64,000 bases of DNA from a virus, in IMG/VR virus record IMGVR_UViG_3300037245_000888, positions 1 to 64,000 of that record. One strand, given 5' to 3'. This document shows, one piece after another, positions 1-64,000 of the stretch; positions within the stretch are counted from its first letter, which is position 1, and each line of letters begins with the position of its first letter. Position numbers and translations under genes: made by a program. The notes under the pieces are model-generated. The model ran no database searches, was not told the origin of the DNA, and saw only the letters and a list, made by a program, of their open reading frames with translations.

Positions 1-232
1 TTTCCTTTAATCTATCTAAAGACCTCATTAATGTTCTATGATCATTTATAAAAGTTAGCTGCTTTAATTTGTTAGCTCTAATCTCAATAGTGTACCATGA
101 GCCATTTTTGGTTCCTATAAGTTTTCTATCTCCTAATATTAATAAAACAAATTTATCTATTGATTTCAACTTTGAGCTTAATAGAGCTTCTTGTTGTATT
201 GATATAAATTTTGTTTTAACTTTTTCTGTCAC
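1..232 (-). CDS. N-terminal part of a winged-helix DNA-binding protein (replication-initiator-like); runs off the left edge
   Basis: Not in the ORF track. GGAGGTG RBS then GTG at 232; translates MTEKVKTKFISIQQEALLSSKLKSIDKFVLLILG...KLKQLTFINDHRTLMRSLDRLKE, a wHTH-like pattern; own promoter at 276-304. Confidence 0.6.
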   Translation of the reverse strand, partial: MTEKVKTKFISIQQEALLSSKLKSIDKFVLLILGDRKLIGTKNGSWYTIEIRANKLKQLTFINDHRTLMRSLDRLKE

Positions 233-275
233 ATTCTCACCTCCAATCTTCCTCAACTCAATCTCACTTAAACAT

Positions 276-304
276 ATCTTAACATTTTAAATTAATCCTG
301 TCAA
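276..304 (-). promoter_or_regulatory. sigma-A type promoter
   Basis: Reverse strand TTGACA-17 bp-TAAGAT with TG extension. Confidence 0.75.
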
Positions 305-470
305 TGGATATTCGAAGTTTATTTATTATTTAATTGAGATCAATCCAACTGTTCGATATTCTGCAACAGTTCATTTTTATCCCTTTAATAGAAGGAACAT
401 GATTCTCAACTCAATTTCAGCCATTAAGCAGCTTAATTTCAGTCTATCTCAAACTATTTCAAATATATTG

Positions 471-499
471 TTGACATCTAAGATCAATCATGTTATTAT
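471..499 (+). promoter_or_regulatory. sigma-A type promoter, divergent from 276-304
   Basis: TTGACA-17 bp-TATTAT with TG extension. Confidence 0.75.
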
Positions 500-702
500 C
501 TATATAAAGAACGATTACAAACTACATCACATATAAATATCATCAGACATGTACTTTAAACAGTCAAAACATAGCCTACATGAAGATATAATACATTTCT
601 GGTGTAATTGCATTAGAAGAGTATAAAGTAGCTTTAAACAGGCTTAAAATGATGTATAGGATATAACTAATATTAAACTAACTATAATAAAGGAGAATAA
701 CA

Positions 703-1062
703 ATGAGAATACCTAAGATATTTAAAGGAACATATGGAAGTGGAAGAATACACAGAGTTAATCAAATGTCTCAACAAATGCAAAGAGATGAAGATCGTAA
801 TGATAGAGAATATCAAAGTATGTTAGACAACGAATCACCGGAAGAAACTAAATACAGAAAATTAAAAGTACAAAGAAAATTGAATAAACGTAATCTACAA
901 GCAGAAATCATATTCCTAGTATTTGCTATTATATTTTCATTAATGATAGTTTTAATGTATACATCAGGAAATAGATATGATGGAGCTGAGTGGATTACAA
1001 TGTATACATCTGTTGTTGTGTTGTTTGGATTATATATTTATCAGAAAGGATTAGTAAAATAA
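703..1062 (+). CDS. hypothetical membrane protein (2 TM)
   Basis: AAGGAG RBS; two C-terminal hydrophobic segments. Confidence 0.7.
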   Translation: MRIPKIFKGTYGSGRIHRVNQMSQQMQRDEDRNDREYQSMLDNESPEETKYRKLKVQRKLNKRNLQAEIIFLVFAIIFSLMIVLMYTSGNRYDGAEWITMYTSVVVLFGLYIYQKGLVK

Positions 1063-4000
1063 ATATTGGATTTATGTGAGAATTATATTGACAGATGTTA
1101 TTATGAGTGATAGTATGTTGATATTGGATGTTGAATGAAGGAAATAAAAGGAGAGATAAAGTGAAAGCAAAAGAATTAGCAGAAGAATTGGTAAAGATTG
1201 AAGACATGCTGGAAATATACAAAAGACTAATGAGTGAATGTCAAATTAGATTTACATTAATAAAAGATCAACGATATCCGAAAGGCATTACTGAACGAGG
1301 ATATAAAGACATTTTCAAAGAAGTGGATTCATACTTTGGTTCAGTTGTAAGAAATTTAATCAAGTTGGATAGTAAATTTAGCGATTTTTCATATGTATAT
1401 AAAGATAAGACTAATAAAGTATTGGAAGAGTTGGGATATCAATTTAGAGTTTAAGGAGGATTAAAGTGAATATGAAATGTAGTCAATGTGAGAAAGAAGC
1501 TACTCAAAGTGGAAGTGAACTTTGTAAAGAATGTGAAGATGAAATAATTGAAGAAGGTAAGCAGCAGTTAAAAGAAGATCTAGCAAATTACTATTCTGAG
1601 ATTACAAATGGAATAGGATTTATAAGGAGGAAGTAAAAATGAAAGAAAATACAATTTGTAAAGAATGCGGTGAATGGGTATCTTGTACATGTGACGATGA
1701 TAAATTATGTGGATGGTGTTATCATTTCGATGGTGAGCAATGTAATGCACTCGAAGAAAGTCAACCATCAATGAATAAAAAAGAAGATGATAAATGTGAT
1801 TGTGGACAATTCGAAACACCATAAAAGGAGGAATTAAAGTGAAATTAGCAAAAGCAACAATATATTATTATTCTCATGAAGGTAAGCCAACCAAAAGTCT
1901 ACATGAATTATTAAGCTTAAAAGATTGGATATATTATGATTTATTTGATATCGAAGAAGTTGAGATTGGTGAATGGTATGATCAAATTGATTTAAATAAA
2001 ATCACTGCTAACAAAGAAACATATGAAAATTATTTTGAAAGTCACACAAAAGCAATGATATCTATTGTAAGTGATACAGTCAGACTAATGGAAGTGAGTG
2101 ATATTACTGGTATGAAGTTGAAAGAAGCTGTTGATAAAGTATGTAAGAATTATTTAAATAATGGAAACAACGATAAACCTGTAAGAATATTACTTGAAGG
2201 AGATATATCATTAATTACTGAAAGATGTAGAATGATATTAGAATACTAAGGAGGAGAAGTAAATGTTACCTAAAGAAATGTTGGAAGATGGATTTAAATG
2301 TATTAATCATTCTGGAGAAGTATTATACTTATTAAAGAGAGTCGGTGAGTTTTATAATGAAAGAGGCTCCCAATTTGCATCACTTTATGAGTTTGATGAC
2401 AATTTATTATTACTAAACAGAAAAGATAAAGATTTTAACATAGTTGAAATATATGACAGAGAAGATAAACTGGTATGGGTTGACAAAGATTACAATGAAA
2501 ACAAAATAGCATTATTAGAAGCTGAAATTCGTGAAAAGGAAGATGCGTTGTGTAATGCTATAGATAAACTTAGTCATAGAAGGATTATCAGAAATATTAA
2601 TTATATTAATAAGGAGGAACAAAATGAAAACTAATAAAACTAAACAATCGGCAACCTGTGGTGAATGCCATTACTGTAAGCAAGATGAAACTAATCTTAA
2701 CTCTGGTGAATGTAGAAATAAATATATACATAGAAAGAGAACTGGAATCAGAACTATTAAGTGTGGTAGATTTACCGGTAGAATGGATATATTGAAAATA
2801 ATCTGGGATAAGATTAATGGATTTTAAGGAGATGTGAAATGGATTATATAAATAATAATTGCTTTGAAGAAAGATTGATCAGAGAACTTCTTGAAGAAAA
2901 CAATATAGAAGTCTCCACTGATAATGTACATAAAATGTATAGCCTTCATTTATCTGATTATATGGATAGACCAATCAAAGATTTATTTAATCAAAATAAA
3001 TACATATACACAGATTGGTATCAGAAACATCAATATGACATTGAGGTTAAAGAGAAAATAAAACATATCATTCAACAATATGAATATCTTGAGCAAATGA
3101 TTAATAGTTATAATGACTATGATGATGCTGATAATATGGAATTAACTTTTAAATGTGATCAAGCTATAACTGATATGATTGAGGCTGAAAGTATTATATG
3201 TGTAAATGAAGATAATAGACTATCAAAATCTAAAGAGTTACTAAAAGAAATGTATGGATTATTTTCTACTGGCTTGGTTAAAGGTAAACACAATAGCATC
3301 CTGCGTAAAAATAATTTCAGTGAAAATTGGGAAGAATATATTTCTTTTGATGACATATGGTTTGAAGTAAACTATGAAAAAGATTCTTGGAAGGGAATAT
3401 CTAGCTATAGAACTATGATTTATGTAGATTTAAAATTAGGTAAGTCATTAGAGGAATCTGATGGATCGTCTGAAAAACAGGACTATATCAGAAAAAACTT
3501 ATTTAAAATAGGTGAATTTAATGAAAATAGTATTGATATAAAAGACAAAGATTTTATGAAAATTGTAGTTAAGATTATCCATCAAGTAATATCTGAATAT
3601 AAAAGTGTCATAGAAATTAAAGCAGTTGAAAAAGCTGCAGAAAATAGAGAGAAAAATATAGGATATAATAAAAAAGAAGAAATTAAATATATTAAACTCT
3701 CTGAGATTAAAAAGAGAATTAAGAAATCAAGCAAGGAGACTAAATAAAAATGTTTATACGTAGAGTTAAACAAATAATTGTAGAATCTAAAGACTTCACT
3801 GAGGATGATAAAGTTTGTCCTCATTGTAGTCGAGTTGGAACGGATATGGTAGGAGGTTCTATCAAGTGTTTAAATTGTGGAACTAAATGGAATGTTATTT
3901 TAGAGGAGGTAAATAAGTGACTAAAATATATAGATATTATATAGATGAAAAAGTAATCAAAGAAGAAGTGATTGAATGTGAATTTGATGGGATATGTTAT

Positions 4001-4947
4001 TTTATCCTAAGTCTTAGTGAAAACATTGTAATTGAAAAATATTTAGATAGCGGATTATACTATATTGAATATTATGATTCTGGAATTAGAGATGGATATT
4101 TCTATTCTCACAAAATGGATCATTCTACCATTATTGATTTGTATATTAATGAAAATGATAAAGCATGTTCTGATTTATGTTCAAGCTATTATTCATCGAG
4201 AGAAAAGTTATATTTAAAGAATATTGAATTAAAAAGCCTTAAACTTAGAATAGATAAGGAGGCTATCAATGAAAGCTAAATGTGTTTCAAAAGATTGGAC
4301 GTTAAGTATTGAAGTTGGTGAAACAAGAGATATTATAAAGAATATGAATAGAGGACTGGAAGATCAAGATAATCTAATTATTAATTTAAATGAGATTTGT
4401 TACACAAGTATAGATAGTAATTATTTCAAGAAACATTTTGAGGTGGTTGAAGAGGAGAAAGTAGATGAAATGGAAAAAGAGAATATCTAAATATAAACAG
4501 GAATTACTAGCAGGAATAAGACGGAAATGTAAATTTCTATTCATCCCTAAAACCATAAATGGTGAAACTAGATGGCTTGAATGGGCTATTTGGAAGGAAG
4601 TAAATTGTCATCATAGAGATGGTGATGAATGGGAAGTTGCCTATTGGGAAGATACAAAGGAGAATAAAGATGAATAAAGAAACTTTAGAAAAAGGAAAAG
4701 AATTAACTCGACAGATAAAAGATATAGATGATAAACTAGAATCTCTATCATGTATAGATGGATTCTCTAGAGATTTTACATTATCATTTAGAAAATCTTA
4801 TGAGAGTCGTTCAGATACAATAGTTTCATTTTCTGATAATAGTAAAGAAAAACAATATTTAAAAACATTTATTTCTGTGTGGAAAATTAATTTAGAAGAT
4901 GAAAAGCTTGAATTAATTAAAGAGTTTGAAGAACTATAATAACATTT

Positions 4948-4973
4948 TAGATCACAGAAATGTGGTCTATTTT
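4948..4973 (+). terminator. intrinsic terminator
   Basis: TAGATCACA-GAAA-TGTGGTCTA followed by TTTT. Confidence 0.7.
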
Positions 4974-5002
4974 AATAATATTAGATAAATTAGATAATAT
5001 CC

Positions 5003-5031
5003 TTGACACGTAATACAATAGATGATATTAT
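5003..5031 (+). promoter_or_regulatory. sigma-A type promoter
   Basis: TTGACA-17 bp-TATTAT with TG extension. Confidence 0.75.
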
Positions 5032-8000
5032 GTGTTTAATAGGATATTGGAATGAAGGGAGAAATAATTATGGAATTTGGAAAAGGTAGACTTGGATTAA
5101 AAGTTGAAATTACAGAACCTAAATATTGGTATGATAAAATAGGAGATATTTTTGAAGTGTGGGAAAGTCCAGACTGCGAGTCACACTACTTATTAGAATC
5201 AAATAGGCCAAGTACAATGGGACTTGTAATAGATAAAGATTGCTGTAAAATTATATGGGATGAGGAATTTGAACTCATAGAAGCAAAGAATGAGCGCGAT
5301 ATTCTTAAGGTTAAGGTTGAAAAGTTAGAAAAAGACAAAGAATTAGTTAAGAAAATGATGACGTTTGGTGAAGGTGTCAAGGAAATAAAGTATTCTACGA
5401 TAGCTCTTATGCAGACTAGGGTTGAAGAGTTAGAATCTGAATTAGAAGCAGATCATGCATCTTCAGAAGAGATTATAGATGATTTAACAATTGACTATAA
5501 TCAAATGTGTGAAGAAGTAGAACAGCTTAAACAAGACGCTAATAAATGGAATTACCTAAAAGATCAATTAATCAATAGCAATCTTACGTTAGGTAGAATG
5601 TTTTTAACTGGATTTGAGCATTTAGATATTGATGATTTTGAGTATCAACAGAAATTAGATCTCGAAAGGAGTGAAATAAAATGACATCAGCAGAATCTAA
5701 ATGGCTGAAACAAGTTAAGAAATATCCAAATACATTTAATATTGAAATTGAGAGTGATGTTATATATGTTATTAATATTAAAGAGGATAAAGTAGTGTTC
5801 CATTTTGAAAGCTCTGGTAATGAATTTCTATTTCAGCTGCTTAATCAATTGGGATATAAGAGTGAGATGAGTTAGGAGATGGATTATGAGTAGTTGGATG
5901 TGGAATCAAATATACAACAAAAATACACCGAAGACAGAACAAGAACGTGAGTTGGAAAGACTTATAAAATATACTAAGAATAGACCTGTCGAGAGGTTGC
6001 AGACAAATATTCATAAAGGAGATAAATAATGAAACCTAAAAATGATATTCATAGAAGAATATATCACTTAATTAAAAGTACAATTAGAGATGCCATAATA
6101 AATAATCACGATTGTATTAGTATTTCAATAGCTCCATATGAGAGATCACAATTGTCAAATAAGAATATTCGTAAAATGAAAAAGTATTGGGCTAAGAAAA
6201 ATTGGACGCTGCAGGATGACACTATCTATGGTCAAGGTGCAATTGGTAGATGTAGATTTATCTTCAGGAAGAAAGTTGAGGACGAATGGATTACATTTGA
6301 GGAACCAGATGATGCTATAGCATATTATGGAGGCAGGTATCAAGATTAAAATAACGAAAGGAGAAACATATGAGAACTATCAAAGTTATTAAAATTGAAG
6401 GACTTGAAAATACAGATAAAGGTAGTACCGTACAAATGTACACATATGAAGAAATGAGATCTCATAAAGAATATTGTCGTGATGAGGAAAGTAACGATGA
6501 GTTCGTAAATAATATGAGTTCTCCAATTGGATGGGTGGTACAAGAGAGACTTAATGATGGATGGATATTTATACCTATTCTACCGAGTGATATTTATGAA
6601 GAGGTTAAAGATAATCATACTGAGATAATGTCAATGCATAGTGACTTAGCTCATAGTGGAGTATTGAATTAAGGAGGGTATAATGATAATGAATAAAAGA
6701 AAGATATTAATTTTATGTAAATACATTCCAAGCAGTCTTAATATGGCTAAGTTTTTATGTGAACAATATGATAAGACTTCAACTAAAGAATTCTTTGATA
6801 TATGGAAACAAACGGACGAAGGAAATATCATAGATTATGAAGATTGTAGTTATTTATTTGAAAAAGCTGTATTTGCAAATGATATAGCAAATGAGATGAA
6901 GAATATGAATAGCTTCGTTAATCAAGTTATAATTCTTGGTGAATATGAGGAATCTGAAAAGGCATATATCAAACAGTATGCAATTGAAATGTTAAATGAG
7001 TATAGTGAGGACGTTGACTGGTATATTCAATTTATGAAGGGATTGCCTACGGAATATTATAGATAGGGAGGATATAATGACTAAAGAAGAAATGTTAGAA
7101 ATGGCAAAAGACTACTCAAAAATACACAGTGAGATTGGATTGAAATCTTATATGGATATCCAAAAAAATATAATCAAAGATAAATATTTTGAAATTGTAG
7201 AAGTAGAGGCCGGCAGATTATATAATCCTTATATGAAAGAAGGATGGCTGAGAGAATTAAATTGTGAATTAGAATATGAAAAAGAGCAATTAGATATGTT
7301 ACATGTTGCTTTGAAGTTAAGATTGGAGATGAAAGTATGATTTTAGATCCAAATAAAGAAGGCATAGAAGTATACTATTACAACAAGATTAGAAATTTAA
7401 CTGGATATCCTGAGAAGTGTATTGAGTGGATTATATTAGAATGTTGTGAAGAATTAGAATGGGATTTCAATAATACATTGGACGATAGTATTCATGTGGT
7501 TTATTATAAAGGTAAGTCATATGAGCAAATTACAAGGCCATATTTAGACTGTGACGGCATTGGTAGAGTTTATGAGGATATGTTTGATAGGATAGGATTT
7601 CTGTTTCATAAGACTGATATTAAGAGGGTTAATCTTTAATTGGATTATATAAAATATACAAGGAGAGTAAATAAATGATTAAAGTATATAGTGATAAGCA
7701 AGTAGTAATAACATTTGGTAAAGGTGACATATGCGTCAATGGAGGAGATTCTTCTCAAAGTGAAGTAGGTATAGTATTGTTAAACAATCAGTCACCAAGA
7801 GACATAGGTTCAGTAGGTAAACTTTTAAAAGGTCAAGAATATGAGCATAAAGATATGGACGTAGTTATTGAGTTTACTAAAGTTGAAAGTATTGATGTGC
7901 TGATAAGAGCATTGGAAGAAGCTAAGAAGTGTATGGATTAAGGAGGTACACATGTGGGAAGGATATCTATTAATAGGAATATTATGTCTTGTAGTAGCAT

Positions 8001-9546
8001 GGATGGTAAATAAAAGATGGAATGATATACAGAGGTAGGGAGGATGAATAAGATGAGAACAAAACAAGGTAGAAGGGTATATTGTGGAATAGAACGATTA
8101 ACTAAACTGGCTGGATCTATAATGTATTTAGATATGTTTTATAACTCTCCTAAAATAACTGAAGAGGAAATAGATGAAGCGTGTGAAATGGTAAAAATAG
8201 ATAATTCATTTAGTCAACTAACCACAGTTATTAATCAGAGCAAACACCAAATGATAATTACTAGAGGAAATTACAGAGGTATTTATGATTTAGATACTAA
8301 AGAACAAATGTTAAAAGCATTAGAGTGTGAAAAATTATTACTTAGTAAAACGGAATAAAAATATATAATAAATAGGAGATGAAATGAAAATAATAACTAA
8401 AGAAAATAAAGTTATATTAGATTTTGAAGGTGATACAATTACTACTGTAAATGATATTTTAATAGATGAGGCGAGTAATGATGGCACTGTAAATATAGAA
8501 ATACGCAAGGGTCATTGGGTAGGAAATGGAACTAATTTAGTCACCAATATATTTTCTTGTGGTAGAGGTTATATAAAGTCACATGAACCAAATAAATATA
8601 CATCTGATCAACTCAAAGAGGCTATAGAATATCATATTAAAATGGGAACATATGAATGTGATATAATAGATTTTGATGATTATATGAAGCAATGGGAATT
8701 GAGTAAAAGTGAGGTATAATATGAAAGCTAGTAAGCTAAGAGAAGATATCAATAATAGAATGAACAAGGAGTGGTCTGAAAGTAATGATCATGCTTGTGT
8801 CCTAGGTGTGGCTGAAAAGATAATTGAAGAGTTATTGAAGATTATAGAAGGTAAGGGTGAATAGATGAGTAGCAACAATACATTAATTAAAGCAGCACTC
8901 TGTCAAATTAAACAACAGGGAATAGATTTATCTGATGGATTTGATATTGCTGTACAGAGTGATAATGGAGGCGTAAAGTTAATATTGGCTTATACTACTG
9001 AGGAGGTTATTGAAGACGCATATACTACAATTGTTGATTTGGAAAATAGAGTTGAAGAATTAGAGTATGTGGCTAGATTGATTAAGTTGGCTAGGGAGGG
9101 TGAGTAGGTGAGTAAATTTGAAGACAAGATAAATAAAGAAATAGAAGATATTATAATGTCAACTATAAAATCTGATCAAAATGCGATGTACACAGAATCA
9201 GGTAAGTTTAGTAAAGAAAATCTGGAAGAGTTAATGGAAACTTTAAACGCTTTGCCTAGATTTGTCATATCATTTGAAATAAATCAATATACTTGTAACA
9301 CCATATTCTTAGGAATTATGAGCAGTATTAAATATGGTGATGATATGGAGTTCAATAAGCCAAATATGGTTATTGTAGACAACCTTTCAGATAATGAAGT
9401 GAGAAGAGTATATAACAATGGAGATACTGAGATTGATAAAGTTTATAAATATGACGGTAAGATGTTTATTATACCAGTGTATGAAAATCTGTTAGTTAGA
9501 TATGAACATGAAGAGGTTAGTAAGTTAAAATAGATAATTAACAATC

Positions 9547-9581
9547 AAAAGATTGGTCAACATTGATCAGTCTTTTCTTTT
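9547..9581 (+). terminator. intrinsic terminator
   Basis: AAAAGATTGGTCAA / TTGATCAGTCTTTT hairpin plus T tract after the last + strand gene. Confidence 0.7.
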
Positions 9582-9687
9582 GTCCATAATACATGTCAGC
9601 TCAGACGATTGTTGGGTATTGGTTGATGGATTGGTGGTAATAAAAAACTAGACTATTAATATAATCTAGTTTAGTGGGTTTGTTTAA

Positions 9688-10632
9688 TTATGGAGTAAAT
9701 ATTATCCTGTCTTTGTCATCTATAAACTTATTACAATTTGCATAATCATTTGAGTCAAACTTCTTTAATTGATGTTGTTTAAAGAAACCAAAGAATGAAT
9801 TTCTGATAATATTATTATGATATTCTATCTTCTCTATTTCTAGGTTTAATTCATCCATAAATTCTTTTCTAGCCTTAGATAGTTTATCATATCTTTCTTT
9901 ATCCTCTTCATCAAATCCAAATGGTTCCACGAAATAATCAACACAATGGTTAATATATAATTCAATAACGTCTTCATCCTCTTTATAATCTGCCTTAAAT
10001 ACATCGTAACTTTTATTTTCTAGCGTATAGTTACTTAATTGTACAAGATTAGTCATAGTCTCTATTTCCTTAAACTTGATGTAGTTATACTCACAAGTCG
10101 TATAGATATTTGTCTTTTGTAGTAATTCTAGTTTGTTTTTAGGTAGACAATAAAGACTACTATATCTTCCAATCTGTATATTATTATATTCTACTTCTCC
10201 TGTGTTAAATGGAATAGTTCGTTGTTGTATCATAATTCTGTATTTCATTTTAGCTTTCTTTGAATTGTCTATATTACTCAGTTGTCTGAGATTCTGTTGG
10301 TGCATCTCTTTAAATTCATTGAAGCTGAATATAGTATAATTATCTGATACGGTATTAATAACGCGGTAGCTATCAAGCTGCCAACAATTATCTTTTGTTA
10401 TTGTGTACACGTTAAATTCTTCTCTTAACTCAAAGTAATTATTACAGTAGTCTTCTAGGCTTATTTTAAGTTCTGGATCATACAGTCCGAAATAATTTGC
10501 GAAAGACTTATTATTAGAATATTTCTCTAGGAATAATATCAACTCCTTTGCCTCGAATATACTGTTGCATTGTACTGCTATGGTTAAATCGCACATAGCA
10601 TCATAATGATGTTTATTTAATTCTTTGTTCAT
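9688..10632 (-). CDS. hypothetical protein, last of a 3-gene - strand unit (with 10634-10837 and 10872-11090)
   Basis: 314-aa ORF with AGGAG RBS; promoter TTGCAC-17-TACAAT near 11137-11165; hairpin near 9645-9672. Confidence 0.75.
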   Translation of the reverse strand: MNKELNKHHYDAMCDLTIAVQCNSIFEAKELILFLEKYSNNKSFANYFGLYDPELKISLEDYCNNYFELREEFNVYTITKDNCWQLDSYRVINTVSDNYTIFSFNEFKEMHQQNLRQLSNIDNSKKAKMKYRIMIQQRTIPFNTGEVEYNNIQIGRYSSLYCLPKNKLELLQKTNIYTTCEYNYIKFKEIETMTNLVQLSNYTLENKSYDVFKADYKEDEDVIELYINHCVDYFVEPFGFDEEDKERYDKLSKARKEFMDELNLEIEKIEYHNNIIRNSFFGFFKQHQLKKFDSNDYANCNKFIDDKDRIIFTP

Positions 10633-11136
10633 TTTATTTTTCTCCTTTAGTATTAATATTATTTACACTATCCAGTTGTTGAACCAAAGTTAAAAAGCCT
10701 TTATTACTCTTACATTCATTGTCAGTCTCAGAAAATTCTTCAAATATATCCCAAGCTTGATCGGTATCATTTGCCATACATGACTTTAATACTCCTTCTC
10801 CTCCTTCAAATTCAATATATCCTATAAATATTTTCATTTAATTTTCTCCTTTTATTATCATTAATTTAACCTTACACACAAAATTCTCTTCCACAATTTC
10901 CACATTTAAGAACATGAATAAATATATCATCTTTATCTCTTATATATTCATCTTGATATTTCTGACAAGTATTACATCCTTCCATAATAATTTTAACTAT
11001 CTTTTCATGATTAGCTGGCAATATTAATAAAATATCATCATTTGGTTTAGACTCTAATAATGTTAACATTCTATTTAGTGGTGTTTTCATATTTTCTCCT
11101 TTCTTAAAGTATTATTAGTTAGTTTCATATATTTAG

Positions 11137-11239
11137 ATTGTATCATATTAGGATATATAGTGCAAGGATTTGTTTTATTAAATTAATTCACATTTATTTA
11201 AATATAGTTGTTGACATGTTATTAGGTAAGTGGTAATAT
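11137..11239. promoter_or_regulatory. back-to-back divergent sigma-A promoters
   Basis: - strand TTGCAC-17-TACAAT; + strand TTGACA (11211)-17-TAATAT. Confidence 0.7.
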
Positions 11240-12427
11240 AGTGATATAGGAAAGTTGGATGTAAATTAGATTATGTAAAAGGAGGATTAATATGAAAGAC
11301 AATAAAGTAACTTGGCATAGAAATACATCAGGAAGAACAGACGAACCACTATTTATTAGAAGTGATGAGATATGGTATAAGAATATGCAATCCAATACTG
11401 AAATTGTTGTTCCTAAATATAAAAGAAATAAGGAGGAAAAACAAATGAAAAACTATAGAACTGGATTCAGCACATGTGGAGAACATCGAATATCAACAGT
11501 TGAATGGTTATATGATGCAATAGGTAGTAATGATGACAGATTAATGTTTCAGGCGTATGATGCTAATTTATGTCCATTACCAGATTTGAGTAAGTGGAAA
11601 CGGAAAGAATATATTTTTAAACAAATTAAGAAAGGATTGGAATTTACATCTGACTTTAATGGTGAAGTTTGGATGGATGATGTTAAGATTAAGTAGGGAG
11701 GATTAAAATGATTAATTTCAGTAATTTTGATAAAATAATATTAATAAAAAATAAAGATGGAACATTTAGTTGTGATTGTATACTTGGATTAGAAGATTAT
11801 GAAAAAGAGATTAGTTTTATATATCCTAGAGTTGTATTAAGTGGTATAGCAACAGTGTTGATTGATGACAAGGAATGTTATGGTACATATGTGATTGAAG
11901 ATAAGGAGGAGTTAAATGATTACAGGATATAAACTACTATTTCATAATGTAGAACATAAATTTGTAGATGACACAAAGACTAGTGTATTATTAATTTCTG
12001 AGTCATATAATGGAGATAGAATTACATTAGGTTATGTTCATACTAGTGATAGTGTTGAAGAATGTAAGAAAGATAAAGAGAAATATTTAGATGCTATATT
12101 GGAAGTTATTAAAGTAAATGCATTGGAGGGATGAATTATGTATGCAAGTAAACTAAAGAAAAGTAGTGGAAGTGGTAGAAAGGTAGTGGTTAAAATGTTC
12201 TGGTTGTTTGAGATGATAGATAGTTGTATAAATTATAATATAATCAAAAGAGAGAATGGATTAGGTAGAAACACTTATTACTTTACATTAACTTTAAGAC
12301 AAGTTGACAAATATATTTCAAAAGGATATAAGGTTGAGTTATATAGAGAAGATTATTGTATCAATGGATATGATGTTAGCTGGTAGGTGAATAGTAAATA
12401 ATATATCAAGATAGATCTATACAACTG

Positions 12428-12456
12428 TTGACACGATTAATTTAGTATGTTAATAT
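12428..12456 (+). promoter_or_regulatory. sigma-A type promoter
   Basis: TTGACA-17 bp-TAATAT with TG extension. Confidence 0.75.
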
Positions 12457-12505
12457 TGGTTTATAGGAAGTTAGGAAGTTAGGAAATATAAAAGGAGAGA
12501 ATATA

Positions 12506-13660
12506 ATGGGAAAGATGTCAAAATATGAACTTACATTAGTTAAAACCTATGTAAGCGATTGGGGCGTAGTAGAAGGCATGAGAGAGTTGTTTCAAAATGC
12601 ATGTGATCAAGAGATAGTCGATACAACAAATAAAATGTTTTATAAGTATGACGAAGATAATGAAGTTTTTCAAATAGGAAATTTAAAATCCGTACTAGAG
12701 GTTAAATCTTTATTACTAGGAATGTCTACTAAAAAAGATAATGAAGAAACAACAGGTAGACATGGTGATGGATTAAAAAGTGGCATACTTGCACTAATTA
12801 GAGATGGTAAAGAAGTAGTTATTTATAATTATGGTAAAAAACAAGTATGGAAACCTAGATTTGTTAATTCAAGAAGATATGGTGAAGAGATTCTTACTTT
12901 CTTTGTGGAAGAGCAAAACATATGGAATCCAGTTCCTCATAACAATTTAGTTATTGAAATAAAAGGTATAGACTCTGAAGAGTATAAAGAAATTAAAAAG
13001 ACGAATTTACACATTGAAAGACCAGATGATTTTATAGAAACTCCAAGTGGTAATATCTTATTAGACAAAGAGTACGCCGGCAAAGTATTTGTAAATGGAT
13101 TATATGTGTGTAGAGCTGATGAATTTATGTATGGATATGATTTAAAACCAAAATATATAAAGCTTGATAGAGATAGAAGGGCAGTCAGTAATTGGGATTT
13201 AAAATTAATTACAAGACAAATGTGGTTAGCTCAAGGAGATGATCAAAATTATCGTATTAGAGCAATGGCTAAAGTGAACAGTATGGATATATCTGGTATG
13301 GAATACGTTAGTAAAACTAATATGACTGAAACATATACAGATTCTTATGAGGAGTTTGTAGAAGAATATGGTGATAATGCAATGCCAGCAAGCTATTCAG
13401 ATTACAATGAAGTAAAAGAACAATATCCAGATGCAGAAATAGTTTCTGTTAATGAATCTGTAAAAGAATTGATTACTAGGTCAGCAGCTTATCAGATTAA
13501 ATCAACCACATTAAGAGTTGAAATAGTAAAGACATCTGAGACATTGGAAAACTGGAGAGGTGAATTGTATGACTTACTAGAAGGAACAAGTTATGAGCTA
13601 TCATCTGAAATGGAATCAAGAATGGACGATATATTAGAGAAAGTTAAAGAAATGGAATAG
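12506..13660 (+). CDS. GHKL (HATPase_c-like) ATPase domain protein
   Basis: N-box RELFQNACD, G2-box GRHGDGLK. Confidence 0.75.
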   Translation: MGKMSKYELTLVKTYVSDWGVVEGMRELFQNACDQEIVDTTNKMFYKYDEDNEVFQIGNLKSVLEVKSLLLGMSTKKDNEETTGRHGDGLKSGILALIRDGKEVVIYNYGKKQVWKPRFVNSRRYGEEILTFFVEEQNIWNPVPHNNLVIEIKGIDSEEYKEIKKTNLHIERPDDFIETPSGNILLDKEYAGKVFVNGLYVCRADEFMYGYDLKPKYIKLDRDRRAVSNWDLKLITRQMWLAQGDDQNYRIRAMAKVNSMDISGMEYVSKTNMTETYTDSYEEFVEEYGDNAMPASYSDYNEVKEQYPDAEIVSVNESVKELITRSAAYQIKSTTLRVEIVKTSETLENWRGELYDLLEGTSYELSSEMESRMDDILEKVKEME

Positions 13661-13668
13661 GAGGAATT

Positions 13669-14832
13669 ATGAAAGTAATATGCGTAGAAGATTATTTAAG
13701 CACAAGCAGAATATCAGTTGCTGTAGGAGATATATTGGAATGTGAAGGTGATAAGATTCTTAAAAACGACACTTGGATATGCGATATTAATAGTCCATTT
13801 GGCGAAAGGTACTTTGAAGAATATCACGAAGCGATTAAAAGTAATTACAACAATCAACTAACAAAAGAAGAATCAGATCATGTGGCACATACTTTAAACG
13901 AAAAGGAGAGTAATAAAATGAATGTAATTAAAGCGGTAAAAGAACTAAACATTGATACAAAAATATTAAAGTCAATTGAGCAATATATAGTTGACTCTGA
14001 TACTGTTAGATTAACACCTTCTGGATTAGCTATTGATGGTAAAGTTTTCTCTAGAAAGACTGAACAATTATTGGACGTAAGAGGTACAGAACTACCATTG
14101 GATATTCCTGTTGGATTCTGTATTCCTACTGATGCAAGTAATATTGCGAAAGGTGATATTATATATAATTCTGAAGGTAAAGCTTTCCATGTATTGTATG
14201 TTAATGAGAAGACTTTTGGCACATTTAATAAAAAGAAAACTCCTAAAGAAGTAATCTGTATTTCACCTAATGAAGATAGAAAGATTACAATGATACCCAC
14301 TGTAGATATATTTGGTAATCAAGTTTATAACAAATTGATCACACCATTTAATTTTGATATGGGATGTAATCCTTTATTAAATGTTGCTGCAGTATTAGGA
14401 ACGAGTATTATTAATAAAGATATTAATTCTGCTATTGATACCCTGTTACCACAATCATTAAAGTTGATTAGTAAGATTGATTTAAATGCTATAACTAGTG
14501 ATAAAAGAGTAGTATTCTTAAGTCCATTATTGATATTCTTATATAAAATGAGTAAAGATAAAGAGTTTGACTTGAATAGTGTTAAAGATTATATTTTCAA
14601 TATAGACAAGAAAACAAAGATCTTAATCGTTCTTGCATTAGCAATGGTATTATACATATCAAAAGATAAAATTGCAGAATTGATTATGTCAGACAGATTA
14701 GATAGAATTCCATTGGTAAATAAAGTAAGTAAGCCATTAGGTAGATTGCTGGTTAAGATACCTAGTGTAAAGTTGAGTGTGATTAAAGGATATAGTGATA
14801 GAATTGTTGGTATGTTTAAGAGTGGGGAGTAA
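13669..14832 (+). CDS. hypothetical multi-domain protein with a C-terminal hydrophobic segment; probable second in-frame start at 13918
   Basis: 387-aa ORF; internal AAAGGAG plus ATG in frame. Confidence 0.7.
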   Translation: MKVICVEDYLSTSRISVAVGDILECEGDKILKNDTWICDINSPFGERYFEEYHEAIKSNYNNQLTKEESDHVAHTLNEKESNKMNVIKAVKELNIDTKILKSIEQYIVDSDTVRLTPSGLAIDGKVFSRKTEQLLDVRGTELPLDIPVGFCIPTDASNIAKGDIIYNSEGKAFHVLYVNEKTFGTFNKKKTPKEVICISPNEDRKITMIPTVDIFGNQVYNKLITPFNFDMGCNPLLNVAAVLGTSIINKDINSAIDTLLPQSLKLISKIDLNAITSDKRVVFLSPLLIFLYKMSKDKEFDLNSVKDYIFNIDKKTKILIVLALAMVLYISKDKIAELIMSDRLDRIPLVNKVSKPLGRLLVKIPSVKLSVIKGYSDRIVGMFKSGE

Positions 14833-16075
14833 GGTGTAGGTTAAGGAGATTTTATGAAAAAGCTAAATAAAATAATACAAGGAATTAAATCTCTATGGTG
14901 TTGGAGAAAGGTTATATGGAATAATGACTGGTATGACTATGGGTTTCTATTAGATCTAATTGAGCATCAATTGAAATTAATGACCAGAGATGAGAATAAA
15001 TCATATACAGTAAGTTGGGATAAGTATAAGAATGAAATGAAAGACTCATTAGCCTTATTGGAACAATATAGAAACTGTGATGATTGGGATGTAGAGCAAG
15101 AATGGTTTGATGAGTTTATTGGAAGTTTGAAGACTATGAGATATTGGTGGGATTAGGGGAGGTTGGATAAGTGAAAGAAAATAAAGTAATACTAAACAAT
15201 GGAAATTATAAAGATGGTGATGTTCTAAAGTCAATTGAATCTACAACTGATCTTGGATATGGCACCAAAGACTTTCCAAAAGAAGACCTCCTAACAACCA
15301 CTTTTTATTTTAAGATTTCTCATGAATTAGAATTATGCGTTGATAAAACTAAACCATTATATTGTAAAGTTAGTTTTACTCATGAAAAACCATTGAAAGG
15401 AAAACGTGGGATTATTAAATATGAGAAGACAAAGATTGCTTCTCAAGTTGGTATAAAAACAGTAAAAGAAATGAATAGATTAATTAAGAATATATCTAAG
15501 AAACAATATGATAGAGAGATGTAGATTAAATAAGGCCATATTAATTTATGGTCTTATTGGAAGATTGGAAAGGAGAATAAATGATTAACACAATTAGAAA
15601 AATAAAACAATATTTCTGCAAGCATAGAAACACATCTATAATAGATTACTATACTGTAGATACATGTAGTGACACTAATTTTAAAGAGCGTGATATTAAA
15701 ACTAGATTTCAAGGTGGTAGATATGAATTACATTTGATTGAGAGATGTAATAAATGTGGAAATAAACATGATGAGTTTATGTATTATACTGATTGTGAAT
15801 ATGTATTATATGTATGAGAAAATGTAGGGAGGAGGTGACAAAATGTTATATGTAATTTTGAGTGTTTTATTAGGTGTTGTATTTCCAGTCTGCTTCTTTA
15901 GTGGAATTATTTATCAAGCAGAGTTGATTATATCTGAAAGAAAATTAAATAATAGTAATATAGTAAAAATATTAAATTTAATTACTACACCTCAGAAATG
16001 GATTATTATGGGTATGGAAAGAATGATGGAGTTATTTGAAAATTGGATGGATAAATTAACAGAAAAGGAGTAAAC

Positions 16076-16435
16076 ATGGAAAATAAGCTATTTGAACAAA
16101 TGCAAAATATTATTAAAAATGAATCACTACATGGTACTATTGTTCTATTGGATAATAAAGAAGATCGAGGAATAGGTAAAACTTCTAGCATTTCTATGTT
16201 AGCAGACATATATCAGTTAAAAGTAGGTAAGAAACATAACTATCCAGAATGTGGAATAAAGCTAAATACCAATGAAGATTATTATGCAGGTAAAATATAT
16301 AACTCTGAGGATATGTATATACTGGACGAAGGATTCACATTAAACGAAGTTAACATTTTGAAGAAGTATTATAATATCATATTTGCATTGGTTAATGTTA
16401 ATCAACTTAATGGATTTGTTATGGTTGAAAAATAA
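16076..16435 (+). CDS. minimal P-loop NTPase-like protein
   Basis: RGIGKTS Walker A-like and YILDE Walker B-like motifs in 119 aa. Confidence 0.5.
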   Translation: MENKLFEQMQNIIKNESLHGTIVLLDNKEDRGIGKTSSISMLADIYQLKVGKKHNYPECGIKLNTNEDYYAGKIYNSEDMYILDEGFTLNEVNILKKYYNIIFALVNVNQLNGFVMVEK

Positions 16436-16442
16436 TAATAAG

Positions 16443-16474
16443 TAAAGTTAGTCTTAAATGATTAGCTTTATTTT
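16443..16474 (+). terminator. intrinsic terminator ending the + strand array
   Basis: TAAAGTTAGTC / GATTAGCTTTA hairpin plus TTTT. Confidence 0.65.
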
Positions 16475-17627
16475 ATTGTCTGGATTATACCACATACAAA
16501 ACTACCATATTTGAATAAATTAATAAGTTATATGGTGATATGCTGCTGATCATATATAAATAGATTGTTTGTTAGATATTATATAATGTTATCGATATAG
16601 ATGTTAAATAAGCTTGTGAGGATAGGCTGTGAGAGGATTTAAATGGAATGTGGATAGATAGTATCAGAATAATATAGAGTGGATTGTATAGGGTTATAGA
16701 GCTGTTTAAATAGGTTAGTTAGTTTAGTAACTAAGTGATATAGTATATAGTCTGAGTTAGATATGTTGGAAATACTGGATTGTTATGGTCTGTGGTATGG
16801 AAATATGATGGAGTGGGTAGAAATGTGGATTTGTTACTTATATTTGGATAATGTGAATATATGTTGGAATGTGTTAGATATAGTGTTAATATGTGTTAAT
16901 GATGTGTGAGTATATGGTAAATAGAAGGTAATAAGGTGTAAATGGAAGGATGTGGGAATAGAGTGGTATATGAATGGAAGGTAGTGATAGTAATTGTTCG
17001 GAGAGTATGTATATGTTAAATATAGTGATTAGGATAGGGTAGAATGATAGTTATTAGGATTATGGTGTAATTGTATAGGATGGGTATAGATATAGTGTGA
17101 GAGGGTAAATTTGAGGTTATGTAGGGTGTGATGGATATTGTAGTAGTGTGTTGGGAATATTCGTGTGATAAAAGTAGATTTGATTGTTTGGATTAATATG
17201 ATTAGTAGGGAATTATTGGAATATTGTATAGTTGAGATAGTATTGTTATATTGTGATCTGGATTGATATGTAGTGATATAGGATATGAAACGCTAAAAAT
17301 TTTAGAAAAAATAATGGAAAGTTGTGTAGGGATGGGAAAGGTGAAAAAGTGTGAGATGTAAAGGTAGGGGTGGGTTGTGGGGTGATATGGATATAGTTGG
17401 ATTGAGTTGAGTAGGATGTAATGTGAATGTAATGGTATTCTGTGGAACAGTTATGGAATAGTCTACTTAGTAAATCTGGGCGAATGTCAAAGGTGGTAAA
17501 TATTGTAAACTACCCCCTATCCCTTGCCATTGGTAGATTCTGGATAATATGGAAAATTATATTATATATTCAATATGACAATTAAGTAATCCCAACGATC
17601 CCAGAAACATCCTAATATATGTCAGCT

Positions 17628-17656
17628 ACTTCACATAATATGGTATTATGTAACTT
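17628..17656. other. dif-like tyrosine recombinase site
   Basis: ACTTCACATAA-tatggta-TTATGTAACTT, compared with B. subtilis dif ACTTCCTAGAA-tatata-TTATGTAAACT; spacer is 7 bp rather than 6. Confidence 0.5.
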
Positions 17657-17903
17657 CAATATTAATCTCATTATGAGACTGATAACAACTGATCCAGCAG
17701 CAATATACCATAAATTACCATATTATCAATTAATAGATAAATCTCCTAATATCTACCATATAATAGATAAATCAACATATTATCCATATTATGCCATATC
17801 CTACCCATATTTTACCATTTTCCATTATTTTACATTAATTGTTAGTTTCGCCCAATATTCGGCATACCTCGTTATACGAGCTTTCTTATAACACTAAGAA
17901 TGT

Positions 17904-18262
17904 ACTTATCAATTGATAACTATAATTTCATCTAACTACCCCACTAACAAATAATCCTATCTAACTATTTAATTAATATTAACCTTATATCATATCTATC
18001 TAACTATATATAAATTATCAAACCAATTAGAATATCATCTAACTGTATCACTATATCACCTATGTTAGACTGCTATCTAACTACCATATTATACTTATCA
18101 TTTGACAACTATATCCAATCACCACCACTATACTAAGTATATACAATGTATATACAATCATCCCATATGATCCCATATGATCCCATCCCATAACATAAAA
18201 CAATACCTATACCAAACTTATGTTACAACTATTATTCATGTTATAGGATCATATAGGATCAA
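17904..18262 (+). repeat. phased short repeats
   Basis: ATCTAACT at 17930, 17959, 17998, 18037, 18075; a 21-mer at 17904 and 18093 (2 mismatches); tandem GTATATACAAT x2, ATCCCATATG x2.7, ATAGGATCA x2. Confidence 0.75.
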
Positions 18263-19616
18263 TCACTCACATATAACACCAATCAACCATATCCTACTAT
18301 ATCGCCTGTATTCCCTCTCTATTCAATTATACATAACATGCTATCAATAACACCAATAACTAAATAACTATCAATATACCTTACACCTATGTTATATCAA
18401 CGCTTATGCATGATATACAATACCTATCTTATTATAGCTACCATATAACAGGATCACTATATTATAATATATACTGTTAACGTCTTATAAACTACCTGTA
18501 ATCCCTTTACAATCTAATCAATACAATAACGCCTTAATAACATAGTAATCACCTTACAACCCTATATAATGCTATACATAACCTAATCCAAGACAATAAA
18601 AAAAAGAATACCATTTCTGATATTCTAATATTAACTTTATTCTATTTATTGAAATACTTTTCTACTATTAATTCACACATACCGAACCCAAATCCTTCAC
18701 CACAAACAATTTTATATTTTTTATTAAAGAAGTCAGACACCTTTTCACTTGAACCATAATTGGTATAATCATTATCTTTTCCATATACAACCCAACTCCA
18801 AGCACCGCCACTTAATTGATGAGTACCAGCGTATGTCCTTTCAATAACAGGGAATAAATCAAGGTTTTCACATTCCTTTAATATCTTAACTAATTTTATA
18901 GCATTTTTTGTTATGCCATACCTTTGATTACAATATCTAAATGCATGATAATTTAATAATATTCTTCTATCCCATTCGCCAGTCAAATAGTTATCTCTAA
19001 CCCATTTTACTAATACTTCATCACTTTTATTAAATGATATTCTTAAATCCCTTAAAAGGTAATCAAGTGCTAAACTAACAGGGTAATTATTATTCATTTT
19101 TAAAGTCTCCTTCTATAATTGTATAGTCTTCTTCATCTTCAATAGTCCACTCTAAATCGCATATATCTCTAATATCAGCCCATTTAGTATGCTTTTCATT
19201 TTCCCATATAACTATAAATTTTTCTGGCATTTCTTGATTAAAGAAGTTTAAAGCAACTTTCATAATTTTATCATTTAAAGCTTTTTTCTTTTGTTCATCT
19301 GTTTTCTTTACTGTTTTAACTTCTATCATAACAACATTATCAGAATCTACATGTTGAAATAAATCTTTATCGTCAATTACTAACCAAGTAGGAATATATA
19401 AATCATTGTCAATCTCTTTAGTCAAACTCATAGCTACATATGAGAAATACTCTTTTTTATTCGAATACAAGATACTGTTATTTTCTCCAACTTTAAAACC
19501 ATATGCTTTATCAGTAGTAATATAACTATTTCTGTTTACTTTATAAAACGCTTTTTTCATGATGAACTCCTTTATAGTTGTTTTGTTTCCTTCTATTAAA
19601 TTACTTGCTTAACGCA

Positions 19617-19645
19617 AGTATAATCCTATATTATTAGTTTGTCAA
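19617..19645 (-). promoter_or_regulatory. sigma-A promoter
   Basis: TTGACA-17-TATACT on the reverse strand. Confidence 0.8.
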
Positions 19646-20801
19646 GTATATAACATTAACTTGCATAATAATTAATATAAACGTATTATATCCAATTTAT
19701 TACATTTATAAGATCATCTATCATATAACTCTATATATCACTTCATAATCAATCTATAACCAACCTAATACAATAACAACCATCATCAGGCAAACCCTCT
19801 CACAACGTAAAAATAGAGCCATACAATATCATTATGATACCATACGACTCTATTTATATTTACCATTTCTCGCATCTACTACCATGTCGAGTATTATAAT
19901 TATTACAATTTATAAAAGTACAAAATAATCTAGTGTCAAACTTTCCCTCAATTCCATCGTCACATATTACAGTTATCTTATCAGGATAAGACGTTAATCT
20001 AATCCATTTATAATTATTACCCTTTGTAAGTCTTTTTTCATTTGATACACATTTTATAAACTTTGTTTTATCTAATGGATGTATCCCTGTTATTGAGAAA
20101 GAACGATTATATTTTTCTAATTCATAGTTTAAATTACCATTACAAATCACATTAGAAACCATCTTATTTCCTCCTAATATTTTTTACATTTTCCAAGTAT
20201 CTCACATAGCATTATTGGTTCAATTTTATTATATCCTAACTTATCAGCACATTCATTCGATACAATCAAACCATCACTATATAAATCAAATGATGATAAG
20301 TCAACACAATCCCAGACATGCTTATTAACTTTATTATATCCTATTATACGTCTACCATTAAACCAAAAGTCATATTTTGAGGTTCTCAATATCATATTTT
20401 TATTTTTAAGTAAATACATCATACAATTAATAGTTCCTTTTAAATTCATAGTTCCCACCTCCTTTCTGATTTACTTTTCTTTTATTTCCATCCATATCAC
20501 CTATACGAGATAATAAACTTTCTTCTTTCATTAGTTCCCATAATTTATTTTTTAATCCTATTTCATTTCTACCACTTACACTAATATTCATTTTAACTTT
20601 TTTATAAAAACATGTCCAAACGTATCCTGTTATTTTACCTTTATATTTTAATACTATTCTTTCTATTTTGTAATTATCTACGCTATATATTAAAATTGAT
20701 TTTCCTAAATATCGGTTATATGCTCCAATATTAATATTATATCTAATATTCATAATTCCCATATCCTTCCAATCGATACCAACTAACTTATATCATCTAT
20801 T

Positions 20802-20830
20802 ATACTATACCTATTATATATAAATGTCAA
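20802..20830 (-). promoter_or_regulatory. sigma-A promoter
   Basis: TTGACA-17-TAGTAT on the reverse strand. Confidence 0.7.
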
Positions 20831-21993
20831 TAACTATTTAAAGAAATACCTTAATCAATACACCACCTAATCAATCCCCTATATTCCCATAACCATTCCA
20901 CTCACTAAAACCCTATACAATCCCACTACAACGCCTTATAATCAATTAACACTATTATCCCTATGTTATCGTATTACCCTATCAATTATAAACCCTTACA
21001 AAGCCATTTAATAAGATATGATTATCAATTTATACATTCAGCAGCCAACCACCTAAATTTTACCATATTGCAGCTAAGCATATAATAGACATATTAATAG
21101 GATCAATCCTAACGTAAAAAAGAACCCTATATAATAATAGAGTTCTTAAGTTTGATTTATAACATTGCTTTAATTTCTTCTCTTAATCTTTCAACAACAC
21201 CAGCCCAATATTTTAAACCGTGAAAATTTACTGACACATTCTCATTTTCTAAAATCGCTAATACTGCATTTTTTGCCTCTTCTAATTCTTCAAATAACTT
21301 ACTCATCTCATACACTCCAATCATATTATAGTTAGTTTCATTTATTTTAATTACTATTTAAGTAATATATCGGTGATCCCCTCAAATGCTTCATGAACAC
21401 CAAAACCATTAAATATTATTGTATTCAATTCTACAAGACTACCATCCCAACTTGATTCATCAAGACCAAACATTTTTCTAATCTCATCACTCATAATAAT
21501 ATCACCACAAGTTAATACTAAACTTAATACTGCACAATCTGTTTTAACACCAAAATGAGTGAATTTCTCATTTACAGGTTTTTCAGTAATGTCCCAACCT
21601 AATTCATCTATTCTATTAATGATTGCGTTCACTGCTAAATTTACCCCAACCTTATCAGACATACCCATATAAGTCGGATGATACAAAACTTGTTCTAATT
21701 CCTTTACGATATTAATATTTTTCATTTTAAATACCTCCTTAGTATTTATAGTTAGTTAACTACTTCACTCACTCATCTAATGTAAAACAATATCATAGTT
21801 ATTTTCTACCTCAATTATAGCTTTAATACTTGCGTGATCCTTCCATTTTAAAGATATATCACTACCTAAATGAAAGCATTCACAAGGTAACATATTTTTA
21901 ATTATATATCTTAAACTTACAACCATATCATGCGACTCGACTTGTTTTACATATATTTTTAATAGATGCTTAAAAGTCATTTTCTTCATCTCC

Positions 21994-22296
21994 TTAATTA
22001 GAATAACATTTTGAAAGTTTAGGTACAAACATATTAATAAAACAAAAGTTTCGTCTATCAATAAATATTTCAATTCCCATTACGTCATGTTTAAAGTCAT
22101 AGCTATCAGCGTTTAATAACTCATATAATTTTAAATTAAACTCACTATGAGCCAGAAGTAAATCCATTGATAAACCTTTTATATCATTATCCAATTTACA
22201 ATCTTTTAAAATTCTTAATGCTATCTTTTTAATCAATTCTAATGTATTGTTATCCACGTTTAAAAAATCATATTTATCTTTAATTTTGTCACTCAT
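21994..22296 (-). CDS. conserved phage/MGE hypothetical protein
   Basis: MDLxxxH...LL.AD..DF.HD..GI...IDR...F.P pattern recalled from a widespread uncharacterised family; GGAGG RBS. Confidence 0.55.
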   Translation of the reverse strand: MSDKIKDKYDFLNVDNNTLELIKKIALRILKDCKLDNDIKGLSMDLLLAHSEFNLKLYELLNADSYDFKHDVMGIEIFIDRRNFCFINMFVPKLSKCYSN

Positions 22297-23223
22297 TGTT
22301 TATACCTCCAATTTTATAGTGTTCAATTATTCTTAATCTCACAACAAACAATAATCACAAATGGTATTAATATAATCAATCCCATAAGTATTATACATTT
22401 CATACTCTATACCTCACAATCCTTTACATTATCAAAATACAGTTTAAAATCCACTATCAAACTATTTACAATATCTAAATCCAGCTTATCAAATAACAAT
22501 TGTCTCCACTCAAAACATATTGTATCGATATCGCCTGTTAATCTATTCTCTAGCATTTCGAGAGGTGTAAATACTTCACTAACGCATAGATGATTAATAT
22601 TATATATATAACAAATATCTTGTATATACTCGTTATCGGGATAATCAATTTTAGCTTGATCCACTAGTTGAATATATAAGTCTTTAAATGTCATGCTAGT
22701 GTCAAATCTCACAATTTTAAAAGGTGCTTTCGTCTCATCATAATCAAACTTGCTAATCTCGAATACTGTTTGATCCATTTTAAAACTCATGTAATCATTT
22801 TTAACTTGTTCAATTGTCTCATGTGAATGTATATTAATTACAATAAAGCTACAATATTTATGATTCTTTTTAGTGTAGAAATTTATACAATAATATTTAC
22901 TCATTTTATATACCTACCTTCATATTTACATAAGTTGTTTAAACTATACCTATTACTATCATTCCAATCGGTAAACATATAATAATACATATGCTTACTT
23001 TTGTGTCTGCTGATAATTTCTTGATCCTATTAACCAATTTATTAATCATCTTATAATACTTTAGTAATATACGTCATACATTCATCATATGAACCACTTT
23101 TCAATAATGCATCTGTATTGCTATATACATAACTTTTACCGTCTTCAGTTAATATTGTAAATCTACTTACTCTAGTTTTAATTTTACTCATTTTATTACC
23201 TACCTTTTTATAGTTTAGTTAGT

Positions 23224-23595
23224 TTAGTTTAATACTTCAGTTTCAATTGCTTCATACTCTATTAATAGAGTGCTTTCTAGATTATCCAATGTTAAACCTT
23301 TTGCAACACTACCAAAGTTTTCAGAACTATAATAACTTACTGCATCAATAGCCTTTTGAGTATCGTTTGACATATCAGTATCACAATAGCTTTTTACATC
23401 ATCCCAATCAATCCAATCGTCAGAGATATCAATATATAAATCAAATAGTAAGTAAGTTTCTGCATCATCATCATAATTAGTTTTAAGAATATAATAACAG
23501 TCTTCTAAAGTATCTTTCTTTACTAAAATTATACCGTGCTCCAAACTAACATCACCAAAATTCTCATATCCGTTTATAACTTTTAAATCTGTCAT
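23224..23595 (-). CDS. acidic small protein (DNA-mimic candidate)
   Basis: AAAGGAG RBS before ATG at 23595; about 29 D/E versus 7 K/R in 123 aa. Confidence 0.65.
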   Translation of the reverse strand: MTDLKVINGYENFGDVSLEHGIILVKKDTLEDCYYILKTNYDDDAETYLLFDLYIDISDDWIDWDDVKSYCDTDMSNDTQKAIDAVSYYSSENFGSVAKGLTLDNLESTLLIEYEAIETEVLN

Positions 23596-23674
23596 TTTGC
23601 ACGCTCCTTTAATCCCTTGAAAACTCACTAAACAATTTTAGTAAGATTATGAAGGAATTAACCTTCATTGTTAA

Positions 23675-24313
23675 TTAATTAATTCTATAAATATAATAAG
23701 TTTCATCATCTACTACTTCGGTATTTTCATTTCCATCATAAGATGCTAATGTATGAGCGATTCCATCAATAGAAATACATTCTTCAATAGCTTCATCCCA
23801 ATCAATCAAGTTGTTATTTTTTGCGATTTCTGATAACTGCTCTTCTCCAAAATTATCTCTATACCATTCTACTGCTCCACCTTGATAATCGCATAAGTAG
23901 TCAAGAAAATCTTCTTCGGTTGTGCAGTTAGCTTCTTCCATTTCTTCAGTCAATCTATTTGTTTCGTTCCCTTCTTCATCTTCACAACAATCTTCTTCTC
24001 TAATATCATTCATATAAAACTCATATGATTCTCTCATAGCATCCTCGAACCATTCTTCATTTAAACAGTTGTTAATAATCCAACTTTGGAAACCTTCTGA
24101 AAATGACTGAAGTCCCATATCATCAATTAAATTATGAATGGATTCTATTGCAAGCTCTTCTGCTTTGTCTTCTGTCACAACTAAATACTCGCATCCTTCA
24201 AACTCGATAACATCATCACTGTAGCCTTCTTCTGGAAAATCAATATCAAGTAAATTTTCTGTGATTGTGTAGCCTTCCATTTTTAATATTACTATCATTT
24301 TCTCATTTAACAT
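23675..24313 (-). CDS. highly acidic protein (anti-restriction/DNA-mimic candidate)
   Basis: About 60 D/E versus 7 K/R over the last 201 aa; C-terminal DG.AH.LASYDG.E...YYIYRIN; start codon uncertain. Confidence 0.7.
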   Translation of the reverse strand: MLNEKMIVILKMEGYTITENLLDIDFPEEGYSDDVIEFEGCEYLVVTEDKAEELAIESIHNLIDDMGLQSFSEGFQSWIINNCLNEEWFEDAMRESYEFYMNDIREEDCCEDEEGNETNRLTEEMEEANCTTEEDFLDYLCDYQGGAVEWYRDNFGEEQLSEIAKNNNLIDWDEAIEECISIDGIAHTLASYDGNENTEVVDDETYYIYRIN

Positions 24314-24417
24314 ACCATACCACCTTTTCAAATCCCTCAAATTTAATCCCATTGATTAAACTCTTATTAGTAAGTATAAACTAATTGGATCAACTGCTTA
24401 TACTTACCGATTAAAGT

Positions 24418-24576
24418 TTAAATGTTATTAATGTAATCATTTAATATTGTTTGTGCGTTTATTCTTCTATGCAGTTGTTGGCATTCTTCAATTGTGATAT
24501 TACCACTTAAAGCATTTTCAGTTGCTTGTAAATATAATTTATGAAGTTGTTCATTATTCATTGTTTTAATAGTCAT
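24418..24576 (-). CDS. 52-aa hypothetical protein immediately downstream of the hammerhead
   Basis: AAAAGGAG RBS; MTIKTMNNEQLHKLYLQATENALSG...; below the ORF-track cutoff. Confidence 0.7.
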   Translation of the reverse strand: MTIKTMNNEQLHKLYLQATENALSGNITIEECQQLHRRINAQTILNDYINNI

Positions 24577-24597
24577 TTGTGTGATCTCCTTTTAGTT

Positions 24598-24655
24598 TGT
24601 CTCATCAGTGAATAAGTAACCAACTTATACAGACGGTTGTTAGACCGTTTCGACA
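24598..24655 (-). ncRNA. type II hammerhead self-cleaving ribozyme
   Basis: RNA reads UGUC-GAAA-CGGU-cuaaca-ACCG-UC/UGUAUAAGU-ugguu-ACUUAUUCA-CUGAUGA-GACA: complete core (CUGAUGA, GAAA, GUC cleavage triplet) with three pairing stems. Confidence 0.9.
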
Positions 24656-24739
24656 TTTTTAATCAATCCAAACATCATTTTTTAAAAAATTTTTATTCCA
24701 TTCTGATAACGCTTTTTTATTTACCATGTTTTCCTCCAG

Positions 24740-25087
24740 TTATCCCACTATGTACATATTGTACGGCATTGGTAAATCATAATTTTCATATGCTTTATTA
24801 TCCAATATTCTAATTACTTCATTTGACCAAGTCCCGTTTGACACTTCATATATAATACCTTTTTCAGTTACTATTGTGTAATCATTAACATTGCAAAATA
24901 TTTTAGTTTTCTTAATTTCTTCTTTTATTGAATCGTTTTGATTCCATGTACAAAACTTACAAGTTTCATGTTTTGGAGTTTCTCCATATTTTTCAAAGTG
25001 TAATAATAACATTTGTAAATAGCCTTTATAATTAATAGAATTATTTTTCTTTAATTCTTCCAATACCTCAACTTTAGTTTTCAGCAT
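24740..25087 (-). CDS. hypothetical protein, first gene of the early operon
   Basis: AAAAGGAG RBS before ATG at 25087. Confidence 0.7.
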   Translation of the reverse strand: MLKTKVEVLEELKKNNSINYKGYLQMLLLHFEKYGETPKHETCKFCTWNQNDSIKEEIKKTKIFCNVNDYTIVTEKGIIYEVSNGTWSNEVIRILDNKAYENYDLPMPYNMYIVG

Positions 25088-25152
25088 TTTATTTTCTCCT
25101 TTTATTCTCAAACAATACTAGACAATTCTAGCACTCTATAGAAAATAAAAAT

Positions 25153-25172
25153 TATTCAGTTTTCAATGTTCT
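25153..25172 (-). promoter_or_regulatory. boxA-like antitermination element
   Basis: AGAACATTGAAAACTGAATA resembles the Firmicute rrn-leader boxA (GTTCTTTGAAAACT-like); preceded by small GC-rich hairpins in a long leader. Confidence 0.6.
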
Positions 25173-25247
25173 GCGTTCGCTTGCATACTTCATGCCCTAA
25201 ACAGTAACATCCTACCTTAAGGCTATCATCACGACAGGCTTGCTCTG

Positions 25248-25276
25248 AGTATAATCAATTAAAGGTACTATGTCAA
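25248..25276 (-). promoter_or_regulatory. sigma-A promoter driving the early operon
   Basis: TTGACA-17-TATACT on the reverse strand. Confidence 0.8.
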
Positions 25277-25312
25277 TTATAAGCTATGCAGTGTTTCCAA
25301 TGGTTTCATGGG

Positions 25313-25828
25313 TTATCCACAGATTGCAGCAATGGGATCAAAAGCAGCTATATCAACGGTTACAAGTGATTTACTAAAATAGTTATCAACAGATTTCATT
25401 ATTTTAAAACAAAAGTTATCCACAGGTAAAATAGATTTTATTGTTTTACTTATATAGAAGAAAGATATCAATTTTTAGACTTTTGAATCCTTGTATAGTA
25501 GGCTATGACTGGTATGCAGCCATTTTAAATTATGGGAATATTTATTGATCTTTAAATTGTTATAAAATAAATGGTAAAATGTGGTAGAATAATTAAGTTT
25601 AATTAATTGTATAAAATCTATTGACAAATAATATATAAATATGGTAGAATGGGCTGACACCCTTTTAAAGTTGTTTGTAATTTTAATGTTATTAACAGTT
25701 GTGGATAACTTTTGTGGATATGTGGATAAAATGTGGATAACTTCTTGAAATTGTGGATAACTCATGATATACTCTATTTAGGGTTAGTTATCCCCAGAAA
25801 CTGGGGATAAAAATAAATCTGTGGATAA
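25313..25828. promoter_or_regulatory. DnaA-box cluster
   Basis: Perfect TTATCCACA at 25313 and 25416 (+) and at 25700, 25721, 25732, 25752, 25820 (-); one-mismatch copies at 25383, 25713, 25788, 25802. Confidence 0.88.
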
Positions 25829-26850
25829 CTTGAAAACTGCATATAATAATTGTAAAATTGACATAATCTCAAAATTGTAATCATTACAGATAAACAGTTT
25901 ATGTCAATCTAATTGTAATGATTACAAATTTATCACGATATCAATATTCACATTATGAGTATAAAATAATAGTTGGATATCCCACTAGATAAACATAAAA
26001 TCATTTTCCATAATATGTTAAACAGAAAAAATTTATCCAAAAATTTACCAAATATTGGTAAAAATCAATTCTGAAAATCCCATATTTACGAACCCAAAAA
26101 TTTCCAAGAACACGTGAAAGTAAATTGCAGCCTCAGACATATCTCTCCCACCGGCCACGCACACCTCACAATATATTTCCTTACCGGTAGCAAATCTTTC
26201 TATCATATAATCTACACAATATATTCTCATCTCACCAACACAACATATCTTAACAATCCACTCTGCTCATCTCCAATCAATCCTCACAATCCCATATCTC
26301 ATCTGTCTCCTATACTATCCCAGAATACCCATCTCACCACATTTGTCCACTATACAATCTATCCACTCAATAAAACTGATCGTCTCCACTGACATCATCT
26401 ATATCACATTTCCAATCTCGTCACATATTCTACCTATTAATAGTGACCAATCATGCACATAACAGAATATATACCTAGATTACATATTTGTTCCATTACA
26501 ACAAAACTAATCACACACTACCCTAAACAACTTACATAACTATCTCACTTGTACTCTCACAACACCGATCAAGCACCGTCATAACAATATATCGATAACA
26601 TGATGCTAATTATCCATTGAACGATAACTGTGTTTATATGCTATGTTATGTGTGTCACATGGGTATGAAAGTTTAATTGAGATTGCTGCAGGAATTATAT
26701 AGAATATTAGTTTATATTGTTTATAGGGTTTTGTTTAAAATTAAAATTAGAAATGAAATAAGAGTTCTCGGTGGGTAGGTAAACGCATATCTGGGTGTGG
26801 AAAGGTGGCATGGGGTATTTTGGATAAACTAAATAAATCAAAACTAATCC

Positions 26851-26879
26851 TTGACATCATATTAAATGTGGTGTAAGAT
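26851..26879 (+). promoter_or_regulatory. sigma-A promoter starting the right-hand + strand region
   Basis: TTGACA-17-TAAGAT. Confidence 0.7.
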
Positions 26880-26922
26880 ATGAAATATAGGAATGTAAGA
26901 TAAACTATAAAGGAGAGAATGA

Positions 26923-27282
26923 ATGAAAACTGAATCAACTAAATTAGATGCAAGAGACAACGAGAAATTATTTCCATATGAAAAGGTTCCATGTAAACAC
27001 TGTCAAGAATACAAAACGTTCGAAGGACATGATGGGTGCTTAGGGACATTGGATGGTATTGCTAACGCTTGTTGCAATCATGGAGGACATGGTGAAGGAG
27101 CATACGTACAATTTTATGATGGAGTTACAATCCATGGAGAAGACGCAATACTTATTCAAGAAATACTAAAACGTAATAGAAGTAATAATTCTAAAATGGA
27201 TAGGTTAGCGTTTCTTGCTGGATCTGTTAAATATATTGCTCAAGAGATTCAGGAAATGGAGAAAATGGAGGAGAATAAATAA
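26923..27282 (+). CDS. Cys/His-rich conserved phage protein
   Basis: CxxC...EGHDGCLG.L....NACC.HG pattern suggests metal binding. Confidence 0.55.
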   Translation: MKTESTKLDARDNEKLFPYEKVPCKHCQEYKTFEGHDGCLGTLDGIANACCNHGGHGEGAYVQFYDGVTIHGEDAILIQEILKRNRSNNSKMDRLAFLAGSVKYIAQEIQEMEKMEENK

Positions 27283-27662
27283 TGTTGTACTATGAAAAAC
27301 ACAAACATGAAATGCCATATGTTCCTTTTTATTTACTTGATGAAGGAATAAGAGATTTAGTTTGCGTATTTAACAGACTAGGATACACAACTATATTTTC
27401 ATGTGAAGGACATGAGGATCACCAGTGTCCAGACATTATATTCAGTATAGCTGTTACTGATGAAGATATCCTAAAGCTGGCAAACAAGATGTTAATGGGA
27501 TCATATAAAGGATGTTTTTACAAGTGGGTCAGAAAGTGTGATGATTCAATACATATTAATTGGATGTGGAAATTGGACTACCAAAATAATGAGTTATCGA
27601 AAAGAGATACTAAACAAGAACTTGAGAATATAGTTAAACTATTGGATGCATTTGTAAAATAA
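27282..27662 (+). CDS. TYW3-like-motif phage protein
   Basis: LDEGIRDLV..FN.LGY.T.FSCEGH resembles the TYW3 N-terminal D..I..L...N....T.SSC.G motif. Confidence 0.45.
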   Translation: MLYYEKHKHEMPYVPFYLLDEGIRDLVCVFNRLGYTTIFSCEGHEDHQCPDIIFSIAVTDEDILKLANKMLMGSYKGCFYKWVRKCDDSIHINWMWKLDYQNNELSKRDTKQELENIVKLLDAFVK

Positions 27663-29308
27663 TATAAAAGGAGAGTAAAATGGGTATTTTAGAAGATTTA
27701 TATGAAAACGCAATTGAGAAAAGAGAGTGTAAAATGTGTAAGCATTGTGGCAATTATGAAGCATGGGAAAATGGATTAGTTTATGAGTCTGACACTTGTG
27801 ATGGGTGTGAGGATAATGGAAAATGGGAAATTGGGACTTTGTCTGAATAGGAGGATTAATAGATGAATAAAAATACTGAATTAACAAATGAAAGACTTGA
27901 GTCATGTATTGACGGAATAAATTATATTAAAAACGATATAAACTCAATAGAAAATATGGTTACAATAACAACCTCTGGAAGTGATAGAAGCAAAATAATA
28001 AATAAGATACATAAAATTTTAGAATCTGTTGTCCAACTTCAGAATGTATTGACATCAATAAACAAGGAGAACCCAAATGAACAATAACAACACATGCACA
28101 TTAAAAGATTGCAGACTAAGAGTTTGCCTAGAAAAGATTCCAGAGGAAGATAGAGATTATTCAGAGGACTATCCATTTAATGCTTATGGTATAGAATGTC
28201 ACGTACCGTGTCATATTAGAGTAAAGGAGAAGAAGTAAAATGTATGATAAATTTATCGTTATAAAAAGAGAAAACTTACACAATTTAAACAATGAAGAAA
28301 GAAAAACTTTAGATTTGCTACTAAATAAGGTTAGTTCAAAAAATGAATATTATATAGTAAATGTAGATGAGCCATATTCTGAACAGGTTAAAGATTTGAT
28401 ATTGGGCAGGAAGTCAAACTATAATAGCCGTGAGATATTCTCATTAGTCGGTGAATGTGGTGCTGGTAAAACTACCCTGTCAGATTCAATGTCTCACTAT
28501 CTATCAATGCCAAGACATCACCCAAATATTGAATGTGCTATGGATAAAGCTATCCTAACAGGATTTGGTTCAGCACGAGATCAAGTATTCATGGATGAGT
28601 TTGTATTTGAACCACAGGTATATGTATATGATGGGGATAAACAGTGGAATGATTTTACAATACAAACTTATACAATGAATGATTGTCATCAAGGAATGTT
28701 TCATGCAAATAACTTTACAGATATAGAAAAAGAAGAAATGAGATCTGTAATTGCATATTATAAGAAATTAAATGAGGAGAAATAGATGAAAATTAAGATA
28801 GTAAAAAATAAAATTATTTTCCTTGGAGGGATAATGTTCACAGATTTTTTCTACTTAAATGAAATTCTTACGCTTATCGAAGAAGATGGAAAATACAGAT
28901 TAACATATGAGGTTAATGATTTGGTTACAAATAAAGTTTGTGATGGGTATTGGTGTGTTCCATTTGAAACCAAAATAGAAGTATTGGAACATCTATCTGA
29001 ATATTGTGAATATGTAGAGATTAAATAAATTAAAAACTTGACAACTAATAAATTATAATGTAGTATTGTAAATAGGAAGAAGCTAAATATTAAAGGAGAT
29101 CAATAATGACATACGATGAAATTTTAAGAGACATAGTGAACAGATTAACAATTGAAACAACAATAACAACTGGTGAAAACACATACAATACCAGCAACAG
29201 GGAAATTATTGTTTCATCAAAACTAAAACTTAAAGGTAAAATAATATCTAGTAGTCAATCTAGCACGAACATAAGTGTTTACTAACTAAAACTAAAAGGA
29301 GATTAATA

Positions 29309-29857
29309 ATGTCTAAAGGTAAAAATAAACAGAAATCAAAACGCAAAAATCACACTAAACGTAATCCAATCGACAAAAGTACATATACTATTATTAAAGA
29401 AGATGATCCAAGATTATATGAAGTTGGTTCAACTGTATATTTAAAGGATGAAGTTGGATTAGATAACCTAAAGAAAATTTCCAAGAAAATGAAATTGACA
29501 GCACTCAAGCTAGATGGAGCAGGATTAGCAATGTGTCAATGTGATACACCTTTCCAAACTCTAGCAATGTTCGTCATGAATATCATAGGCACCAATAAAT
29601 TTGTTACTGTGATCAATCCTAAAATTAAACATAAGAGTTTAAAGAAAGTTGAAATGGAAGAAGGGTGTTTGAGCGTTGAAGGTAAATATATGGTTAAACG
29701 TCCTGAGAGTGCTACGGTATCTTATTACTGCTTAGAAGAAGGTAAAGTTATTACTGAGAAATTAGAAGGATTCCAATTGAGGGTGTGGCTTCATGAAGAA
29801 TTCCATTGTAGAGGGAAAACTATGAAAGACATAGGTAAATTAGTTGAGGAGATTTAA
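29309..29857 (+). CDS. def: peptide deformylase
   Basis: Motif 1 GAGLAMCQ, motif 2 EGCLS, motif 3 HEEFH; INPKI. Confidence 0.88.
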   Translation: MSKGKNKQKSKRKNHTKRNPIDKSTYTIIKEDDPRLYEVGSTVYLKDEVGLDNLKKISKKMKLTALKLDGAGLAMCQCDTPFQTLAMFVMNIIGTNKFVTVINPKIKHKSLKKVEMEEGCLSVEGKYMVKRPESATVSYYCLEEGKVITEKLEGFQLRVWLHEEFHCRGKTMKDIGKLVEEI

Positions 29858-30334
29858 ATGGATATTAATGTAAGTATTACAGAGGCCAAACAATTGTTAA
29901 AATATGATTGTGAATATTGCAACAAGAAATTTAGAAGAGAAATTTTAGTTTCGGATAATAAAAAAGAGGTTGAAAAATTAGAAGAAGAAATTGCAGACCA
30001 CTTTAAAACATGTAATCAAAATACTGAAAATTATATAAAATTAAAAAGTTGTCCTTTCTGTGGTAAAGGTGCACATTTAAAATTTTATACTAAAGTTAGG
30101 ACTACTACGGAACACATAGAGGGTGACTGTCCTTGGGGTTCAGATAGTTATGATAATGATTATACTTATTATGACCTTTATTGTTATATAGATTGCCATT
30201 CGAAGGACTGCTTATCTAGACATATTGCTTTGCTCCCTGTCAATGATTTAAAAAGCACAAATAAAGATACTACAGAAAAGTGTGTACATGAGATAGAGAG
30301 TCTAATTTCTAAATGGAATATTCGTGGTTTATAA
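29858..30334 (+). CDS. Lar-like (restriction alleviation) zinc-ribbon protein with an extra N-terminal CxxC..H..C
   Basis: LKSCPFCG...C..C...WN.R pattern. Confidence 0.6.
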   Translation: MDINVSITEAKQLLKYDCEYCNKKFRREILVSDNKKEVEKLEEEIADHFKTCNQNTENYIKLKSCPFCGKGAHLKFYTKVRTTTEHIEGDCPWGSDSYDNDYTYYDLYCYIDCHSKDCLSRHIALLPVNDLKSTNKDTTEKCVHEIESLISKWNIRGL

Positions 30335-31206
30335 GGAGAATTAAATGCAAAATAAAACACAAGTAAGAGTAGATACATTATCCAATTTAATAGTTGGTAT
30401 CAACAGAGCATTAAATTTATACGATGGTGAATTGGAAATTGAAGTAAAAGATAACCAGCTGCAAATTAATGATAAATTAACTGGTGAATATTGTACAGTT
30501 AGATTAGGTGATAATGTTAAGGTGAAGGGAGAGTAAATTATGAATAGGAATATTAAAATAACATTAATCATCCTTGCAATCATCTTACTCTTCTCAGGAT
30601 GCGTAAAATTAAATATCGAAGTAAATAAAGAGCTTGAAGGAGAAATATACAATATAGTTGACTTTAAAATAAGCTCAATGAACTCAGATAAAGTTGTATT
30701 TGTTGATTACTATGGGACTACAAGAGTATCATGTTATAGTTTTCCAAAAGGATTCAACAGAAATAATATGGATGAATATATGGTTGAAATAAAAGCAAGT
30801 GTATTAAGCGGATATAGGATCGTTAAGTTTTATAGAAAAGGAGAGTAGATAATGAATAGAGAGTTAATAGAAATAAGATCATATCTATTTGATAAATTTC
30901 ACTCATGTTTAGATACTGCAATGAAATTTGACTTAGTTGTCGAAGATCATTATAAGAGGTGTGGGAACTGTAAATGTAAATCTAAACATCCTGTATCATG
31001 TGGCAGAAGTATAAAGGAAAGTAATTTGAGATATATGTTAGGTAATAAAGGAGATAAACAATAATGAACATTAAACTAATAATTAAAAAGTTAGAAAAAG
31101 AGAACGCTAGAATAAATGATAGACTGGCACCTAAACATAAATATAATTGTGATCGGATAGCTAAGTTGAGAAAGAAGATGAGACTTAAAATTAAGGAGAA
31201 ATAAAT

Positions 31207-31929
31207 ATGCACAAATCAAACAACAAATATAAAACACAACGACAACAATTTAACATTTTAATATTCATATCATTCTTAATCATCATATTAGTCAGTATTT
31301 CATTATATTCAAACACAGTTAAATTACAGTCTACAAACACTGATCTATCACTGGAATGCAATCTTACCTCAACTCAATTAACTATCGCTCAGGATGCTGT
31401 ATCAGAGCTTGAGATGGATGTTGATGAGTTGGAGATAGTTAATATTGACTTGGAGAATGATAATCTACTTTTACTTGATCTTTGTAAAACATTAAATGAA
31501 AGAATAGATTTCTTTATTGATAATATGGATGAATCATTTATTACAAATTATCCACTTATAGGAAATGAAAGAAGAATGATGTATAGATTAGTTGAAGCAG
31601 AAGTAACAGCTTATGGTATTGAAGAAAAGATGAATGTAGCTCATGTGTTAATTAATAGAGTATATAGCAATCAATTCCCAAATACAATTGAAGGAGTTAT
31701 ATTCCAAGAACGTCAGTTTAGTTGTATTGCAGATGGTAGATATGATGATGCTATGATTTCAAAGTCTAGTGTAGATGCTGTAGATTTAGCAATTAGAAAT
31801 AAAGATTTAACATATGGTAGTTTGTACTTCATGAGTGAAGCTGCAAGTGACTCTGGAAATGTAAGTTGGTTTAAAAGTAAATTAGAATTTGTAATGAATG
31901 ATCGAAGTGGACATTCGTTTTATAAATAA
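31207..31929 (+). CDS. SleB/CwlJ-family (Hydrolase_2) cell wall hydrolase with N-terminal TM and coiled coil
   Basis: LVEAE...VAHVLINRV.S..FPNTIEGVIFQERQFS...LYF...HSFY. Confidence 0.88.
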   Translation: MHKSNNKYKTQRQQFNILIFISFLIIILVSISLYSNTVKLQSTNTDLSLECNLTSTQLTIAQDAVSELEMDVDELEIVNIDLENDNLLLLDLCKTLNERIDFFIDNMDESFITNYPLIGNERRMMYRLVEAEVTAYGIEEKMNVAHVLINRVYSNQFPNTIEGVIFQERQFSCIADGRYDDAMISKSSVDAVDLAIRNKDLTYGSLYFMSEAASDSGNVSWFKSKLEFVMNDRSGHSFYK

Positions 31930-33859
31930 GTAAACAATAAAGCGCACCAAATTGCGCATTAACCGGATATAATGGATGTAAAGCGTATATTATTGCGCTT
32001 TAGGAATGGAATGAATTAGAGAGGAGATAAAAATGATTAATCTTATAGCAGCAATTTTCTGTTTTATAATGGGATTGGGATGCGCAAAGAACGGTGGTAT
32101 AATTAGTACTATTTTATGTATGATACTTGCATTATTAAACATATTTGCGTATATGGCTTTATAAAGAGAGGAGATAAAAATGATCGTTAAATTTGGAATG
32201 AATGATAAGGTGAGGATATCAGATACGTCATCTTTATCAGATGAATTCAAAAGAATTAAAAATATAGAAACGATACTTTTTAAAATTGATGGAGCATGTG
32301 GTAAAAGGTATAAATTAAAACCACTAACTGAATCGAGATTTAAAAAGGCATTTAATAATGTATGGTTTACTGAAGATTGTTTAGAAATAGTTAGACTAAA
32401 TACGATAGATTTTAAAATGTTAAAGTCGGTATGTGTCAATTGGGACGATGAGAGTAGGAGAACTGAAAATTATAGTAACATAGAGTGTCAAATTACTGGA
32501 GAAAAATGCTGTCTTGTAAAATGTCCAATTGTAACATTTTAGGGATACAACCATAACCGCACCAGAAAGGAGTGAACAATGAATGAATTAATGTATTATT
32601 ACATTTTAGAATTATCGTTAGTAGGAGTATTATATTTGATTGTACAATTTGCACAATCAAAATCTATAGCATATAATGAAGAATATAAGTGGGTACTTGG
32701 TGACATAAAGTATTATATGAACATGCACAAATTTAAATTTACATTAAGATATATTGCATTATTTATTTTATACTTCATTCCAGTTATAAATATAATTGTG
32801 GTTTTCGGTAGATTATTATGTACAATGGATTCAGATAAAATGAGATATTTGTCTAATTGTATTATATCGATGATTAAGCCTCATGTGGATGAAAATTACC
32901 CACATTTATATAGTCAGGTTGGAATGGCTGATAATATTGAAGAAGATGAATATTATATGTATACGATTAAATTAGTTGTGGAGTTAAATAGGGAGAGTAA
33001 TATTAAAGGAGAGGAGGATTAATAAATGTATGTATTCATAGGAACATTTACAATATGTATTTTAGTATTATTGCTGAATTATTACTTAAACAATATGCAT
33101 AAAGATAAACTGACAGAGAAGAAAACCTATAATAGTTATAAAACAATAAAAGAATCATACGAAGTGGCACTTATGTTGTCATGTATTTTTCAATTGTTGA
33201 TTGGAATTGTATTTATTATAGCTGGGATAATCTTAAATAGTCCAGCGGTTTTAGTAGGAATTGTGTTATGTTCATTAGGTATTTTATGTATAGCTACATT
33301 AAACATCAAAGAAGGATCAATAAGAGTAATTAAAAGATGGATTGAAGACAAGAGGGAGAATAATTAAAATGAAAGGATTACAAGAATGTATTAATTGGAT
33401 GATGGATAATCCATTGAAGAATTTAGAAATAGCAGAAGGTATTGCGATTGCTTACTTTGAAAAAGGTATGTTTTACGAAGGATATAGAGACGAAGCAGAG
33501 GTTTCTGCTATTGATGATTTCTCTATGTTTGATGATAATTATTGGATACCACAATCAGAAAAAGATGAACACGATGCTAAAACTGAAGCTGATAGACTTG
33601 CTGCAATGTCATGTGAAGAGTTATTGTTTGAATGTATTGAGAAGAATATCGATGGATATTTGTCTGTTGAATCTTCTATTTCATTTATAGCAGAATTTAG
33701 TGATGATAAAGTTGCAGTAGACACATCAGGTTTATCAGATGAAATATTCCAATTTTTAAATAGTAATGGAGTTACATTGATTAAGGATGATAAGTTAGTT
33801 GTATTAGAAGATAAGGCTTCTAAATATGATAGTTTATGTGATGAATAAAAGGAGGAAAA

Positions 33860-34447
33860 ATGAAAAATAAAATTATTATATTATGTGGTGAATCATCATC
33901 AGGTAAGGACTCTATATTAAACATATTAATAAAAGAGTATGGATGGCATAAAGCGGTGTCATACACGACAAGACCAATGAGACAAGGTGAGAAAGATGGA
34001 TATGATTATCATTTCTTAATGTCGAATATCCGGTTTAATGAATTAATGGATACTGGACATATGTTTGAGAAAACAGAATATAAAACTAATATGGGTTTGT
34101 GGCTATATGGATTAGGAGAAGATAGTTTTGTAGATGATAATATTAATGTGTGTATTGTTAATCCTCATGGATTAGATCAATTGTTAGAAATTGAATCATT
34201 GAAAGATAGATTAGTTGTATTTTATATAACAGCTCCGTTCAAACAGAGATTCTTTAGATATTTAAAAAGAGATGCTGATAATGAAAAACATAAGATTGAG
34301 TTGGTTGATAGATTTATAAGAGATGAAGATGATTTTAAAGGGTTTGCAATTAAATATAATACTCTTTCATATAGTAATAAAGATGGCTGTGATATTGAGA
34401 GCTTCTTAATTCTCATGAGAGCAGTTATAAAAGGAGGAGTAATTTAA
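33860..34447 (+). CDS. gmk: guanylate kinase
   Basis: GESSSGKD P-loop; SYTTRPMRQGEKDGYDYHF; YG. Confidence 0.9.
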   Translation: MKNKIIILCGESSSGKDSILNILIKEYGWHKAVSYTTRPMRQGEKDGYDYHFLMSNIRFNELMDTGHMFEKTEYKTNMGLWLYGLGEDSFVDDNINVCIVNPHGLDQLLEIESLKDRLVVFYITAPFKQRFFRYLKRDADNEKHKIELVDRFIRDEDDFKGFAIKYNTLSYSNKDGCDIESFLILMRAVIKGGVI

Positions 34448-35097
34448 TGAATAAAATAAGAGCAGTAGTATTCGATTTTGACGGTGTAGTAGTTTCATCG
34501 GGAGATGTAATCTGCAAACTATATAATTTAGATCCAATTAACTATGAAGATCAAAACTTTGAAGAAGCAGATTTTTCCAAATGTGTGAAGTGGGATATGT
34601 CGGATGTAGTTCCATTAATAGATTCAAAGACTCAAGAAAATATGTTTGCGTCATCAGACTTCTTTGACAATGTAGAATTTAATGTTGGCATGAAAGATCT
34701 AATCAATCAGTTACATGAAGAGGAATATCAAATAGTATTCTGCTCAAGAGGAACAGTTGAAAATATTAACAAGAAAAATAAATGGCTTAAGAAACATTTT
34801 CCTTTTGCAATCATGTTACCTGTAATTGGTAGCTGGGATGCTGTCATTGAGAAAGATTGGATTAATATGAAGGATTGTGTTTTCATTGATGATAGATCAA
34901 ACAATCTTAGTAGCAGTAATGCATCATTTAAAATTCTATATGACGAACACAACAAATTTGGAAGAGAATGGAATAGTGGAGTTGATTGTGCTGATACATT
35001 CGCTGGTAGTGCATTTAATATTTATACTGAGATTAAGAAATATGAAAATGGTGATTATGATGTAAAAGAAGAATGTGTAGCAATTAACCAAAAATAA
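34447..35097 (+). CDS. HAD-family 5'(3')-deoxyribonucleotidase-like protein
   Basis: DFDGV motif I, CSR motif II, K motif III, FIDDR motif IV. Confidence 0.82.
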   Translation: MNKIRAVVFDFDGVVVSSGDVICKLYNLDPINYEDQNFEEADFSKCVKWDMSDVVPLIDSKTQENMFASSDFFDNVEFNVGMKDLINQLHEEEYQIVFCSRGTVENINKKNKWLKKHFPFAIMLPVIGSWDAVIEKDWINMKDCVFIDDRSNNLSSSNASFKILYDEHNKFGREWNSGVDCADTFAGSAFNIYTEIKKYENGDYDVKEECVAINQK

Positions 35098-35197
35098 CTC
35101 TTGCACTCTACTATCTCCTGTGGTATCATTAAATCAGAAGTTAAGATAATTAAACAAACAGATCACAACAAACAATAATAATATAGTGGAGGTAGTT

Positions 35198-36076
35198 ATG
35201 AGTGAGAGTATGTTAATTAAATCAAATTTGGTAGATGGTTTCGTGAGCTTCAAAATTAAAATTAATGTATTAGATAAAACAATATCAGAATATAAAGCAA
35301 GTGTAGATAAATTTATCATTTGGTTACAAGATCAGGATAATGCTAAACTTGACAAGTCATCTACTGATAATATGTTGGTAAGTGTAACTCGCAAGATAGC
35401 GCAATCGTATGTGTTTGTAATTAGAGAGACATTGAAATTTAATAGCACTAAGAAAGCGATAGCAGGTATTCTTCAACTTTACAATTTTATCATGATGGAA
35501 ATGGATTTACTTGGAAATGCTTTTAGTGGATTACAGGTGCCAAAGGATAGTGTTACTGAAATTAAAGAATACATTTCATTAAAGGAATCTAATATAATAT
35601 TAAATTCATGTGAAAGTACTCAACACAGATTACTAATTGGACTGGCTTTTAAATCTGGATTAAGAATTCAAGAAATTTCTAAAATTGAAGTCGCTAATAT
35701 TGATTTAGAAAACAAAACGATTGATGTATTGAGAAAAGGTAGACGTATGCGTAGATTAGATATTGCTGCTGAATTAATTAATGATTTAACTATTCAAGTT
35801 GAGAATTGTAATGCACTTAATCACACCTTCTTATTTCAAGGTAGAAGAGGTATTAAGCCATTGACAACCAAATCTATCAGAGATACTTTTGATGGTTATC
35901 TTGGCAAACTAGACTTGAATTCTGACTACGTATTCCATAGTTTAAGAAAGGTTTATAGTACAGATTTATATTATAATGAGAATAAGACAATGCATGAGAT
36001 AAGTAAATTATTAGATCATAGTAATACCGGAATTACTGAATTGTATGTTTTGGATAAGAAGTATGTTGAGCTATAA
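35198..36076 (+). CDS. tyrosine recombinase, XerC/D-sized
   Basis: GLRIQE, RKG, HSLRK, LDHS, TELY catalytic residues; own promoter TTGCAC-17-TATCAT at 35101-35129. Confidence 0.88.
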   Translation: MSESMLIKSNLVDGFVSFKIKINVLDKTISEYKASVDKFIIWLQDQDNAKLDKSSTDNMLVSVTRKIAQSYVFVIRETLKFNSTKKAIAGILQLYNFIMMEMDLLGNAFSGLQVPKDSVTEIKEYISLKESNIILNSCESTQHRLLIGLAFKSGLRIQEISKIEVANIDLENKTIDVLRKGRRMRRLDIAAELINDLTIQVENCNALNHTFLFQGRRGIKPLTTKSIRDTFDGYLGKLDLNSDYVFHSLRKVYSTDLYYNENKTMHEISKLLDHSNTGITELYVLDKKYVEL

Positions 36077-36847
36077 AGGGAGAATTGAAATGAATGTTTT
36101 AGAAAAGCAAGAATTTTGTGGAGTGATTAAACAGGGGTTAGAAGTTGGATTGGGCATTCCTGATATTTCAGGAGAGAAATGTCGTGGATATACAGTGAGT
36201 AAAGACAATGATGAACCACATGATTTATGCAAAGGCTGTAAATTCTTAGACTTATAGTAAATTATAAAGGAGAAAAATAAAATGAAACTAAAACTATTAA
36301 ATCCATTCAGACGTAAAAAGAAATCTAAAATACTCTTAATGTGGATAGATATAACAAATATCACAGGATTCAAAAACAGAGATAAAAATAGTTGTACAAC
36401 TTATAATCATCCGATTATTAGTTGTTTGCCTGATGATATTAAGCAAGAGGTAATTGAACATATTGAAAAGGTAATAGATTTAATTAGGGATAATGGAGAT
36501 ATGGATATATTATAAGGAGGGTTAAATGAAACAAATAATACATGAATTTATATTTACAATATTAGCTAAAATCGATAGAATATTCAAAGGTGATCTTGAT
36601 ATTTCAGATAGGCCTCAAACAGTAATGGTAGAATGTTATCATACTTTATATATGTATCACTATCATAAGATATCTGATAAGTATATAGATACATGCTGTT
36701 ATAATGTAAATTCACCAAGTAATGTTCAACACTTTGCAAACATAGAAAATCACAAATGGATGACAAGCAGTAAGACACTAGATATATCAGATGTACAACA
36801 TATAATTGATCAACTAGATAAAATGTATAAGTATAAGGAGATGTAAA

Positions 36848-38791
36848 ATGAAGCAAATAATTTTAGAATTAATTGAGTTTTTAAATTATAACTCAAACAT
36901 TTATTACAATAATTTATCTCAAGATTGTATTAGTGACACACTGTGGGACAAAACATTCGATGAACTAAAACAACTAGAAGATAAAACTGGCATTATAATG
37001 TCAAATAGTCCAACTCAAAATGCTGGATATCCAGTAGTAGATGGATTAAATAAAATTAAACATAGCACTCCATTATTGTCTCTTGGTAAAACTAAAAATG
37101 TAAATGATCTTGTTAAGTTTTTAGGATATAGAGAAGGTGTTCTGATGTTTAAATTAGATGGAGGAACTCAAATTGTAGACTATGAACATGGAGATTTTGA
37201 TTATCTAGCAACAAGAGGTAGCTCATCTACAAATGAAGGACAAGATATTACTCATAACGCTTCAGCTATTATTGGGATTCCAAAATCTATAGGAACCAAC
37301 CATATTCAAGTTGTTGGTGAAGGAATTATGTACAGGTCTAAGCTAGAAGAAATTAACTCTAAATTGAATCCAGAAGATCAGTATGCTAATGCTAGAAACT
37401 TAGCTAATGCATCTGCCTCAATGTTAGATTCTAAAAGAGTTGCTGCAAGAGACATTAGATTTATTGCATTTGCTACTCTGGAATGTGATGATTTTTCCAC
37501 TAAAGTCAACGAATTAAAACAGTTGGAATCAGAAGGCTTCAGAGTGGTTGAACATGTATTAGTTACAAAGGATAATTTAATAGAAGAAGTTGAGAGAATG
37601 ACTAAATTAAGAAGTGAATTGGATTATGATATTGATGGATTGGTGTTAGCGCATAATGATATGGAGTATGGTAGATCACTTGGTAAAACATCTCATCACT
37701 TTAAAAATGCTATGGCCTTTAAATTTGAAGACGATGAAGAAGAAACTACATTAAGAAATATTTTAGTTGATATTGGAAAATCTGGACAAGTATCATATGT
37801 TGCAGAATTCGACTCTGTAGAGCTTTGTGGAACCACAGTAGGAAAGGCAAGCTTAAGTAATTATAGTCTTATAGAAGGCTTAAAATTGGGTATAGGGGAC
37901 ACTATTACAGTAAGAAAGGCTAATGAAATTATACCTCAAGTTACTGGTAATTTAACAATGAGCAATACATATGAGAAGGCATTAAATTGTCCTGTATGTG
38001 GATCTGAATTAGAACATAATGGAATACATCAATTCTGTACAAACTTTGGATGTGATAATCAAGTAATTGGTAGACTGGTTCATTTCTGCTCTAGAGAAGC
38101 TATGGATATTAGTGGATTAAGTGAAGAAACAATCAGAACAATTTATAATAACTTCAATCCTAAAGTATTATATGGATTAGAGACAATATATGATTTACCT
38201 TCTAATAAAGAATCATTAATGACATTAGATAGATTTGGCAAAAGAAAAGTAGATAAATTCTGTGATGCTATTGAATCATCTAAAACTATGGATTTAAATA
38301 GAGTGTTATACGCATTATCTATTCCATCAGTGGGTAGAACAGCTAGTAAGAAGATTGCTGAACATTATGGTTCAATGAGGAATATTTTAGATGGAGTTAT
38401 GAAATATAAAGTAGCTCAATTAGTTGGAGAATCTGTTGCTGAGAAATTCATGGAGTATTTTGAGAAAAACAACTTTATAAACATGATTGAGCATCTACTG
38501 TCATTAGGTCTAACAATGGTTCAACCAAAAGAACTGGTTAGCTCTGACAGCACAATATCAGGATTAAACTTCTGCGTAACCGGAAAAGTGTTTACATTTA
38601 AGAATAGAGATGAGCTAAAAGCTAAAATATCAGAATTAGGTGGAAAGAATCAGAGTGGTGTCTCTAAGAATACTGACTACTTAATTAACAATGATATTGA
38701 ATCTGTAACCGGTAAAAATAAGAAAGCTAAAGACTTAGATGTTAAAATTATAACTGAAGATCAATTCATTGAAATGATTGGTGGATTATAG
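36848..38791 (+). CDS. ligA: NAD-dependent DNA ligase
   Basis: KLDG adenylation motif, TRG, DGLV, AFKF, CPVC..C..C zinc finger, HhH, C-terminal BRCT. Confidence 0.96.
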   Translation: MKQIILELIEFLNYNSNIYYNNLSQDCISDTLWDKTFDELKQLEDKTGIIMSNSPTQNAGYPVVDGLNKIKHSTPLLSLGKTKNVNDLVKFLGYREGVLMFKLDGGTQIVDYEHGDFDYLATRGSSSTNEGQDITHNASAIIGIPKSIGTNHIQVVGEGIMYRSKLEEINSKLNPEDQYANARNLANASASMLDSKRVAARDIRFIAFATLECDDFSTKVNELKQLESEGFRVVEHVLVTKDNLIEEVERMTKLRSELDYDIDGLVLAHNDMEYGRSLGKTSHHFKNAMAFKFEDDEEETTLRNILVDIGKSGQVSYVAEFDSVELCGTTVGKASLSNYSLIEGLKLGIGDTITVRKANEIIPQVTGNLTMSNTYEKALNCPVCGSELEHNGIHQFCTNFGCDNQVIGRLVHFCSREAMDISGLSEETIRTIYNNFNPKVLYGLETIYDLPSNKESLMTLDRFGKRKVDKFCDAIESSKTMDLNRVLYALSIPSVGRTASKKIAEHYGSMRNILDGVMKYKVAQLVGESVAEKFMEYFEKNNFINMIEHLLSLGLTMVQPKELVSSDSTISGLNFCVTGKVFTFKNRDELKAKISELGGKNQSGVSKNTDYLINNDIESVTGKNKKAKDLDVKIITEDQFIEMIGGL

Positions 38792-38820
38792 AAAGTTAAG
38801 AAATAAATATTAATTAATCA

Positions 38821-38849
38821 TTGACATCATGTATATGAGATGTTAGTAT
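38821..38849 (+). promoter_or_regulatory. sigma-A promoter with a hairpin-forming 5' UTR
   Basis: TTGACA-17-TAGTAT; AGGC..TAATTAC/GTAGTTA..GCCT stem before the RBS. Confidence 0.7.
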
Positions 38850-39447
38850 AGAGAGGTAAGGCAGCGTAATTACATTGAGTAGTTAACAAGCCTACGTGAA
38901 AGGAGAGTAAAATTATGTTAGTAGAAAAGGCAATTAAACACTTCCAAGATGAGGAAGGAAATGAACTTGACGATGTTATTGAGTTTGGTAAATCGATTGT
39001 AACAAAAGGTGGAACATTTAGAGAAAGAGAAAATGTAAAAGTTGTCACTGAAAAAGGTGATGTGTTTGAAGGTATGTTATTTAAAGTAAGTACATTGGCT
39101 CCGAGTTCTCCAAAGGAATTAGTAATACTTGATGAGCATGGAGTAAAGCATGTAATTAAATATTGTGATATTGTTGAGAAAGATGGATTGACGTTAATTC
39201 AGGATGAAGATAGTGAAGAGAATGAAGACGATTAGGAGTGTGATCAAAATAATCTTATCCGATATAGTAGACTTTGTTTATGGATTGCTGCTGTGGGTGA
39301 TAGTTAGAGTGAGTTAGAATATTATTAGAGTGTGTTAAATTATTAATTTGAAATGTATTGACACAAAGGTAAAAATGAATTAGAATATAAAGTGTAGTAG
39401 TGTAGTATAAGTGAAACTAAACTAAGAATATTAAAGGAGAATTATTT

Positions 39448-40557
39448 ATGGCTAAGAAGAAAGAGGAAAGAAAAGTAAAAAACACGAATGGATCATTTGA
39501 GTTAGTGGGTGCAATTAATCTAGGATTAGACAAGTTTTCTGCTAAGACAAGCGATTCAGGATATAAATACCAGAGATTTTCTTCTAGTATTAACTGTGGA
39601 TCGACTAAACCAAGAATTCAAGCAATGGGCGGATTCTTCCCAAATAATCCATATCCTATCAGCTACTATGATAATGGTGCAAAGTGTGAAATCGATTGGG
39701 TTGATAGATTAAATGAAAAGATTGTAAAAGAAGTTCCAAACTATAATAGAATTACTCTTGGAGTTACTAGAGATGAGTCTGGTGCAATCGTATACAAAGA
39801 CTTTTTATCATGGTTTGATGCCATGGCTGAATTACAGAAGTTACAAGATGGATCTGTAGTAAAAGTCAAAGGTGATGTTAAGTACCAAATATATGAAAAA
39901 GACGGAAAAGAGACAACAAATTATCAACTTGAAGTAAATAAGATCTACCTATGTGATGCTGAAGAAGAAGATTTCCACGCTACATTTAAGCAGGTTGTAT
40001 TATTTGATGAAGACTCTATTGATAAAGCCAGATATAAAGAAGATAAAGAAATTGACATCTTTGGTACTGTCATTCAATATGATAGCACAATTAAAGTTTC
40101 AAGACCAATGCCATTTAAATATGTTGTTGCGTTGGAAGATTTTAAATCACCTGATCAATTTAAAAAAATGCTTGCTCTTATGAAGGTTAAAACAGGAGTT
40201 TTAGGATTTGAAGTGCTTGGAGATATTCATGCTGAAACATCTGTTAGACAGGCTACAGTGGAAGATTTTAGTGCAGATTTATTAGATTTCTATGAAGATG
40301 ATGTTGATACTTTATTAGAAGAGAAAATTATAGACAATAGTGCTGGCGGTAACTTCTTATCTATAACTAAACCAGCTATGAGAGTCAATAAGAAGACTAC
40401 GAAGAAAGAGTTATTTAGAGAAGCCAAAGATTGGTTGCCAGAGGACTTAATTTTCCAAGGTAAAAAGGAAGAAACTGTTGAAGATATTGATGATTTGATT
40501 GATGGCGAATTAAACTTAGATGACTTAGATCTAGATTTGGATTTAGACTTAGATTAA
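39448..40557 (+). CDS. putative ssDNA-binding protein
   Basis: OB-fold-like VVKVKGDVKYQIY...NYQLEVNKI, acidic DLDLDLD tail, position at the head of the replication module; promoter TTGACA-17-TAGAAT at 39358. Confidence 0.6.
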   Translation: MAKKKEERKVKNTNGSFELVGAINLGLDKFSAKTSDSGYKYQRFSSSINCGSTKPRIQAMGGFFPNNPYPISYYDNGAKCEIDWVDRLNEKIVKEVPNYNRITLGVTRDESGAIVYKDFLSWFDAMAELQKLQDGSVVKVKGDVKYQIYEKDGKETTNYQLEVNKIYLCDAEEEDFHATFKQVVLFDEDSIDKARYKEDKEIDIFGTVIQYDSTIKVSRPMPFKYVVALEDFKSPDQFKKMLALMKVKTGVLGFEVLGDIHAETSVRQATVEDFSADLLDFYEDDVDTLLEEKIIDNSAGGNFLSITKPAMRVNKKTTKKELFREAKDWLPEDLIFQGKKEETVEDIDDLIDGELNLDDLDLDLDLDLD

Positions 40558-40561
40558 TAAA

Positions 40562-40592
40562 ATATGTGGGTATTGTATTAATGCCCACATAT
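40562..40592 (+). terminator. hairpin (terminator or processing site)
   Basis: ATATGTGGGTATT / AATGCCCACATAT. Confidence 0.6.
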
Positions 40593-40626
40593 CAATTATA
40601 AAATTAGTATTATTTGGAGGAATTAT

Positions 40627-41592
40627 ATGAGTATAGAGATAAGAAAAGTTGGCTCAAGAGTCGTTGGATGGAAGGTGTTATTGTTGGCAGATACAGAATG
40701 TGGTAAAACTACATTTGGACTATCAATGCCTAAATCATTAGTCCTAGATTCTGAGGACGGCTGGGCACATTATGAAGATATTGCAGAAAACACAATTGGT
40801 ATTGTAAGCACATCATCTACAAAAGATGTAAAAGAGATGTTTGAGATGTTAGAAGATGGAGAAGATCTATTGGATGAGATGCAAACGCTTATTACAGACT
40901 CAAAATCAAATATTTACTCAGGTCAACAAATATCAGCTATGGAAGTTGAAGAACGTAGAGCTAGAAGTAAAAAGGGTGAAGTAGATGATCAGACCGTATC
41001 TCAAAGAGGTTGGGGTAAGATTAAGTTAGATACCAAAAGACTTCAAGCATTAACAATAGATTTAGCATCTAGAGGTAAGTTTGTGGTTGATATGGCACAA
41101 GAGGTTGAGATCATAAAGCAAGTTGGAGATAAAAGAATTGTCATTGGATATAAGCCGGATATTCATAAAACTGAGAAATTCGTATATGATACCATCATTA
41201 GATTATCTAGAGAGAAGGTTGGTGAGGAGTACACATATAAGGCTGAGATATACAAAGATAGAACTAAAGTATACAAAGCTGGTGACATAATTGAAGGTGG
41301 CGTAAGCTGGGAGAACTGGAAACCTTATTTCGACAATAAGAATAAAAAAGGTGCTAAAGTAGTTAAGACATCTTATCAGGATGATGTAGAGAAAGATGAA
41401 AAAGTATTAGAAAACGAAGACGATACAATATCTCTTGCAATTGCAGCAGTTAAAAGAGTTGCCAAGGAAAAAGGAAAAGCTGAATTGGTTCCAATCTTTA
41501 AAGGTGCTAAGATCAAAGCAATAAAAGATATAAATAGTATTGAAATTGCTAAAACTGTTTTAGGATTAGCGAATGAGAAATTATCAGAATAA
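40627..41592 (+). CDS. AAA_24 / Sak4-like ATPase (ssDNA annealing)
   Basis: P-loop ADTECGKTT, DSEDG, TLITDS, RGWGKIK, KDRT. Confidence 0.75.
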   Translation: MSIEIRKVGSRVVGWKVLLLADTECGKTTFGLSMPKSLVLDSEDGWAHYEDIAENTIGIVSTSSTKDVKEMFEMLEDGEDLLDEMQTLITDSKSNIYSGQQISAMEVEERRARSKKGEVDDQTVSQRGWGKIKLDTKRLQALTIDLASRGKFVVDMAQEVEIIKQVGDKRIVIGYKPDIHKTEKFVYDTIIRLSREKVGEEYTYKAEIYKDRTKVYKAGDIIEGGVSWENWKPYFDNKNKKGAKVVKTSYQDDVEKDEKVLENEDDTISLAIAAVKRVAKEKGKAELVPIFKGAKIKAIKDINSIEIAKTVLGLANEKLSE

Positions 41593-41658
41593 TTAAAACT
41601 GAATAGGGATTAATATTTCTATTCTTTCTTTTGATATTATATATGAAGGGAGATAAAA

Positions 41659-42228
41659 ATGGCTAAAGAATATTATAAATGTTTTATATGTAAAGAAGAT
41701 GTAAAAGCAACAGAAATGGTAAAAAGAAAAGATAAGAATGCTCATGAAGAATGTGCAAAAATATATGATATCAAAACAAAGAATAAGGATCAACTTGACA
41801 AGCTATGTAAATTTATAGAGAAAAGGATATTCGCAAATAAAATAAAATTAAATAATAATATGATAAGAAGGTTGCAAGGAATAAGAGCAGGTGGTATAAT
41901 GATCAAGAGAGGAGATACTGTACCATATAAACAAAATGAAGGATACTCATATAAGTTGATATTAATATGTTTTCTATACAATATAGATTATGTAATTAAT
42001 TCAGCTTCTGGAAAAGAGTTCAAGTCTAGCAATCAAGAGTTTAATTATATATGTGCTATCATAGAAAATAAAATGGCAGATCTTAAGACTGAATTAATTA
42101 AGCAGCAGAAAGAAAAGAAGGACTTGGATAAAGTTGATGTAAAAGTAATGGATAAAATTGTCGAATACAAGAAGCATGAAGACTTAGAAAAAGATAAACT
42201 GAAAGATAAATTTAACGACATATGGTAG
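41659..42228 (+). CDS. putative helicase loader/replication protein with an N-terminal zinc finger
   Basis: CxxC...HxxC; lies between the AAA and DnaB genes as in SPbeta-like modules. Confidence 0.55.
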   Translation: MAKEYYKCFICKEDVKATEMVKRKDKNAHEECAKIYDIKTKNKDQLDKLCKFIEKRIFANKIKLNNNMIRRLQGIRAGGIMIKRGDTVPYKQNEGYSYKLILICFLYNIDYVINSASGKEFKSSNQEFNYICAIIENKMADLKTELIKQQKEKKDLDKVDVKVMDKIVEYKKHEDLEKDKLKDKFNDIW

Positions 42229-42235
42229 GAGATAA

Positions 42236-43747
42236 TTGATGGAGAAGAAGAAAACAGTAAAAGATATTCATAATATGTTGGTGGCTAAAAACCATAAAGA
42301 AATAACAAAGTATAAGGTTACTAATGAGGCAAGTGTTGTGGGGGCTCTATGGAAGAATCCAGAGTTATATTCTCAACATAAAATAAACTCTAACCATTTT
42401 GGTATGGAAGAAGAATCAAATATGTGGAGAGTATATTTTGTAATAGGAAAAGAGATTGTTCAAAAGGGCAAGAATAACATCACAGAAGTTGAGGTAGATT
42501 TATATTTAGATCAACATCCCAAAATGAAAAAGGTATATGAGTCTGCAGGTGGATACGATACAATAAGTGAGCTTATGACTGAGTATGCCAGTGAAGAAAA
42601 CATAGATGGATATATTCAAGAGTTTCATAAATGGTGGGCTATATCAGAATTGAATAAAAAAGGTTGGGTAGAATTTGAGAATATAAAAGAGTTTATAGAC
42701 TATTCAATAGACGATATATACAGAACATATAGCGTTCCATTACATGATATATTTATTCATACCACATCGAATATCAAGACTTATAATCTATGCTCTGACT
42801 TGGATAGTTTAATTGATAGAGCTAACAGAGGACTCATAAGAGGTATTCCACTTCATAATGCTGATATATTAGATAAGATGATAGGTGGCGTTAGAAAGGG
42901 TGAAATAGTCATGATGGGTGGTATTTCAGGATCAGGAAAGACAACCACAATGATAGAAATACTTTTACCAACAATTATAGAGTTAGACAAGCAGATTGTA
43001 CTCATGTTGAATGAACAGGATGAAGACAAGGTGAGAAGAGAGATGCTAACGTGGATAATGAATAATATATATGATGCTAATTTCAATAAATCAAGATGGG
43101 TTCAAGGAGAATTTACAGAGGATGAAATGAATCATCTTAATACGGCAAAATCTTGGTTGCAAGAAAAGGAAGATAGAAAGAATGTAACTATAATACCTAT
43201 TGAAAAGTATTCAGCAGATTTAGTAGTTAAGATAATAAACAAGTATGCAGGTATGGGAGTTGAGTATTTCTGTTTAGATACATTTAAACCATCTACCGAT
43301 GCAGATTCAGCCTTACAATGGCAAGAAATGACTAGAGATTCTGTTAAAATATATGATGCAATAAAACCAGCTACTAATAATGTTGGCATGTGGATAAACT
43401 TACAATTAGCAAAATCGGTAAGTAAACATAGATATCTTGGATTGGACTCAATTGGAGTCGCAAAGAATGTTGTTGATGTAGCTAGTACATTTATAGCACT
43501 TAGAAGCTTGTGGAATATAGAAAAGTCAGGTGGCAGAAAAGCTACTGAATATATTAAATATCAAAGTGAAAATAGCAAAACAACTATAAAAAAAGTAGTA
43601 GACTCTGAGGATCACGTAAATCACAGTATACTCTTTGTCCCTAAGTCTAGAGAGGGTGCAGGAGGTTTTCAAGTAATGTCTAAGAATAATCTTGGATTAA
43701 ATAAGTTTGAAGAACTTGGAATATTATATCTAGAGGAGGATTTCTAG
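42236..43747 (+). CDS. DnaB-like replicative helicase
   Basis: GGISGSGKTT, catalytic NEQ, LDTFK, QL, KSREG. Confidence 0.88.
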   Translation: MMEKKKTVKDIHNMLVAKNHKEITKYKVTNEASVVGALWKNPELYSQHKINSNHFGMEEESNMWRVYFVIGKEIVQKGKNNITEVEVDLYLDQHPKMKKVYESAGGYDTISELMTEYASEENIDGYIQEFHKWWAISELNKKGWVEFENIKEFIDYSIDDIYRTYSVPLHDIFIHTTSNIKTYNLCSDLDSLIDRANRGLIRGIPLHNADILDKMIGGVRKGEIVMMGGISGSGKTTTMIEILLPTIIELDKQIVLMLNEQDEDKVRREMLTWIMNNIYDANFNKSRWVQGEFTEDEMNHLNTAKSWLQEKEDRKNVTIIPIEKYSADLVVKIINKYAGMGVEYFCLDTFKPSTDADSALQWQEMTRDSVKIYDAIKPATNNVGMWINLQLAKSVSKHRYLGLDSIGVAKNVVDVASTFIALRSLWNIEKSGGRKATEYIKYQSENSKTTIKKVVDSEDHVNHSILFVPKSREGAGGFQVMSKNNLGLNKFEELGILYLEEDF

Positions 43748-43759
43748 AAAGGAGATTTT

Positions 43760-44800
43760 ATGCAAGCCTATGAATTAAAAGAGTATCTATCGAAGAACGA
43801 AGATCAAGTTGTAAGAATTCTAGAAGATTTAGGTATGCATCATATAAATACAAGCCATCATAAGCATATCTCTTGTGGTATGCCAGATGGTGACAATCCA
43901 TCATCTACGGTGGTTTATAAGGATAATATGAAAGTTAGAGCATATACAAGAGACTTAGGAAATAAGGAGAATGGATCAGATATATTTATTTTGATTATGT
44001 TTGTAAAAGGTATAAGTTTTCCGAAGTCTGTCAGATATGCACATAAATTATTGGGTATAAAATTCACATACTACAATGAGGAAATGAACGAAAACAAAAT
44101 TGATTTATTGTCTAGATTCAGGAAAATAAAGAAGAAGAGGGATAGAGCGTATGATTACGATACTCATCCAGAATTCATATTAAATAAATATGATCCATTA
44201 CCACATGTTGATTTTATAAAAGATAATATATTGCCCAAATCTTATAGAAAGTATGACACTAGATTTGATTGCTTTAGTCAAAGAATAATATTAACACACA
44301 GAAAATGGGATACAGGCGAGATATTAGGATTCTTTGGAAGAACAACTATACCAAATTGGGAAGAGTTGGGATTACAAAAATACATAGGTATTATGCCATT
44401 CGACAGAGGTGGTAACTTATATGGCCTTGATATAAATTATGAAGCTATAATAAAGGCTGGCTATGTAGTGGTATTAGAATCTGAAAAATCTATTCAACAA
44501 GCAGATTCATTTGGAGAAAATGCTACATGTGCAATATGTTGTGCTGATGTAACAAGAGAGCAACGTAAAATATTATTAAGTCTAAATGTTGATATAATAT
44601 TTGCATTCGATAAAGGTATATCATTAGAGCATATAGATTTAACATGTAAACCATTCTTAAATAAGAGAAGAATTTACTACATTTATGACAATGATAATAT
44701 GCTGCAAGACAAGGAATCACCAACAGATAATGGAGTAATAATATATGAAATGTTGTTATCTGAAAAAATAGAATATACAGGAGAAATTAAGGAGATATAA
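43760..44800 (+). CDS. DNA primase (TOPRIM)
   Basis: GRT, KY, NLYG, VVVLESEK, IIFAFDKG; follows DnaB. Confidence 0.82.
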   Translation: MQAYELKEYLSKNEDQVVRILEDLGMHHINTSHHKHISCGMPDGDNPSSTVVYKDNMKVRAYTRDLGNKENGSDIFILIMFVKGISFPKSVRYAHKLLGIKFTYYNEEMNENKIDLLSRFRKIKKKRDRAYDYDTHPEFILNKYDPLPHVDFIKDNILPKSYRKYDTRFDCFSQRIILTHRKWDTGEILGFFGRTTIPNWEELGLQKYIGIMPFDRGGNLYGLDINYEAIIKAGYVVVLESEKSIQQADSFGENATCAICCADVTREQRKILLSLNVDIIFAFDKGISLEHIDLTCKPFLNKRRIYYIYDNDNMLQDKESPTDNGVIIYEMLLSEKIEYTGEIKEI

Positions 44801-46182
44801 TGGGTAGACATAGTAATATGCCGGAAGAGTATAAAGGCAGAAAGAAATATAGCTTCAGTGCATTGACTTCATGGGAAGAGTGTACATGGGGATATTATCT
44901 ACAGAGATTATTAAAAGTTGATAGCAAGGATAATTTTTATAATTTAATGGGTGCAGTCGTTCATGATGATTGTTTAGATTCTTATAAAAATGGTAAAATA
45001 ACAAAGCAAGAAATGTTTGAAGTGTTTAAGGACGGATTTAATACAATTGTTTCAGAGGGATATAGATTAGATTCAGACGATGGTAAAAATGAAGAACAGC
45101 TTAATTCATATTACAATTGTATAAAGCATTATTTATTGAATTATTATGAAGTAGATAATATTGATCACGAAGAAAATGAAGCTGAAATGTGGACAGAGTT
45201 AAAGGGTAATGTATTTATTGGATATATCGACCATTATTTCTCTACAACTGAAGGTATTCATTATATACGAGATTACAAAACGTCTTCTATGTATGCTCCG
45301 GCTAAAAGATTTCACTATGGAAGACAATTAATTTTGTACACTAAGTATTTATTAGACAAAGGTATTAAGTATAAAGATATTCGTATAATGTGGGACTTTG
45401 CTAAATATGCCAAGCTGTCATTCAAAAAGCCAAGAATATTTAAAATTGATATTCAGAATGATAGTATGCTTGATCAATTAATAGAAAATGGATTAGTTAA
45501 AACAAGAAGATCTACAAAGGTTGATATATTAGGCTATGAAGATAAAACCATGTATCCTAAACGAGATGAGATAGGTAATAAGCTTAGAGCATCATTAAGA
45601 GCTATGTTAAAATTTGATGGATACACGGAGGAAGAAATTGAGTCAATAGTCAAAAAAACATCATCAACAAATGATTTAAAACATGTGCCTAAGCAAATAA
45701 TCAATAAGTATCAAATAACGATTGAGAGAGCTGATGTAGAGTTAGAGTTCAATAAAAAAGTATTCAAAGAGATGGAGAATAGTCTACTAGGAATAATAGA
45801 AGAGATAGAAGACTCTCAAAAGATAAACGAAGATAGGCCTGAAGATGAACACTATAAAGTTTATGAGAGAGATAAAATAGAAAGGTTTAGTAGTTTCTTT
45901 TGCATCAAGTTATGTGGGGTAAATCACTCATGTAAGTATTTCAAAGAGTTTATGGGCGAGGAAAATATGATGCTTATGGATGAACACAAAACTGGTGCTG
46001 ATGATCTTAGAGGTGGAGAAGACTTTAATTTAGATGATATCGATCTAGATGACTTGCTAGATAGTGATGATATAGACTTAGATACAGAGGATGATCTTGA
46101 AATACCACCAGAAGCAAAAGATATTAAAGTAGAAAAGAGTCAAGAAGAAATAGACTTAGATAATTTATTAGATGATTTATAA
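44800..46182 (+). CDS. Cas4/AddB-like PD-(D/E)XK exonuclease with an Fe-S staple and acidic tail
   Basis: SFSAL..WEEC, GYID, DYKT, QLILY, C-terminal CxxxC(x5)C. Confidence 0.85.
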   Translation: MGRHSNMPEEYKGRKKYSFSALTSWEECTWGYYLQRLLKVDSKDNFYNLMGAVVHDDCLDSYKNGKITKQEMFEVFKDGFNTIVSEGYRLDSDDGKNEEQLNSYYNCIKHYLLNYYEVDNIDHEENEAEMWTELKGNVFIGYIDHYFSTTEGIHYIRDYKTSSMYAPAKRFHYGRQLILYTKYLLDKGIKYKDIRIMWDFAKYAKLSFKKPRIFKIDIQNDSMLDQLIENGLVKTRRSTKVDILGYEDKTMYPKRDEIGNKLRASLRAMLKFDGYTEEEIESIVKKTSSTNDLKHVPKQIINKYQITIERADVELEFNKKVFKEMENSLLGIIEEIEDSQKINEDRPEDEHYKVYERDKIERFSSFFCIKLCGVNHSCKYFKEFMGEENMMLMDEHKTGADDLRGGEDFNLDDIDLDDLLDSDDIDLDTEDDLEIPPEAKDIKVEKSQEEIDLDNLLDDL

Positions 46183-46252
46183 AATAAAAAGAGAATAGTG
46201 CTTGTGTGCTATTCTCTTTTATGATATACTACTCAGTAAGGAGGAAACAAAT

Positions 46253-49200
46253 ATGAACAACTATATTGACAACTATATAATCTATCATATTCACACAGAT
46301 ATATCTAATGGTTTTACAGTATTGGATTCAATAGATACATACTTAACATATATTAATATGGCTAAAGAAAATGGCATGGAGGCAATGGCTATATCAGAGC
46401 ATGGCTCTATACTAAATTGGTTAAAGAAAAAAGAATACATGGAGACAGAAAAGTATGTGTGTAAACATTGTGGTGAAGAGTATAAAAGTTTCGTGTCTGA
46501 ATGTAAAAAGTGTAAGTCAACAGATATCGAAAATACTATACATAAGATGAAATATATACATGCAATAGAAGCATATGTAACAGAGTCATTAGATGAAAAG
46601 GTGAGAGACAATAATCATATTATCTTAATAGCTAAGAATTGGGACGGTGTAATGGAATTGAATAGAATGTCTTCAAAGTCATTTAATAGAGAGGATGGAC
46701 ATTTTTATTTCAATCCAAGAATGACATATGATGAGATAAAATCAACAAGTGATAATATAATTATAACGACTGCATGTTTAGGTGGAATATTAAATAAGGG
46801 AAGTGACGAATATCAGTCAGATTTTATTGATTTCTTATCTAAAAATAAGCATAGATCATTCTTGGAAATACAACATCATAATGTAGAAGACCAGATAAAT
46901 TATAATAAGAAACTATATCAAATATCTAAGGATGCAGGAGTACCACTTATTGCTGGTACGGATACACATTGCTCAACAGCAAGCAAGTTAAATACAAGAA
47001 AATTAGCACAAGAAAGAAAAGGTGTGCGCTTCGATAATGAAGATGGCTGGGACTTGTTATTTAAATCATATGAAGAATTAGTGTCATCATATGACGAACA
47101 GAATTCATTGCCTAAAGATGTATATATGCAAGCAATAGAAAATACAAATGTTATGGCAGGTATGATCGAAGAGTTTGAAATGGATAGATCAAACAAATAT
47201 CCTAAGCTGTATAATAATTCTATGGAGATGATAAAAGACAAAATATCAACTGGTTATAAAGATAGAATGAAAAATAAAGTTCATGATAAAAAGGTATACA
47301 ATGATAGAATAAAATATGAACTAAAAACAATGAGAGATAATGGTTCAATAGATTATATTCTACTTGAAGATTTAGTAAAATCAACAATGAGAAGCAAAGG
47401 TATATATCCAGCTTATTCTAGAGGAAGTTGCTCAGGTAGTCAAATTGCATATCTAACAAGAATAACAGATATTGATGCAATTAAATATAATATGAGTTTT
47501 GAAAGATTTATGAATCCTGAGAGAGTTTCCTTATGTGATATAGATAGCGATTGGGCTCCATCAGAAAGAGGTGAGATTAAGAAGTTCTTACACAATATGA
47601 ATGATGAAGTAGAGCTGGCAAGTACAGTCTATATATCGGAAATAGTTACATTTAATAGGTGGGGAATAAATGGTGCCATAAGAGATGTAGCTCCGATGTT
47701 AAATTACTCGTACAAAGATATAGATAGCATATGTAGCAATATTGAATCCGATGAGCCTAAGTTAAGAAAAAAACATAAAGAACTATTTAAATATGTAGAT
47801 GATTTGATTGGTGTAATATTCTCGATTGGAACACATGCTGCAGGAACAATAGTTAGCCCAATTCCATTAGAGGATAATGTTGGCACGTTTACATCTTCAA
47901 CAAATAACTATCCGATATCACAATTAAATATGAAGGAGATTGATAGTTTGAATTTCGTGAAACTTGATATACTTGGACTGGATAATTGGGAGGTTATACT
48001 CAAGTCATGCAAGCTGGCCGGAATAGATACATTGGTACCTGATAATATGGATTTCTCAGATCAAGAAGTGTGGGATAATATGTTATTAGATCCGATTGGT
48101 ATGTTTCAATTTGAGGGAGATTTTGCACATAGTTATTTAAGAAAGGTTTTTAGAAAATCCAACATAGATAAAATGAAAGCTAATATGATTGGCATACCTG
48201 AAGAGTTGAAGACTATAATTATACTTGGTATTGTGAATGGTGCAATAAGACCAGCAGGAGCTTCATATAGAGATGCATTGGCAAATGGTGATTACAATGA
48301 TAACGGACACAAAGTTTTAAATGATTTCCTATCACCAACATTGGGATATTTAATATTCCAAGAGCAGATAATAGAATTCTTAAATAGGTTCTGTGGATTC
48401 ACAATGGGAGAGGCTGACACTGTCCGTAGAGGGTTTGCTAAAAAGACAGGTACAGAGAAATATATACCTAGAATAACAAGTGGATTTATTAAGATTATGC
48501 ATGATGAATATGGTGTATGTAAAAAGGAATCTGAGGCGATAATAATCTCTTTCCTAAAAGTTATAGAAGATGCTAGTTTTTACTTATTCTCAAAGAACCA
48601 TGCTGATCCATACTCAATGTTAGGATTCGCAACTGCATATCTTAGAACATATCACCCATTAGAATTCTTTACATCTATGCTTGAGGTCAATTTATCAAAC
48701 ATGGATAAGACTAATCAAATAATGAAATATATAAATAAATTTACAAATATAAGAGTCAAGCCAGCACAATTTGGAAGATCGACTGCACATTATTCTTGTA
48801 GCAAAGAGAATAATACAATCTACAAAGGCATTGCATCAATTAAAACATTAGGAGTGTCAGTAGGCGATGCATTTGAAAAGCTTAATAGTGGGTCATACAA
48901 GACGTTTATGGACGCATTAGACGGCATATATCAATATGATAATGTTATGTATATCAGAAGGTATGAACGTGCTTTAAAGGATGATCTAAAGGTTTTAAAG
49001 AAGCAGTGGAAAGAAGATGGGTTTAATAAAGATGAGATAAAAGAAAAGAATGAAGTAGAGAAAACTATAATAGCGAACAAAGTAAAGGATGAAAGAGTCA
49101 TGTGTCCAACTAATCAATTGGTGGGAGACTCTGCAATAGAATTATTAATAGGACTTTCATTCTTCAAAGAGTATGGAAAATCTCAATATCTAATAAACAT

Positions 49201-49741
49201 TCTCAAGGCATATTCTAAAATTAGATATGCTATGGCATTAAAAAAATCATCACTTGAGTCACTTGATATTGAATGGATAAAAATAATTATAAACAATTCA
49301 AAAGAGACAGACTCACAATATTCACAACTTGACACAGATAAAATATTACCTGAAATTATAGACATTATTCAAGATGTTGATATTTCAATAGATAATTGTT
49401 TATTACTTCAGGCTGAATATCTTGGATATATAAATGGCGAGTTGATAGAAAACCCACCATCTAAATATTGTATAATCAATATGGTAAATAAAAGATATAC
49501 ACCATATCTAAGACTACAGAGTTTGACAGGTAAGCAATTTGATGCTAAGATTGATAAAAGAACATTTAACTATAAGTTAGAGCAAGGAGATATACTTGAG
49601 CTAAGAAAGATAGTTAAAAAACCACAATATAAAATGGTTGGTGAGAAAACCAATGGAAAACCTGATTATGTTGAAGATAAAACTAAACCTCTAATTATAT
49701 GGGTTACTGATTATAGGGTTGTTGAAAAGGGAGGAGAATAA
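46253..49741 (+). CDS. dnaE: DNA polymerase III alpha subunit (DnaE type)
   Basis: PHP motifs HIH/EH/DTH, RGSCSGS, FERFMNPER, DIDSD, GTHAAG, KLDILGL, FQFE, YLFSKNHA; AAGGAGG RBS before ATG 46253. Confidence 0.96.
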   Translation: MNNYIDNYIIYHIHTDISNGFTVLDSIDTYLTYINMAKENGMEAMAISEHGSILNWLKKKEYMETEKYVCKHCGEEYKSFVSECKKCKSTDIENTIHKMKYIHAIEAYVTESLDEKVRDNNHIILIAKNWDGVMELNRMSSKSFNREDGHFYFNPRMTYDEIKSTSDNIIITTACLGGILNKGSDEYQSDFIDFLSKNKHRSFLEIQHHNVEDQINYNKKLYQISKDAGVPLIAGTDTHCSTASKLNTRKLAQERKGVRFDNEDGWDLLFKSYEELVSSYDEQNSLPKDVYMQAIENTNVMAGMIEEFEMDRSNKYPKLYNNSMEMIKDKISTGYKDRMKNKVHDKKVYNDRIKYELKTMRDNGSIDYILLEDLVKSTMRSKGIYPAYSRGSCSGSQIAYLTRITDIDAIKYNMSFERFMNPERVSLCDIDSDWAPSERGEIKKFLHNMNDEVELASTVYISEIVTFNRWGINGAIRDVAPMLNYSYKDIDSICSNIESDEPKLRKKHKELFKYVDDLIGVIFSIGTHAAGTIVSPIPLEDNVGTFTSSTNNYPISQLNMKEIDSLNFVKLDILGLDNWEVILKSCKLAGIDTLVPDNMDFSDQEVWDNMLLDPIGMFQFEGDFAHSYLRKVFRKSNIDKMKANMIGIPEELKTIIILGIVNGAIRPAGASYRDALANGDYNDNGHKVLNDFLSPTLGYLIFQEQIIEFLNRFCGFTMGEADTVRRGFAKKTGTEKYIPRITSGFIKIMHDEYGVCKKESEAIIISFLKVIEDASFYLFSKNHADPYSMLGFATAYLRTYHPLEFFTSMLEVNLSNMDKTNQIMKYINKFTNIRVKPAQFGRSTAHYSCSKENNTIYKGIASIKTLGVSVGDAFEKLNSGSYKTFMDALDGIYQYDNVMYIRRYERALKDDLKVLKKQWKEDGFNKDEIKEKNEVEKTIIANKVKDERVMCPTNQLVGDSAIELLIGLSFFKEYGKSQYLINILKAYSKIRYAMALKKSSLESLDIEWIKIIINNSKETDSQYSQLDTDKILPEIIDIIQDVDISIDNCLLLQAEYLGYINGELIENPPSKYCIINMVNKRYTPYLRLQSLTGKQFDAKIDKRTFNYKLEQGDILELRKIVKKPQYKMVGEKTNGKPDYVEDKTKPLIIWVTDYRVVEKGGE

Positions 49742-49742
49742 T

Positions 49743-52196
49743 TTGAGTGAAGAAAAAAATATTGTTGAGTTCAAATGTGAGATTGAAAATTGTGTATTCC
49801 AGAGTGACAACTGGAGTATATATGCAGCAATACCTAAATTTGATTCAGTAGATGTATCTGACAAGGATATATTCTCTGAGTCTGAAGTCAAGGATGATGG
49901 ATTTAAATACAACAAATACAATAATATAACACTAGTTGGTAATTTACCATCATTAGATTTATATCAAGAATATACGATTAAAGCAGATGTTACAAATGAT
50001 CCTAATTATGGATGGCAATATAAAGTTATAACACTGCATAGAGATGTTCCAGCTAGTGATGCTGCGACTAGAGATTTCCTAGCGTCTATACTGACATACG
50101 ATCAATGTAGTGTCGTATTAGAAGTTTATCCCGATGTTGTAAATATGGTAATAGATGGCAATGAAAAAGAAATAGATGTCACTAAACTTCATAATATAGG
50201 TGAATTCAGAAAAGGTAAGATGATAGACAAGATACAGGAAAACTATGTTTATATGGATTTACTTTCAGAATTTAAGGACTTTGATTTATCTTTATCTACA
50301 GTGAAAGCATTATTTACGAAGCATGGGTCATCCGAAAAGGTTAAGCAAGTATTTTATAAAGATCCATACAAATTCTTAATGGACATGGATAGGATAGGAT
50401 TCAAAAGAGCGGATGATAAAATATTGAGAAAGATGCCTGAATTAAAGAGTAGCTATATAAGATGTAAAGCATATTTTGATAAATATATTATGGATATGGA
50501 GGGCAAAGGACATACAATTATATCACTTCCAAAGTTAGAAGAGTCTGTAAGAGAAAATATAATAGATAGCTATGAGTATTTTGATGAAGTTCAAAGCGAT
50601 GAAAGATTCAAAAAGATAAAGAATTTTATCATGAGAAAAGAAACATTTGATAAAGAATTGTATATAGCTCAGACTTTAATCGATATGCAATATGGTAATG
50701 AGCTAAGAGTATGGGATTATGATTTTGTAGACATTAATAAAGACAAAGAATTCCCTGCAACATTAGAACAGATAGCTGCAATGAATGACGCATTAATTAA
50801 TAACGTGAGTATGTTATTTGCAATAGGTGGGTCTGGAAAGTCATTTGCTATGAAAACTCTACTAGATGTATTAGATGAATTAAATAAAACGTCTCTATGG
50901 TTGGCTCCAACAGGTAGGGCAAGCAAGGTTTTATCTGATTATATTGGAAGAGGAGCAAGCACAATACACAGAGGTTTGGCATACAATCCTTCACAGTCTC
51001 CTAAATGGGGATACAATGAAAACAGTAAATTGAATTGTGATATTGTTATTATTGATGAGGGCTCAATGATCGATGTAGATTTAATGTATAGATTATGCTT
51101 AGCAATTGATCCAAGCGTAACTAAATTATTTATAGTTGGAGACGATTATCAAATACCTTCAGTTGGAAAAGGTAATGTTGCATACGATATGCTCAGATCA
51201 ACATTTATAAATGTATCTAGATTAACAAAAGTATTCAGATACAAAGCTGGAGGCATGGCAAAAGTATTAGATGATATGAGACTTGGAAAAGTATTCTTTG
51301 ATAGAAAAACATTGAAAGAAGGCGTAAATACATTTGGAGAAGATAAAGATTATGTATTAATTAAGACTCCACAAGAGAAGTCAAGTGGGACAATATTATC
51401 TATATACAACAAAATGATATTGCAAGGAGTCCCACATACGGATATAATGATAACAATGACAATGAATGTTCATGAACACGGTGCAATAAAAATTAATAAA
51501 ATGATACAAAAATATTTACTCGACAAAACTAAATTGTTGGATAAAAATAGAAACATAAAGTCTAATGGAATGGATTGGTATGTTGGAGATATAGTAATGC
51601 AAACGTCAAACGATTATAAGGCTGAAATATCAGAAAGCTTATTTGAGAGCTCATCACCGTTTGTAGGTGAAGTATTTAATGGATCAGTAGGAAAGATTAT
51701 AGATATTCAAAGAGATAAAGCATTGATAGAGTTTGATGGCGTTAAATTAGTCTACACAAAGAGTAAATTCTATAACCTGCTATTGGGTTATGCCGTCAAT
51801 ATATATAAACTACAGGGTGGTCAGGCTCCATATATTATACTATCTACACCAAAAGCTCATACATTTAATATGAATAAAAATCTAATGTATACAGGTGGAA
51901 GTAGAGCAAAGAAAAGACTGTTCCATATTACTGATATAGATATTATATTATCAGCATTGTCTAAGTCTGCAACATTTGAAAGAGATACACTACTTGGACA
52001 TTTACTAAAGAAAGTATATTTAGATTGGTCTAAAGAAAAAGTGGTTAAACCGTATGTTGAAAAAGAACACAATAATAGAAATCATCAATTTGGATTAGGC
52101 GATAGAAAACCACCAACTATAGGTAAAACATATAAAGACTCAAATACGTTTAGAGGCTTCACAGCTATGGATGGAGACGATGACATACCTTTCTAA
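49743..52196 (+). CDS. RecD2-like SF1B helicase
   Basis: N-terminal OB/HhH, GGSGKS, APTGRA, STIHR, DEGSM, VGDDYQ, FNG.G, YKLQG, YTGGSRAK. Confidence 0.9.
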   Translation: MSEEKNIVEFKCEIENCVFQSDNWSIYAAIPKFDSVDVSDKDIFSESEVKDDGFKYNKYNNITLVGNLPSLDLYQEYTIKADVTNDPNYGWQYKVITLHRDVPASDAATRDFLASILTYDQCSVVLEVYPDVVNMVIDGNEKEIDVTKLHNIGEFRKGKMIDKIQENYVYMDLLSEFKDFDLSLSTVKALFTKHGSSEKVKQVFYKDPYKFLMDMDRIGFKRADDKILRKMPELKSSYIRCKAYFDKYIMDMEGKGHTIISLPKLEESVRENIIDSYEYFDEVQSDERFKKIKNFIMRKETFDKELYIAQTLIDMQYGNELRVWDYDFVDINKDKEFPATLEQIAAMNDALINNVSMLFAIGGSGKSFAMKTLLDVLDELNKTSLWLAPTGRASKVLSDYIGRGASTIHRGLAYNPSQSPKWGYNENSKLNCDIVIIDEGSMIDVDLMYRLCLAIDPSVTKLFIVGDDYQIPSVGKGNVAYDMLRSTFINVSRLTKVFRYKAGGMAKVLDDMRLGKVFFDRKTLKEGVNTFGEDKDYVLIKTPQEKSSGTILSIYNKMILQGVPHTDIMITMTMNVHEHGAIKINKMIQKYLLDKTKLLDKNRNIKSNGMDWYVGDIVMQTSNDYKAEISESLFESSSPFVGEVFNGSVGKIIDIQRDKALIEFDGVKLVYTKSKFYNLLLGYAVNIYKLQGGQAPYIILSTPKAHTFNMNKNLMYTGGSRAKKRLFHITDIDIILSALSKSATFERDTLLGHLLKKVYLDWSKEKVVKPYVEKEHNNRNHQFGLGDRKPPTIGKTYKDSNTFRGFTAMDGDDDIPF

Positions 52197-52219
52197 ACAA
52201 CTAAAAGGAGAAATAAAAT

Positions 52220-55120
52220 ATGAACACGAAAATCACAAATAACATTAAAATATCACAAATCAAAAATACAAAAGTATGTGCATTTAAAGGCTTCATGTCA
52301 ACATTCAACGTGAGAGGTGGGTCTACCCCATTCCTCCACCTCTTATCTCTACATAAGAAATTTATAAGAGAACATGATAATATGACTGTTATAGAAGAAT
52401 TCTTTGATGAAAATGTAGATGATTCGTACTTTCATTCTACTGTGGCCTTAGATATCGAGAAGAACTTATTCACTAAAAATTTAACTAGAATGTACGACTA
52501 TTTCAAGTCTAATAACGCTACTATAATAGATTCTAAAGGTGGCTCATTCGATTACAATCACAATGGACAAACTATAGAAACTAAATATGATATGATTATT
52601 GAATATCCAGATAGAATTGAAGTTGTTAAAATTGCTAACACTATTCCTAAGCTGTCATATAACGCTAAATCAGAGAAAAACTTACCAAGCAACAATCTAG
52701 AATTGTTCTTACTATCTGAGGGTGGTAAGAGTGCCTTTAACAGTGGTGGAACGTTGTTTGATAACATTAGTCTAGGGATTACAGATAAGCCTGTATATGG
52801 GTCTTTTTACCACCTACAGGGTAAGGCTGACAAGGATTCAGATAAGAAAAGTAAAATAGTTAAAAATTGTTATCAGATGTGGTTGAAAGGTGATTTCAAA
52901 GGTATTCAACATGAATTAAATGAGTTACAAGAACTATATTATTATTATCATGAATTAGGTAAGAATGGAAAAGCAAAACCCTTTATGACTAAAATTAATA
53001 AAATTAACTCAATCCTAAAGTTTGATCACAATCATGGTAATCACATTATCTCTGAAGTAAAGTTTGATAAATATAATATTCTATCTGAATTAGATGATAT
53101 ATTATCTGTTGAGTTAAATATGGATAGTGATAAATGTTCAGGAACCCATTGTACTATGTGTCCAAGTAAAGTATTATGTGACGCAAAGAAGTATACTCAT
53201 ATCGACTTAGAAGAGATAGTTGATGAAATTGAGGATGCTGATGATTGGACTAAGCTGCTTGATGATAATTATGAGTTAATAGAGAAGGTTGAGATTAAAC
53301 CAACTAATCAGCAACAAGCAGTGATAGATACCAAAGAAGGATTTATTAGAGTTAACTCAGCATGTGGAACAGGTAAGTCTGAAACTACAGCTCAGAGATT
53401 TAAATCATTAATTCAAGATGGAGTTGAGTCAAATAAAATACTTGGAATCACATTCACAAACAAAGGTGGACAGGAGTTAAGAGATAGAGTTTCAAAGAGA
53501 GCTAACGTTGATAAAAATGATCTTGAGATTTATACATTTAACTCACTAGGCTCTCATATATTAAATAATGAGTTTGAATTATTAGGATTCACAAAAGAAC
53601 CAACTATCGTAGATAATATCACGAAAGTAGAAACTATGTTATCTATATTAAGAAATCCAAAGTACTATAGTATTGATTGGTTAAATATGAAATTACCATT
53701 ACTATCTATGATCAATGCTAAAGGTGCAGTTTATGAATTATTTGCTGCATTCAGCAAGAAGAAAACATTTGATACGTTTGGTGATTACGATAAAGAGCAA
53801 CTGGAAATTATTCAAGAAATGTTCGATGAATATAATAAAGCCGTTTGGAGTAAAGATAAAATTGACTATCAAGACCAAATATTATTAGTTAATGAATTAT
53901 TCGAAAACCATCCACAGCTTATTGAGAAATATGGATTTACACACATTATGACTGATGAGTTTCAAGATACTAATAAAATGCAAGTATACTTGCTTAATCA
54001 ATTATCAACATACACAGAGTTTGTATCAATGATGAATGTAGGTGACGCATCTCAAAGTATATACAGTTTTGCTGGATCCTCACAAGAATATATGTTAAAC
54101 TTCGAAGCATATTTTGGAGAGTTCACAGATTTATCAATGACAACTAATTTCAGATCAACAACGCAAATTTGCGATTTTGCCAATAAATTGGATAGATTAA
54201 ATACTATCAGAATAGATAAAACAATGACATCATTCAAAGGAAATGGAGAAGAAGTAGAATTACTCTCATACGATACCCTAGAAGACGAATATAGGGACGT
54301 AGCGAACCTTATTAAGTTTTCTGATACTAACTATCAAGACACTGCTATACTGGCAAGAACGAAGGCTGAGCTGCTTAAAATGCAACGTGTGTTAAGTGAT
54401 AATAATATACCTAGTATAATTGATGTCACTGAAAGAAATATAGACAATCATACTGTTAGGCTTGCTATTAATTTAGCTCAGTATTTAAACAACCCAAAAG
54501 AGAATCAATATTTGTTAGATCACATTTCATATTTAAATCCAGAAGTGTCCAGTGATGATGAGTTAAATAATCTTATGGATAGTGTTGGTAAAACATTAAC
54601 AGATGTAATTAACAATATTATCACTGAAGAAGAAAGACTAGAAGAAGGTTTGGATGCTAATGAGTCTATTGAATTAACTAGATTAGAATTATATTTAGAT
54701 TTAGTTAGACCATTAAGAGACTCTGATGAAGTATGTGACAAGTTTATTGAAGGTGTATTAAATAGTAGAACATTCATATCAATATCTGATTTATCTTCTT
54801 ATTTAAAGAAACATGTAGATTATAATGATGCTGGACAAGTTGAGAAAGATGAAAGAAAATGGAAAGCTGTTAAACTTACAACTCTTCATTCTAGTAAGGG
54901 ACAAGAATTTAATACTACTTTCGTTCTCCTTGACAAAATGAAATATGATCACAAAATGTCACTAAAGGATTTGGAGGAAGAGAGGAGATTACTCTTTGTT
55001 GGCTGTACTAGGTCAAAGGATAAGTTGTACATCATGTATAACAAGAATATGGATAAGAAACGTGGAGCTGGCAAGTATTGCTTGTTTGCTGATGAAGTTG
55101 CTATGATATTACAAGATTAA
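52220..55120 (+). CDS. UvrD/PcrA-like SF1A helicase with an N-terminal ~350-aa Cas4-like domain
   Basis: QQ, ACGTGKS, TFTNK, DEFQD, VGDASQSIY, NFRS, ILART, TLHSSKGQEF, EERRLLFVGCTR; N-terminal Cys plus C-x4-C-x2-C-x5-C. Confidence 0.88.
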   Translation: MNTKITNNIKISQIKNTKVCAFKGFMSTFNVRGGSTPFLHLLSLHKKFIREHDNMTVIEEFFDENVDDSYFHSTVALDIEKNLFTKNLTRMYDYFKSNNATIIDSKGGSFDYNHNGQTIETKYDMIIEYPDRIEVVKIANTIPKLSYNAKSEKNLPSNNLELFLLSEGGKSAFNSGGTLFDNISLGITDKPVYGSFYHLQGKADKDSDKKSKIVKNCYQMWLKGDFKGIQHELNELQELYYYYHELGKNGKAKPFMTKINKINSILKFDHNHGNHIISEVKFDKYNILSELDDILSVELNMDSDKCSGTHCTMCPSKVLCDAKKYTHIDLEEIVDEIEDADDWTKLLDDNYELIEKVEIKPTNQQQAVIDTKEGFIRVNSACGTGKSETTAQRFKSLIQDGVESNKILGITFTNKGGQELRDRVSKRANVDKNDLEIYTFNSLGSHILNNEFELLGFTKEPTIVDNITKVETMLSILRNPKYYSIDWLNMKLPLLSMINAKGAVYELFAAFSKKKTFDTFGDYDKEQLEIIQEMFDEYNKAVWSKDKIDYQDQILLVNELFENHPQLIEKYGFTHIMTDEFQDTNKMQVYLLNQLSTYTEFVSMMNVGDASQSIYSFAGSSQEYMLNFEAYFGEFTDLSMTTNFRSTTQICDFANKLDRLNTIRIDKTMTSFKGNGEEVELLSYDTLEDEYRDVANLIKFSDTNYQDTAILARTKAELLKMQRVLSDNNIPSIIDVTERNIDNHTVRLAINLAQYLNNPKENQYLLDHISYLNPEVSSDDELNNLMDSVGKTLTDVINNIITEEERLEEGLDANESIELTRLELYLDLVRPLRDSDEVCDKFIEGVLNSRTFISISDLSSYLKKHVDYNDAGQVEKDERKWKAVKLTTLHSSKGQEFNTTFVLLDKMKYDHKMSLKDLEEERRLLFVGCTRSKDKLYIMYNKNMDKKRGAGKYCLFADEVAMILQD

Positions 55121-55152
55121 CCAAACTAAATAAAATAAATCTAATAAAAGCA

Positions 55153-55181
55153 TTGACATTAAGTTGTTGATGCTTTATTAT
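55153..55181 (+). promoter_or_regulatory. sigma-A promoter embedded in an inverted repeat
   Basis: TTGACA-17-TATTAT inside TAATAAAAGCATTGACA / TGTTGATGCTTTATTA. Confidence 0.7.
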
Positions 55182-55227
55182 ATTACATATAGGGAACAGG
55201 AAAACAATATTGAGGAGGAAATTAATA

Positions 55228-55776
55228 ATGGGAATGTATACAGGAATCAGATTTAAGGGAACAGTAAAAGAAGAGTTTAGAAAAGGGTTTGGTATTATTG
55301 CTATTGAAGGAGATTGGGAATTACATTTAGATGATAACTTAAAAGCATTTGGAGATAATGTAGGTAGAAGTGGTTTTATCCCATGTGGATGCTTATCATA
55401 TATGCCTGATAAATGGGAGAAGGATTATATTAATCCAGAAGGCAATAAGGAGCCTGAATTTAGCTCAGATAAAGACAAACCAATTGAAGAAGTTAAATAT
55501 TACAAACAAGTTGACACAGATGGATTTAAAAGAACATATAATGAAGAAACTGGTTATTGGACTTTCCAATGTTCATTAAAGAATTATGAATCTGAGATTG
55601 AAATATTCTTTAAATTATTACCTTATTTTATTGAGTCGATTGATCACTTAGAATATTTCTATGAAGAAGATACATGGTCACAAAAGTATGAATTAGTGAA
55701 TGGAAAGGTTGTTGAGACAAGTGATAAATTTGTACTGTATGGATATGAAGATGAAAATAGTAAGTGGGGTTATTAA
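55228..55776 (+). CDS. conserved phage hypothetical protein
   Basis: GAGGAGG RBS; MGMYT...CSLKNY...YEE pattern. Confidence 0.65.
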   Translation: MGMYTGIRFKGTVKEEFRKGFGIIAIEGDWELHLDDNLKAFGDNVGRSGFIPCGCLSYMPDKWEKDYINPEGNKEPEFSSDKDKPIEEVKYYKQVDTDGFKRTYNEETGYWTFQCSLKNYESEIEIFFKLLPYFIESIDHLEYFYEEDTWSQKYELVNGKVVETSDKFVLYGYEDENSKWGY

Positions 55777-55777
55777 A

Positions 55778-56215
55778 ATGAATTCAAATACAACATTAGA
55801 AGAATTAGATTTATCGGTAAGAGCATATAATTGCTTAAAGAGACACAGAATTAATACACTTGGACAATTAGAGAAATTAACTCATGAAGATTTATTGAAA
55901 GTTAGAAATATGAATATGAAATGTGTTTTTGAAGTTGAGAAGAAATTAGGTAGAGTTGATGAAATAGTTGAACATTCTCCATTAGAATTTAAACCTAATG
56001 AAATAGTATTCGATAGAAAAAGAGGCTGGTACGGTATTTACTTAAGTAAAGTAGATTCAGAATGCTCAGAGGTTCAATTTGAAGATGGATTAACTATCGT
56101 CCGAACTAAATGGCTAACACATGTTAATCAAGTTGCAGTGTTAAAAATTATTAGAGAATATAATGAATTACAGCAAAGAGGTGTGATTGACTTAGGAAAT
56201 GAATTTGAATATTAA
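55778..56215 (+). CDS. RNA polymerase alpha C-terminal-domain-like protein fused to a small beta-barrel domain
   Basis: TLEELDLSVRAYNCLKRHRINTL..L...DLLKVRN closely matches the RpoA CTD. Confidence 0.85.
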   Translation: MNSNTTLEELDLSVRAYNCLKRHRINTLGQLEKLTHEDLLKVRNMNMKCVFEVEKKLGRVDEIVEHSPLEFKPNEIVFDRKRGWYGIYLSKVDSECSEVQFEDGLTIVRTKWLTHVNQVAVLKIIREYNELQQRGVIDLGNEFEY

Positions 56216-56981
56216 GGAGAAATAAGATGAAATACGAAATTACCTATAAATACACAAGCACAAGGATTTCTACAGTGGAGGCTGATAACGAGGAAGAGGC
56301 AATTAAAAAGTTTAACGATGGGCATATCTTAGAGGACTCAGAAGAAGATTGTGAAGATAGTGTTTTTCAAGATATTAAGAAAATATAAGGAGGATCACAA
56401 GTGAAAACTAAAAAGCAAATTAGAAAACAGATTAGAGAATTAAAATTAGATCAGAAAAACTTAGGATTAAAAACTGATCGTCGGCTTTGGGGAAGTAAAA
56501 TGAAACAAATTACTGAGTTATCTCCCAGAGATATGGATAAATTTAGCTCTATACAACTTGAGATTGATGTGTTAAGATGGGTAATGAGGGAGGAGAAATA
56601 GATGAAAAAAGAAGACTTTAAAGAGATGTTAAAAGAATGCTTAAAGGAGTTAATAGAAGATGGCACCTTGGCATTTTATAAAGGTGACTATACTGGTGAG
56701 TCAAAAATATATTTAAATGACGAACCTATTGGAAGTATTGATGTGTTACTAAGACGAACATAAGACAATAAGGAGGCTCAAATGATTAAAAAGTTTGTCG
56801 TAAGATTCTTAGAATCAATGGTGGACAAATGTAATTCTGAGATGGAAATTTTAGAAATGGAAGGAAGATCTAACAGTATAAAATACTCTAATGAATGGTT
56901 GGATGAGATGCATAATCTTGAAACAAAGAAGAAACAATCGTTGCAACATGTTATTAGACTATTAAAATAAAGGAGGCTTAA

Positions 56982-57572
56982 ATGGCACATGGTAACAATA
57001 GGGTTGATATAGATGGATATACTTTTCTATCACCCTCTGAAGGACGATTTTATTTAAAAGTTAAAAGAGCAAAAGAAAATGGTGTCATATTAGATTTTGA
57101 AATCGCACCAAAGTATGAGCTACAACCAAAGTTTACAGATTGGAGAGGTAAGAAAATTGATTCAATTGATCATTATCCAGATTTCTTTATTACTCGATTA
57201 GATGGAAGTCAATATATTATTGATACTAAAGGTGGATCATTTCATGAAAAAGATGCTGTTCTAAAACGTAAAATGTGGTTATATAAGAATCAAGGTATCC
57301 CATATTATTATGCTTCAGAAATACCAAAGTTTCTTGGAAAAGTGTGGTGTGAAACAAGCACTGGAAATAACTTTGAAAAGAAGCTCAAAGATTTATATTA
57401 TAAAATATTACATCCAGATATTAAAAGAGCAACAGCTACATCTCCACAAATAAGAAAATCAGAAATTGATGAATACTTTGATTGGGAATGTCTAGATGGA
57501 CTGTTTAACAGGATGATTAAGAAGTACACTAAAAAAGAACGTGAGAAAATGGCTAAGGAAAAGGAGAAATAA
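56982..57572 (+). CDS. DUF1064-like PD-(D/E)XK endonuclease
   Basis: DGY.F.S..E..FY, YELQP.F, YPDF, IDTKG. Confidence 0.75.
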   Translation: MAHGNNRVDIDGYTFLSPSEGRFYLKVKRAKENGVILDFEIAPKYELQPKFTDWRGKKIDSIDHYPDFFITRLDGSQYIIDTKGGSFHEKDAVLKRKMWLYKNQGIPYYYASEIPKFLGKVWCETSTGNNFEKKLKDLYYKILHPDIKRATATSPQIRKSEIDEYFDWECLDGLFNRMIKKYTKKEREKMAKEKEK

Positions 57573-59067
57573 TAATGAAAGATAATTTAAGTAAAGCAAT
57601 ATTTTTAAAGCATGAAACTGATGAAACTGGATATCCTATAATCGGATATGAATATGTAAAACAATTCCACGATAATGCAAAACAAGCATTCCCAGACAAT
57701 GTAATATTTTCATATTTTGGATTTGATATTCATGTCTTGGAAGGAACAGATTTAATTAAAGTTGAAAGTTTAGAAGAGATCAAAGATATATTAAATCAGA
57801 AATTAGAAGATATTAAAGTTAATAGTTTAAAGGTTGAAGTATCTGAATAAGTGTGGTATTATTGATTAGTAAGATATGTTGTGAACCAAACTAAGATTAT
57901 AAAAGGAGATTAAAAAGATGACAGGAAAGAAAATTGATTTAGAAAATGTAGAAGCGGTTGATGTTGATTTTGAAGAGGTAGTTGAAACTGAAGGTGATAC
58001 TCCGGTAGAAGTTAAGCCAGAAGAGAAACCAAAATTAACATTAGAGGAACAAGTTGTTAGTTTAGAAGGCAAAATTGAAGAAGTTAAAAGATATCAAAGT
58101 TTCTTGAGTTTAGTTAAGATGGCTGGAGTTGGTTTCAGATATGAACTTCCGAGTAAAGATGACAGATCAGTTATGACATTGAATGTTGTAGTTAAGAAAA
58201 CTAAAACTGGTCATATGGATGTTGAGAAATATGAGATTGATGGTAGAAATGAAGATGGTACTGGTATTCAAGGTAAGTGGTTAGGTAAAGAGAGATTGAC
58301 TGGTACAGCTTTCGACATGGGTGAGCAGCAAGCTAAAATGTATTTACAAATGTTTGAGAGTCAACTTGAGTTAGTTAAGAGTGAGATCAGTGGTGAGACT
58401 GTTGATGGGGTTAAGGTTGAAAGAGGATTGAGAGCCAAGACAGGAGTATTAGATGAGAAAATTTAAAGTTATTAAACAATTTGGAAGATGTGGCGTAGGA
58501 GATATTGTTAATGAAGATTATATTTATACTCATTTTAATAACCACCGTGGTATATCTTGGACTGGAAACATAGAAGACTTCAATAGTATTCTTTTAGGTA
58601 AGATAGAAGAAGTTTTTGAATTTGTACCTGTTAAACCACAAACATTCACAACTTTAGAAATGATTGCTGACTGGAAAGATAGTGAATTTACTAAAGAGTA
58701 TCAGATATTAGATAGTAAAGATCATGATAATTGGGTTGGAGCCAATGATACTTATGGATGGCTATGTTGGAAAAGAGACTTTGATGATAGATTTCCTATG
58801 TGCGAGTCAAATTTAAATGATATTTGGATTGAAAAAGTTGAACCAAAACCTGAATACATCAAATTTTCTGATTGGGAAGATGGTGTTTGGTATTTTACAG
58901 AAGGAGCGTCAAGCTGTCATATGACGAAGGATAGTATTGTATATTATTCTGGTAAAGAATTAATTATAGAATATGGAGATGATGTTAAATTGGATAAAAG
59001 TCAAATTAGCTACAATCAATTAACTGGATTTAAATGGATTAAGTTTGAAATATAAGGAGAATAAAAT

Positions 59068-59667
59068 ATGAGTGTAGTTGTAGCAATTAAAGATGATGAT
59101 AAAGTATGGATGGCTTGTGATAGTCAAGTTTCTCAGGGTTACAGTAAAATGACACTGACTAACAGTAATAACTATAAAATAGTAAGACCTAAAAATGAAA
59201 AGAATACATTGGTTGGTATCGTTGGTAATTTAAAATTACAAAACGCTATGAAAATACAAGATTCATTTATAGATGAATTGATTGTGCTTAAAGGTGAATT
59301 TAATTTTAAAGAAATGTTTACTAAGGTCATGCCAAAGATATTTGAAATAGCTAAAAAGTATGGTGTGTCTGAAAAAGCAAAAGATCAAGACAGCGTTTAT
59401 CTTAACGGAGTGATAATATTTGCCCATAAAGATATGTTATTTAAATTGGACTCTGATGGGTGTGTAACAGAGGTTGACGACTATATTGCTACTGGTAGTG
59501 GTGGTAGATTATCTACTGGTTATTTAAATCAATTAGATAATACTGAGAGCAAAAGAGATAGTATAATCAAAGCTGTTAAGGCTGCTTGTCAAACAGATTT
59601 ATATGTAAATTATCCAATTATTGTTACAAATACTATGGATGATGAGTTTATTGTTATTAATAAATAG
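59068..59667 (+). CDS. HslV/proteasome-beta-like Ntn hydrolase
   Basis: (M)SVVVAI...ACDSQ...KI...GIVG...ATGSG...A...D. Confidence 0.78.
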   Translation: MSVVVAIKDDDKVWMACDSQVSQGYSKMTLTNSNNYKIVRPKNEKNTLVGIVGNLKLQNAMKIQDSFIDELIVLKGEFNFKEMFTKVMPKIFEIAKKYGVSEKAKDQDSVYLNGVIIFAHKDMLFKLDSDGCVTEVDDYIATGSGGRLSTGYLNQLDNTESKRDSIIKAVKAACQTDLYVNYPIIVTNTMDDEFIVINK

Positions 59668-59709
59668 GACATAATTAGGACATAATAAGACACAATAGGA
59701 GGAACGTGA

Positions 59710-61821
59710 ATGGAAAAGGTAATTGAGAATGGAATTGTGGTTAAGAGAGATGGATCAGAAGTGCAATATGATGGAAGTAAGATTATAGATGCTATAGACA
59801 AGGCATTTTCAGCATGTAATAAAAAAGAGAGTGCTGTATCGAGAACAATAGAACAAGAAGTTAGATCTGAAGTTGGATTAAAATCAACCATTAACGAAAT
59901 TCAAAATTTAGTAGAGTCTAAAATTATGCAGTATGGTCAGCATAAAGATGTGTCTAAAGCATTTATTATTTACAGATACAAACACACACAAGATAGAATT
60001 ATTGAAGACAAAAGATTATTCATCGAAGACTACAAAGAAGCTAAGAATGCATCTAGTGGCAGTAAGTATGACTCAAATGCAAATGTTGAGAATAAAAATA
60101 TCGCTACTCTAAGTGGTGAATTAAATAAGAAGGAAAACATTTTATTAAATAGAAAGCTTCTTACAAACAAAATTACTCAACTTTATGGAAAAGATTTAGC
60201 TGATGAATATATCAGACAATTAAATGATCATGAGATTTATAAACATGATGAAACATCTATTAAACCATATTGTGTAAGTATTAGTATGTATCCATTTTTA
60301 AGAAACGGTTTAAAGGATTTGGGTGGATTATCAGAAGCACCAACACATCTACAATCATTCAATGGATCATTTATCAATCTAGTGTTTGCTGTAGCCTCTC
60401 AATTTGCTGGAGCTGTAGCAACACCGGAATACTTAATGTATATGGACTACTTTATCAGAAACGACTATGGAAATGAGTATTACTTAGATTCAAACAGAGT
60501 AGTTGATATGTCATCAAGACAAAGAACAATTGAAAAAGTAATAGAAGATTCATTCCAGCAAGTAGTATATAGTATGAATCAACCAGCAGCGGCTAGAGAC
60601 TACCAATCTGTATTTTGGAACATAGGCTACTTTGATAGTCACTATTTTAAAAGCATGTTTGAGACATTTAGATTTCCTGATGGATCAGAACCACAGTGGG
60701 AATCATTAAACTGGCTACAAAAGAAATTTATGAAGTGGTTTAACAAGGAGAGAACTAAAACTCCATTGACATTCCCTGTGGAGACAATGGCATTACTGAC
60801 TGAGGATAACGATGTTAGAGACAAAGAGTACGCAGAATTTACGTCTGAGATGTTCTCTGAAGGACATTCCTTCTTTGTATATATGTCAGATAGTGCAGAT
60901 AGCTTGAGTTCTTGCTGTAGACTTAGAAATGAGATTGCATCAAATGATTTCTCATTCTCGTTGGGTGCCGGAGGAGTAGCAACTGGATCTAAATCTGTTA
61001 TGACTATGAATGTAAATAGATTAGTTCAAAATGCTGTGAATAAAGGTGTTGGTATATCAGATGCAATAAGAGAGCAAACATTAAAGATTCATAAGTATCA
61101 AACAGCCTATAATGAAATTATGAAAGAAAACTTTGAAGCAAAATTGTTACCTGTTTATAATGCAGGATATATATTCTTAGAAAAACAATACTTAACAATT
61201 GGTGTAAATGGAGTTGTTGAGAGTGCTGAGTTTATGGGTATTGACATTAGTGTTAATGATGAGTATCAGGAATATATTAATACTATTCTTAAGCCCATTT
61301 ATGAAGAGAACTTAAATGCAAAGTTAAACAGTGATGAATTAATGTTTAATACAGAATTTGTTCCAGCTGAAAACTTAGGTGTAAAACATGCCAATTGGGA
61401 TAGACAAGATGGATATTTTGTACCAAGAGATGTTTACAATTCATATTTCTATGTAGTTGAAGATGAAAAAATAAATCTAATCGATAAGATTAAATTACAT
61501 GGTAAAGACTCTGTTCAATTTTTAGATGGAGGATCAGCTTTACATGCAAACTTAGATGAACATTTAACGAAAGACCAATACAGAATATTATTGAAAGTTG
61601 CTGCTCAACAAGGTTGTAATTATTTTACTTTTAATATACCAAATACAATCTGTAATGAATGTAATCACATCAGTAAAAATAAACTTACAAAATGTGAAAA
61701 ATGTGGTTCAGAAAATTTAGATTACTTAACTAGAGTTATTGGTTATTTAAAAAGAGTATCTAGTTTTAGTGTGCCAAGACAAAAAGAAGAAGGTGAAAGA
61801 TATTATGGTAACTTACGATAA
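59710..61821 (+). CDS. nrdD: class III anaerobic ribonucleoside-triphosphate reductase
   Basis: ATP cone VVKRDG, finger loop SCCRL, PAEN, CxxC..CxxC, RVIGY glycyl-radical motif. Confidence 0.95.
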   Translation: MEKVIENGIVVKRDGSEVQYDGSKIIDAIDKAFSACNKKESAVSRTIEQEVRSEVGLKSTINEIQNLVESKIMQYGQHKDVSKAFIIYRYKHTQDRIIEDKRLFIEDYKEAKNASSGSKYDSNANVENKNIATLSGELNKKENILLNRKLLTNKITQLYGKDLADEYIRQLNDHEIYKHDETSIKPYCVSISMYPFLRNGLKDLGGLSEAPTHLQSFNGSFINLVFAVASQFAGAVATPEYLMYMDYFIRNDYGNEYYLDSNRVVDMSSRQRTIEKVIEDSFQQVVYSMNQPAAARDYQSVFWNIGYFDSHYFKSMFETFRFPDGSEPQWESLNWLQKKFMKWFNKERTKTPLTFPVETMALLTEDNDVRDKEYAEFTSEMFSEGHSFFVYMSDSADSLSSCCRLRNEIASNDFSFSLGAGGVATGSKSVMTMNVNRLVQNAVNKGVGISDAIREQTLKIHKYQTAYNEIMKENFEAKLLPVYNAGYIFLEKQYLTIGVNGVVESAEFMGIDISVNDEYQEYINTILKPIYEENLNAKLNSDELMFNTEFVPAENLGVKHANWDRQDGYFVPRDVYNSYFYVVEDEKINLIDKIKLHGKDSVQFLDGGSALHANLDEHLTKDQYRILLKVAAQQGCNYFTFNIPNTICNECNHISKNKLTKCEKCGSENLDYLTRVIGYLKRVSSFSVPRQKEEGERYYGNLR

Positions 61822-62257
61822 GTATGATATAGTATTTCAAGAGATTCCTAATGAGGTTTCTCTTGCCTTTACTTTAAAAGGATGTCCGAATAAGTGTGCT
61901 GGTTGTCATAGCACTCATCTCAGAGATAATAATGGACATAAATTGACAATTGATTCTCTTAGAATAATATTAGAGAAATATAAAGATTCGATAACTACTG
62001 TCTTGTTTCTTGGAGGAGACGCTAATCACAATGAGTTAATACCATTATTCAAGGAGATCAGAAAACATGGCTTAAAGTCTGCATTCTATAGTGGGTTTGA
62101 TTATTTTAATATCAGTCTACTTAATTATTTAGACTATTATAAGGCAGGAAGATATATTAGGGATCTTGGAGGACTAAATAGTAAGACAACAAATCAAAGG
62201 ATATCAGAAATTCGTGATGGTAAAATTATAGATATAACTAGAAAGTTTTGGAAATAA
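61805..62257 (+). CDS. nrdG: anaerobic RNR activating radical-SAM protein
   Basis: CPNKCAGCH (CxxxCxxC), LGGD, TTNQR; overlaps the nrdD stop. Confidence 0.93.
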   Translation: MVTYDKYDIVFQEIPNEVSLAFTLKGCPNKCAGCHSTHLRDNNGHKLTIDSLRIILEKYKDSITTVLFLGGDANHNELIPLFKEIRKHGLKSAFYSGFDYFNISLLNYLDYYKAGRYIRDLGGLNSKTTNQRISEIRDGKIIDITRKFWK

Positions 62258-62287
62258 ATTAGAAAACTAAAAGGAGAGTAAAACGAT

Positions 62288-63064
62288 ATGAGTAATAAAA
62301 ATAAAATAACATCAATCACAGATTTAAAGGTGGGAGATACTGTTAGACTTAGGGATGATTTAGAAATTGATGGAGATTATGAAGCTGGCATGATTCAAGA
62401 AATATTCACAAGAAAAGGAAAAGATGTGAAAATATGGGGATTCAGCTGTACTAATTTACCTTATTTTATATGTAATAGTGAATATCCCTCTGAAGGTAGT
62501 TATATATTCTTATCAGATGACATTATTGATTGGGATAAAACCAATGGTGTCGAAGAAGAACCAATCACAACAAGAGGATTTGAGTTTATATCACAGCAGC
62601 AATGGAATAAATCGCTCCCACAAGACGTTGACTTAGAACAATGGGCTTTACTATACATTGACCTAAAACTACCGAAGAGAGGCACTAAACGGTCAGCAGG
62701 ATATGATGTATTTTCACCATTTACTTTTACATTGGAACCAAATGAAGATATTAAAATTCCAACAGGCACAAAAGCATATATGTTAGAAGATGAGCAACTT
62801 GTAGGTCATATTAGATCAAGTCTAGGATTTAAGAAATATATTAGATTGGCAAATCAAACATTCATTGGTGACGCAGATTATTATAATAATCCAGACAATG
62901 AAGGTCATTGGTTTATCAAGATTAGAAATGAAGGTGATAAGCCTATTACAATTGAAAAAGGAATGGCTTTTGCCCAATTAATATTCCAAAAGTTTTTATT
63001 AGTTGACGGTGATAATTTTACCGAAGGTGAAGATAGAGTTGGTGGAATTGGAAGTACTGATTAA
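62288..63064 (+). CDS. dut: trimeric dUTPase with an extra ~90-aa N-terminal domain
   Basis: SAGYD, RSSLG, DADYY, AQLIF, RVGGIGST. Confidence 0.9.
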   Translation: MSNKNKITSITDLKVGDTVRLRDDLEIDGDYEAGMIQEIFTRKGKDVKIWGFSCTNLPYFICNSEYPSEGSYIFLSDDIIDWDKTNGVEEEPITTRGFEFISQQQWNKSLPQDVDLEQWALLYIDLKLPKRGTKRSAGYDVFSPFTFTLEPNEDIKIPTGTKAYMLEDEQLVGHIRSSLGFKKYIRLANQTFIGDADYYNNPDNEGHWFIKIRNEGDKPITIEKGMAFAQLIFQKFLLVDGDNFTEGEDRVGGIGSTD

Positions 63065-63272
63065 AAGGAGAGTGATCACAAATGGATAATAACAACATTA
63101 CTCAAGGCCAATCCAATGTAACATATCTTCAATCTCTCCGTCCTAAATGTACATCATGTAATCAACCAATGGTATTCGAGGTAGAATCAGGAATCTTCGT
63201 ATGTTTGGAACCGGATTGTGAAGATGATTAAATGGTAAACTAGATAAATATTAATTAAATTGAATAAAGTGC

Positions 63273-63324
63273 TTGACATAAATTGCCTTCCGTGATATTA
63301 TTATGATATTGGAAGGCAATTTAT
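63273..63324 (+). promoter_or_regulatory. sigma-A promoter whose -10 lies in the loop of a perfect 14-bp inverted repeat
   Basis: TTGACA-17-TATTAT; ATAAATTGCCTTCC (63278-63291) / GGAAGGCAATTTAT (63311-63324). Confidence 0.75.
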
Positions 63325-63356
63325 ATTTAAACTAAACGATTAAAAGGAGAAAACAA

Positions 63357-64000
63357 ATGAAAGAAATTAGAATTATGGATTGGACAGACTTCAGTGGATC
63401 AACACAGGATTATATTACCCACTGTATGCCAATTATTAAAGAAGGTAGACACCCTATGGTGATTGTTATTGAGGATAAGATAACTAGAATATCTCATGCA
63501 GACGAAGCAATGGGAGCAGTAATATTAGACGTTCAAGTTGTCTCAATTAAGACAGGAGAATTATATCTTACCTGTAGTAGATTCCTAAAACCATATAAGT
63601 TTAATGTAGAAAAAGACTTGTTAGATGTGATGTGTAATTTACACCATAGTGTTAATTTTATATTGAAAGCATTACAATTGAAAGTTGTTAGTGGTATAGA
63701 AGAACCTAAACATGATGATAGATTTGCTTCTTTAGCTTATTATATGAATGTTGGATTCTCAGACAAAGAATCTCAGATTTTAGCTGATAGAGTGGATAAA
63801 TTAATGGCGCAACATATACATGAACAATTCATTAAAAATTTACTTAATCCGGTTTATGTTATTAATACTAATCCAATATTTCAATTTGAAAGTGATTATG
63901 TATTACCGAAAATGAGAATGCCTCATATGTATATAGGCTGTATTTTACCACAACTATCAAGAAAATCAATCAATGGTGTTAAATTAGGATATAGATGGAT
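63357..64000 (+). CDS. hypothetical protein, truncated by the window end
   Basis: AAAAGGAG RBS; frame open to the edge (MKEIRIMDWTDFSGST...). Confidence 0.75.
   Translation, partial: MKEIRIMDWTDFSGSTQDYITHCMPIIKEGRHPMVIVIEDKITRISHADEAMGAVILDVQVVSIKTGELYLTCSRFLKPYKFNVEKDLLDVMCNLHHSVNFILKALQLKVVSGIEEPKHDDRFASLAYYMNVGFSDKESQILADRVDKLMAQHIHEQFIKNLLNPVYVINTNPIFQFESDYVLPKMRMPHMYIGCILPQLSRKSINGVKLGYRW

Follow-up and report, generated by a model that had tools for sequence, protein, structure and literature searches.

What is the role of a block of small leftward genes lying between two gene-free regions of extreme composition in the genome of a phage of a Firmicute anaerobe, and does it mark the physical end of the packaged DNA? 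The question arises in the first 64,000 nucleotides (the window) of IMG/VR record IMGVR_UViG_3300037245_000888, a phage genome of about 111.7 kb that was assembled circular and for which no close relative was found. A sequence-only reading had placed a genome end at about 17.5 kb and proposed that the adjoining block is a long terminal repeat or first-step-transfer module of the T5 or SPO1 type. The indirect evidence leans against such a repeat, and the preferred reading, to which we assign a probability of roughly one half, is that of an ordinary early-gene arm adjoining a replication origin or control region.

The layout comprises four strand blocks, and the skew tracks transcription: per kb, GC skew is +0.26 to +0.56 as far as 18 kb, -0.26 to -0.60 at 18-25 kb and positive again from 27 kb. 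The sign change claimed at about 17.5 kb agrees with this profile and with the passage from C-depleted to G-depleted DNA, and the two compositionally extreme, gene-free regions said to bound the block were recovered at 16436-18641 (2.2 kb) and 25112-26922 (1.8 kb). The left zone, which separates the rightward early arm (0.7-16.4 kb) from the leftward block, has the following features.

16443-16481, plus strand: terminator ending the rightward early arm, a hairpin (-15.5 kcal/mol, z -4.0) followed by a U-rich run
16600-17450, no strand assigned: C-depleted tract, with 16 C versus 262 G in 851 bases and no credible ORF
17451-17540, no strand assigned: composition flip point, with 17 C and 18 G (100-base profile)
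17541-18595, no strand assigned: G-depleted tract, with 68 G versus 235 C counted over 17541-18641
18596-18626, minus strand: terminator ending the leftward block, a 9-bp hairpin followed by U8 (z -2.2)

Within the G-depleted tract, ATCTAAC occurs five times at 17930-18081, with spacings of 29-39 bases, and the short motifs GATATAGT and GTTAGATA are common to the C-depleted and G-depleted tracts in inverted orientation. Because terminators directly follow the last gene of both arms, the zone lies outside normal transcripts, and it would be a spacer separating two convergent, terminated arms. Since the two tracts are opposite in composition, a transcript reading through into the far tract would be untranslated, rich in C and poor in G, features expected to make it a target of Rho-dependent termination; the same composition would also exclude almost all palindromic restriction sites containing G/C. 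Kilobase-long tracts with G or C nearly confined to one strand exceed the needs of a terminator, a point that speaks against the spacer reading.

The physical ends of the genome may instead lie in this convergent zone, at 16.5-18.6 kb, and be either cohesive or marked by a direct terminal repeat of no more than hundreds of bases. The mirror tracts would then adjoin the ends, and on one side coding DNA would begin with the leftward block. That an end with such a short repeat lies here is plausible, although the reading as a whole is a tentative one. The zone is gene-free, has a terminator at either border and is mirror-symmetric, in that, to the left and to the right alike, the strand whose 3′ terminus would fall at the flip point is rich in G and poor in C; and the shared inverted motifs and the five-copy ATCTAAC array point the same way, as does the terminase large subunit, which matches 23 phage records, all of the Slash/Basilisk group except one Microcystis phage, the nearest being from phages with a 567-bp repeat. 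However, this similarity amounts to just 24-28% identity over 40-55% of the protein, with almost nothing else in common with Slash, and the exact 567-bp terminal repeat annotated in Slash is found at a divergent junction, approximately 13.7 kb upstream of the terminase gene. The matching place in the present genome is the divergent region at 240-700, approximately 12.2 kb upstream of the terminase gene at 97936-99750.

As for the block itself, it consists, as had been claimed, of small minus-strand genes only, namely about 16 ORFs of 36-225 amino acids arranged in three promoter/terminator units and mostly preceded by GGAG-type ribosome-binding sites; the two very acidic proteins and the micro-peptides described earlier are found in the first of these units.

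21157-25276, minus strand: first leftward unit, with promoter TTGACA-17-TATACT (25276-25248) and about 11 genes, including the DUF6874 protein and peptides of 36-55 amino acids
23675-24352, minus strand: acidic protein of 225 amino acids (212 from an inner start), pI 4.05, of a widespread phage family of unknown function
23224-23628, minus strand: acidic protein of 134 amino acids, pI 4.05, member of phrog_3460 / phrog_12969, both of unknown function
21994-22296, minus strand: gene of the DUF6874 protein, in the first leftward unit
21120-21147, minus strand: terminator between leftward units 1 and 2 (z -5.5)
19860-20830, minus strand: second leftward unit, with a promoter-like site at 20830-20802 and three basic proteins of 94-111 amino acids
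19812-19854, minus strand: terminator between leftward units 2 and 3, a 21-bp hairpin (-22.9 kcal/mol, z -6.75)
18642-19645, minus strand: third leftward unit, with promoter TTGACA-17-TATACT (19645-19617) and two genes, of 156 and 151 amino acids

The larger acidic protein has more than 50 homologues and a predicted model with a pLDDT of 91, for which comparison with PDB folds gave no convincing match. No named family was matched in a PHROGs scan of the 16 block proteins or in Pfam and PADLOC scans of the 10 largest, and homologues of dmp, A1, A2 or named pre-early or host-takeover proteins were likewise not found among the block proteins with these three libraries. The sole matches are to families of unknown function, i.e. 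phrog_12453/DUF6874, phrog_3460 and phrog_12969, and the gene pair of the third unit keeps its order in one distant relative contig.

The near-consensus host promoters attributed to the block are indeed present, TTGACA-17-TATACT occurring twice on its minus strand, both times directly upstream of genes. Similar host-type promoters occur at 471, 5003, 39358, 55153 and 63273, i.e. across 0.4-63 kb, so that they are not special to the block, and sites with 11 of 12 matches number 15 against 10.3 expected, with no overall enrichment. The ‘dense RNA signals’ were confirmed only in part: strong terminator hairpins are there, but Rfam gave no match at E<=1 in 16-27.5 kb and none at the gathering score in the whole window. 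On the preferred reading, 18.6-25.1 kb would be an early-gene arm of three units transcribed by host RNA polymerase and closed by terminators, and its small, mostly orphan proteins would most likely target the host or host defences. This arm would be read leftward from a 1.8-kb divergent control region, and the replication genes rightward from the other side of it. The control region contains the following elements.

25313-25424, plus strand: left DnaA-box group, two perfect boxes and one with one mismatch, all on plus
25521-25650, plus strand: AT-rich core and rightward promoter, TTGACA-18-TAGAAT with a TG extension at 25621-25650
25700-25828, minus strand: right DnaA-box group, five perfect boxes on minus and an inverted one-mismatch pair at 25788-25810
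25873-25929, minus strand: operator-like palindromes, TTGTAAT(C/G)ATTACA twice, 38 bases apart, around a leftward promoter-like site at 25907-25880
26090-26600, no strand assigned: G-depleted tract, with 33 G and 157 C
26600-26922, plus strand: G-rich leader with promoter-like sites at 26677-26705 and 26851-26879, preceding the first gene of the rightward replication arm

The oppositely oriented DnaA boxes reported to close the block were found as seven exact copies of TTATCCACA, two on plus and five on minus, within 516 bp (25313-25828). They account for seven of the eight perfect boxes of the whole genome, only one lying elsewhere, and the reversed control pattern does not occur in the genome at all. 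With five one-mismatch boxes in 25383-26041, the sites with at most one mismatch reach 12 in 25313-26041, a cluster by the criterion of less than 100 bp between neighbours; over the whole window, DnaA-box matches number 44 versus 28.2 +/- 5.4 in shuffles. Three near-perfect boxes lie to the right of the AT-rich core, where the boxes are mostly on minus. The core is 85% AT over 120 bases (25521-25640), against a genome mean of 69.6% (sd 6%, 60-base windows), which ranks it in the top 0.1% of the genome's 60-base windows and, by composition, makes it a candidate AT-rich unwinding element. Such DnaA-box arrays recur in viral contigs, runs of perfect boxes being present in at least 120 from IMG/VR.

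The array, in which box groups of opposite orientation flank an AT-rich core, with promoters directed into it and operator-like palindromes adjacent, is origin-like and would be a site of host DnaA recruitment; in Bacillus subtilis, DnaA is bound stably only at densely clustered boxes (PMC2533591). Its most likely job would be to open an origin at which the DnaB-like helicase, primase and PolIII-alpha encoded by the phage itself would act, and the next most likely to couple early transcription to the host DnaA state. The replication genes begin 1 kb to the right of the array and run rightward, encoding an OB-fold protein, AAA_24, a DnaB-like helicase, a PD-(D/E)XK nuclease, PolIII-alpha, RecD2, UvrD and ligase; gene 43760-44800, which matches no Pfam family, aligns with the annotated DNA primase of the Thomasclavelia phage TR-TP2. 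The minus-to-plus skew switch at 26.6 kb is inseparable from transcription direction.

The GC cluster GGGCTGACACCC at 25649-25660 adjoins the right box group. When the DnaA-trio is defined by trio repeats preceded by a GC cluster (PMC7561715), reading the sequence after 25649-25660 gave no run of at least four in-phase trios; the lack of a clear trio beside the GC cluster would weigh against an origin. Since the distant relatives TR-TP2 and pCD1602_4 contain no DnaA-box cluster, the array is not a conserved origin of the lineage.

The absence of an evident trio, and of the array from relatives with a common replisome, would also suit a different role, which we regard as rather unlikely, that of a DnaA sponge halting host replication or of a switch in which DnaA acts as a transcription factor and makes the divergent early promoters respond to the growth state of the host. 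The boxes are positioned for such control, lying approximately 40-150 bases upstream of the leftward promoter (25276) and, with respect to the rightward promoter (25621-25650), downstream at approximately +45 to +170. Bacillus subtilis also has non-origin clusters of boxes to which DnaA binds stably and which regulate neighbouring genes (PMC2533591). However, an 85%-AT core amid opposed boxes, the minus-to-plus skew switch and the adjoining replication genes have the appearance of an origin, and about 12 sites in one copy would titrate little DnaA before the phage DNA multiplies.

On the long-repeat reading, the packaged DNA would end at about 17.5 kb, and a long, directly repeated terminus, from 17.5 to about 26.1-26.6 kb, would enter first; injection would be paused, as proposed for T5, by the DnaA boxes at the inner edge of this repeat, and the leftward genes would be expressed meanwhile. 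Both the repeat and the pause are, in our judgement, quite improbable. The main leftward promoter, at 25276, is on the end-proximal side of most boxes and would therefore be inside the cell during the pause. A collapsed repeat would assemble into the observed circle, which was closed via a 127-bp k-mer overlap, with no further repeat and with the block in single copy; the circular assembly is compatible with a collapsed terminal repeat as well as with none. TR-TP1 (PQ571309) is TR-TP2 (PQ571310) minus an 11.3-kb segment of leftward small genes only, at 99.98% identity, so that such a leftward block behaves as a separable unit in a distant relative, and the ends of the TR-TP1 record coincide exactly with the segment borders, one of which is 8 bases after the -10 box of a leftward promoter. 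However, a repeat alone would produce no assembly-graph branch, the break is explained at least as well by trimming or by a deletion polymorphism, and the left border falls within a low-complexity coding repeat. Against a long repeat are also the nearest terminases, weak matches that come from short-repeat packagers, and the host-type promoters, which serve genes from 0.4 to 63 kb as well.

Among known systems, the T5 left terminal repeat matches the long-repeat reading in the order of elements, from the end through a spacer and small genes under host promoters to an untranslated DnaA-box region and the end of the repeat (10.1101/866236). In line with the sequence-only reading, DnaA boxes do occur in the injection-stop region of T5, where a large, repeat-rich stretch that is not translated has consensus and near-consensus boxes including TTATCCACA, TTATCAACA and TTATCCCCA, but their role in T5 is itself a proposal (Davison preprint 10.1101/866236). 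There they form four pairs, 3 bp apart, in two 131-bp inverted repeats with 52-bp spacers (IRD'-spacer-IRC' and IRC-spacer-IRD; 10.1101/866236), whereas in the present phage they form a single opposed, origin-like cluster round an AT-rich core, in a region from which a 131-bp inverted repeat pair of the T5 type is absent. Unlike in T5, the host is a Firmicute anaerobe and no dmp, A1 or A2 was found; terminase and virion genes are unrelated to those of T5.

The host-takeover module of SPO1 sits in a 13-kb terminal redundancy. The block resembles it in having many short genes in several units, here three with TTGACA-type promoters, and in its strong early promoters of host type, its terminators and its good ribosome-binding sites; however, all genes of the block point in the same direction, and the library scans, which gave no named matches, revealed no relation in sequence to SPO1 genes 37-60. 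Within the phage collection, the terminase large subunit is closest to that of the Bacillus phage Slash group, a further common feature being a tyrosine recombinase, but the terminase identity is 28% over about half of the protein, the Slash repeat junction is divergent rather than convergent and the remaining genome is unrelated. Bacterial oriC regions and the non-origin DnaA clusters of Firmicutes share with the array perfect boxes packed closely on the two strands within about 500 bp, an adjoining AT-rich stretch and a minus-to-plus skew switch (PMC7561715, PMC2533591); the array differs in having no dnaA/dnaN neighbours and no clear DnaA-trio, and the phage has its own helicase, primase and polymerase.

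In the Thomasclavelia phages TR-TP2 and TR-TP1, only 15 of the 152 proteins have a counterpart, at 21-42% identity, and no block gene is among these; TR-TP2 also differs in having no DnaA-box cluster, no rightward arm and no convergent mirror zone beside its leftward genes. Both phages nevertheless share the replisome order of DnaB-like helicase, primase, PD-(D/E)XK nuclease, PolIII-alpha, RecD-like helicase and NrdD, as well as a late arm with YonO-like polymerase, metallophosphatase and terminase, and TR-TP2 shares tail genes too; TR-TP2 also presents the same succession of leftward small orphan genes, a 1.2-kb gene-free gap with G-over-C skew and a rightward replication arm.

The region at 16.4-26.9 kb is read here, with a probability of roughly one half, as an early-gene arm transcribed leftward from a divergent control region: the latter, lying between the block of small genes and the replication arm, would recruit DnaA from the host and most likely be the phage origin, and the convergent gene-free zone beyond the far end of the block would act as an insulating spacer. 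The sequence-only reading had instead placed a genome end at about 17.5 kb, where a C-depleted tract gives way to a G-depleted one, and had taken the block for a long terminal repeat or first-step-transfer module; the elements that it listed are all present in the sequence.

The window covers the opening 64 kb of an IMG/VR virus record of 111,832 bases, the two ends of which overlap exactly over 127 bases; since no further repeat longer than 60 bases occurs in the whole record, it is a circle of 111,705 unique bases closed by the assembler's k-mer overlap, a circular assembly in which a collapsed terminal repeat would give an identical picture. The genome (G+C about 30%) is organized in four gene blocks, and its GC skew tracks the direction of transcription:

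0.7-16.4 kb, plus strand: rightward early arm, 36 small genes including that of a RIIA-like protein; three minus-strand genes intervene at 9.7-11.1 kb
18.6-25.1 kb, minus strand: the block in question, small leftward genes
26.9-65.6 kb, plus strand: replication arm, with ligase, tyrosine recombinase, OB-fold protein, AAA_24 protein, DnaB-like helicase, primase (identified by alignment with gp24 of the distantly related Thomasclavelia phage TR-TP2, PQ571310), PD-(D/E)XK nuclease, PolIII-alpha, RecD2, UvrD and anaerobic NrdD
65.8-111.7 kb, minus strand: late arm, with lysis, tail and head genes, terminase (97,936-99,750), metallophosphatase and an 873-aa polymerase-like protein

At 12506-14832 (plus strand), the RIIA-like protein belongs to phrog_6077 (E 3e-73), homologues of which in other phages are annotated as RIIA or histidine-kinase-like ATPase, and the 387-aa protein encoded after it may be a RIIB-like partner. 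The small tyrosine recombinase (35186-36076, plus strand; Phage_integrase, E 2e-22), with integration or the resolution of multimers as its possible roles, lies within the nucleotide-metabolism/replication arm, as it does in TR-TP2 and in the Bacillus phage Slash. The 873-aa protein (phrog_8308; genome positions 106,830-109,451, minus strand), encoded upstream of the late genes, matches a TR-TP2 gene annotated 'RNA-dependent RNA polymerase' and probably represents a single-subunit, YonO-like RNA polymerase; the late arm has no host-type promoter that scores 11/12 and keeps TTGACA perfect. The large gaps of that arm (genome positions 102,766-103,283 and 106,173-106,484) contain a tRNA with an odd anticodon loop, tRNA-Ser, tRNA-His and a skipping-rope RNA scoring 54 bits (gathering score 36.7), so that the remaining large gaps of the genome are accounted for; neither of the gene-free zones flanking the block holds a tRNA or skipping-rope RNA.

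The right gene-free border (25112-26922), of extreme composition and with DnaA boxes as described earlier, includes a G-poor tract at 26090-26600 (33 G, 157 C) and an array of those boxes, seven of them perfect, in 516 bases; a single perfect box is found outside the array in the whole genome, and the reversed control pattern gives none. From left to right the zone contains:

25313-25424, plus strand: left DnaA-box group, three boxes
25521-25640: AT-rich stretch of 120 bases, 85% AT, in the top 0.1% of the genome
inside that stretch, rightward: TTGACA-18-TAGAAT promoter with TG extension
between the AT-rich stretch and the right box group: short GC cluster
25700-25828, mostly minus strand: right DnaA-box group, five perfect and three near-perfect boxes
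just past the right box group: palindrome TTGTAAT(C/G)ATTACA, two copies 38 bases apart with a leftward promoter-like site between them
between the palindromes and the first replication-arm gene: G-poor tract, then G-rich leader

As far as sequence can tell, the zone is laid out like an origin that depends on DnaA, or like a divergent control region gated by it. Bacillus subtilis retains DnaA stably only where boxes are densely clustered (PMC2533591), and the phage array is equally dense; the DnaA-trio, as defined for Firmicute origins (PMC7561715), was not found in the right zone. That the array serves as a sponge or a switch is also conceivable, but we consider it improbable. At least 120 contigs of IMG/VR, some possibly host-derived, contain three perfect boxes in a row; thus, such arrays recur in viral contigs. 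Among these contigs, with at least three co-oriented perfect boxes, several have the run within 100 bases of a contig end.

The block itself consists, as had been stated, of small leftward genes, about 16 on the minus strand encoding 36-225 aa, most of them preceded by GGAG-type ribosome-binding sites. They form three transcription units:

25276-25248, minus strand: unit promoter, TTGACA-17-TATACT
20830-20802, minus strand: unit promoter, weaker
19645-19617, minus strand: unit promoter, TTGACA-17-TATACT
21147-21120, 19854-19812 and about 18626-18596, minus strand: hairpin terminators of the three units

Near-consensus host promoters are therefore present in the block, as claimed, but they do not mark it out, because similar ones are found at 471, 5003, 39358, 55153 and 63273 and there is no enrichment (15 versus 10.3 expected). 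Likewise, the reported density of RNA signals comes down to strong terminators and one hammerhead-like fold, since the whole window gives no Rfam family match. The fold, a three-way junction at 24590-24662 (minus strand) that separates two small ORFs in the first of the leftward units, has CUGAUGA and GAAA cores and three stems; the junction appears in the minimum-energy fold with a z of only -0.75, and the site is without an Rfam match at E<=1.

The two very acidic proteins were found as described, both with a pI of 4.05. A DUF6874/phrog_12453 member (21994-22296) and a phrog_3460/12969 member (23224-23628) belong to families of unknown function, the other block proteins are orphans, and none matches a named family. 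For the acidic protein of 225 aa (212 aa from an inner start), phage-like contigs from metagenomes supply more than 50 homologues, but there is no match in Pfam, PHROG, PADLOC or among PDB sequences; its structure is confidently predicted (pLDDT 91), and against solved structures the model gave nothing in Foldseek at E<=0.001 and, at best, an unconvincing VIA-align Z of 5.6. Its position, size and charge would fit a role in anti-defence or host takeover, which is a reasonable guess and no more. In 70 IMG/VR loci its homologues are accompanied by no other block gene and no DnaA cluster.

In a T5-like two-step entry by a Firmicute phage with an SPbeta-type replisome and a YonO-like polymerase, the first DNA to pass into the cell would be a repeat of some 9 kb spanning 17.5-26.x kb. 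Membrane-bound host DnaA would stall it at the boxes while the small leftward genes, those of the two acidic proteins among them, disarm the host, and the remainder would follow afterwards; the strand-pure tracts adjoining the end would spare the leading DNA any palindromic restriction sites. Such an entry is very unlikely here: the indirect evidence leans against a T5/SPO1-type long repeat, in that the block proteins lack any named-family match, relatives with a common replisome (TR-TP2 and pCD1602_4) lack the array, and the terminase relatives point, by a weak analogy, to the Slash/Basilisk group, the repeat of Slash being just 567 bp. T5 arranges its boxes differently: they form pairs 3 bp apart, housed in two inverted repeats of 131 bp whose spacers are 52 bp long (10.1101/866236).

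On the far side of the block, the gene-free border of extreme composition, with its flip, was confirmed at 16436-18641:

16600-17450: C-poor tract, 16 C versus 262 G
between the two tracts: neutral point, 90 bases
17541-18641: G-poor tract, 68 G versus 235 C

In both convergent arms an intrinsic terminator lies directly 3' of the last gene; therefore, the 2.1 kb between the terminators are outside normal transcripts, and the zone contains no credible ORF, no tRNA and no Rfam match. As its G+C stays near the genome mean, G replaced C in the tract, rather than C having decayed to T, and the composition suggests either selection or a tract built from motifs. The short motifs GATATAGT and GTTAGATA occur in both tracts in inverted orientation; five ATCTAAC copies, (C)TATCTAACTA, are spaced 29-39 bases apart in the G-poor tract (17930-18081), and the inverted form GTTAGAT is seen three times in the C-poor tract, copies which might possibly make up a protein-binding array. 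A transcript escaping one terminator into the far tract would be C-rich, G-poor and untranslated, hence a Rho target, and a C-free strand would be unable to hold palindromic sites containing G or C. In this lineage, gene-free gaps repeatedly contain kilobase-long tracts whose G is confined to one strand.

Three candidate features were discarded. A giant palindrome at 17.5 kb is ruled out because the inverted matches are asymmetric about the flip point. A dif-like site at the flip point was dropped, the similarity to the Bacillus subtilis dif site in a manual alignment being limited to the XerD-type arm. The 14-mer ATGTTATCGATATA (16586-16599), whose reverse complement lies at 26588-26601, brackets 10 kb from the outer margins of the skewed tracts; 19% of shuffles reach 14 bases, so a match this long is expected by chance, and only the positions are curious.

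Being convergent, terminator-flanked and mirror-symmetric, the left zone could also house a physical end, cohesive or with a short repeat, a serious rival to the main reading, albeit a somewhat unlikely one. In the phage collection, terminase relatives are found only in the Bacillus Slash/Basilisk group and in one Microcystis phage (24-28% identity); in Slash the repeat occupies a divergent junction that lies 13.7 kb upstream of the terminase gene, and the corresponding position here would be the divergent region at 240-700 instead, an analogy that is weak because the two genomes have almost nothing else in common. At the DNA level the whole phage has no match in the collection. Searches of IMG/VR with the RIIB-like, acidic and polymerase proteins found no close relative, and that with the terminase one fragment (37% identity); metagenome scans gave nothing, or one distant 3-kb contig without a tract, and cluster look-ups reveal a second strain, in fragments, and a Logan contig of 66,296 bp.

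TR-TP2, a 101-kb circle with a closing overlap of 141 bases, shares the overall gene order and, as here, has a leftward block of small orphan genes, a 1.2-kb gap and then the replication arm. Its sister TR-TP1 (PQ571309; 99.98% identity) differs only by lacking 11.3 kb of leftward small genes (93,215-3,563 of PQ571310), and its record termini coincide exactly with the borders of that segment, one 8 bases past the -10 box of the leftward promoter, the other within a coding repeat of low complexity. The difference could stem from a long repeat, from a deletion variant present in a mixed lysate, or from trimming; the paper describing the two phages gives no termini (PMC12694917).

If the array is an origin, as preferred here, a phage with a full replisome would nonetheless borrow the host initiator, and its replication would hinge on the growth state of the host; if it halts entry from within a terminal repeat, the two-step entry of T5 would have a counterpart in an unrelated Gram-positive lineage. 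What stands out is a DnaA array where the phage already encodes a replisome, together with the kilobase strand-pure tracts; the region as such is a variation on regulatory and origin regions familiar from phages.

Follow-up and report, generated by a model that had tools for sequence, protein, structure and literature searches.

A gene-free block of opposed strand composition as the probable genome end or packaging site of an uncultured phage

Two operons converge in the window analysed here (the whole stretch of 64,000 nucleotides, from a 111.8-kb phage genome). Between the last gene of the rightward operon (16076-16435) and that of the leftward operon (18642-19097) lies a gene-free block of about 2.2 kb (16436-18641), the strand composition of which flips midway. 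The features of the block are as follows.

16436-16478, + strand: hairpin with a U-rich 3' side, ending the rightward operon (-14.2 kcal/mol, z -3.97; 0 of 200 shuffles fold equally well)
16571, 16756 and 16873, + strand: copies of GTTAGAT in the left arm, by repeat count
16600-17439, + strand: left arm, C-depleted and G/T-rich by composition, with no ORFs and not a long repeat
about 17465-17705, + strand: balanced centre with a skew near -0.1, predicted to be the terminal-repeat or pac unit; edges approximate, the left one set by analogy with relatives
17497-17551, + strand: best match in the genome (9.4 bits) to a profile of seven centres taken from other phages, with this phage's own left out
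17504-17517, + strand: core motif TGTAAACTACCCCC with a C5 run (17513-17517) at its end, picked out by rarity and by its match to relatives
17700-18600, - strand: right arm by composition, G-depleted on the + strand
17930-18083, - strand: five direct copies of TAGTTAGAT(R), iteron-like, at spacings of 29, 39, 39 and 38 nt
18160-18186, no strand assigned: tandem decamers ATCCCATATG, 2.7 copies, with GATC, from a repeat search
18242-18261, no strand assigned: inverted pair TATAGGATCA, 2 copies, with GATC, from a repeat search
18597-18626, - strand: 9-bp hairpin followed by U8, ending the leftward operon (centroid structure)

By base count, the left arm holds 14 C and 258 G on the + strand in its 840 nt (1.7% C, 31% G). 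The right arm, on the same strand, holds 48 G and 203 C in 901 nt (5% G, 23% C) and is, when read on the - strand, likewise C-poor and G-rich. On the C-poor strand of both arms T exceeds A (296 versus 272 on the left; 346 versus 304 on the right, - strand), the opposite of the gene sense strands, where A exceeds T. The initial annotation of this DNA had reported four C within the 480 nt of 16801-17280, and an exact recount agrees, with 144 G against exactly four C, at 16837, 16999, 17162 and 17258. The C-free runs of the left arm measure 162 nt (17000-17161), 161 nt (16838-16998), 146 nt (17294-17439) and 95 nt (17163-17257), while the longest such run outside the block, in the whole genome, is 100 nt; a 160-nt C-free pattern has five matches in the window and none in 100 shuffles. 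GC skew peaks at +0.97 and then drops to -0.71 (200-nt windows). Measured over 480 nt, the arms have skews of 0.95 (left) and -0.67 (right), and since the absolute skew outside the block (mean 0.27, sd 0.13) has a maximum of 0.74 at that scale, only the left arm stands as an outlier.

A three-segment fit, with slopes of +0.30, -0.07 and -0.16 G-C per nt, places the centre at 17486-17705; the left edge near 17465 listed above derives from the offset of 33-49 nt that separates the C run from the mapped ends in relatives, and the length of the centre is accordingly about 220-240 bp. G runs had been said to build toward about 17400 and the composition to switch at about 17508 to C/A-rich sequence, and there is indeed a G cluster at 17328-17382, with AAACTACCCCCTATCCC beginning at 17507. 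The C5 run at 17513-17517 is one of only three runs of at least five C or G in the 111.8-kb genome, CTACCCCC occurs in it once, and the 8-mer AGTTAGAT is found six times in the arms, against 0.14 expected. The block is not a sequence-level inverted repeat, as had been stated, the best arms being 39-40 nt at 70-77%. The concern that the junction might be an assembly artefact was also addressed: an independent Logan assembly from the same sample carries 12000-28000 in one 66-kb contig with zero differences, and the junction is therefore not tied to one assembler.

No ORF of at least 50 aa is present in the block on the expected strands. A coding role by way of an alternative genetic code was considered and rejected, as all three stops recur often in each sense frame and the region could be opened only by reassigning TAA, which is implausible. 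Searches of the block returned no tRNA, only sub-threshold Rfam matches, no long inverted repeats and only short tandem repeats; neither promoter-like sites (30 versus 30.1 expected) nor terminator-like sites are enriched inside it. Against GenBank phages, the block DNA gave no match, and likewise for the corresponding block of the G007 provirus. A 9.5-nt G signal in this phage's right arm is the sole periodicity above shuffles, and helical periodicity of 10-11 bp (G, GG, AA/TT, TA) is weak in the arms of three phages, so that phased bending is unsupported. A neutral mutational equilibrium was likewise rejected as the origin of the arms because four-fold degenerate sites differ from them in both GC and skew (13% GC and skew of about 0.1, versus 30% GC and skew of 0.9 in the arms).

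Sequence comparison places the phage, as a distant member, among the large Firmicute siphoviruses of the SPbeta/Tsamsa/949 group. Lineage genes for DnaE, NAD ligase, DnaB, exonuclease V, TerL and portal were found; the portal has 24-27% identity to those of SPbeta-like, Tsamsa-like, 949 and Clostridioides phages, and DnaE identities are 42-45%. Moreover, the order of an 873-aa YonO-like gene, a non-coding gap, exonuclease, TerL and portal is that of yonO-yonJ-yonF-yonE in SPbeta, such that portal, TerL, a DnaE-type replisome and late-gene order all speak for membership, at low identities. In SPbeta, the site is found immediately upstream of yonP and yonO. Synteny is lost here, with some 17 kb of early genes in between; at the SPbeta-syntenic place of this genome there is no skew block. 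The proteins flanking the block are orphans with no homologues in IMG/VR or in a set of 5.8 billion proteins, which leaves no close relative for a conservation test. A search of IMG/VR by DnaE alone gave no close relative, and none of the 80 loci within 10 kb of rIIA-like homologues has a comparable block. The 127-bp end overlap of the record, at 1/111832, is an assembly overlap.

The initial annotation had proposed to test whether composition rather than sequence is conserved in relatives, and the three-part compositional layout does recur in them. A layout of G>C arm, balanced centre of 220-450 bp and C>G arm was fitted in six genomes, that is, in this phage and five relatives: SPbeta, the G007 provirus, Mammaliicoccus phi36, Lactococcus 949 and a Staphylococcus SPbeta-like phage. 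The centres lie at about 83.33-83.73 kb in phi36, about 13.75-14.13 kb in 949 and about 21.23-21.68 kb in the Staphylococcus phage. The layout is partly present in Tsamsa and Alicyclobacillus KKP_3916, and Sundance and pCD1602_4 have no strong skew flip. K-mers common to this block and that of G007 are barely above shuffles. In the five phages with a + strand run, the stretch of at least five C is found 27-110 nt in from the left boundary of the centre; the Staphylococcus SPbeta-like phage has a G6 on the + strand, located in the right-hand half of its centre. The strand carrying the C run is opposite to the portal gene in 7/7 phages (here C5 on +, portal on -), a count from which G007 is absent, a portal gene not having been found in it. 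The 14 nt of the motif at 17504-17517 are identical to the reverse complement of a motif in the KKP_3916 terminal repeat, and 10 nt of it are common to the phi36 centre. The leave-one-out profile ranks 17497-17551 first genome-wide, at an E of about 0.09 per 64 kb and about 0.2 genome-wide, which alone is not significant; under default filters, the profile has no match at the block. As for the "direct terminal repeats" that IMG/VR gives for four relatives, they were rejected as ends: at 92-123 bp and in ordinary places, they are assembly overlaps and hence uninformative on ends.

The relatives also bear on the role of transcription. Operons do converge at this locus, as the initial annotation had it, but the neighbours of the block are divergent genes in SPbeta and co-directional genes in G007 and phi36, so that convergence must be regarded as incidental; in G007, strong sigma-A promoters are directed outward from the G-poor arm. 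This weakens the notion that the arms encode a pair of converging non-coding RNAs or form a Rho-dependent barrier acting in both directions, in which RNA entering from either side would be C-free, and thus Rho-resistant, as far as the midpoint and then C-rich and G-poor, like a rut site. The composition certainly fits such a barrier, as does the fact that the sense strands of all genes here have G>C, a polarity that the arms continue, and a C-free RNA would be unable to form G-C hairpins. However, both flanking operons have their own hairpin-plus-U-run terminators ahead of the arms, and the barrier that had been proposed earlier is therefore not needed; nor is a special block called for when antisense RNA is already C-rich genome-wide. 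With promoter-like sites at their expected number and no Rfam match, we consider a transcriptional origin of the arms unlikely.

In SPbeta, phi3T and the Goe phages, the opening point lies between yonP and yonR, and read mapping defines a pac fragment of about 250 bp with start GCTATGGG and end GGGAATCGAAG, data in which the authors themselves see headful pac packaging rather than an exact terminal repeat (Kohm et al., bioRxiv 10.1101/2021.11.22.469490; an earlier source on the SPbeta pac region, as cited there, is Fink and Zahler 1982). That fragment corresponds to SPbeta 64531-64781, which is the balanced centre of SPbeta, and its two edges are precisely where the GenBank records of BUCT083 and BUCT082 have been opened. 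For Bacillus phage vB_BanS-Tsamsa, a 284-bp terminal repeat was established by restriction mapping (Ganz et al. 2014, PMC3903500); both ends of the Tsamsa record carry this repeat, which has C5 at +47 and is succeeded by a G-poor arm. The record of KKP_3916 (OQ846916.1) has an exact terminal repeat of 308 bp, and termini are not discussed in the KKP_3916 paper (PMC10297869) or in that on phage L47. In all three lineages with known ends (SPbeta-type phages, Tsamsa and KKP_3916), the centre and the end unit coincide, and the block is for that reason best read as a genome end or packaging site. Of the three options in the initial annotation, which also named a Rho barrier and a putative polarity or R-loop signal, this is the one that comparison supports.

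The same coincidence argues against a role in replication, whether as a terminus or fork trap or as a second (lytic) origin with iterons, in which the arms would reflect strand-specific replication. The flip from + to - skew does have the sign of a terminus, and the GTTAGAT groups are opposed, three on the + strand at left and five on the - strand at right, in the manner of fork traps or iterons. An origin, however, would show the reverse flip, from - to +. Skew across this genome tracks the coding strand; its source is codon position 1 rather than four-fold sites, and cumulative skew indicates no terminus role for the block. Moreover, all seven perfect DnaA boxes lie at 25313-25828, an origin candidate 8 kb away, with none within 16436-18641. 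A replication element at this position strikes us as improbable.

In our judgment, the block is probably the cut and packaging site of this phage, a genome end or pac unit held between two skewed arms, as the sequence comparisons suggest. It would constitute the concatemer junction, i.e., the genome-end region, in which the terminase would recognise and cut the balanced centre at about 17465-17705, with TGTAAACTACCCCC near its left edge. In virion DNA, the centre would probably take the form of either a direct terminal repeat, short at about 220-300 bp, or a fixed pac start fragment, and the two arms would come to lie just inside the genome ends. By analogy, this uncultured phage would have the same end arrangement as its mapped relatives, and the arms would serve packaging or end processing. 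The geometry leads us to prefer one version of this: were the DNA linear with the centre at either end, the C-poor, G/T-rich strand would be the one with its 3' terminus there, and 5'-3' resection, or strand displacement in repeat duplication, would expose a single strand lacking G-C hairpins, which would suit annealing or recombinase loading. Equally, the oriented short repeats, of the TAGTTAGAT and ATATGG types, could be arrays of small-terminase sites, their one-way orientation giving rise to the skew; judged by gene position, the candidate small terminase here is the 389-aa product of 99756-100925. A bolder proposition, which we put forward tentatively and with less than even confidence, is that the arms are a selected, lineage-wide signature of ends, with the 3'-ending strand kept without C for up to 1 kb beside the repeat at both ends so as to be unstructured as single-stranded DNA in duplication, resection and annealing. 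If that were true, the "250-bp pac fragment" of SPbeta would in reality be a short, exact terminal repeat like that of Tsamsa, and phage termini would be predictable from sequence alone.

The geometry could also be read as a functionless mutational scar, the 3'-ending strand being repeatedly single-stranded beside a recurrent double-strand end and losing C to T by deamination. In each arm it is indeed the strand with its 3' end at the centre that is poor in C, and the excess of T over A on that strand in both arms, versus A over T on gene sense strands, is in keeping with such a process. Yet G still makes up 22-31% of the C-poor strand, versus about 6-7% at four-fold sites, the short oriented repeat families are enriched well above composition, and with one-way packaging only one arm would adjoin a heritable end. 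A scar appears unlikely; in any case, it would explain how the skew arose and does not conflict with a genome end at this site.

The ends of uncultured phages are almost never known, since metagenome assemblies circularise genomes. If a skew flip with a balanced centre of 220-300 bp and a C run marks ends, both the ends and the orientation of packaging could be read from sequence, for a group of large Firmicute phages that includes SPbeta (a model temperate phage) as well as dairy and staphylococcal phages. The comparison would unite the SPbeta pac fragment, the 284-bp repeat of Tsamsa and the 308-bp repeat of KKP_3916 as one element. It also raises the question of why, beside a phage end, one strand should become depleted of one base, a question of relevance to terminase recognition, repeat duplication and recombination-dependent circularisation.

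Among the closest known systems is SPbeta, which shares lineage and late-gene order with this phage. Its gene-free region is likewise built of a G>C arm, a balanced stretch of about 250 bp and a C>G arm; the C5 run, 49 nt into the SPbeta centre from the left, again occupies the strand opposite to that of the portal gene. Its arms, however, are only about 300 nt long with skews of +0.7/-0.4, and those described here are three times longer and far more extreme, which may point to a further function. The SPbeta site also differs in lying between divergent genes adjoining yonO, the two centres resemble each other in sequence only at GTAAATAT, the C5 run and a GGATAATAT-like box, and the SPbeta ends are read-mapped, whereas the centre of this phage was compared by sequence only. 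The Tsamsa repeat is short, exact and near this centre in size, it begins GCTAT, as does the SPbeta fragment, and it goes with a related portal, but the DNA upstream is coding, with ordinary skew and no distinct C-free arm, in a genome of 169 kb. In KKP_3916, the repeat starts directly after a G-rich, C-poor tract and has TGTAAACTACCCCC (reverse complement) 33 nt from one edge; it differs in its weak second arm and its GC of 40%, and its ends come from the deposited record alone. The rut regions of Rho-dependent terminators resemble the block only in composition, through the C-rich, G-poor RNA past the midpoint, and differ in that intrinsic terminators precede the arms here and that the layout in relatives is independent of transcription direction. 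The last comparison is with the concatemer junction of T7, in which a short terminal repeat is reportedly flanked by short-repeat arrays needed for processing and packaging. No kb-scale depletion of a single base is known at T7-type junctions, the phage family and terminase of T7 are unrelated, and its arrays are far shorter; the likeness lies in a short direct terminal repeat with non-coding, degenerate arrays of short repeats on both inner sides.

The block sits in a genome of 30% GC (record length 111,832 bp, with the window covering positions 1 to 64,000) and fills 2.2 kb without ORFs, between a rightward operon ending at 16435 and a leftward operon ending at 18642. Its parts, and the terminators that border it, are as follows.

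16436-16478: hairpin-plus-U-run terminator, ending the rightward flanking operon
16600-17439: left arm, 14 C across its 840 nt; stretches of 162, 161 and 146 nt hold no C at all
Between the arms: balanced centre, about 220-240 bp
17700-18600: right arm, 48 G and 203 C, skew -0.6 to -0.7
18597-18626: hairpin-plus-U-run terminator, ending the leftward flanking operon

The C count given for 16801-17280 in the initial annotation (4 C) was exact on recount, against 144 G, and the switch motif it named, AAACTACCCCCTATCCC, is present, starting at 17507. A C-free run of 160 nt never occurred in shuffles of the window. The right-arm skew is strong, yet inside the range reached by some coding stretches; the sole outlier is the left arm, with a skew of 0.95 versus a maximum of 0.74 elsewhere. 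On the reservation originally attached to the junction, an assembly artefact, a separate Logan assembly made from the same sample crosses the region with no difference, so the junction does not depend on one assembler. At the record's own extremities, the recorded "direct terminal repeat" (1-127 and 111706-111832 of the whole record) is an overlap of 127 bp left by assembly, falls at an ordinary place and is therefore not evidence of physical ends; the Logan contig extends 622 bp beyond window position 1.

Several simpler readings can be set aside. No plausible single stop reassignment opens the block as coding sequence, it contains no tRNA or Rfam family, and, as initially stated, it is not a sequence-level palindrome. 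Nor is it the neutral end-point of genome mutation bias: four-fold sites stand at 13% GC with a skew of about 0.1, and the arms keep 30% GC. The genome-wide excess of G over C on sense strands arises at codon position 1 (skew about 0.55). Since both flanking operons have their own terminators ahead of the arms, the arms are not simple read-through tails. Perfect DnaA boxes are absent from the block; the window's seven all cluster at 25313-25828, together with several one-mismatch boxes, at the point where the early operon, running leftward, diverges from the replication module. That cluster, a local minimum of cumulative GC skew, is a likely candidate origin.

The phage encodes a DnaE-type polymerase, NAD ligase, DnaB, exonuclease V, TerL, portal and endolysin, and its portal and DnaE are distantly related to counterparts in SPbeta-like, Tsamsa-like, Lactococcus 949-like and Clostridioides phages. 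The late-gene order (873-aa protein, non-coding gap, exonuclease, TerL, portal) is that of SPbeta yonO-yonJ-yonF-yonE. The 873-aa protein (106830-109451 of the whole record, - strand, L004:6830-9451 in our extract; phrog_8308, no Pfam match) occupies the position of yonO and shows a weak, collinear similarity to YonO, the SPbeta single-subunit RNA polymerase (24% over 260 aa), in which a DFDSD/DNDGD stretch is aligned. Because the genes flanking the block are orphans, relatives were reached via the rIIA-like gene at 12506-13660, and whole records were scanned for long C-free runs and skew flips. This 384-aa gene, the first of a pair (384 aa and 387 aa, 12506-14832), is a member of phrog_6077 / PF25856, which some phage annotations call a histidine-kinase-like ATPase or RIIA. 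Its homologues at 40-50% identity number in the hundreds across Bacillus-/Paenibacillus-type prophages and metagenomes. The arm-centre-arm layout was found in five other phages.

Provirus G007: about 8470-9900 of its extract L105
Mammaliicoccus phi36: about 83.0-84.2 kb
Lactococcus 949: about 13.0-14.5 kb
Staphylococcus SPbeta-like phage: about 20.6-22.5 kb
SPbeta: yonP-yonR intergenic region, in weaker form

When three segments were fitted, an arm with G above C was followed by a flat centre of 220-450 bp and then by an arm with C above G in 6/6 phages, ours included. Flanking genes converge in ours, diverge in SPbeta and run in one direction in G007 and phi36; the layout persists throughout, so the block does not track transcription, and the tie to convergence initially drawn is incidental. 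Reverse complementation leaves the arm pattern unchanged, so polarity can be read from the centre only. Runs of five or more C or G are rare, with three in our whole genome, and CTACCCCC is unique and located at the centre, as it is in phi36. Five phages carry a run of at least five C on the + strand, 27-110 nt in from the centre's left edge; the Staphylococcus SPbeta-like phage has a + strand G6, which falls within the right half of its centre. In all seven phages for which both are known, the C-run is on the strand opposite the portal gene. Among other features of these relatives, the first C-free run of G007 (58467-58592; L105:8467-8592) is a 41-codon ORF with zero C, encoding a very acidic, Trp-rich peptide and overlapping the stop of the preceding 191-aa gene. 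In a 1-kb gene-poor stretch right of the phi36 block, GTTACAACTGTAA(T/C)AT occurs twice, alongside several other repeats (L117:5690-5800, about 84.69-84.80 kb); the very small ORFs annotated over this region of 4 kb are probably not genes.

In the relatives with known genome ends, the end unit corresponds to the centre. In SPbeta, phi3T and the Goe phages the genome opening point was mapped between yonP and yonR, with a precise high-coverage fragment of about 250 bp (Kohm et al., bioRxiv 10.1101/2021.11.22.469490) whose first bases are GCTATGGG and last bases GGGAATCGAAG (supplement 11). This fragment is SPbeta NC_001884 64531-64781 (L118:26532-26782), exactly the balanced centre, and its two edges, separated by 251 bp, are the points at which the GenBank records BUCT083 and BUCT082 are opened. 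Across our entire genome, a sequence profile of the centres of the seven other phages scored highest at 17497-17551, where the strand is the one expected, but at only 9.4 bits (E about 0.1-0.2), and default filters removed the match. Four considerations, namely the three-part layout, the rarity of the motif, the rule on orientation and the mapped ends of relatives, make the balanced centre a fairly probable genome-end unit in our phage.

The centre would then be the unit of the concatemer recognised and cleaved by terminase, most likely becoming, like the Tsamsa unit, a short direct terminal repeat. In each phage the arms are made of its own short oriented repeats.

Our phage: five copies of TAGTTAGAT, ATATGG-type words and GATC decamers
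phi36: ATTACCAAT
949: CTTACC

These resemble arrays of small-terminase binding sites, a putative role, and one-way arrays of C-free words would by themselves create the arm skew. With genome ends at the centre, the C-poor strand is the 3'-ending strand inside each end, where resection or strand displacement would leave structure-free, G/T-rich single strands. As T exceeds A on the C-poor strands, a deamination scar may also contribute to arm composition.

The SPbeta pac-site location and the Tsamsa repeat are already published; in the literature searched we found no description of the shared three-part layout, the C-run rule or kilobase-scale depletion of one base adjoining a genome end. Restriction profiles confirm that the Tsamsa genome bears a 284-bp repeat at each end (PMC3903500); in its record the repeat begins GCTAT, with C5 at +47 and a G-poor arm after it. 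An exact terminal repeat of 308 bp is present in the record of Alicyclobacillus phage KKP_3916, directly after a G-rich, C-poor tract, with the reverse complement of TGTAAACTACCCCC 33 nt from one edge, a 14-nt identity to window 17504-17517. The SPbeta fragment is like the Tsamsa repeat in size, GCTAT start and C5 position; on these sequence features it may represent a short, exact terminal repeat and not just a pac signal, and would on that view be the same kind of unit.

Follow-up and report, generated by a model that had tools for sequence, protein, structure and literature searches.

IMGVR_UViG_3300037245_000888 is a phage record of 111,832 bp with direct terminal repeats and 30% GC, and the stretch analyzed here, referred to throughout as the window, comprises its first 64 kb. 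The phage, about 112 kb long and uncultivated, comes from a marine sediment metagenome: of the public sequencing runs, a single DNA run from such a sample, the probable source, contains its sequence, and no RNA run does. In the part of the window from about 18.6 to 26.2 kb all credible genes are small minus-strand genes, and within this block, between two very short ORFs, lies an element with the sequence organization of a type II hammerhead ribozyme. In the order of minus-strand transcription, the locus is made up as follows:

25248–25276, minus strand: sigma-70-like promoter, TTGACA-17-TATACT (11/12), a consensus match only and the candidate start of the ribozyme transcript
24740–25111, minus strand: upstream ORF, 123 codons from a TTG, on the predicted 5′ cleavage product
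24659–24727, minus strand: putative 22-codon ORF, with GGAGG (24737–24733) 5 nt upstream and a UAA stop at 24661–24659
24598–24655, minus strand: predicted type II hammerhead ribozyme, with stem II open and stems I and III capped by loops, recognized by a motif descriptor, by the covariance model R1 described below, by RF02276 and by its minimum free energy (MFE) fold
24591–24586, minus strand: Shine-Dalgarno (SD) sequence AAGGAG of the 52-codon ORF, abutting the pseudoknot tail
24418–24576, minus strand: 52-codon ORF with its ATG at 24576, pI 6.0, first cistron of the predicted 3′ product
23675–24313, minus strand: very acidic 212-aa protein with a pI of 4.05, encoded by the second cistron 3′ of the ribozyme

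In the upstream ORF, codon 8, which is preceded by AAAGGAG, is a likelier start than the TTG. The next terminator-like site on the minus strand is at 21147–21120 and, taken together with the promoter at 25276–25248, it predicts a transcript that would carry, in this order, the 116/123-codon ORF, the 22-codon ORF, the ribozyme, the 52-codon ORF, a hairpin, the 212-aa and 134-aa cistrons and further small ORFs. The hairpin, long and strong, lies between the 52-codon ORF and the 212-aa gene (24420–24357; –26.3 kcal/mol, z –3.5). A terminator-like call on the plus strand (24631–24650) is the complement of stem III and was rejected, there being no plus-strand gene and a poor T-run. The name “early operon”, drawn from the sigma-70-like promoter matches and from a gene content of small ORFs without known function, appears reasonable as a label. 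The stop of the 22-codon ORF precedes U24655 by 3 nt and the first G of stem II by 4 nt. The coordinates given in the preliminary description are correct throughout, among them this 3-nt distance and the AAGGAG ribosome binding site (RBS) that follows the tail. That description also spoke of downstream acidic proteins, an expression that suits the 212-aa protein and the 134-aa protein encoded after it (both pI 4.05) but not the first downstream ORF, that of 52 aa.

The proteins of the operon received no Pfam assignment, except for one DUF6874, and the 52-codon ORF had no match in Pfam or PHROG. The 212-aa protein has 57 homologues in a family of viral hypothetical proteins, with P0002 among the closest (59% identity); compared with solved structures and with the ESM Atlas it gave nothing significant, the best solved structures being ZnO7 (E 0.086) and AcrVA4 (E 0.29). 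No hammerhead was found in 27 viral loci encoding relatives of the 212-aa protein, and therefore the ribozyme is not linked to this gene family. Megablast of the phage against phage records revealed no close relatives, the flanking ORFs of 225 aa and 123 aa have no relatives in viral contigs, and the operon proteins found no match by tblastn in any of the hammerhead-bearing loci. An orthologous locus for the ribozyme site was thus absent from the phage records, viral contigs, hammerhead-bearing loci and loci of 212-aa relatives that were searched.

Core, fold and detection of the element

Read directly from the minus strand, the 58 nt from 24655 to 24598 are 5′-UGUC / GAA / ACGGU-CUAACA-ACCGU / C / UGUAUAAGU-UGGUU-ACUUAUUCA / CUGAUGA / GACA-3′. 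The order GAA...GUC...CUGAUGA is that of the type II permutation, in which both ends of the element lie in stem II, and its parts can be assigned as follows:

24655–24652 with 24601–24598, minus strand: stem II, 4 bp, with G10.1-C11.1 adjoining the core
24651–24649, minus strand: core G12 A13 A14, read directly and supported by the family alignment A1
24648–24633, minus strand: stem-loop III (24648–24644 with 24637–24633), ACGGU/CUAACA/ACCGU, 5 bp and a 6-nt loop, A15.1-U16.1 being the first pair
24632/24631, minus strand: predicted scissile bond, 3′ of C17 (24632) and 5′ of U1.1 (24631), the GUC being 24634–24632
24631–24609, minus strand: stem-loop I, 23 nt, UGUAUAAGU/UGGUU/ACUUAUUCA
24622–24618, minus strand: loop I UGGUU, 5′ partner of the pseudoknot
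24608–24602, minus strand: core CUGAUGA (C3 to A9), unchanged throughout family alignments A1 and A3
24597–24592, minus strand: 3′ tail AACUAA, pairing with the loop I region 24623–24618 to give the pseudoknot

The bases required of a hammerhead core are all present, namely C3 to A9, G12 A13 A14, the A15.1-U16.1 pair (A24648-U24633) and, at position 17, a C and not a G. In general, hammerheads cut 3′ of H17 through attack by its 2′-OH, leaving a 2′,3′-cyclic phosphate and a 5′-OH. The cleavage position between 24632 and 24631, already named in the preliminary description, is a prediction that follows from the hammerhead numbering of the sequence and from the R1 and Rfam alignments. Stem I pairs 24631–24623 with 24617–24609 at eight of nine positions, with one U.U at the third. 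The pseudoknot joins AACUA (24597–24593), in the tail directly 3′ of stem II, to loop I by 5 bp including one G.U, and a sixth pair, U24623-A24592, is possible; one nucleotide separates stem II from the pseudoknot tail. In isolation the 58-nt element has, as its MFE fold, exactly the three-way hammerhead junction (–10.0 kcal/mol), stem III contributing –4.4 kcal/mol when folded alone and stem-loop I only –3.2 kcal/mol. With flanks added, an alternative fold that sequesters CUGAUGA beats the hammerhead fold by 0.3 kcal/mol, the pseudoknot being left out of the count. In stem II, a possible fourth pair, U-A, would lengthen the helix.

A strict type II descriptor, applied to both strands of the 111,832-bp genome, matched at a single site, 24655–24598. 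The idea that AT-rich intergenic DNA has come to match the hammerhead consensus here by chance, with no evolutionary link to ribozymes, can draw on a relaxed descriptor, which gave a second, almost certainly spurious match in the genome (plus strand 65534–65595), set aside as chance because of its all-AU stems, its position inside a coding frame and its lack of R1 support. In 150 simulated genomes, generated as order-1 Markov sequences with the same dinucleotide statistics, the relaxed descriptor found one match, yet a descriptor set at the quality of the element found none, and this, with the family evidence given below, makes a coincidence scarcely credible.

The search with the Rfam hammerhead models that had been suggested at the outset gave a divided result. 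At gathering thresholds Rfam listed no hammerhead for the whole window, none was listed for a 351-nt piece at E ≤ 10, and RF02276 (Hammerhead_II) listed no match over the whole genome; the default speed filters drop the element. With lax filters, on a 91-nt slice, RF02276 aligned over its full length (model positions 1–66 of 66) with 25.7 bits, but this is below its gathering threshold of 37 bits, a curation cut-off and not a biological feature, so that routine scans stay silent. The same score, taken alone, is not significant over some 250,000 windows after rescaling of the E-value, which is the other argument for a chance match. In the RF02276 alignment the core keeps its score, what is lost being due to AU-rich stems and four non-standard pairs, and the shortfall of about 11 bits is thus attributed to AU-rich stems with a mismatch. 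This points to a blind spot: a hammerhead that appears intact, in a phage of 30% GC, escapes routine Rfam annotation, and from the filter loss together with the 11-bit shortfall it follows that low-GC phages may hold many uncounted ribozymes.

The phage hammerhead family and the nearest subclass

Type II hammerheads have been known in phages since 2011, and a single additional element adds little; of more use are the Rfam blind spot and the placement of the family as a whole. Viral contigs were scanned with the pattern GTCGAAAC-N(8-24)-GTC-N(14-40)-CTGATGAGAC, which constrains stem II, the core and the GUC and nothing else, and at least 147 matches were found in at least 120 loci. Proper stems I and III are present in 143 of the 147 matches listed, and the matches that were submitted to Rfam were identified as Hammerhead_II with 39–55 bits. 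Arrays are common, with 7 hammerheads in one locus (L036) and 12 within 5 kb of another (L161). The covariance model R1, built from 64 of the pattern matches (alignment A1), scored the element at 53.4 bits (E 1.5e-13), its sole match in the window. There is some circularity in this score, since it was this very element that supplied the pattern with its 21 fixed bases. When the filters were turned off over the region from 17 to 28 kb, the next best hit reached only 7 bits, against the 53 of the element, a difference hard to reconcile with a chance origin; in the 48 kb of the genome outside the window R1 had no match.

The three helices, II, III and I, that radiate from the core are also supported by covariation. 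In alignment A3, which includes the window sequence and was fitted to the model, 96.9% of the cells are paired and both-sided changes occur in 16 of 23 pairs; none of 500 shuffles reached the observed pairing, and partner columns that were slid out of register were 35–47% paired. Stem III is among the helices that covary across the family. Loop I and the tail change together as well, with combinations such as UGGCU/AGCCA, UGCCC/GGGCA, UGACCU/AGGUCA and others, and the pseudoknot formed with a member's own tail has on average 4.46 bp, compared with 3.34 ± 0.07 bp when tails are permuted among members. In the family the pseudoknot begins 0–1 nt past stem II, and the window element has the same pairing register. 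The sequence and the homology to a large family therefore bear out the proposal of a type II hammerhead with a complete core and stems I to III, and the pseudoknot between UGGUU and AACUA, proposed from the letters, is upheld at 5–6 bp by its family register and by the covariation of loop and tail.

Within the family, one subclass has a stem-loop I of 23 nt with the nine-base loop GUUGGUUAC and is represented by 14 loci in viral contigs and 30 in metagenomes, from aquatic habitats. The window element shares with this subclass (for example L068, L162/L163, L184, L201) the length of stem-loop I and the identical 9-nt loop, together with the one-nt A spacer and a tail of the form AAC(C/U)AA (AAACYAA in the subclass), followed by an SD of the AAAGGAG type and an ATG. 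In L201 the corresponding stretch is GACAAACCAAAAGGAGG, set beside GACAAACUAAAAGGAGA in the window. The element differs from the relatives retrieved in having the tail AACUA, with a G.U in the pseudoknot, in place of AACCA; at the position of this G.U a G-C is found in 30 of 30 metagenome relatives. A U.U stands in its stem I where the nearest relatives, L184, L189, L192 and L198, have a G.U wobble, and in comparison with the same four loci another stem I position shows a double change from G-C to A-U that keeps the pair. The GC content is 30% in the window genome and 39–59% in the subclass loci, and the flanking genes are not in common with the window. Nine further matches to the loop pattern, in genome contigs, were discarded as chance, all being without the GAAA core and inside genes, and gave no clue to the host. 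Since the features left unfixed by the pattern nonetheless match the subclass, they are independent evidence for descent, and against coincidence, as the origin of its hammerhead features: 9-nt loop, spacer, tail, stem-loop I length and the stop/SD placement described below were none of them part of the first search. On this sequence evidence, the element is regarded as related through common ancestry to a subclass that aquatic phage metagenomes commonly contain.

Descent does not by itself imply activity, and the element may be a relic, a hammerhead by descent that is now crippled or very slow, cleaves too little to matter biologically and persists only as an intergenic spacer and hairpin. 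The sub-threshold RF02276 score agrees with this, and so do stems that are the most AU-rich and the weakest in the sample, the U.U three pairs from the core, the G.U in the pseudoknot, the extended stem II and a tail that is the sole AACUA, as opposed to AACCA, among the matches listed. In the type II hammerheads studied in vitro, small changes around the pseudoknot or in stem lengths lowered the rate by orders of magnitude, and a longer stem II reduced the activity of one construct with a 1-bp stem II (PMC3088659). Nevertheless, every invariant base of the core is intact and the register of the pseudoknot is exact, while the double change of a stem I pair from G-C to A-U indicates that pairing has stayed under selection. 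Moreover, the hammerhead is still the MFE fold of the element and would be stabler at sediment temperatures, and AU-rich stems are to be expected in a genome of 30% GC. A relic is accordingly regarded as improbable.

Placement between cistrons

Family members have a tight position with respect to the neighboring genes. On the downstream side, 79% of 136 members are followed on the same strand by an SD and a start codon 10–45 nt past stem II (mode 20–29 nt), compared with 13% of random control positions, a start being counted if an SD-like motif precedes it and at least 40 codons are open. On the upstream side, for ORFs with at least 40 open codons, a stop ends between –6 and +1 nt, counted from the G with which stem II begins, in 80% of 197 distinct members from the fetched phage and metagenome loci and in 4% of controls, the commonest stop being a TAG that shares this G. 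The window element has its start at +22 and its stop at –4, and so conforms to both rules, to the upstream one only if the 22-codon ORF is real. Its tail runs directly into AAGGAG at 24591–24586, and the preliminary description, which had the element end just ahead of the RBS of the 52-aa ORF, thus recorded a placement that turns out to be the norm of the family. In the literature searched no description of this stop-ribozyme-SD architecture was found, though it may still have been published. Whereas polycistron processing has been a vague idea, so tight a placement turns it into a testable architecture.

Small ORFs follow the family ribozymes, their median length being 86 aa. When 105 of them were compared with PHROG (E ≤ 1e-5) there were few matches, including SSB, ATPases, a DNA methyltransferase and two anti-restriction proteins, further RusA, a RecE-like exonuclease, a processivity factor and similar proteins; no structural gene was among the ORFs with PHROG matches. 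In prophages, several hammerheads have been reported to flank individual genes whose identity is not constant (PMC3088659), and the arrays and the varied downstream genes of the family agree with these observations.

Proposed function of the ribozyme

The element resembles Hammerhead_II (RF02276; PMC3088659) in its permutation with stem II open, its invariant core, its pseudoknot between loop I and the 3′ flank and its occurrence among small genes of phages or prophages, and departs from it in its 25.7 bits (<37), its AU-rich stems with one mismatch and its single copy as against arrays. Type II hammerheads with such a pseudoknot are fast in vitro at physiological Mg, in a pseudoknot-dependent manner (Perreault et al., 2011; PMC3088659), and in Desulfovibrio vulgaris three predicted type II hammerheads next to phage genes were found by cyPhyRNA-seq to cleave in vivo (PMC8782182). 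The latter are likewise located beside genes of phage origin, but in another organism and with other sequences; they show that type II predictions of this kind are as a rule active in cells. For type II phage hammerheads, reviews propose the processing of polycistronic RNA, an unproven role (PMC6765202), and this would be the most economical one here.

The explanation that best accounts for the sequence evidence, with a probability of roughly 0.85, is that the ribozyme is intact, cleaves itself and serves as a processing site between cistrons. Upon transcription of the 58-nt element and its 6-nt tail, hairpins III and I would form locally, stem II would close the junction and the pseudoknot between loop I and the tail would clamp stems I and II side by side, after which the 2′-OH of C17 (24632) would attack its own 3′ phosphate. 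The upstream product, with the 116/123-codon and 22-codon ORFs, would have stem III as its terminal hairpin and a 2′,3′-cyclic phosphate at its end, and the downstream product would start with a 5′-OH on a fully paired stem I hairpin. Within about 30 nt of this hairpin comes the AAGGAG-N9-AUG of the 52-codon ORF, and the cistrons of the acidic 212-aa and 134-aa proteins come next. Each half would in this way have a stability and a translation independent of the other, and the downstream RBS would obtain a fixed 5′ context, much as with RiboJ. We infer, as parts of the same proposal, minus-strand transcription, the cleavage rate, the effect on expression and the protection by the 5′ hairpin. 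So placed, the ribozyme would mark a boundary within the small-gene block, just ahead of two extremely acidic proteins.

RiboJ derives from a plant satellite RNA hammerhead of type III topology. When it is placed upstream of an RBS in E. coli, protein increases 2–10 fold (PMC6206723). As in the window, the hammerhead stands just 5′ of the RBS, and its cut removes the upstream RNA and leaves a hairpin-capped leader with a 5′-OH (PMC6206723); however, RiboJ is engineered, being the satellite-RNA hammerhead plus a hairpin, and the likeness is one of functional analogy and not of membership.

Whether cleavage would protect or destabilize the downstream RNA is a separate question within the reading as an active ribozyme. 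It is conceivable that the 5′-OH is attacked by a 5′-3′ exonuclease of the RNase J type, the genes of the acidic proteins being turned off after a short burst. As far as the summary in PMC3328962 of the work of Collins et al. (2007) goes, RNase J1 degrades the 5′-OH product of the glmS ribozyme in B. subtilis, and the low GC content hints that the host is a Firmicute, in which RNase J would be present. The glmS ribozyme is a self-cleaving RNA within a bacterial mRNA, whose fate is fixed by the 5′-OH product, at least in that summary; by contrast with the window element, its fold is unrelated, its activity requires a cofactor, its location is a 5′ UTR and it destabilizes the downstream message. 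Given this counter-precedent, within the limits of the summary, protection would require the 5′ end of stem I, which is fully paired. In the window element U1.1 is paired to A2.1, which would leave no single-stranded 5′ end for the loading of an exonuclease, family members stand directly 5′ of the RBSs of replication, recombination and anti-restriction genes that the phage presumably needs, and the engineered analogue RiboJ raises expression (PMC6206723). Destabilization is hence considered unlikely.

A bolder reading, permitted by the geometry of the sites but held to be improbable, would make phage type II hammerheads, the window element among them, translation-gated intercistronic switches that cut only on momentarily ribosome-free RNA. 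Because stem II lies at or overlaps the stop and the tail runs into the SD, a terminating ribosome or an initiating 30S subunit would occlude stem II or the pseudoknot. If this were true, the type II permutation would be a sensor coupling the cutting of the mRNA to the translation of its neighbors in phage early, replication and recombination modules, and such gated hammerheads would be the natural counterpart of synthetic ribozyme insulators. As for the genes themselves, the anti-restriction genes found downstream of other family members offer a lead toward the genes with which this phage takes over its host.

Placement of phage type II hammerheads between genes

The type II hammerhead ribozymes of phages occupy a very tight slot between the stop codon of one gene and the Shine-Dalgarno (SD) sequence of the next, as seen in placement counts made family-wide over the viral and metagenome loci carrying related elements (L001-L120, L151-L163 and L173-L202), among the matches listed, and at 24586-24661 in the window. 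In 80% of 197 distinct members the upstream ORF has a stop codon that ends between –6 and +1 nt from stem II, compared with 4% in the control, and this stop is often TAG, with its G doubling as the first G of stem II. On the other side, an SD sequence with a start codon is found 10-45 nt 3' of stem II in 79% of 136 members, vs 13% in the control. No statement of such a stop/stem II/SD rule for phage type II hammerheads was found in the papers searched. Other phage contigs carry dense arrays with essentially one hammerhead copy ahead of each small gene, with 12 copies within about 4.5 kb in one phage contig (L161, IMGVR_UViG_3300010362_000024, 280-4724) and seven within 3 kb in another (L036, 8402-11317).

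The window element scores 25.7 bits when the Rfam scan is restricted to 91 nt (24580-24670), and it is discarded by Infernal's filters in scans of at least 351 nt, even at E ≤ 10. AU-rich ribozymes are likely to be under-annotated in low-GC phages.

Sequences around the ribozyme

The minus-strand block of small genes contains the following features:

24357-24420, – strand, long imperfect hairpin, from folding energy
23675-24313, – strand, 212-aa extremely acidic protein (pI 4.05, 61 D+E)
23224-23628, – strand, 134-aa extremely acidic protein (pI 4.05)
25248-25276, – strand, near-consensus promoter match TTGACA-17-TATACT (11/12)
19617-19645, – strand, near-consensus promoter match TTGACA-17-TATACT (11/12)

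The hairpin extends from the 52-codon ORF's stop codon to about 40 nt 5' of the SD of the 212-aa gene, and the 121-nt stretch containing it folds with –26.3 kcal/mol (z –3.5; none of 200 shuffles equally stable). No U-run follows it on the 3' side. It may serve as a site for RNase III or stabilise a 3' end, and in that role hairpin and ribozyme would bracket a small monocistronic RNA.

Both acidic proteins are encoded downstream of the ribozyme. The larger has no match in Pfam or among solved structures, and its 57 homologues, mostly from viral contigs, all lack a name; the composition suggests, as a guess, a DNA mimic or anti-restriction protein. The two promoter matches are identical and, judged from their sequence, may be a repeated early promoter used by the host polymerase.

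Other RNA element matches in the genome

Two further matches lie outside the window, in other pieces of the same genome:

65534-65595 (L148), + strand, second match in the genome to the relaxed type II hammerhead descriptor
103184-103283 (L150:1285-1384), – strand, skipping-rope RNA (RF02924)

The descriptor match was rejected as a hammerhead: its stems consist of A-U pairs alone, it sits within an open coding frame, and it gets no support from the covariance model of the family. It is probably a chance match. The skipping-rope RNA scores 54.4 bits, above the Rfam gathering score. Three tRNA genes are located near it (L150: 867-939, 4277-4362 and 4514-4585).

Follow-up and report, generated by a model that had tools for sequence, protein, structure and literature searches.

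A two-part array of DnaA boxes in a large uncultivated siphovirus, shared in layout with Lactococcus 949-group phages, as a candidate host-DnaA-dependent replication origin

We found, in a gene-free gap of a large uncultivated phage, a dense two-part array of DnaA boxes that most likely serves the phage in recruiting host DnaA for the initiation or timing of its replication, a reading we favor because the same layout occurs in cultivated Lactococcus phages of the 949 group. On the sequence evidence we give even chances to the more specific proposal that the array is a DnaA-assembly region acting as a host-DnaA-dependent phage origin, possibly one that is activated by transcription. The preliminary description of this DNA had offered three readings, an origin, a sponge for DnaA and an injection-stop signal; the anatomy set out below favors the first of these, and what that list omitted was the rival in which DnaA acts here as a transcription factor.

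The phage is represented by IMG/VR record IMGVR_UViG_3300037245_000888, which at full length comprises 111,832 bp with a GC content of 29%; the window, by which we mean the whole stretch of DNA that was analyzed, is its first 64 kb (64,000 nucleotides). Because the ends of the record overlap by 127 bp, we take it to be a circular assembly with an arbitrary start. The sole public run that carries sequence of the phage is a marine-sediment metagenome, which is probably its source, and contig depth in that run is flat at 20.6, a figure for assembled contigs, from which genome ends are not readable. Its portal and polymerase place the phage with the SPbeta/949-like large siphoviruses that infect Firmicutes, with an amino-acid identity of 25-45%, and its distant relatives by these proteins comprise SPbeta-like phages, Bacillus PBC2-like phages, Brevibacillus phage Sundance, Clostridioides pCD1602_4 and 22 Lactococcus records. 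No close relative turned up in IMG/VR when it was scanned with single proteins, either that of the first rightward gene or the polymerase; a portal scan of genome contigs revealed no relatives, and the profile of a 119-aa protein family returned 236 loci, none of which was syntenic or had boxes nearby.

The array is composed of the following elements, with positions given in the window:

25313 to 25424, plus strand: left cluster, three boxes reading TTATCCACA and pointing towards the AT-rich core
25313, plus strand: perfect box TTATCCACA, left cluster
25383, plus strand: one-mismatch box TTATCAACA, left cluster
25416, plus strand: perfect box TTATCCACA, left cluster
25689 to 25828, mostly minus strand: right cluster, boxes reading TGTGGATAA on the plus strand, with those at 25689 and 25788 on the plus strand
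25689, plus strand: two-mismatch box TTATTAACA, in a head-to-head pair with box 25700
25700, 25721, 25732, 25752 and 25820, minus strand: perfect boxes TTATCCACA, right cluster
25713, minus strand: one-mismatch box ATATCCACA, right cluster
25788 (plus strand) and 25802 (minus strand): one-mismatch boxes TTATCCCCA, right cluster
25788 to 25810: perfect palindrome with 10-bp arms, formed by a head-to-head pair of one-mismatch boxes, TTATCCCCAG-AAA-CTGGGGATAA

All seven perfect and four one-mismatch boxes that had been reported from these ~520 bp were found again, the three on the left on the plus strand and those on the right mostly on the minus strand, and the perfect inverted pair at 25788-25810 is indeed a palindrome. 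How unusual is such a collection? A first-order Markov model predicts 1.75 perfect boxes per genome and 0.008 per 516 bp, and the genome holds eight, of which seven fall within 25313-25828 (corrected P ~2e-16 for seven perfect boxes in 516 bp). One tetranucleotide microsatellite aside, TTATCCACA is the most clustered 9-mer of the genome. The boxes are also of high quality, as 8 of the 11 have the extended form GTTATCCACA(G), which is that of the high-affinity boxes R1 and R4 in E. coli oriC. A cluster of three or more consensus DnaA boxes, one of the marks by which an oriC is recognized, is thus present.

The perfect boxes at 25700, 25721, 25732 and 25752 in the right cluster are spaced by 21, 11 and 20 bp and therefore lie on one helical face. 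The two clusters, 275 bp apart, are tied together by inverted repeats that are perfect and nested (25312-25325 with 25816-25829, and 25409-25424 with 25700-25715), and the symmetry axis of the nested repeats (I5, I9, I10 and I13) falls at ~25565. When single-stranded, the palindrome at 25788-25810 would fold into a hairpin whose stem holds a DnaA box in duplex form.

The gap in which the array sits contains several further elements:

25112 to 26922: gene-free gap of 1.8 kb, delimited by ORF maps, between a leftward small-gene operon (18642-25111, minus strand) and a rightward operon (from 26923, plus strand)
25248 to 25276, minus strand: putative leftward promoter TTGACA-17-TATACT, matching at 11 of 12 positions and serving the small-gene operon
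25430 to 25688: AT-rich core of ~260 bp between the clusters, a candidate unwinding element
25582 to 25590: second TGGTAGAAT, in the AT-rich core
25621 to 25650, plus strand: putative rightward promoter TTGACA-18-TAGAAT with a TG extension, matching at 11 of 12 positions, inside the AT-rich core
25745 to 25773: further promoter-like site, with box 25752 in its spacer
25876 to 25926: two 13-bp palindromes TGTAAT(C/G)ATTACA (starts 25876 and 25914), spaced by 38 bp and found nowhere else in the genome
26050 to 26600, plus strand: G-poor tract, 36 G in 551 nt, with skew down to -0.94
26851 to 26879, plus strand: second putative rightward promoter TTGACA-17-TAAGAT, directly before a ribosome-binding site and the first gene (26923)

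The array lies where two gene blocks diverge, just ahead of the operon that contains the replication genes: genes run on the minus strand up to 25111 and on the plus strand from 26923, in agreement with the divergence of gene orientation noted before. The ORFs within the gap score as non-coding by codon usage (-0.19, -0.55 and -0.38 per codon, where the small genes average +0.30), by which they were ruled out as genes. Neither an ORF nor a ribosome-binding site follows the TTGACA-18-TAGAAT promoter at 25621-25650 for ~1.2 kb; both the promoter itself and the want of an ORF beyond it had been pointed out in the preliminary description. Rfam matched no family in 24000-28000 at E <= 1, and the DnaA boxes are the only direct repeats with three or more copies in the gap. 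Its three strong promoter matches, all of host type, are consensus hits, and sites of the form TTGACA-N16-18-TAnnnT number 22 genome-wide.

Between the clusters, at 25542-25641, lies the least stable 100-bp duplex of the genome, ranked first of ~111,700 windows in a nearest-neighbor scan, and GC content is down to 16% in 25550-25649. The array thus also has the second mark of an oriC, an AT-rich unwinding element beside the boxes. To the right of the array, the TGTAAT(C/G)ATTACA palindromes look like operators of a dimeric regulator. A transcript running rightward over the G-poor tract would be C-rich and G-poor, of the type that serves as a Rho loading site, and one running leftward would be rich in G and liable to form R-loops. 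Because the tract resembles Rho loading sites, the untranslated rightward RNA may stop before the next promoter.

The proximity of promoters and DnaA boxes raises the question of whether the boxes serve transcription rather than replication. Host DnaA might regulate the divergent early promoters, with no origin function at all: it would bind on the upstream side of the leftward promoter and, for the rightward ones, downstream or across them, possibly with looping between the clusters, so that early expression would track the replication and growth state of the host. We regard this as unlikely and yet as a serious rival, with much in the layout that agrees with it. Box 25313 sits 36 bp upstream of the -35 element of the leftward promoter, the start of the 25621-25650 promoter is followed ~40 bp downstream by the right cluster, the spacer of the promoter-like site at 25745-25773 contains a perfect box (25752), and two facing clusters at a distance of 275 bp would be well placed to form a repression loop. 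The gap also holds more promoter-like sites than expected (27 observed against 16.2 +/- 4.3), and in the 949 group a promoter-like TAGAAT element occurs at most ~60 bp past the tandem boxes. Furthermore, DnaA regulates many bacterial promoters, and the lambda promoters pR and pO are regulated by it as well. However, eleven phased boxes round the weakest duplex of the genome exceed the requirements of known DnaA-regulated promoters, the main rightward promoter has no gene to drive, and the missing initiator of the phage (below) would be left unexplained. The two functions are also compatible rather than exclusive, and Firmicute oriC regions themselves contain the dnaA promoter.

The phage encodes a replisome of its own, as had been claimed, with a DnaB-like helicase, a primase, a DnaE-type polymerase, an NAD-dependent ligase and other helicases (one RecD-like and another), together with an OB-fold protein, an AAA_24 protein and an exonuclease. 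It also encodes an anaerobic ribonucleotide reductase, a dUTPase and a tyrosine recombinase. What we did not find is a protein to start the process. The statement that the window has no dnaA gene extends to the whole genome, of which all six frames were searched: no match was obtained to DnaA (PF00308), DnaA domain IV (PF08299), DnaD/DnaB_2 (PF07261) or DnaC/IstB (PF01695), in searches whose positive controls were detected. Pfam and PHROG scans of ~90 proteins likewise yielded no initiator or loader, no Rep-like domain occurs in the genes flanking the gap, and five genes of the leftward block have no significant Pfam match. As many of the small genes lack annotation, an unrecognized initiator is possible. 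We also considered whether the array could be a captured host oriC, which was ruled out, there being neither dnaA nor dnaN nearby and no nucleotide similarity outside the boxes.

A phage with its own replisome need not want host DnaA for itself; it could instead deprive the host of it. The array would then be a sink comparable to datA, titrating or inactivating DnaA so that host initiation stops while the phage replicates by other means. Clusters of boxes that titrate DnaA are found both in E. coli, as datA, and in Bacillus subtilis, and the many high-affinity boxes of the array would multiply with the copy number of the phage genome. We nevertheless consider this improbable. A single incoming copy with its eleven boxes cannot titrate the cellular pool of DnaA early in infection, catalytic inactivation of the datA type is, to our knowledge, not known in Firmicutes, and a sink needs neither an unstable core nor embedded promoters, phasing, mirror geometry or a position at the head of an operon, in a layout that is moreover conserved in the 949 group.

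This conservation of layout speaks for recruitment of DnaA for replication. A BLAST search of the right cluster against cultivated phages led to the virulent dairy phages 949, WRP3, AM1-AM12, LW81 and P1048 (Audreyjarvisvirus), and one of the IMG/VR records with tandem boxes (below), 130,008 bp long, proved to be Lactococcus phage WRP3, being identical over 24 kb to KM677185. The arrays of the 949 group have seven perfect boxes in two clusters ~240-250 bp apart. The first cluster consists of a head-to-head palindromic pair, TTATCCACA-N3-TGTGGATAA, with a 3-nt loop, plus one further box, and the second consists of four tandem boxes spaced by 20, 21 and 22 bp. Immediately past the four tandem boxes comes an AT-rich segment that resembles a promoter, with the TAGAAT element mentioned above; in 949 and P1048 no other 100 bp of the 5-kb locus are as unstable as this segment. 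In an alignment of five phages of the group, the boxes are invariant in 61 of 63 columns compared to 249 of 312 in the spacers (P = 4e-4).

The surroundings of the arrays correspond as well. The gene maps of WRP3, 949, AM1, P1048 and AM4 were compared with that of the phage, and all have the same order of blocks: a plus-strand block, a convergent gene-free gap, a leftward block of small genes of ~6 kb, a second gene-free gap (1.7-2.5 kb in the 949 group) and the rightward operon, in which a nucleotidase and a cell-wall hydrolase come before SSB-like, helicase, primase and exonuclease genes. The phage thus resembles the 949 group in having its array in the gap between the small-gene block and the replication operon, and in the make-up of that array: two clusters ~250 bp apart, tandem boxes in helical phase and a palindromic pair. 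The two differ in that the unstable core lies between the clusters in the phage and outside the four tandem boxes in the 949 group, and in what comes after the array, which is ~430 bp of ~48-bp repeats in the 949 group and the operator-like palindromes and G-poor tract in the phage. Helicase and primase of the phage and the 949 group are only ~25% identical in amino acids, and the BLAST matches between the arrays are confined to the runs of boxes, which lends no support to common descent; the arrays may have been gained independently. In the literature on the 949 group that we searched, boxes and origin are unmentioned.

More widely, at least 120 loci in IMG/VR have three tandem perfect boxes. 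Of the 120 loci listed, 57 hold at least six boxes within 600 bp. The arrays occupy gaps of large size (median 401 vs 34 bp), and 30% of them, compared to 14%, are at divergent junctions (P = 0.0025). The box palindrome was found in 64 metagenome contigs, none of them related to the phage, and at the five of these loci that were checked by Pfam there was no dnaA nearby. Arrays occur in other cultivated phages too, namely the small Clostridioides phage phiCD6356, which has a ParA-like gene, Butyrivibrio phages, T4-like vibriophages and many gokushoviruses. The array is at the same time absent from nine other relatives in the SPbeta/949-like supergroup, so it is not general to the replication mechanism of that supergroup.

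The block of small genes next to a long untranslated region brings to mind a different use of DnaA boxes, one proposed for phage T5. In this scenario the small-gene block would enter the cell first and injection would pause when the boxes met membrane-bound DnaA, or the array would tether the phage DNA to the membrane. The resemblance to the first-step transfer region of T5 is one of layout, small early genes followed by a long untranslated region with repeats and boxes, and T5 also has the variant boxes TTATCAACA, TTATCCCCA and TTATTAACA. In addition, the distance from a compositional flip at ~17.5 kb to the array is ~8.5 kb, or ~7.6% of the genome, and the first-step fragment of T5 amounts to 7.9% of its genome (bioRxiv 10.1101/866236). 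Against this, the circularly assembled record, with its overlap of 127 bp, is known from contigs only, in which physical ends are not readable; the portal and polymerase relatives of the phage are SPbeta/949-like and not T5-like, which places it outside the T5 lineage; and five of the genes that would enter first lack a significant Pfam match. The role of DnaA in the T5 stop is itself a hypothesis of a preprint (bioRxiv 10.1101/866236). We attach very little probability to an injection stop or membrane anchor in the phage.

If, as we prefer to think, the array is an origin, how might it work? Host DnaA would first occupy the high-affinity boxes flanking the 260-bp AT-rich core, to which both clusters are oriented as box R1 is oriented towards the unwinding element of E. 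coli oriC. DnaA oligomers, negative supercoiling and transcription from the core promoter would together melt the least stable duplex of the genome, whereupon the DnaB-like helicase and primase, those of the phage or at first those of the host, would be loaded and the phage DnaE-type polymerase would take over. The untranslated rightward transcript would traverse the right cluster and probably terminate in the G-poor tract. We infer DnaA binding, unwinding, helicase loading and any role of the transcript. An origin is nonetheless the best-supported reading, for which the number, quality and phasing of the boxes, the mirror geometry, the weak core and the recurrence in the 949 group all argue, as do the lack of a detected initiator or loader and a location at the front of the operon with the replication genes.

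Several observations weigh on the other side. In Firmicute origins, DnaA-trios are recognized as at least three repeats of 3'-[G/A]A[T/A]-5' no more than 16 bp away from a box (PMC8287927, PMC7561715). By this strict motif no run of three occurs at the core-proximal boxes of the phage, which bears out the earlier remark that no clear DnaA-trio was to be seen; the sole strict run of three adjoins box 25820 and is directed into the array. A loose rule gives six NAN triplets from 12 bp past box 25416, a length that 2.9% of random positions match. No GC cluster was found beside any box. The array is patchy among relatives, as the nine without it testify, and the genome has two other places that resemble an origin in some respect: a perfect 22-bp sequence in three tandem copies beside AT-rich 14-mers (genome 111050-111191), in whose neighboring genes no domain matches were found, and a ATCTAACT array at ~17.9-18.1 kb, in the window ranked second for instability. 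The DnaA boxes of T5 are situated away from its mapped origins. Lastly, GC skew, whose analysis over the whole genome had been proposed in the preliminary description, tracks gene orientation and gives no independent signal of an origin.

Taking the phage and the 949 group together, one could go further and propose that there is a class of large virulent Firmicute siphoviruses that have a replisome without an initiator and that mimic a chromosomal origin. In such phages the two-part array would dock host DnaA, an untranslated transcript driven by the embedded promoter would aid the opening of the weakest duplex, and the palindromic box pairs would form hairpins on the displaced strand, at which the phage helicase could be loaded in a DnaA-dependent manner. 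The last step would be akin to the ABC primosome, in which helicase can be loaded onto single-stranded DNA at a hairpin that carries a double-stranded DnaA box. We put this forward tentatively, as the joint reading of docking, promoter-driven opening and hairpin loading seems to us possible and on balance doubtful. Were it true, the phage would be at the mercy of the DnaA state of its host, lytic replication would be coupled to host growth and hosts would have a simple route to resistance.

What is new in these observations, and what do they imply? DnaA boxes on mobile replicons, such as P1, plasmids, lambda and T5, were already known. To these we add a link, through the array, between an uncultivated phage and the cultivated Lactococcus 949 group; in the literature we searched, an oriC-like two-part array in large initiator-less Firmicute siphoviruses, the 949 group included, was undescribed, and two papers on oriC in phages offer software predictions only. 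The finding bears on how replication starts in large virulent phages that have helicase, primase and polymerase without an initiator, especially those with Gram-positive hosts. If host DnaA is the initiator, then replication of the phage would be tied to the initiation state of its host, which would be of relevance to phage-host dynamics in slow-growing sediment communities and to phage control in dairies. If the array is instead a switch or a sink, it would represent a new means by which a phage reads or disables the cell cycle of its host. In either case it offers an independent comparison for the idea that the DnaA boxes of T5 stop DNA injection, and the link to the 949 group makes the question tractable, since Lactococcus lactis and its phages are available and a plasmid assay for origins of the c2 type is established there.

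Among systems in which host DnaA takes part in replication, the iteron replicons P1 oriR, F, RK2 and pSC101 are mobile and, like the phage array, have host DnaA boxes bordering an AT-rich origin or candidate origin. The phage array, with neither iterons nor an adjacent Rep gene, is not an origin of the P1 oriR type. At ori-lambda, nearby transcription is coupled to DnaA. The origin of Lactococcus phage c2 (Ceduovirus), an architectural precedent for the origin reading, replicates plasmids without phage proteins, by means of host proteins only (PMC7150918). Like the phage gap, the c2 origin (NC_001706) is non-coding, lies between divergent modules and is bounded by a tandem pair of early promoters, between which neither an ORF nor a ribosome-binding site occurs; it differs in having no DnaA box at up to two mismatches, two weak ones aside. 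T5 shares with the phage a long untranslated region next to early genes, in which inverted repeats and palindromes occur along with some eight boxes; T5 belongs to another lineage, and its boxes come in pairs at 3 bp within large repeats, far from the mapped origins (bioRxiv 10.1101/866236). The bipartite oriC of Firmicutes, with its basal unwinding system of DnaA boxes and DnaA-trios, differs from the phage array in that the latter has no nearby dnaA or dnaN, no strict trio and no GC cluster adjoining a box, and in that the sub-regions of oriC are separated by a gene, whereas the phage clusters are 275 bp apart and mirror-symmetric. What the phage array has in common with it are clusters of consensus boxes, two sub-regions that DnaA could bridge, an AT-rich element and an embedded promoter (PMC8287927, PMC7561715).

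Between the DnaA-box array (25313-25828) and the first rightward gene, which starts at 26923, lie two kinds of feature:

Window 25876-25888 and 25914-25926: two copies of a 13-bp palindrome, TGTAAT(C/G)ATTACA, spaced 38 bp apart.
Window 26050-26600, + strand: a G-poor tract.

In the whole 111.8-kb genome the palindrome is confined to these two copies, both of which overlap promoter-like hexamers, and judged by sequence the pair resemble operator sites of a dimeric regulator. The G-poor tract has just 36 G in 551 nt of the + strand, with 21 in the 411 nt of its sub-stretch 26150-26560. Rho could load here on a rightward untranslated transcript; alternatively, the tract could be prone to R-loop formation when read leftward.

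Two further repeat regions in the genome have origin-like character:

Window 17930-18083: an ATCTAACT(A) array, first spotted in the preliminary description.
Genome 111050-111191 (L004:7050-7191, L004 being a piece of this genome): a 22-bp unit in perfect tandem, 2.9 copies, followed by AT-rich 14-mer repeats.

The former lies in the 100-bp window (17957-18056) that ranks second lowest in stability genome-wide, and one of the genome's least stable 40-bp windows falls inside the latter. We regard the 22-bp tandem stretch as an iteron-like candidate, alternative to the array, for either an origin or a site of packaging. A domain search of the genes neighboring it gave no hits.

Elsewhere the genome encodes two further proteins of note, and it carries a microsatellite:

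Window 55700-56215, + strand: a phage protein of 171 aa that contains the C-terminal domain of bacterial RNA polymerase alpha (PF03118, E = 1e-19).
Genome 106830-109451 (L004:2830-5451), - strand: an 873-aa protein matching PHROG 8308 (E = 2e-146).
Genome 65645-65685: a microsatellite with a tetranucleotide unit, (GATT)n, repeated about 10 times.

The alpha C-terminal domain, which contacts UP elements and activators, is present in the 171-aa protein as a free-standing copy. The sole match of the 873-aa protein is to a family of unknown function, and its size, together with the phage's relatedness to the SPbeta-like group, suggests a candidate YonO-like single-subunit RNA polymerase. The microsatellite falls within, or borders, a 130-aa ORF (- strand, 65314-65706) and is possibly a slippage-prone tract.

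Beyond this phage, the DnaA-box palindrome TTATCCCCAG-N3-CTGGGGATAA was found in 64 metagenome contigs; their GC content spans 34-70%, and bacterial contigs of up to 965 kb are among them. TenA/PqqC-like genes recurrently adjoin it, dnaA was absent next to it in all five metagenome loci checked, and three contigs (L212, L227 and L272) have 26-27 boxes within 500 bp each side. Runs of DnaA boxes matching the right cluster of the array (25689-25828) also occur in many members of the gokushoviruses, a group of small Microviridae phages with single-stranded DNA (e.g., MK496754, MG945739 and KT264787).

The cultivated Lactococcus 949-group phages, distant relatives with the same block order, have repeats between their DnaA boxes and first rightward gene:

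WRP3 record 23500-23990 (L289:9500-9990), and the corresponding position in phage 949: imperfect repeats of ~48 bp, ~430 bp in total, each built around a palindromic core that resembles TTTCAAAAATTTGAAA.

On the far side of the leftward small-gene block (18642-25111), the convergent gene-free gap at 16649-17788 contains four one-mismatch DnaA boxes, a count with an uncorrected P of 0.001 that is not significant after correction. The equivalent convergent gap of WRP3 holds a perfect DnaA-box tandem pair (record 14578-14598). Because boxes occur in both convergent gaps, DnaA sites may flank the small-gene block on either side in both lineages, that of the phage studied here and that of WRP3.
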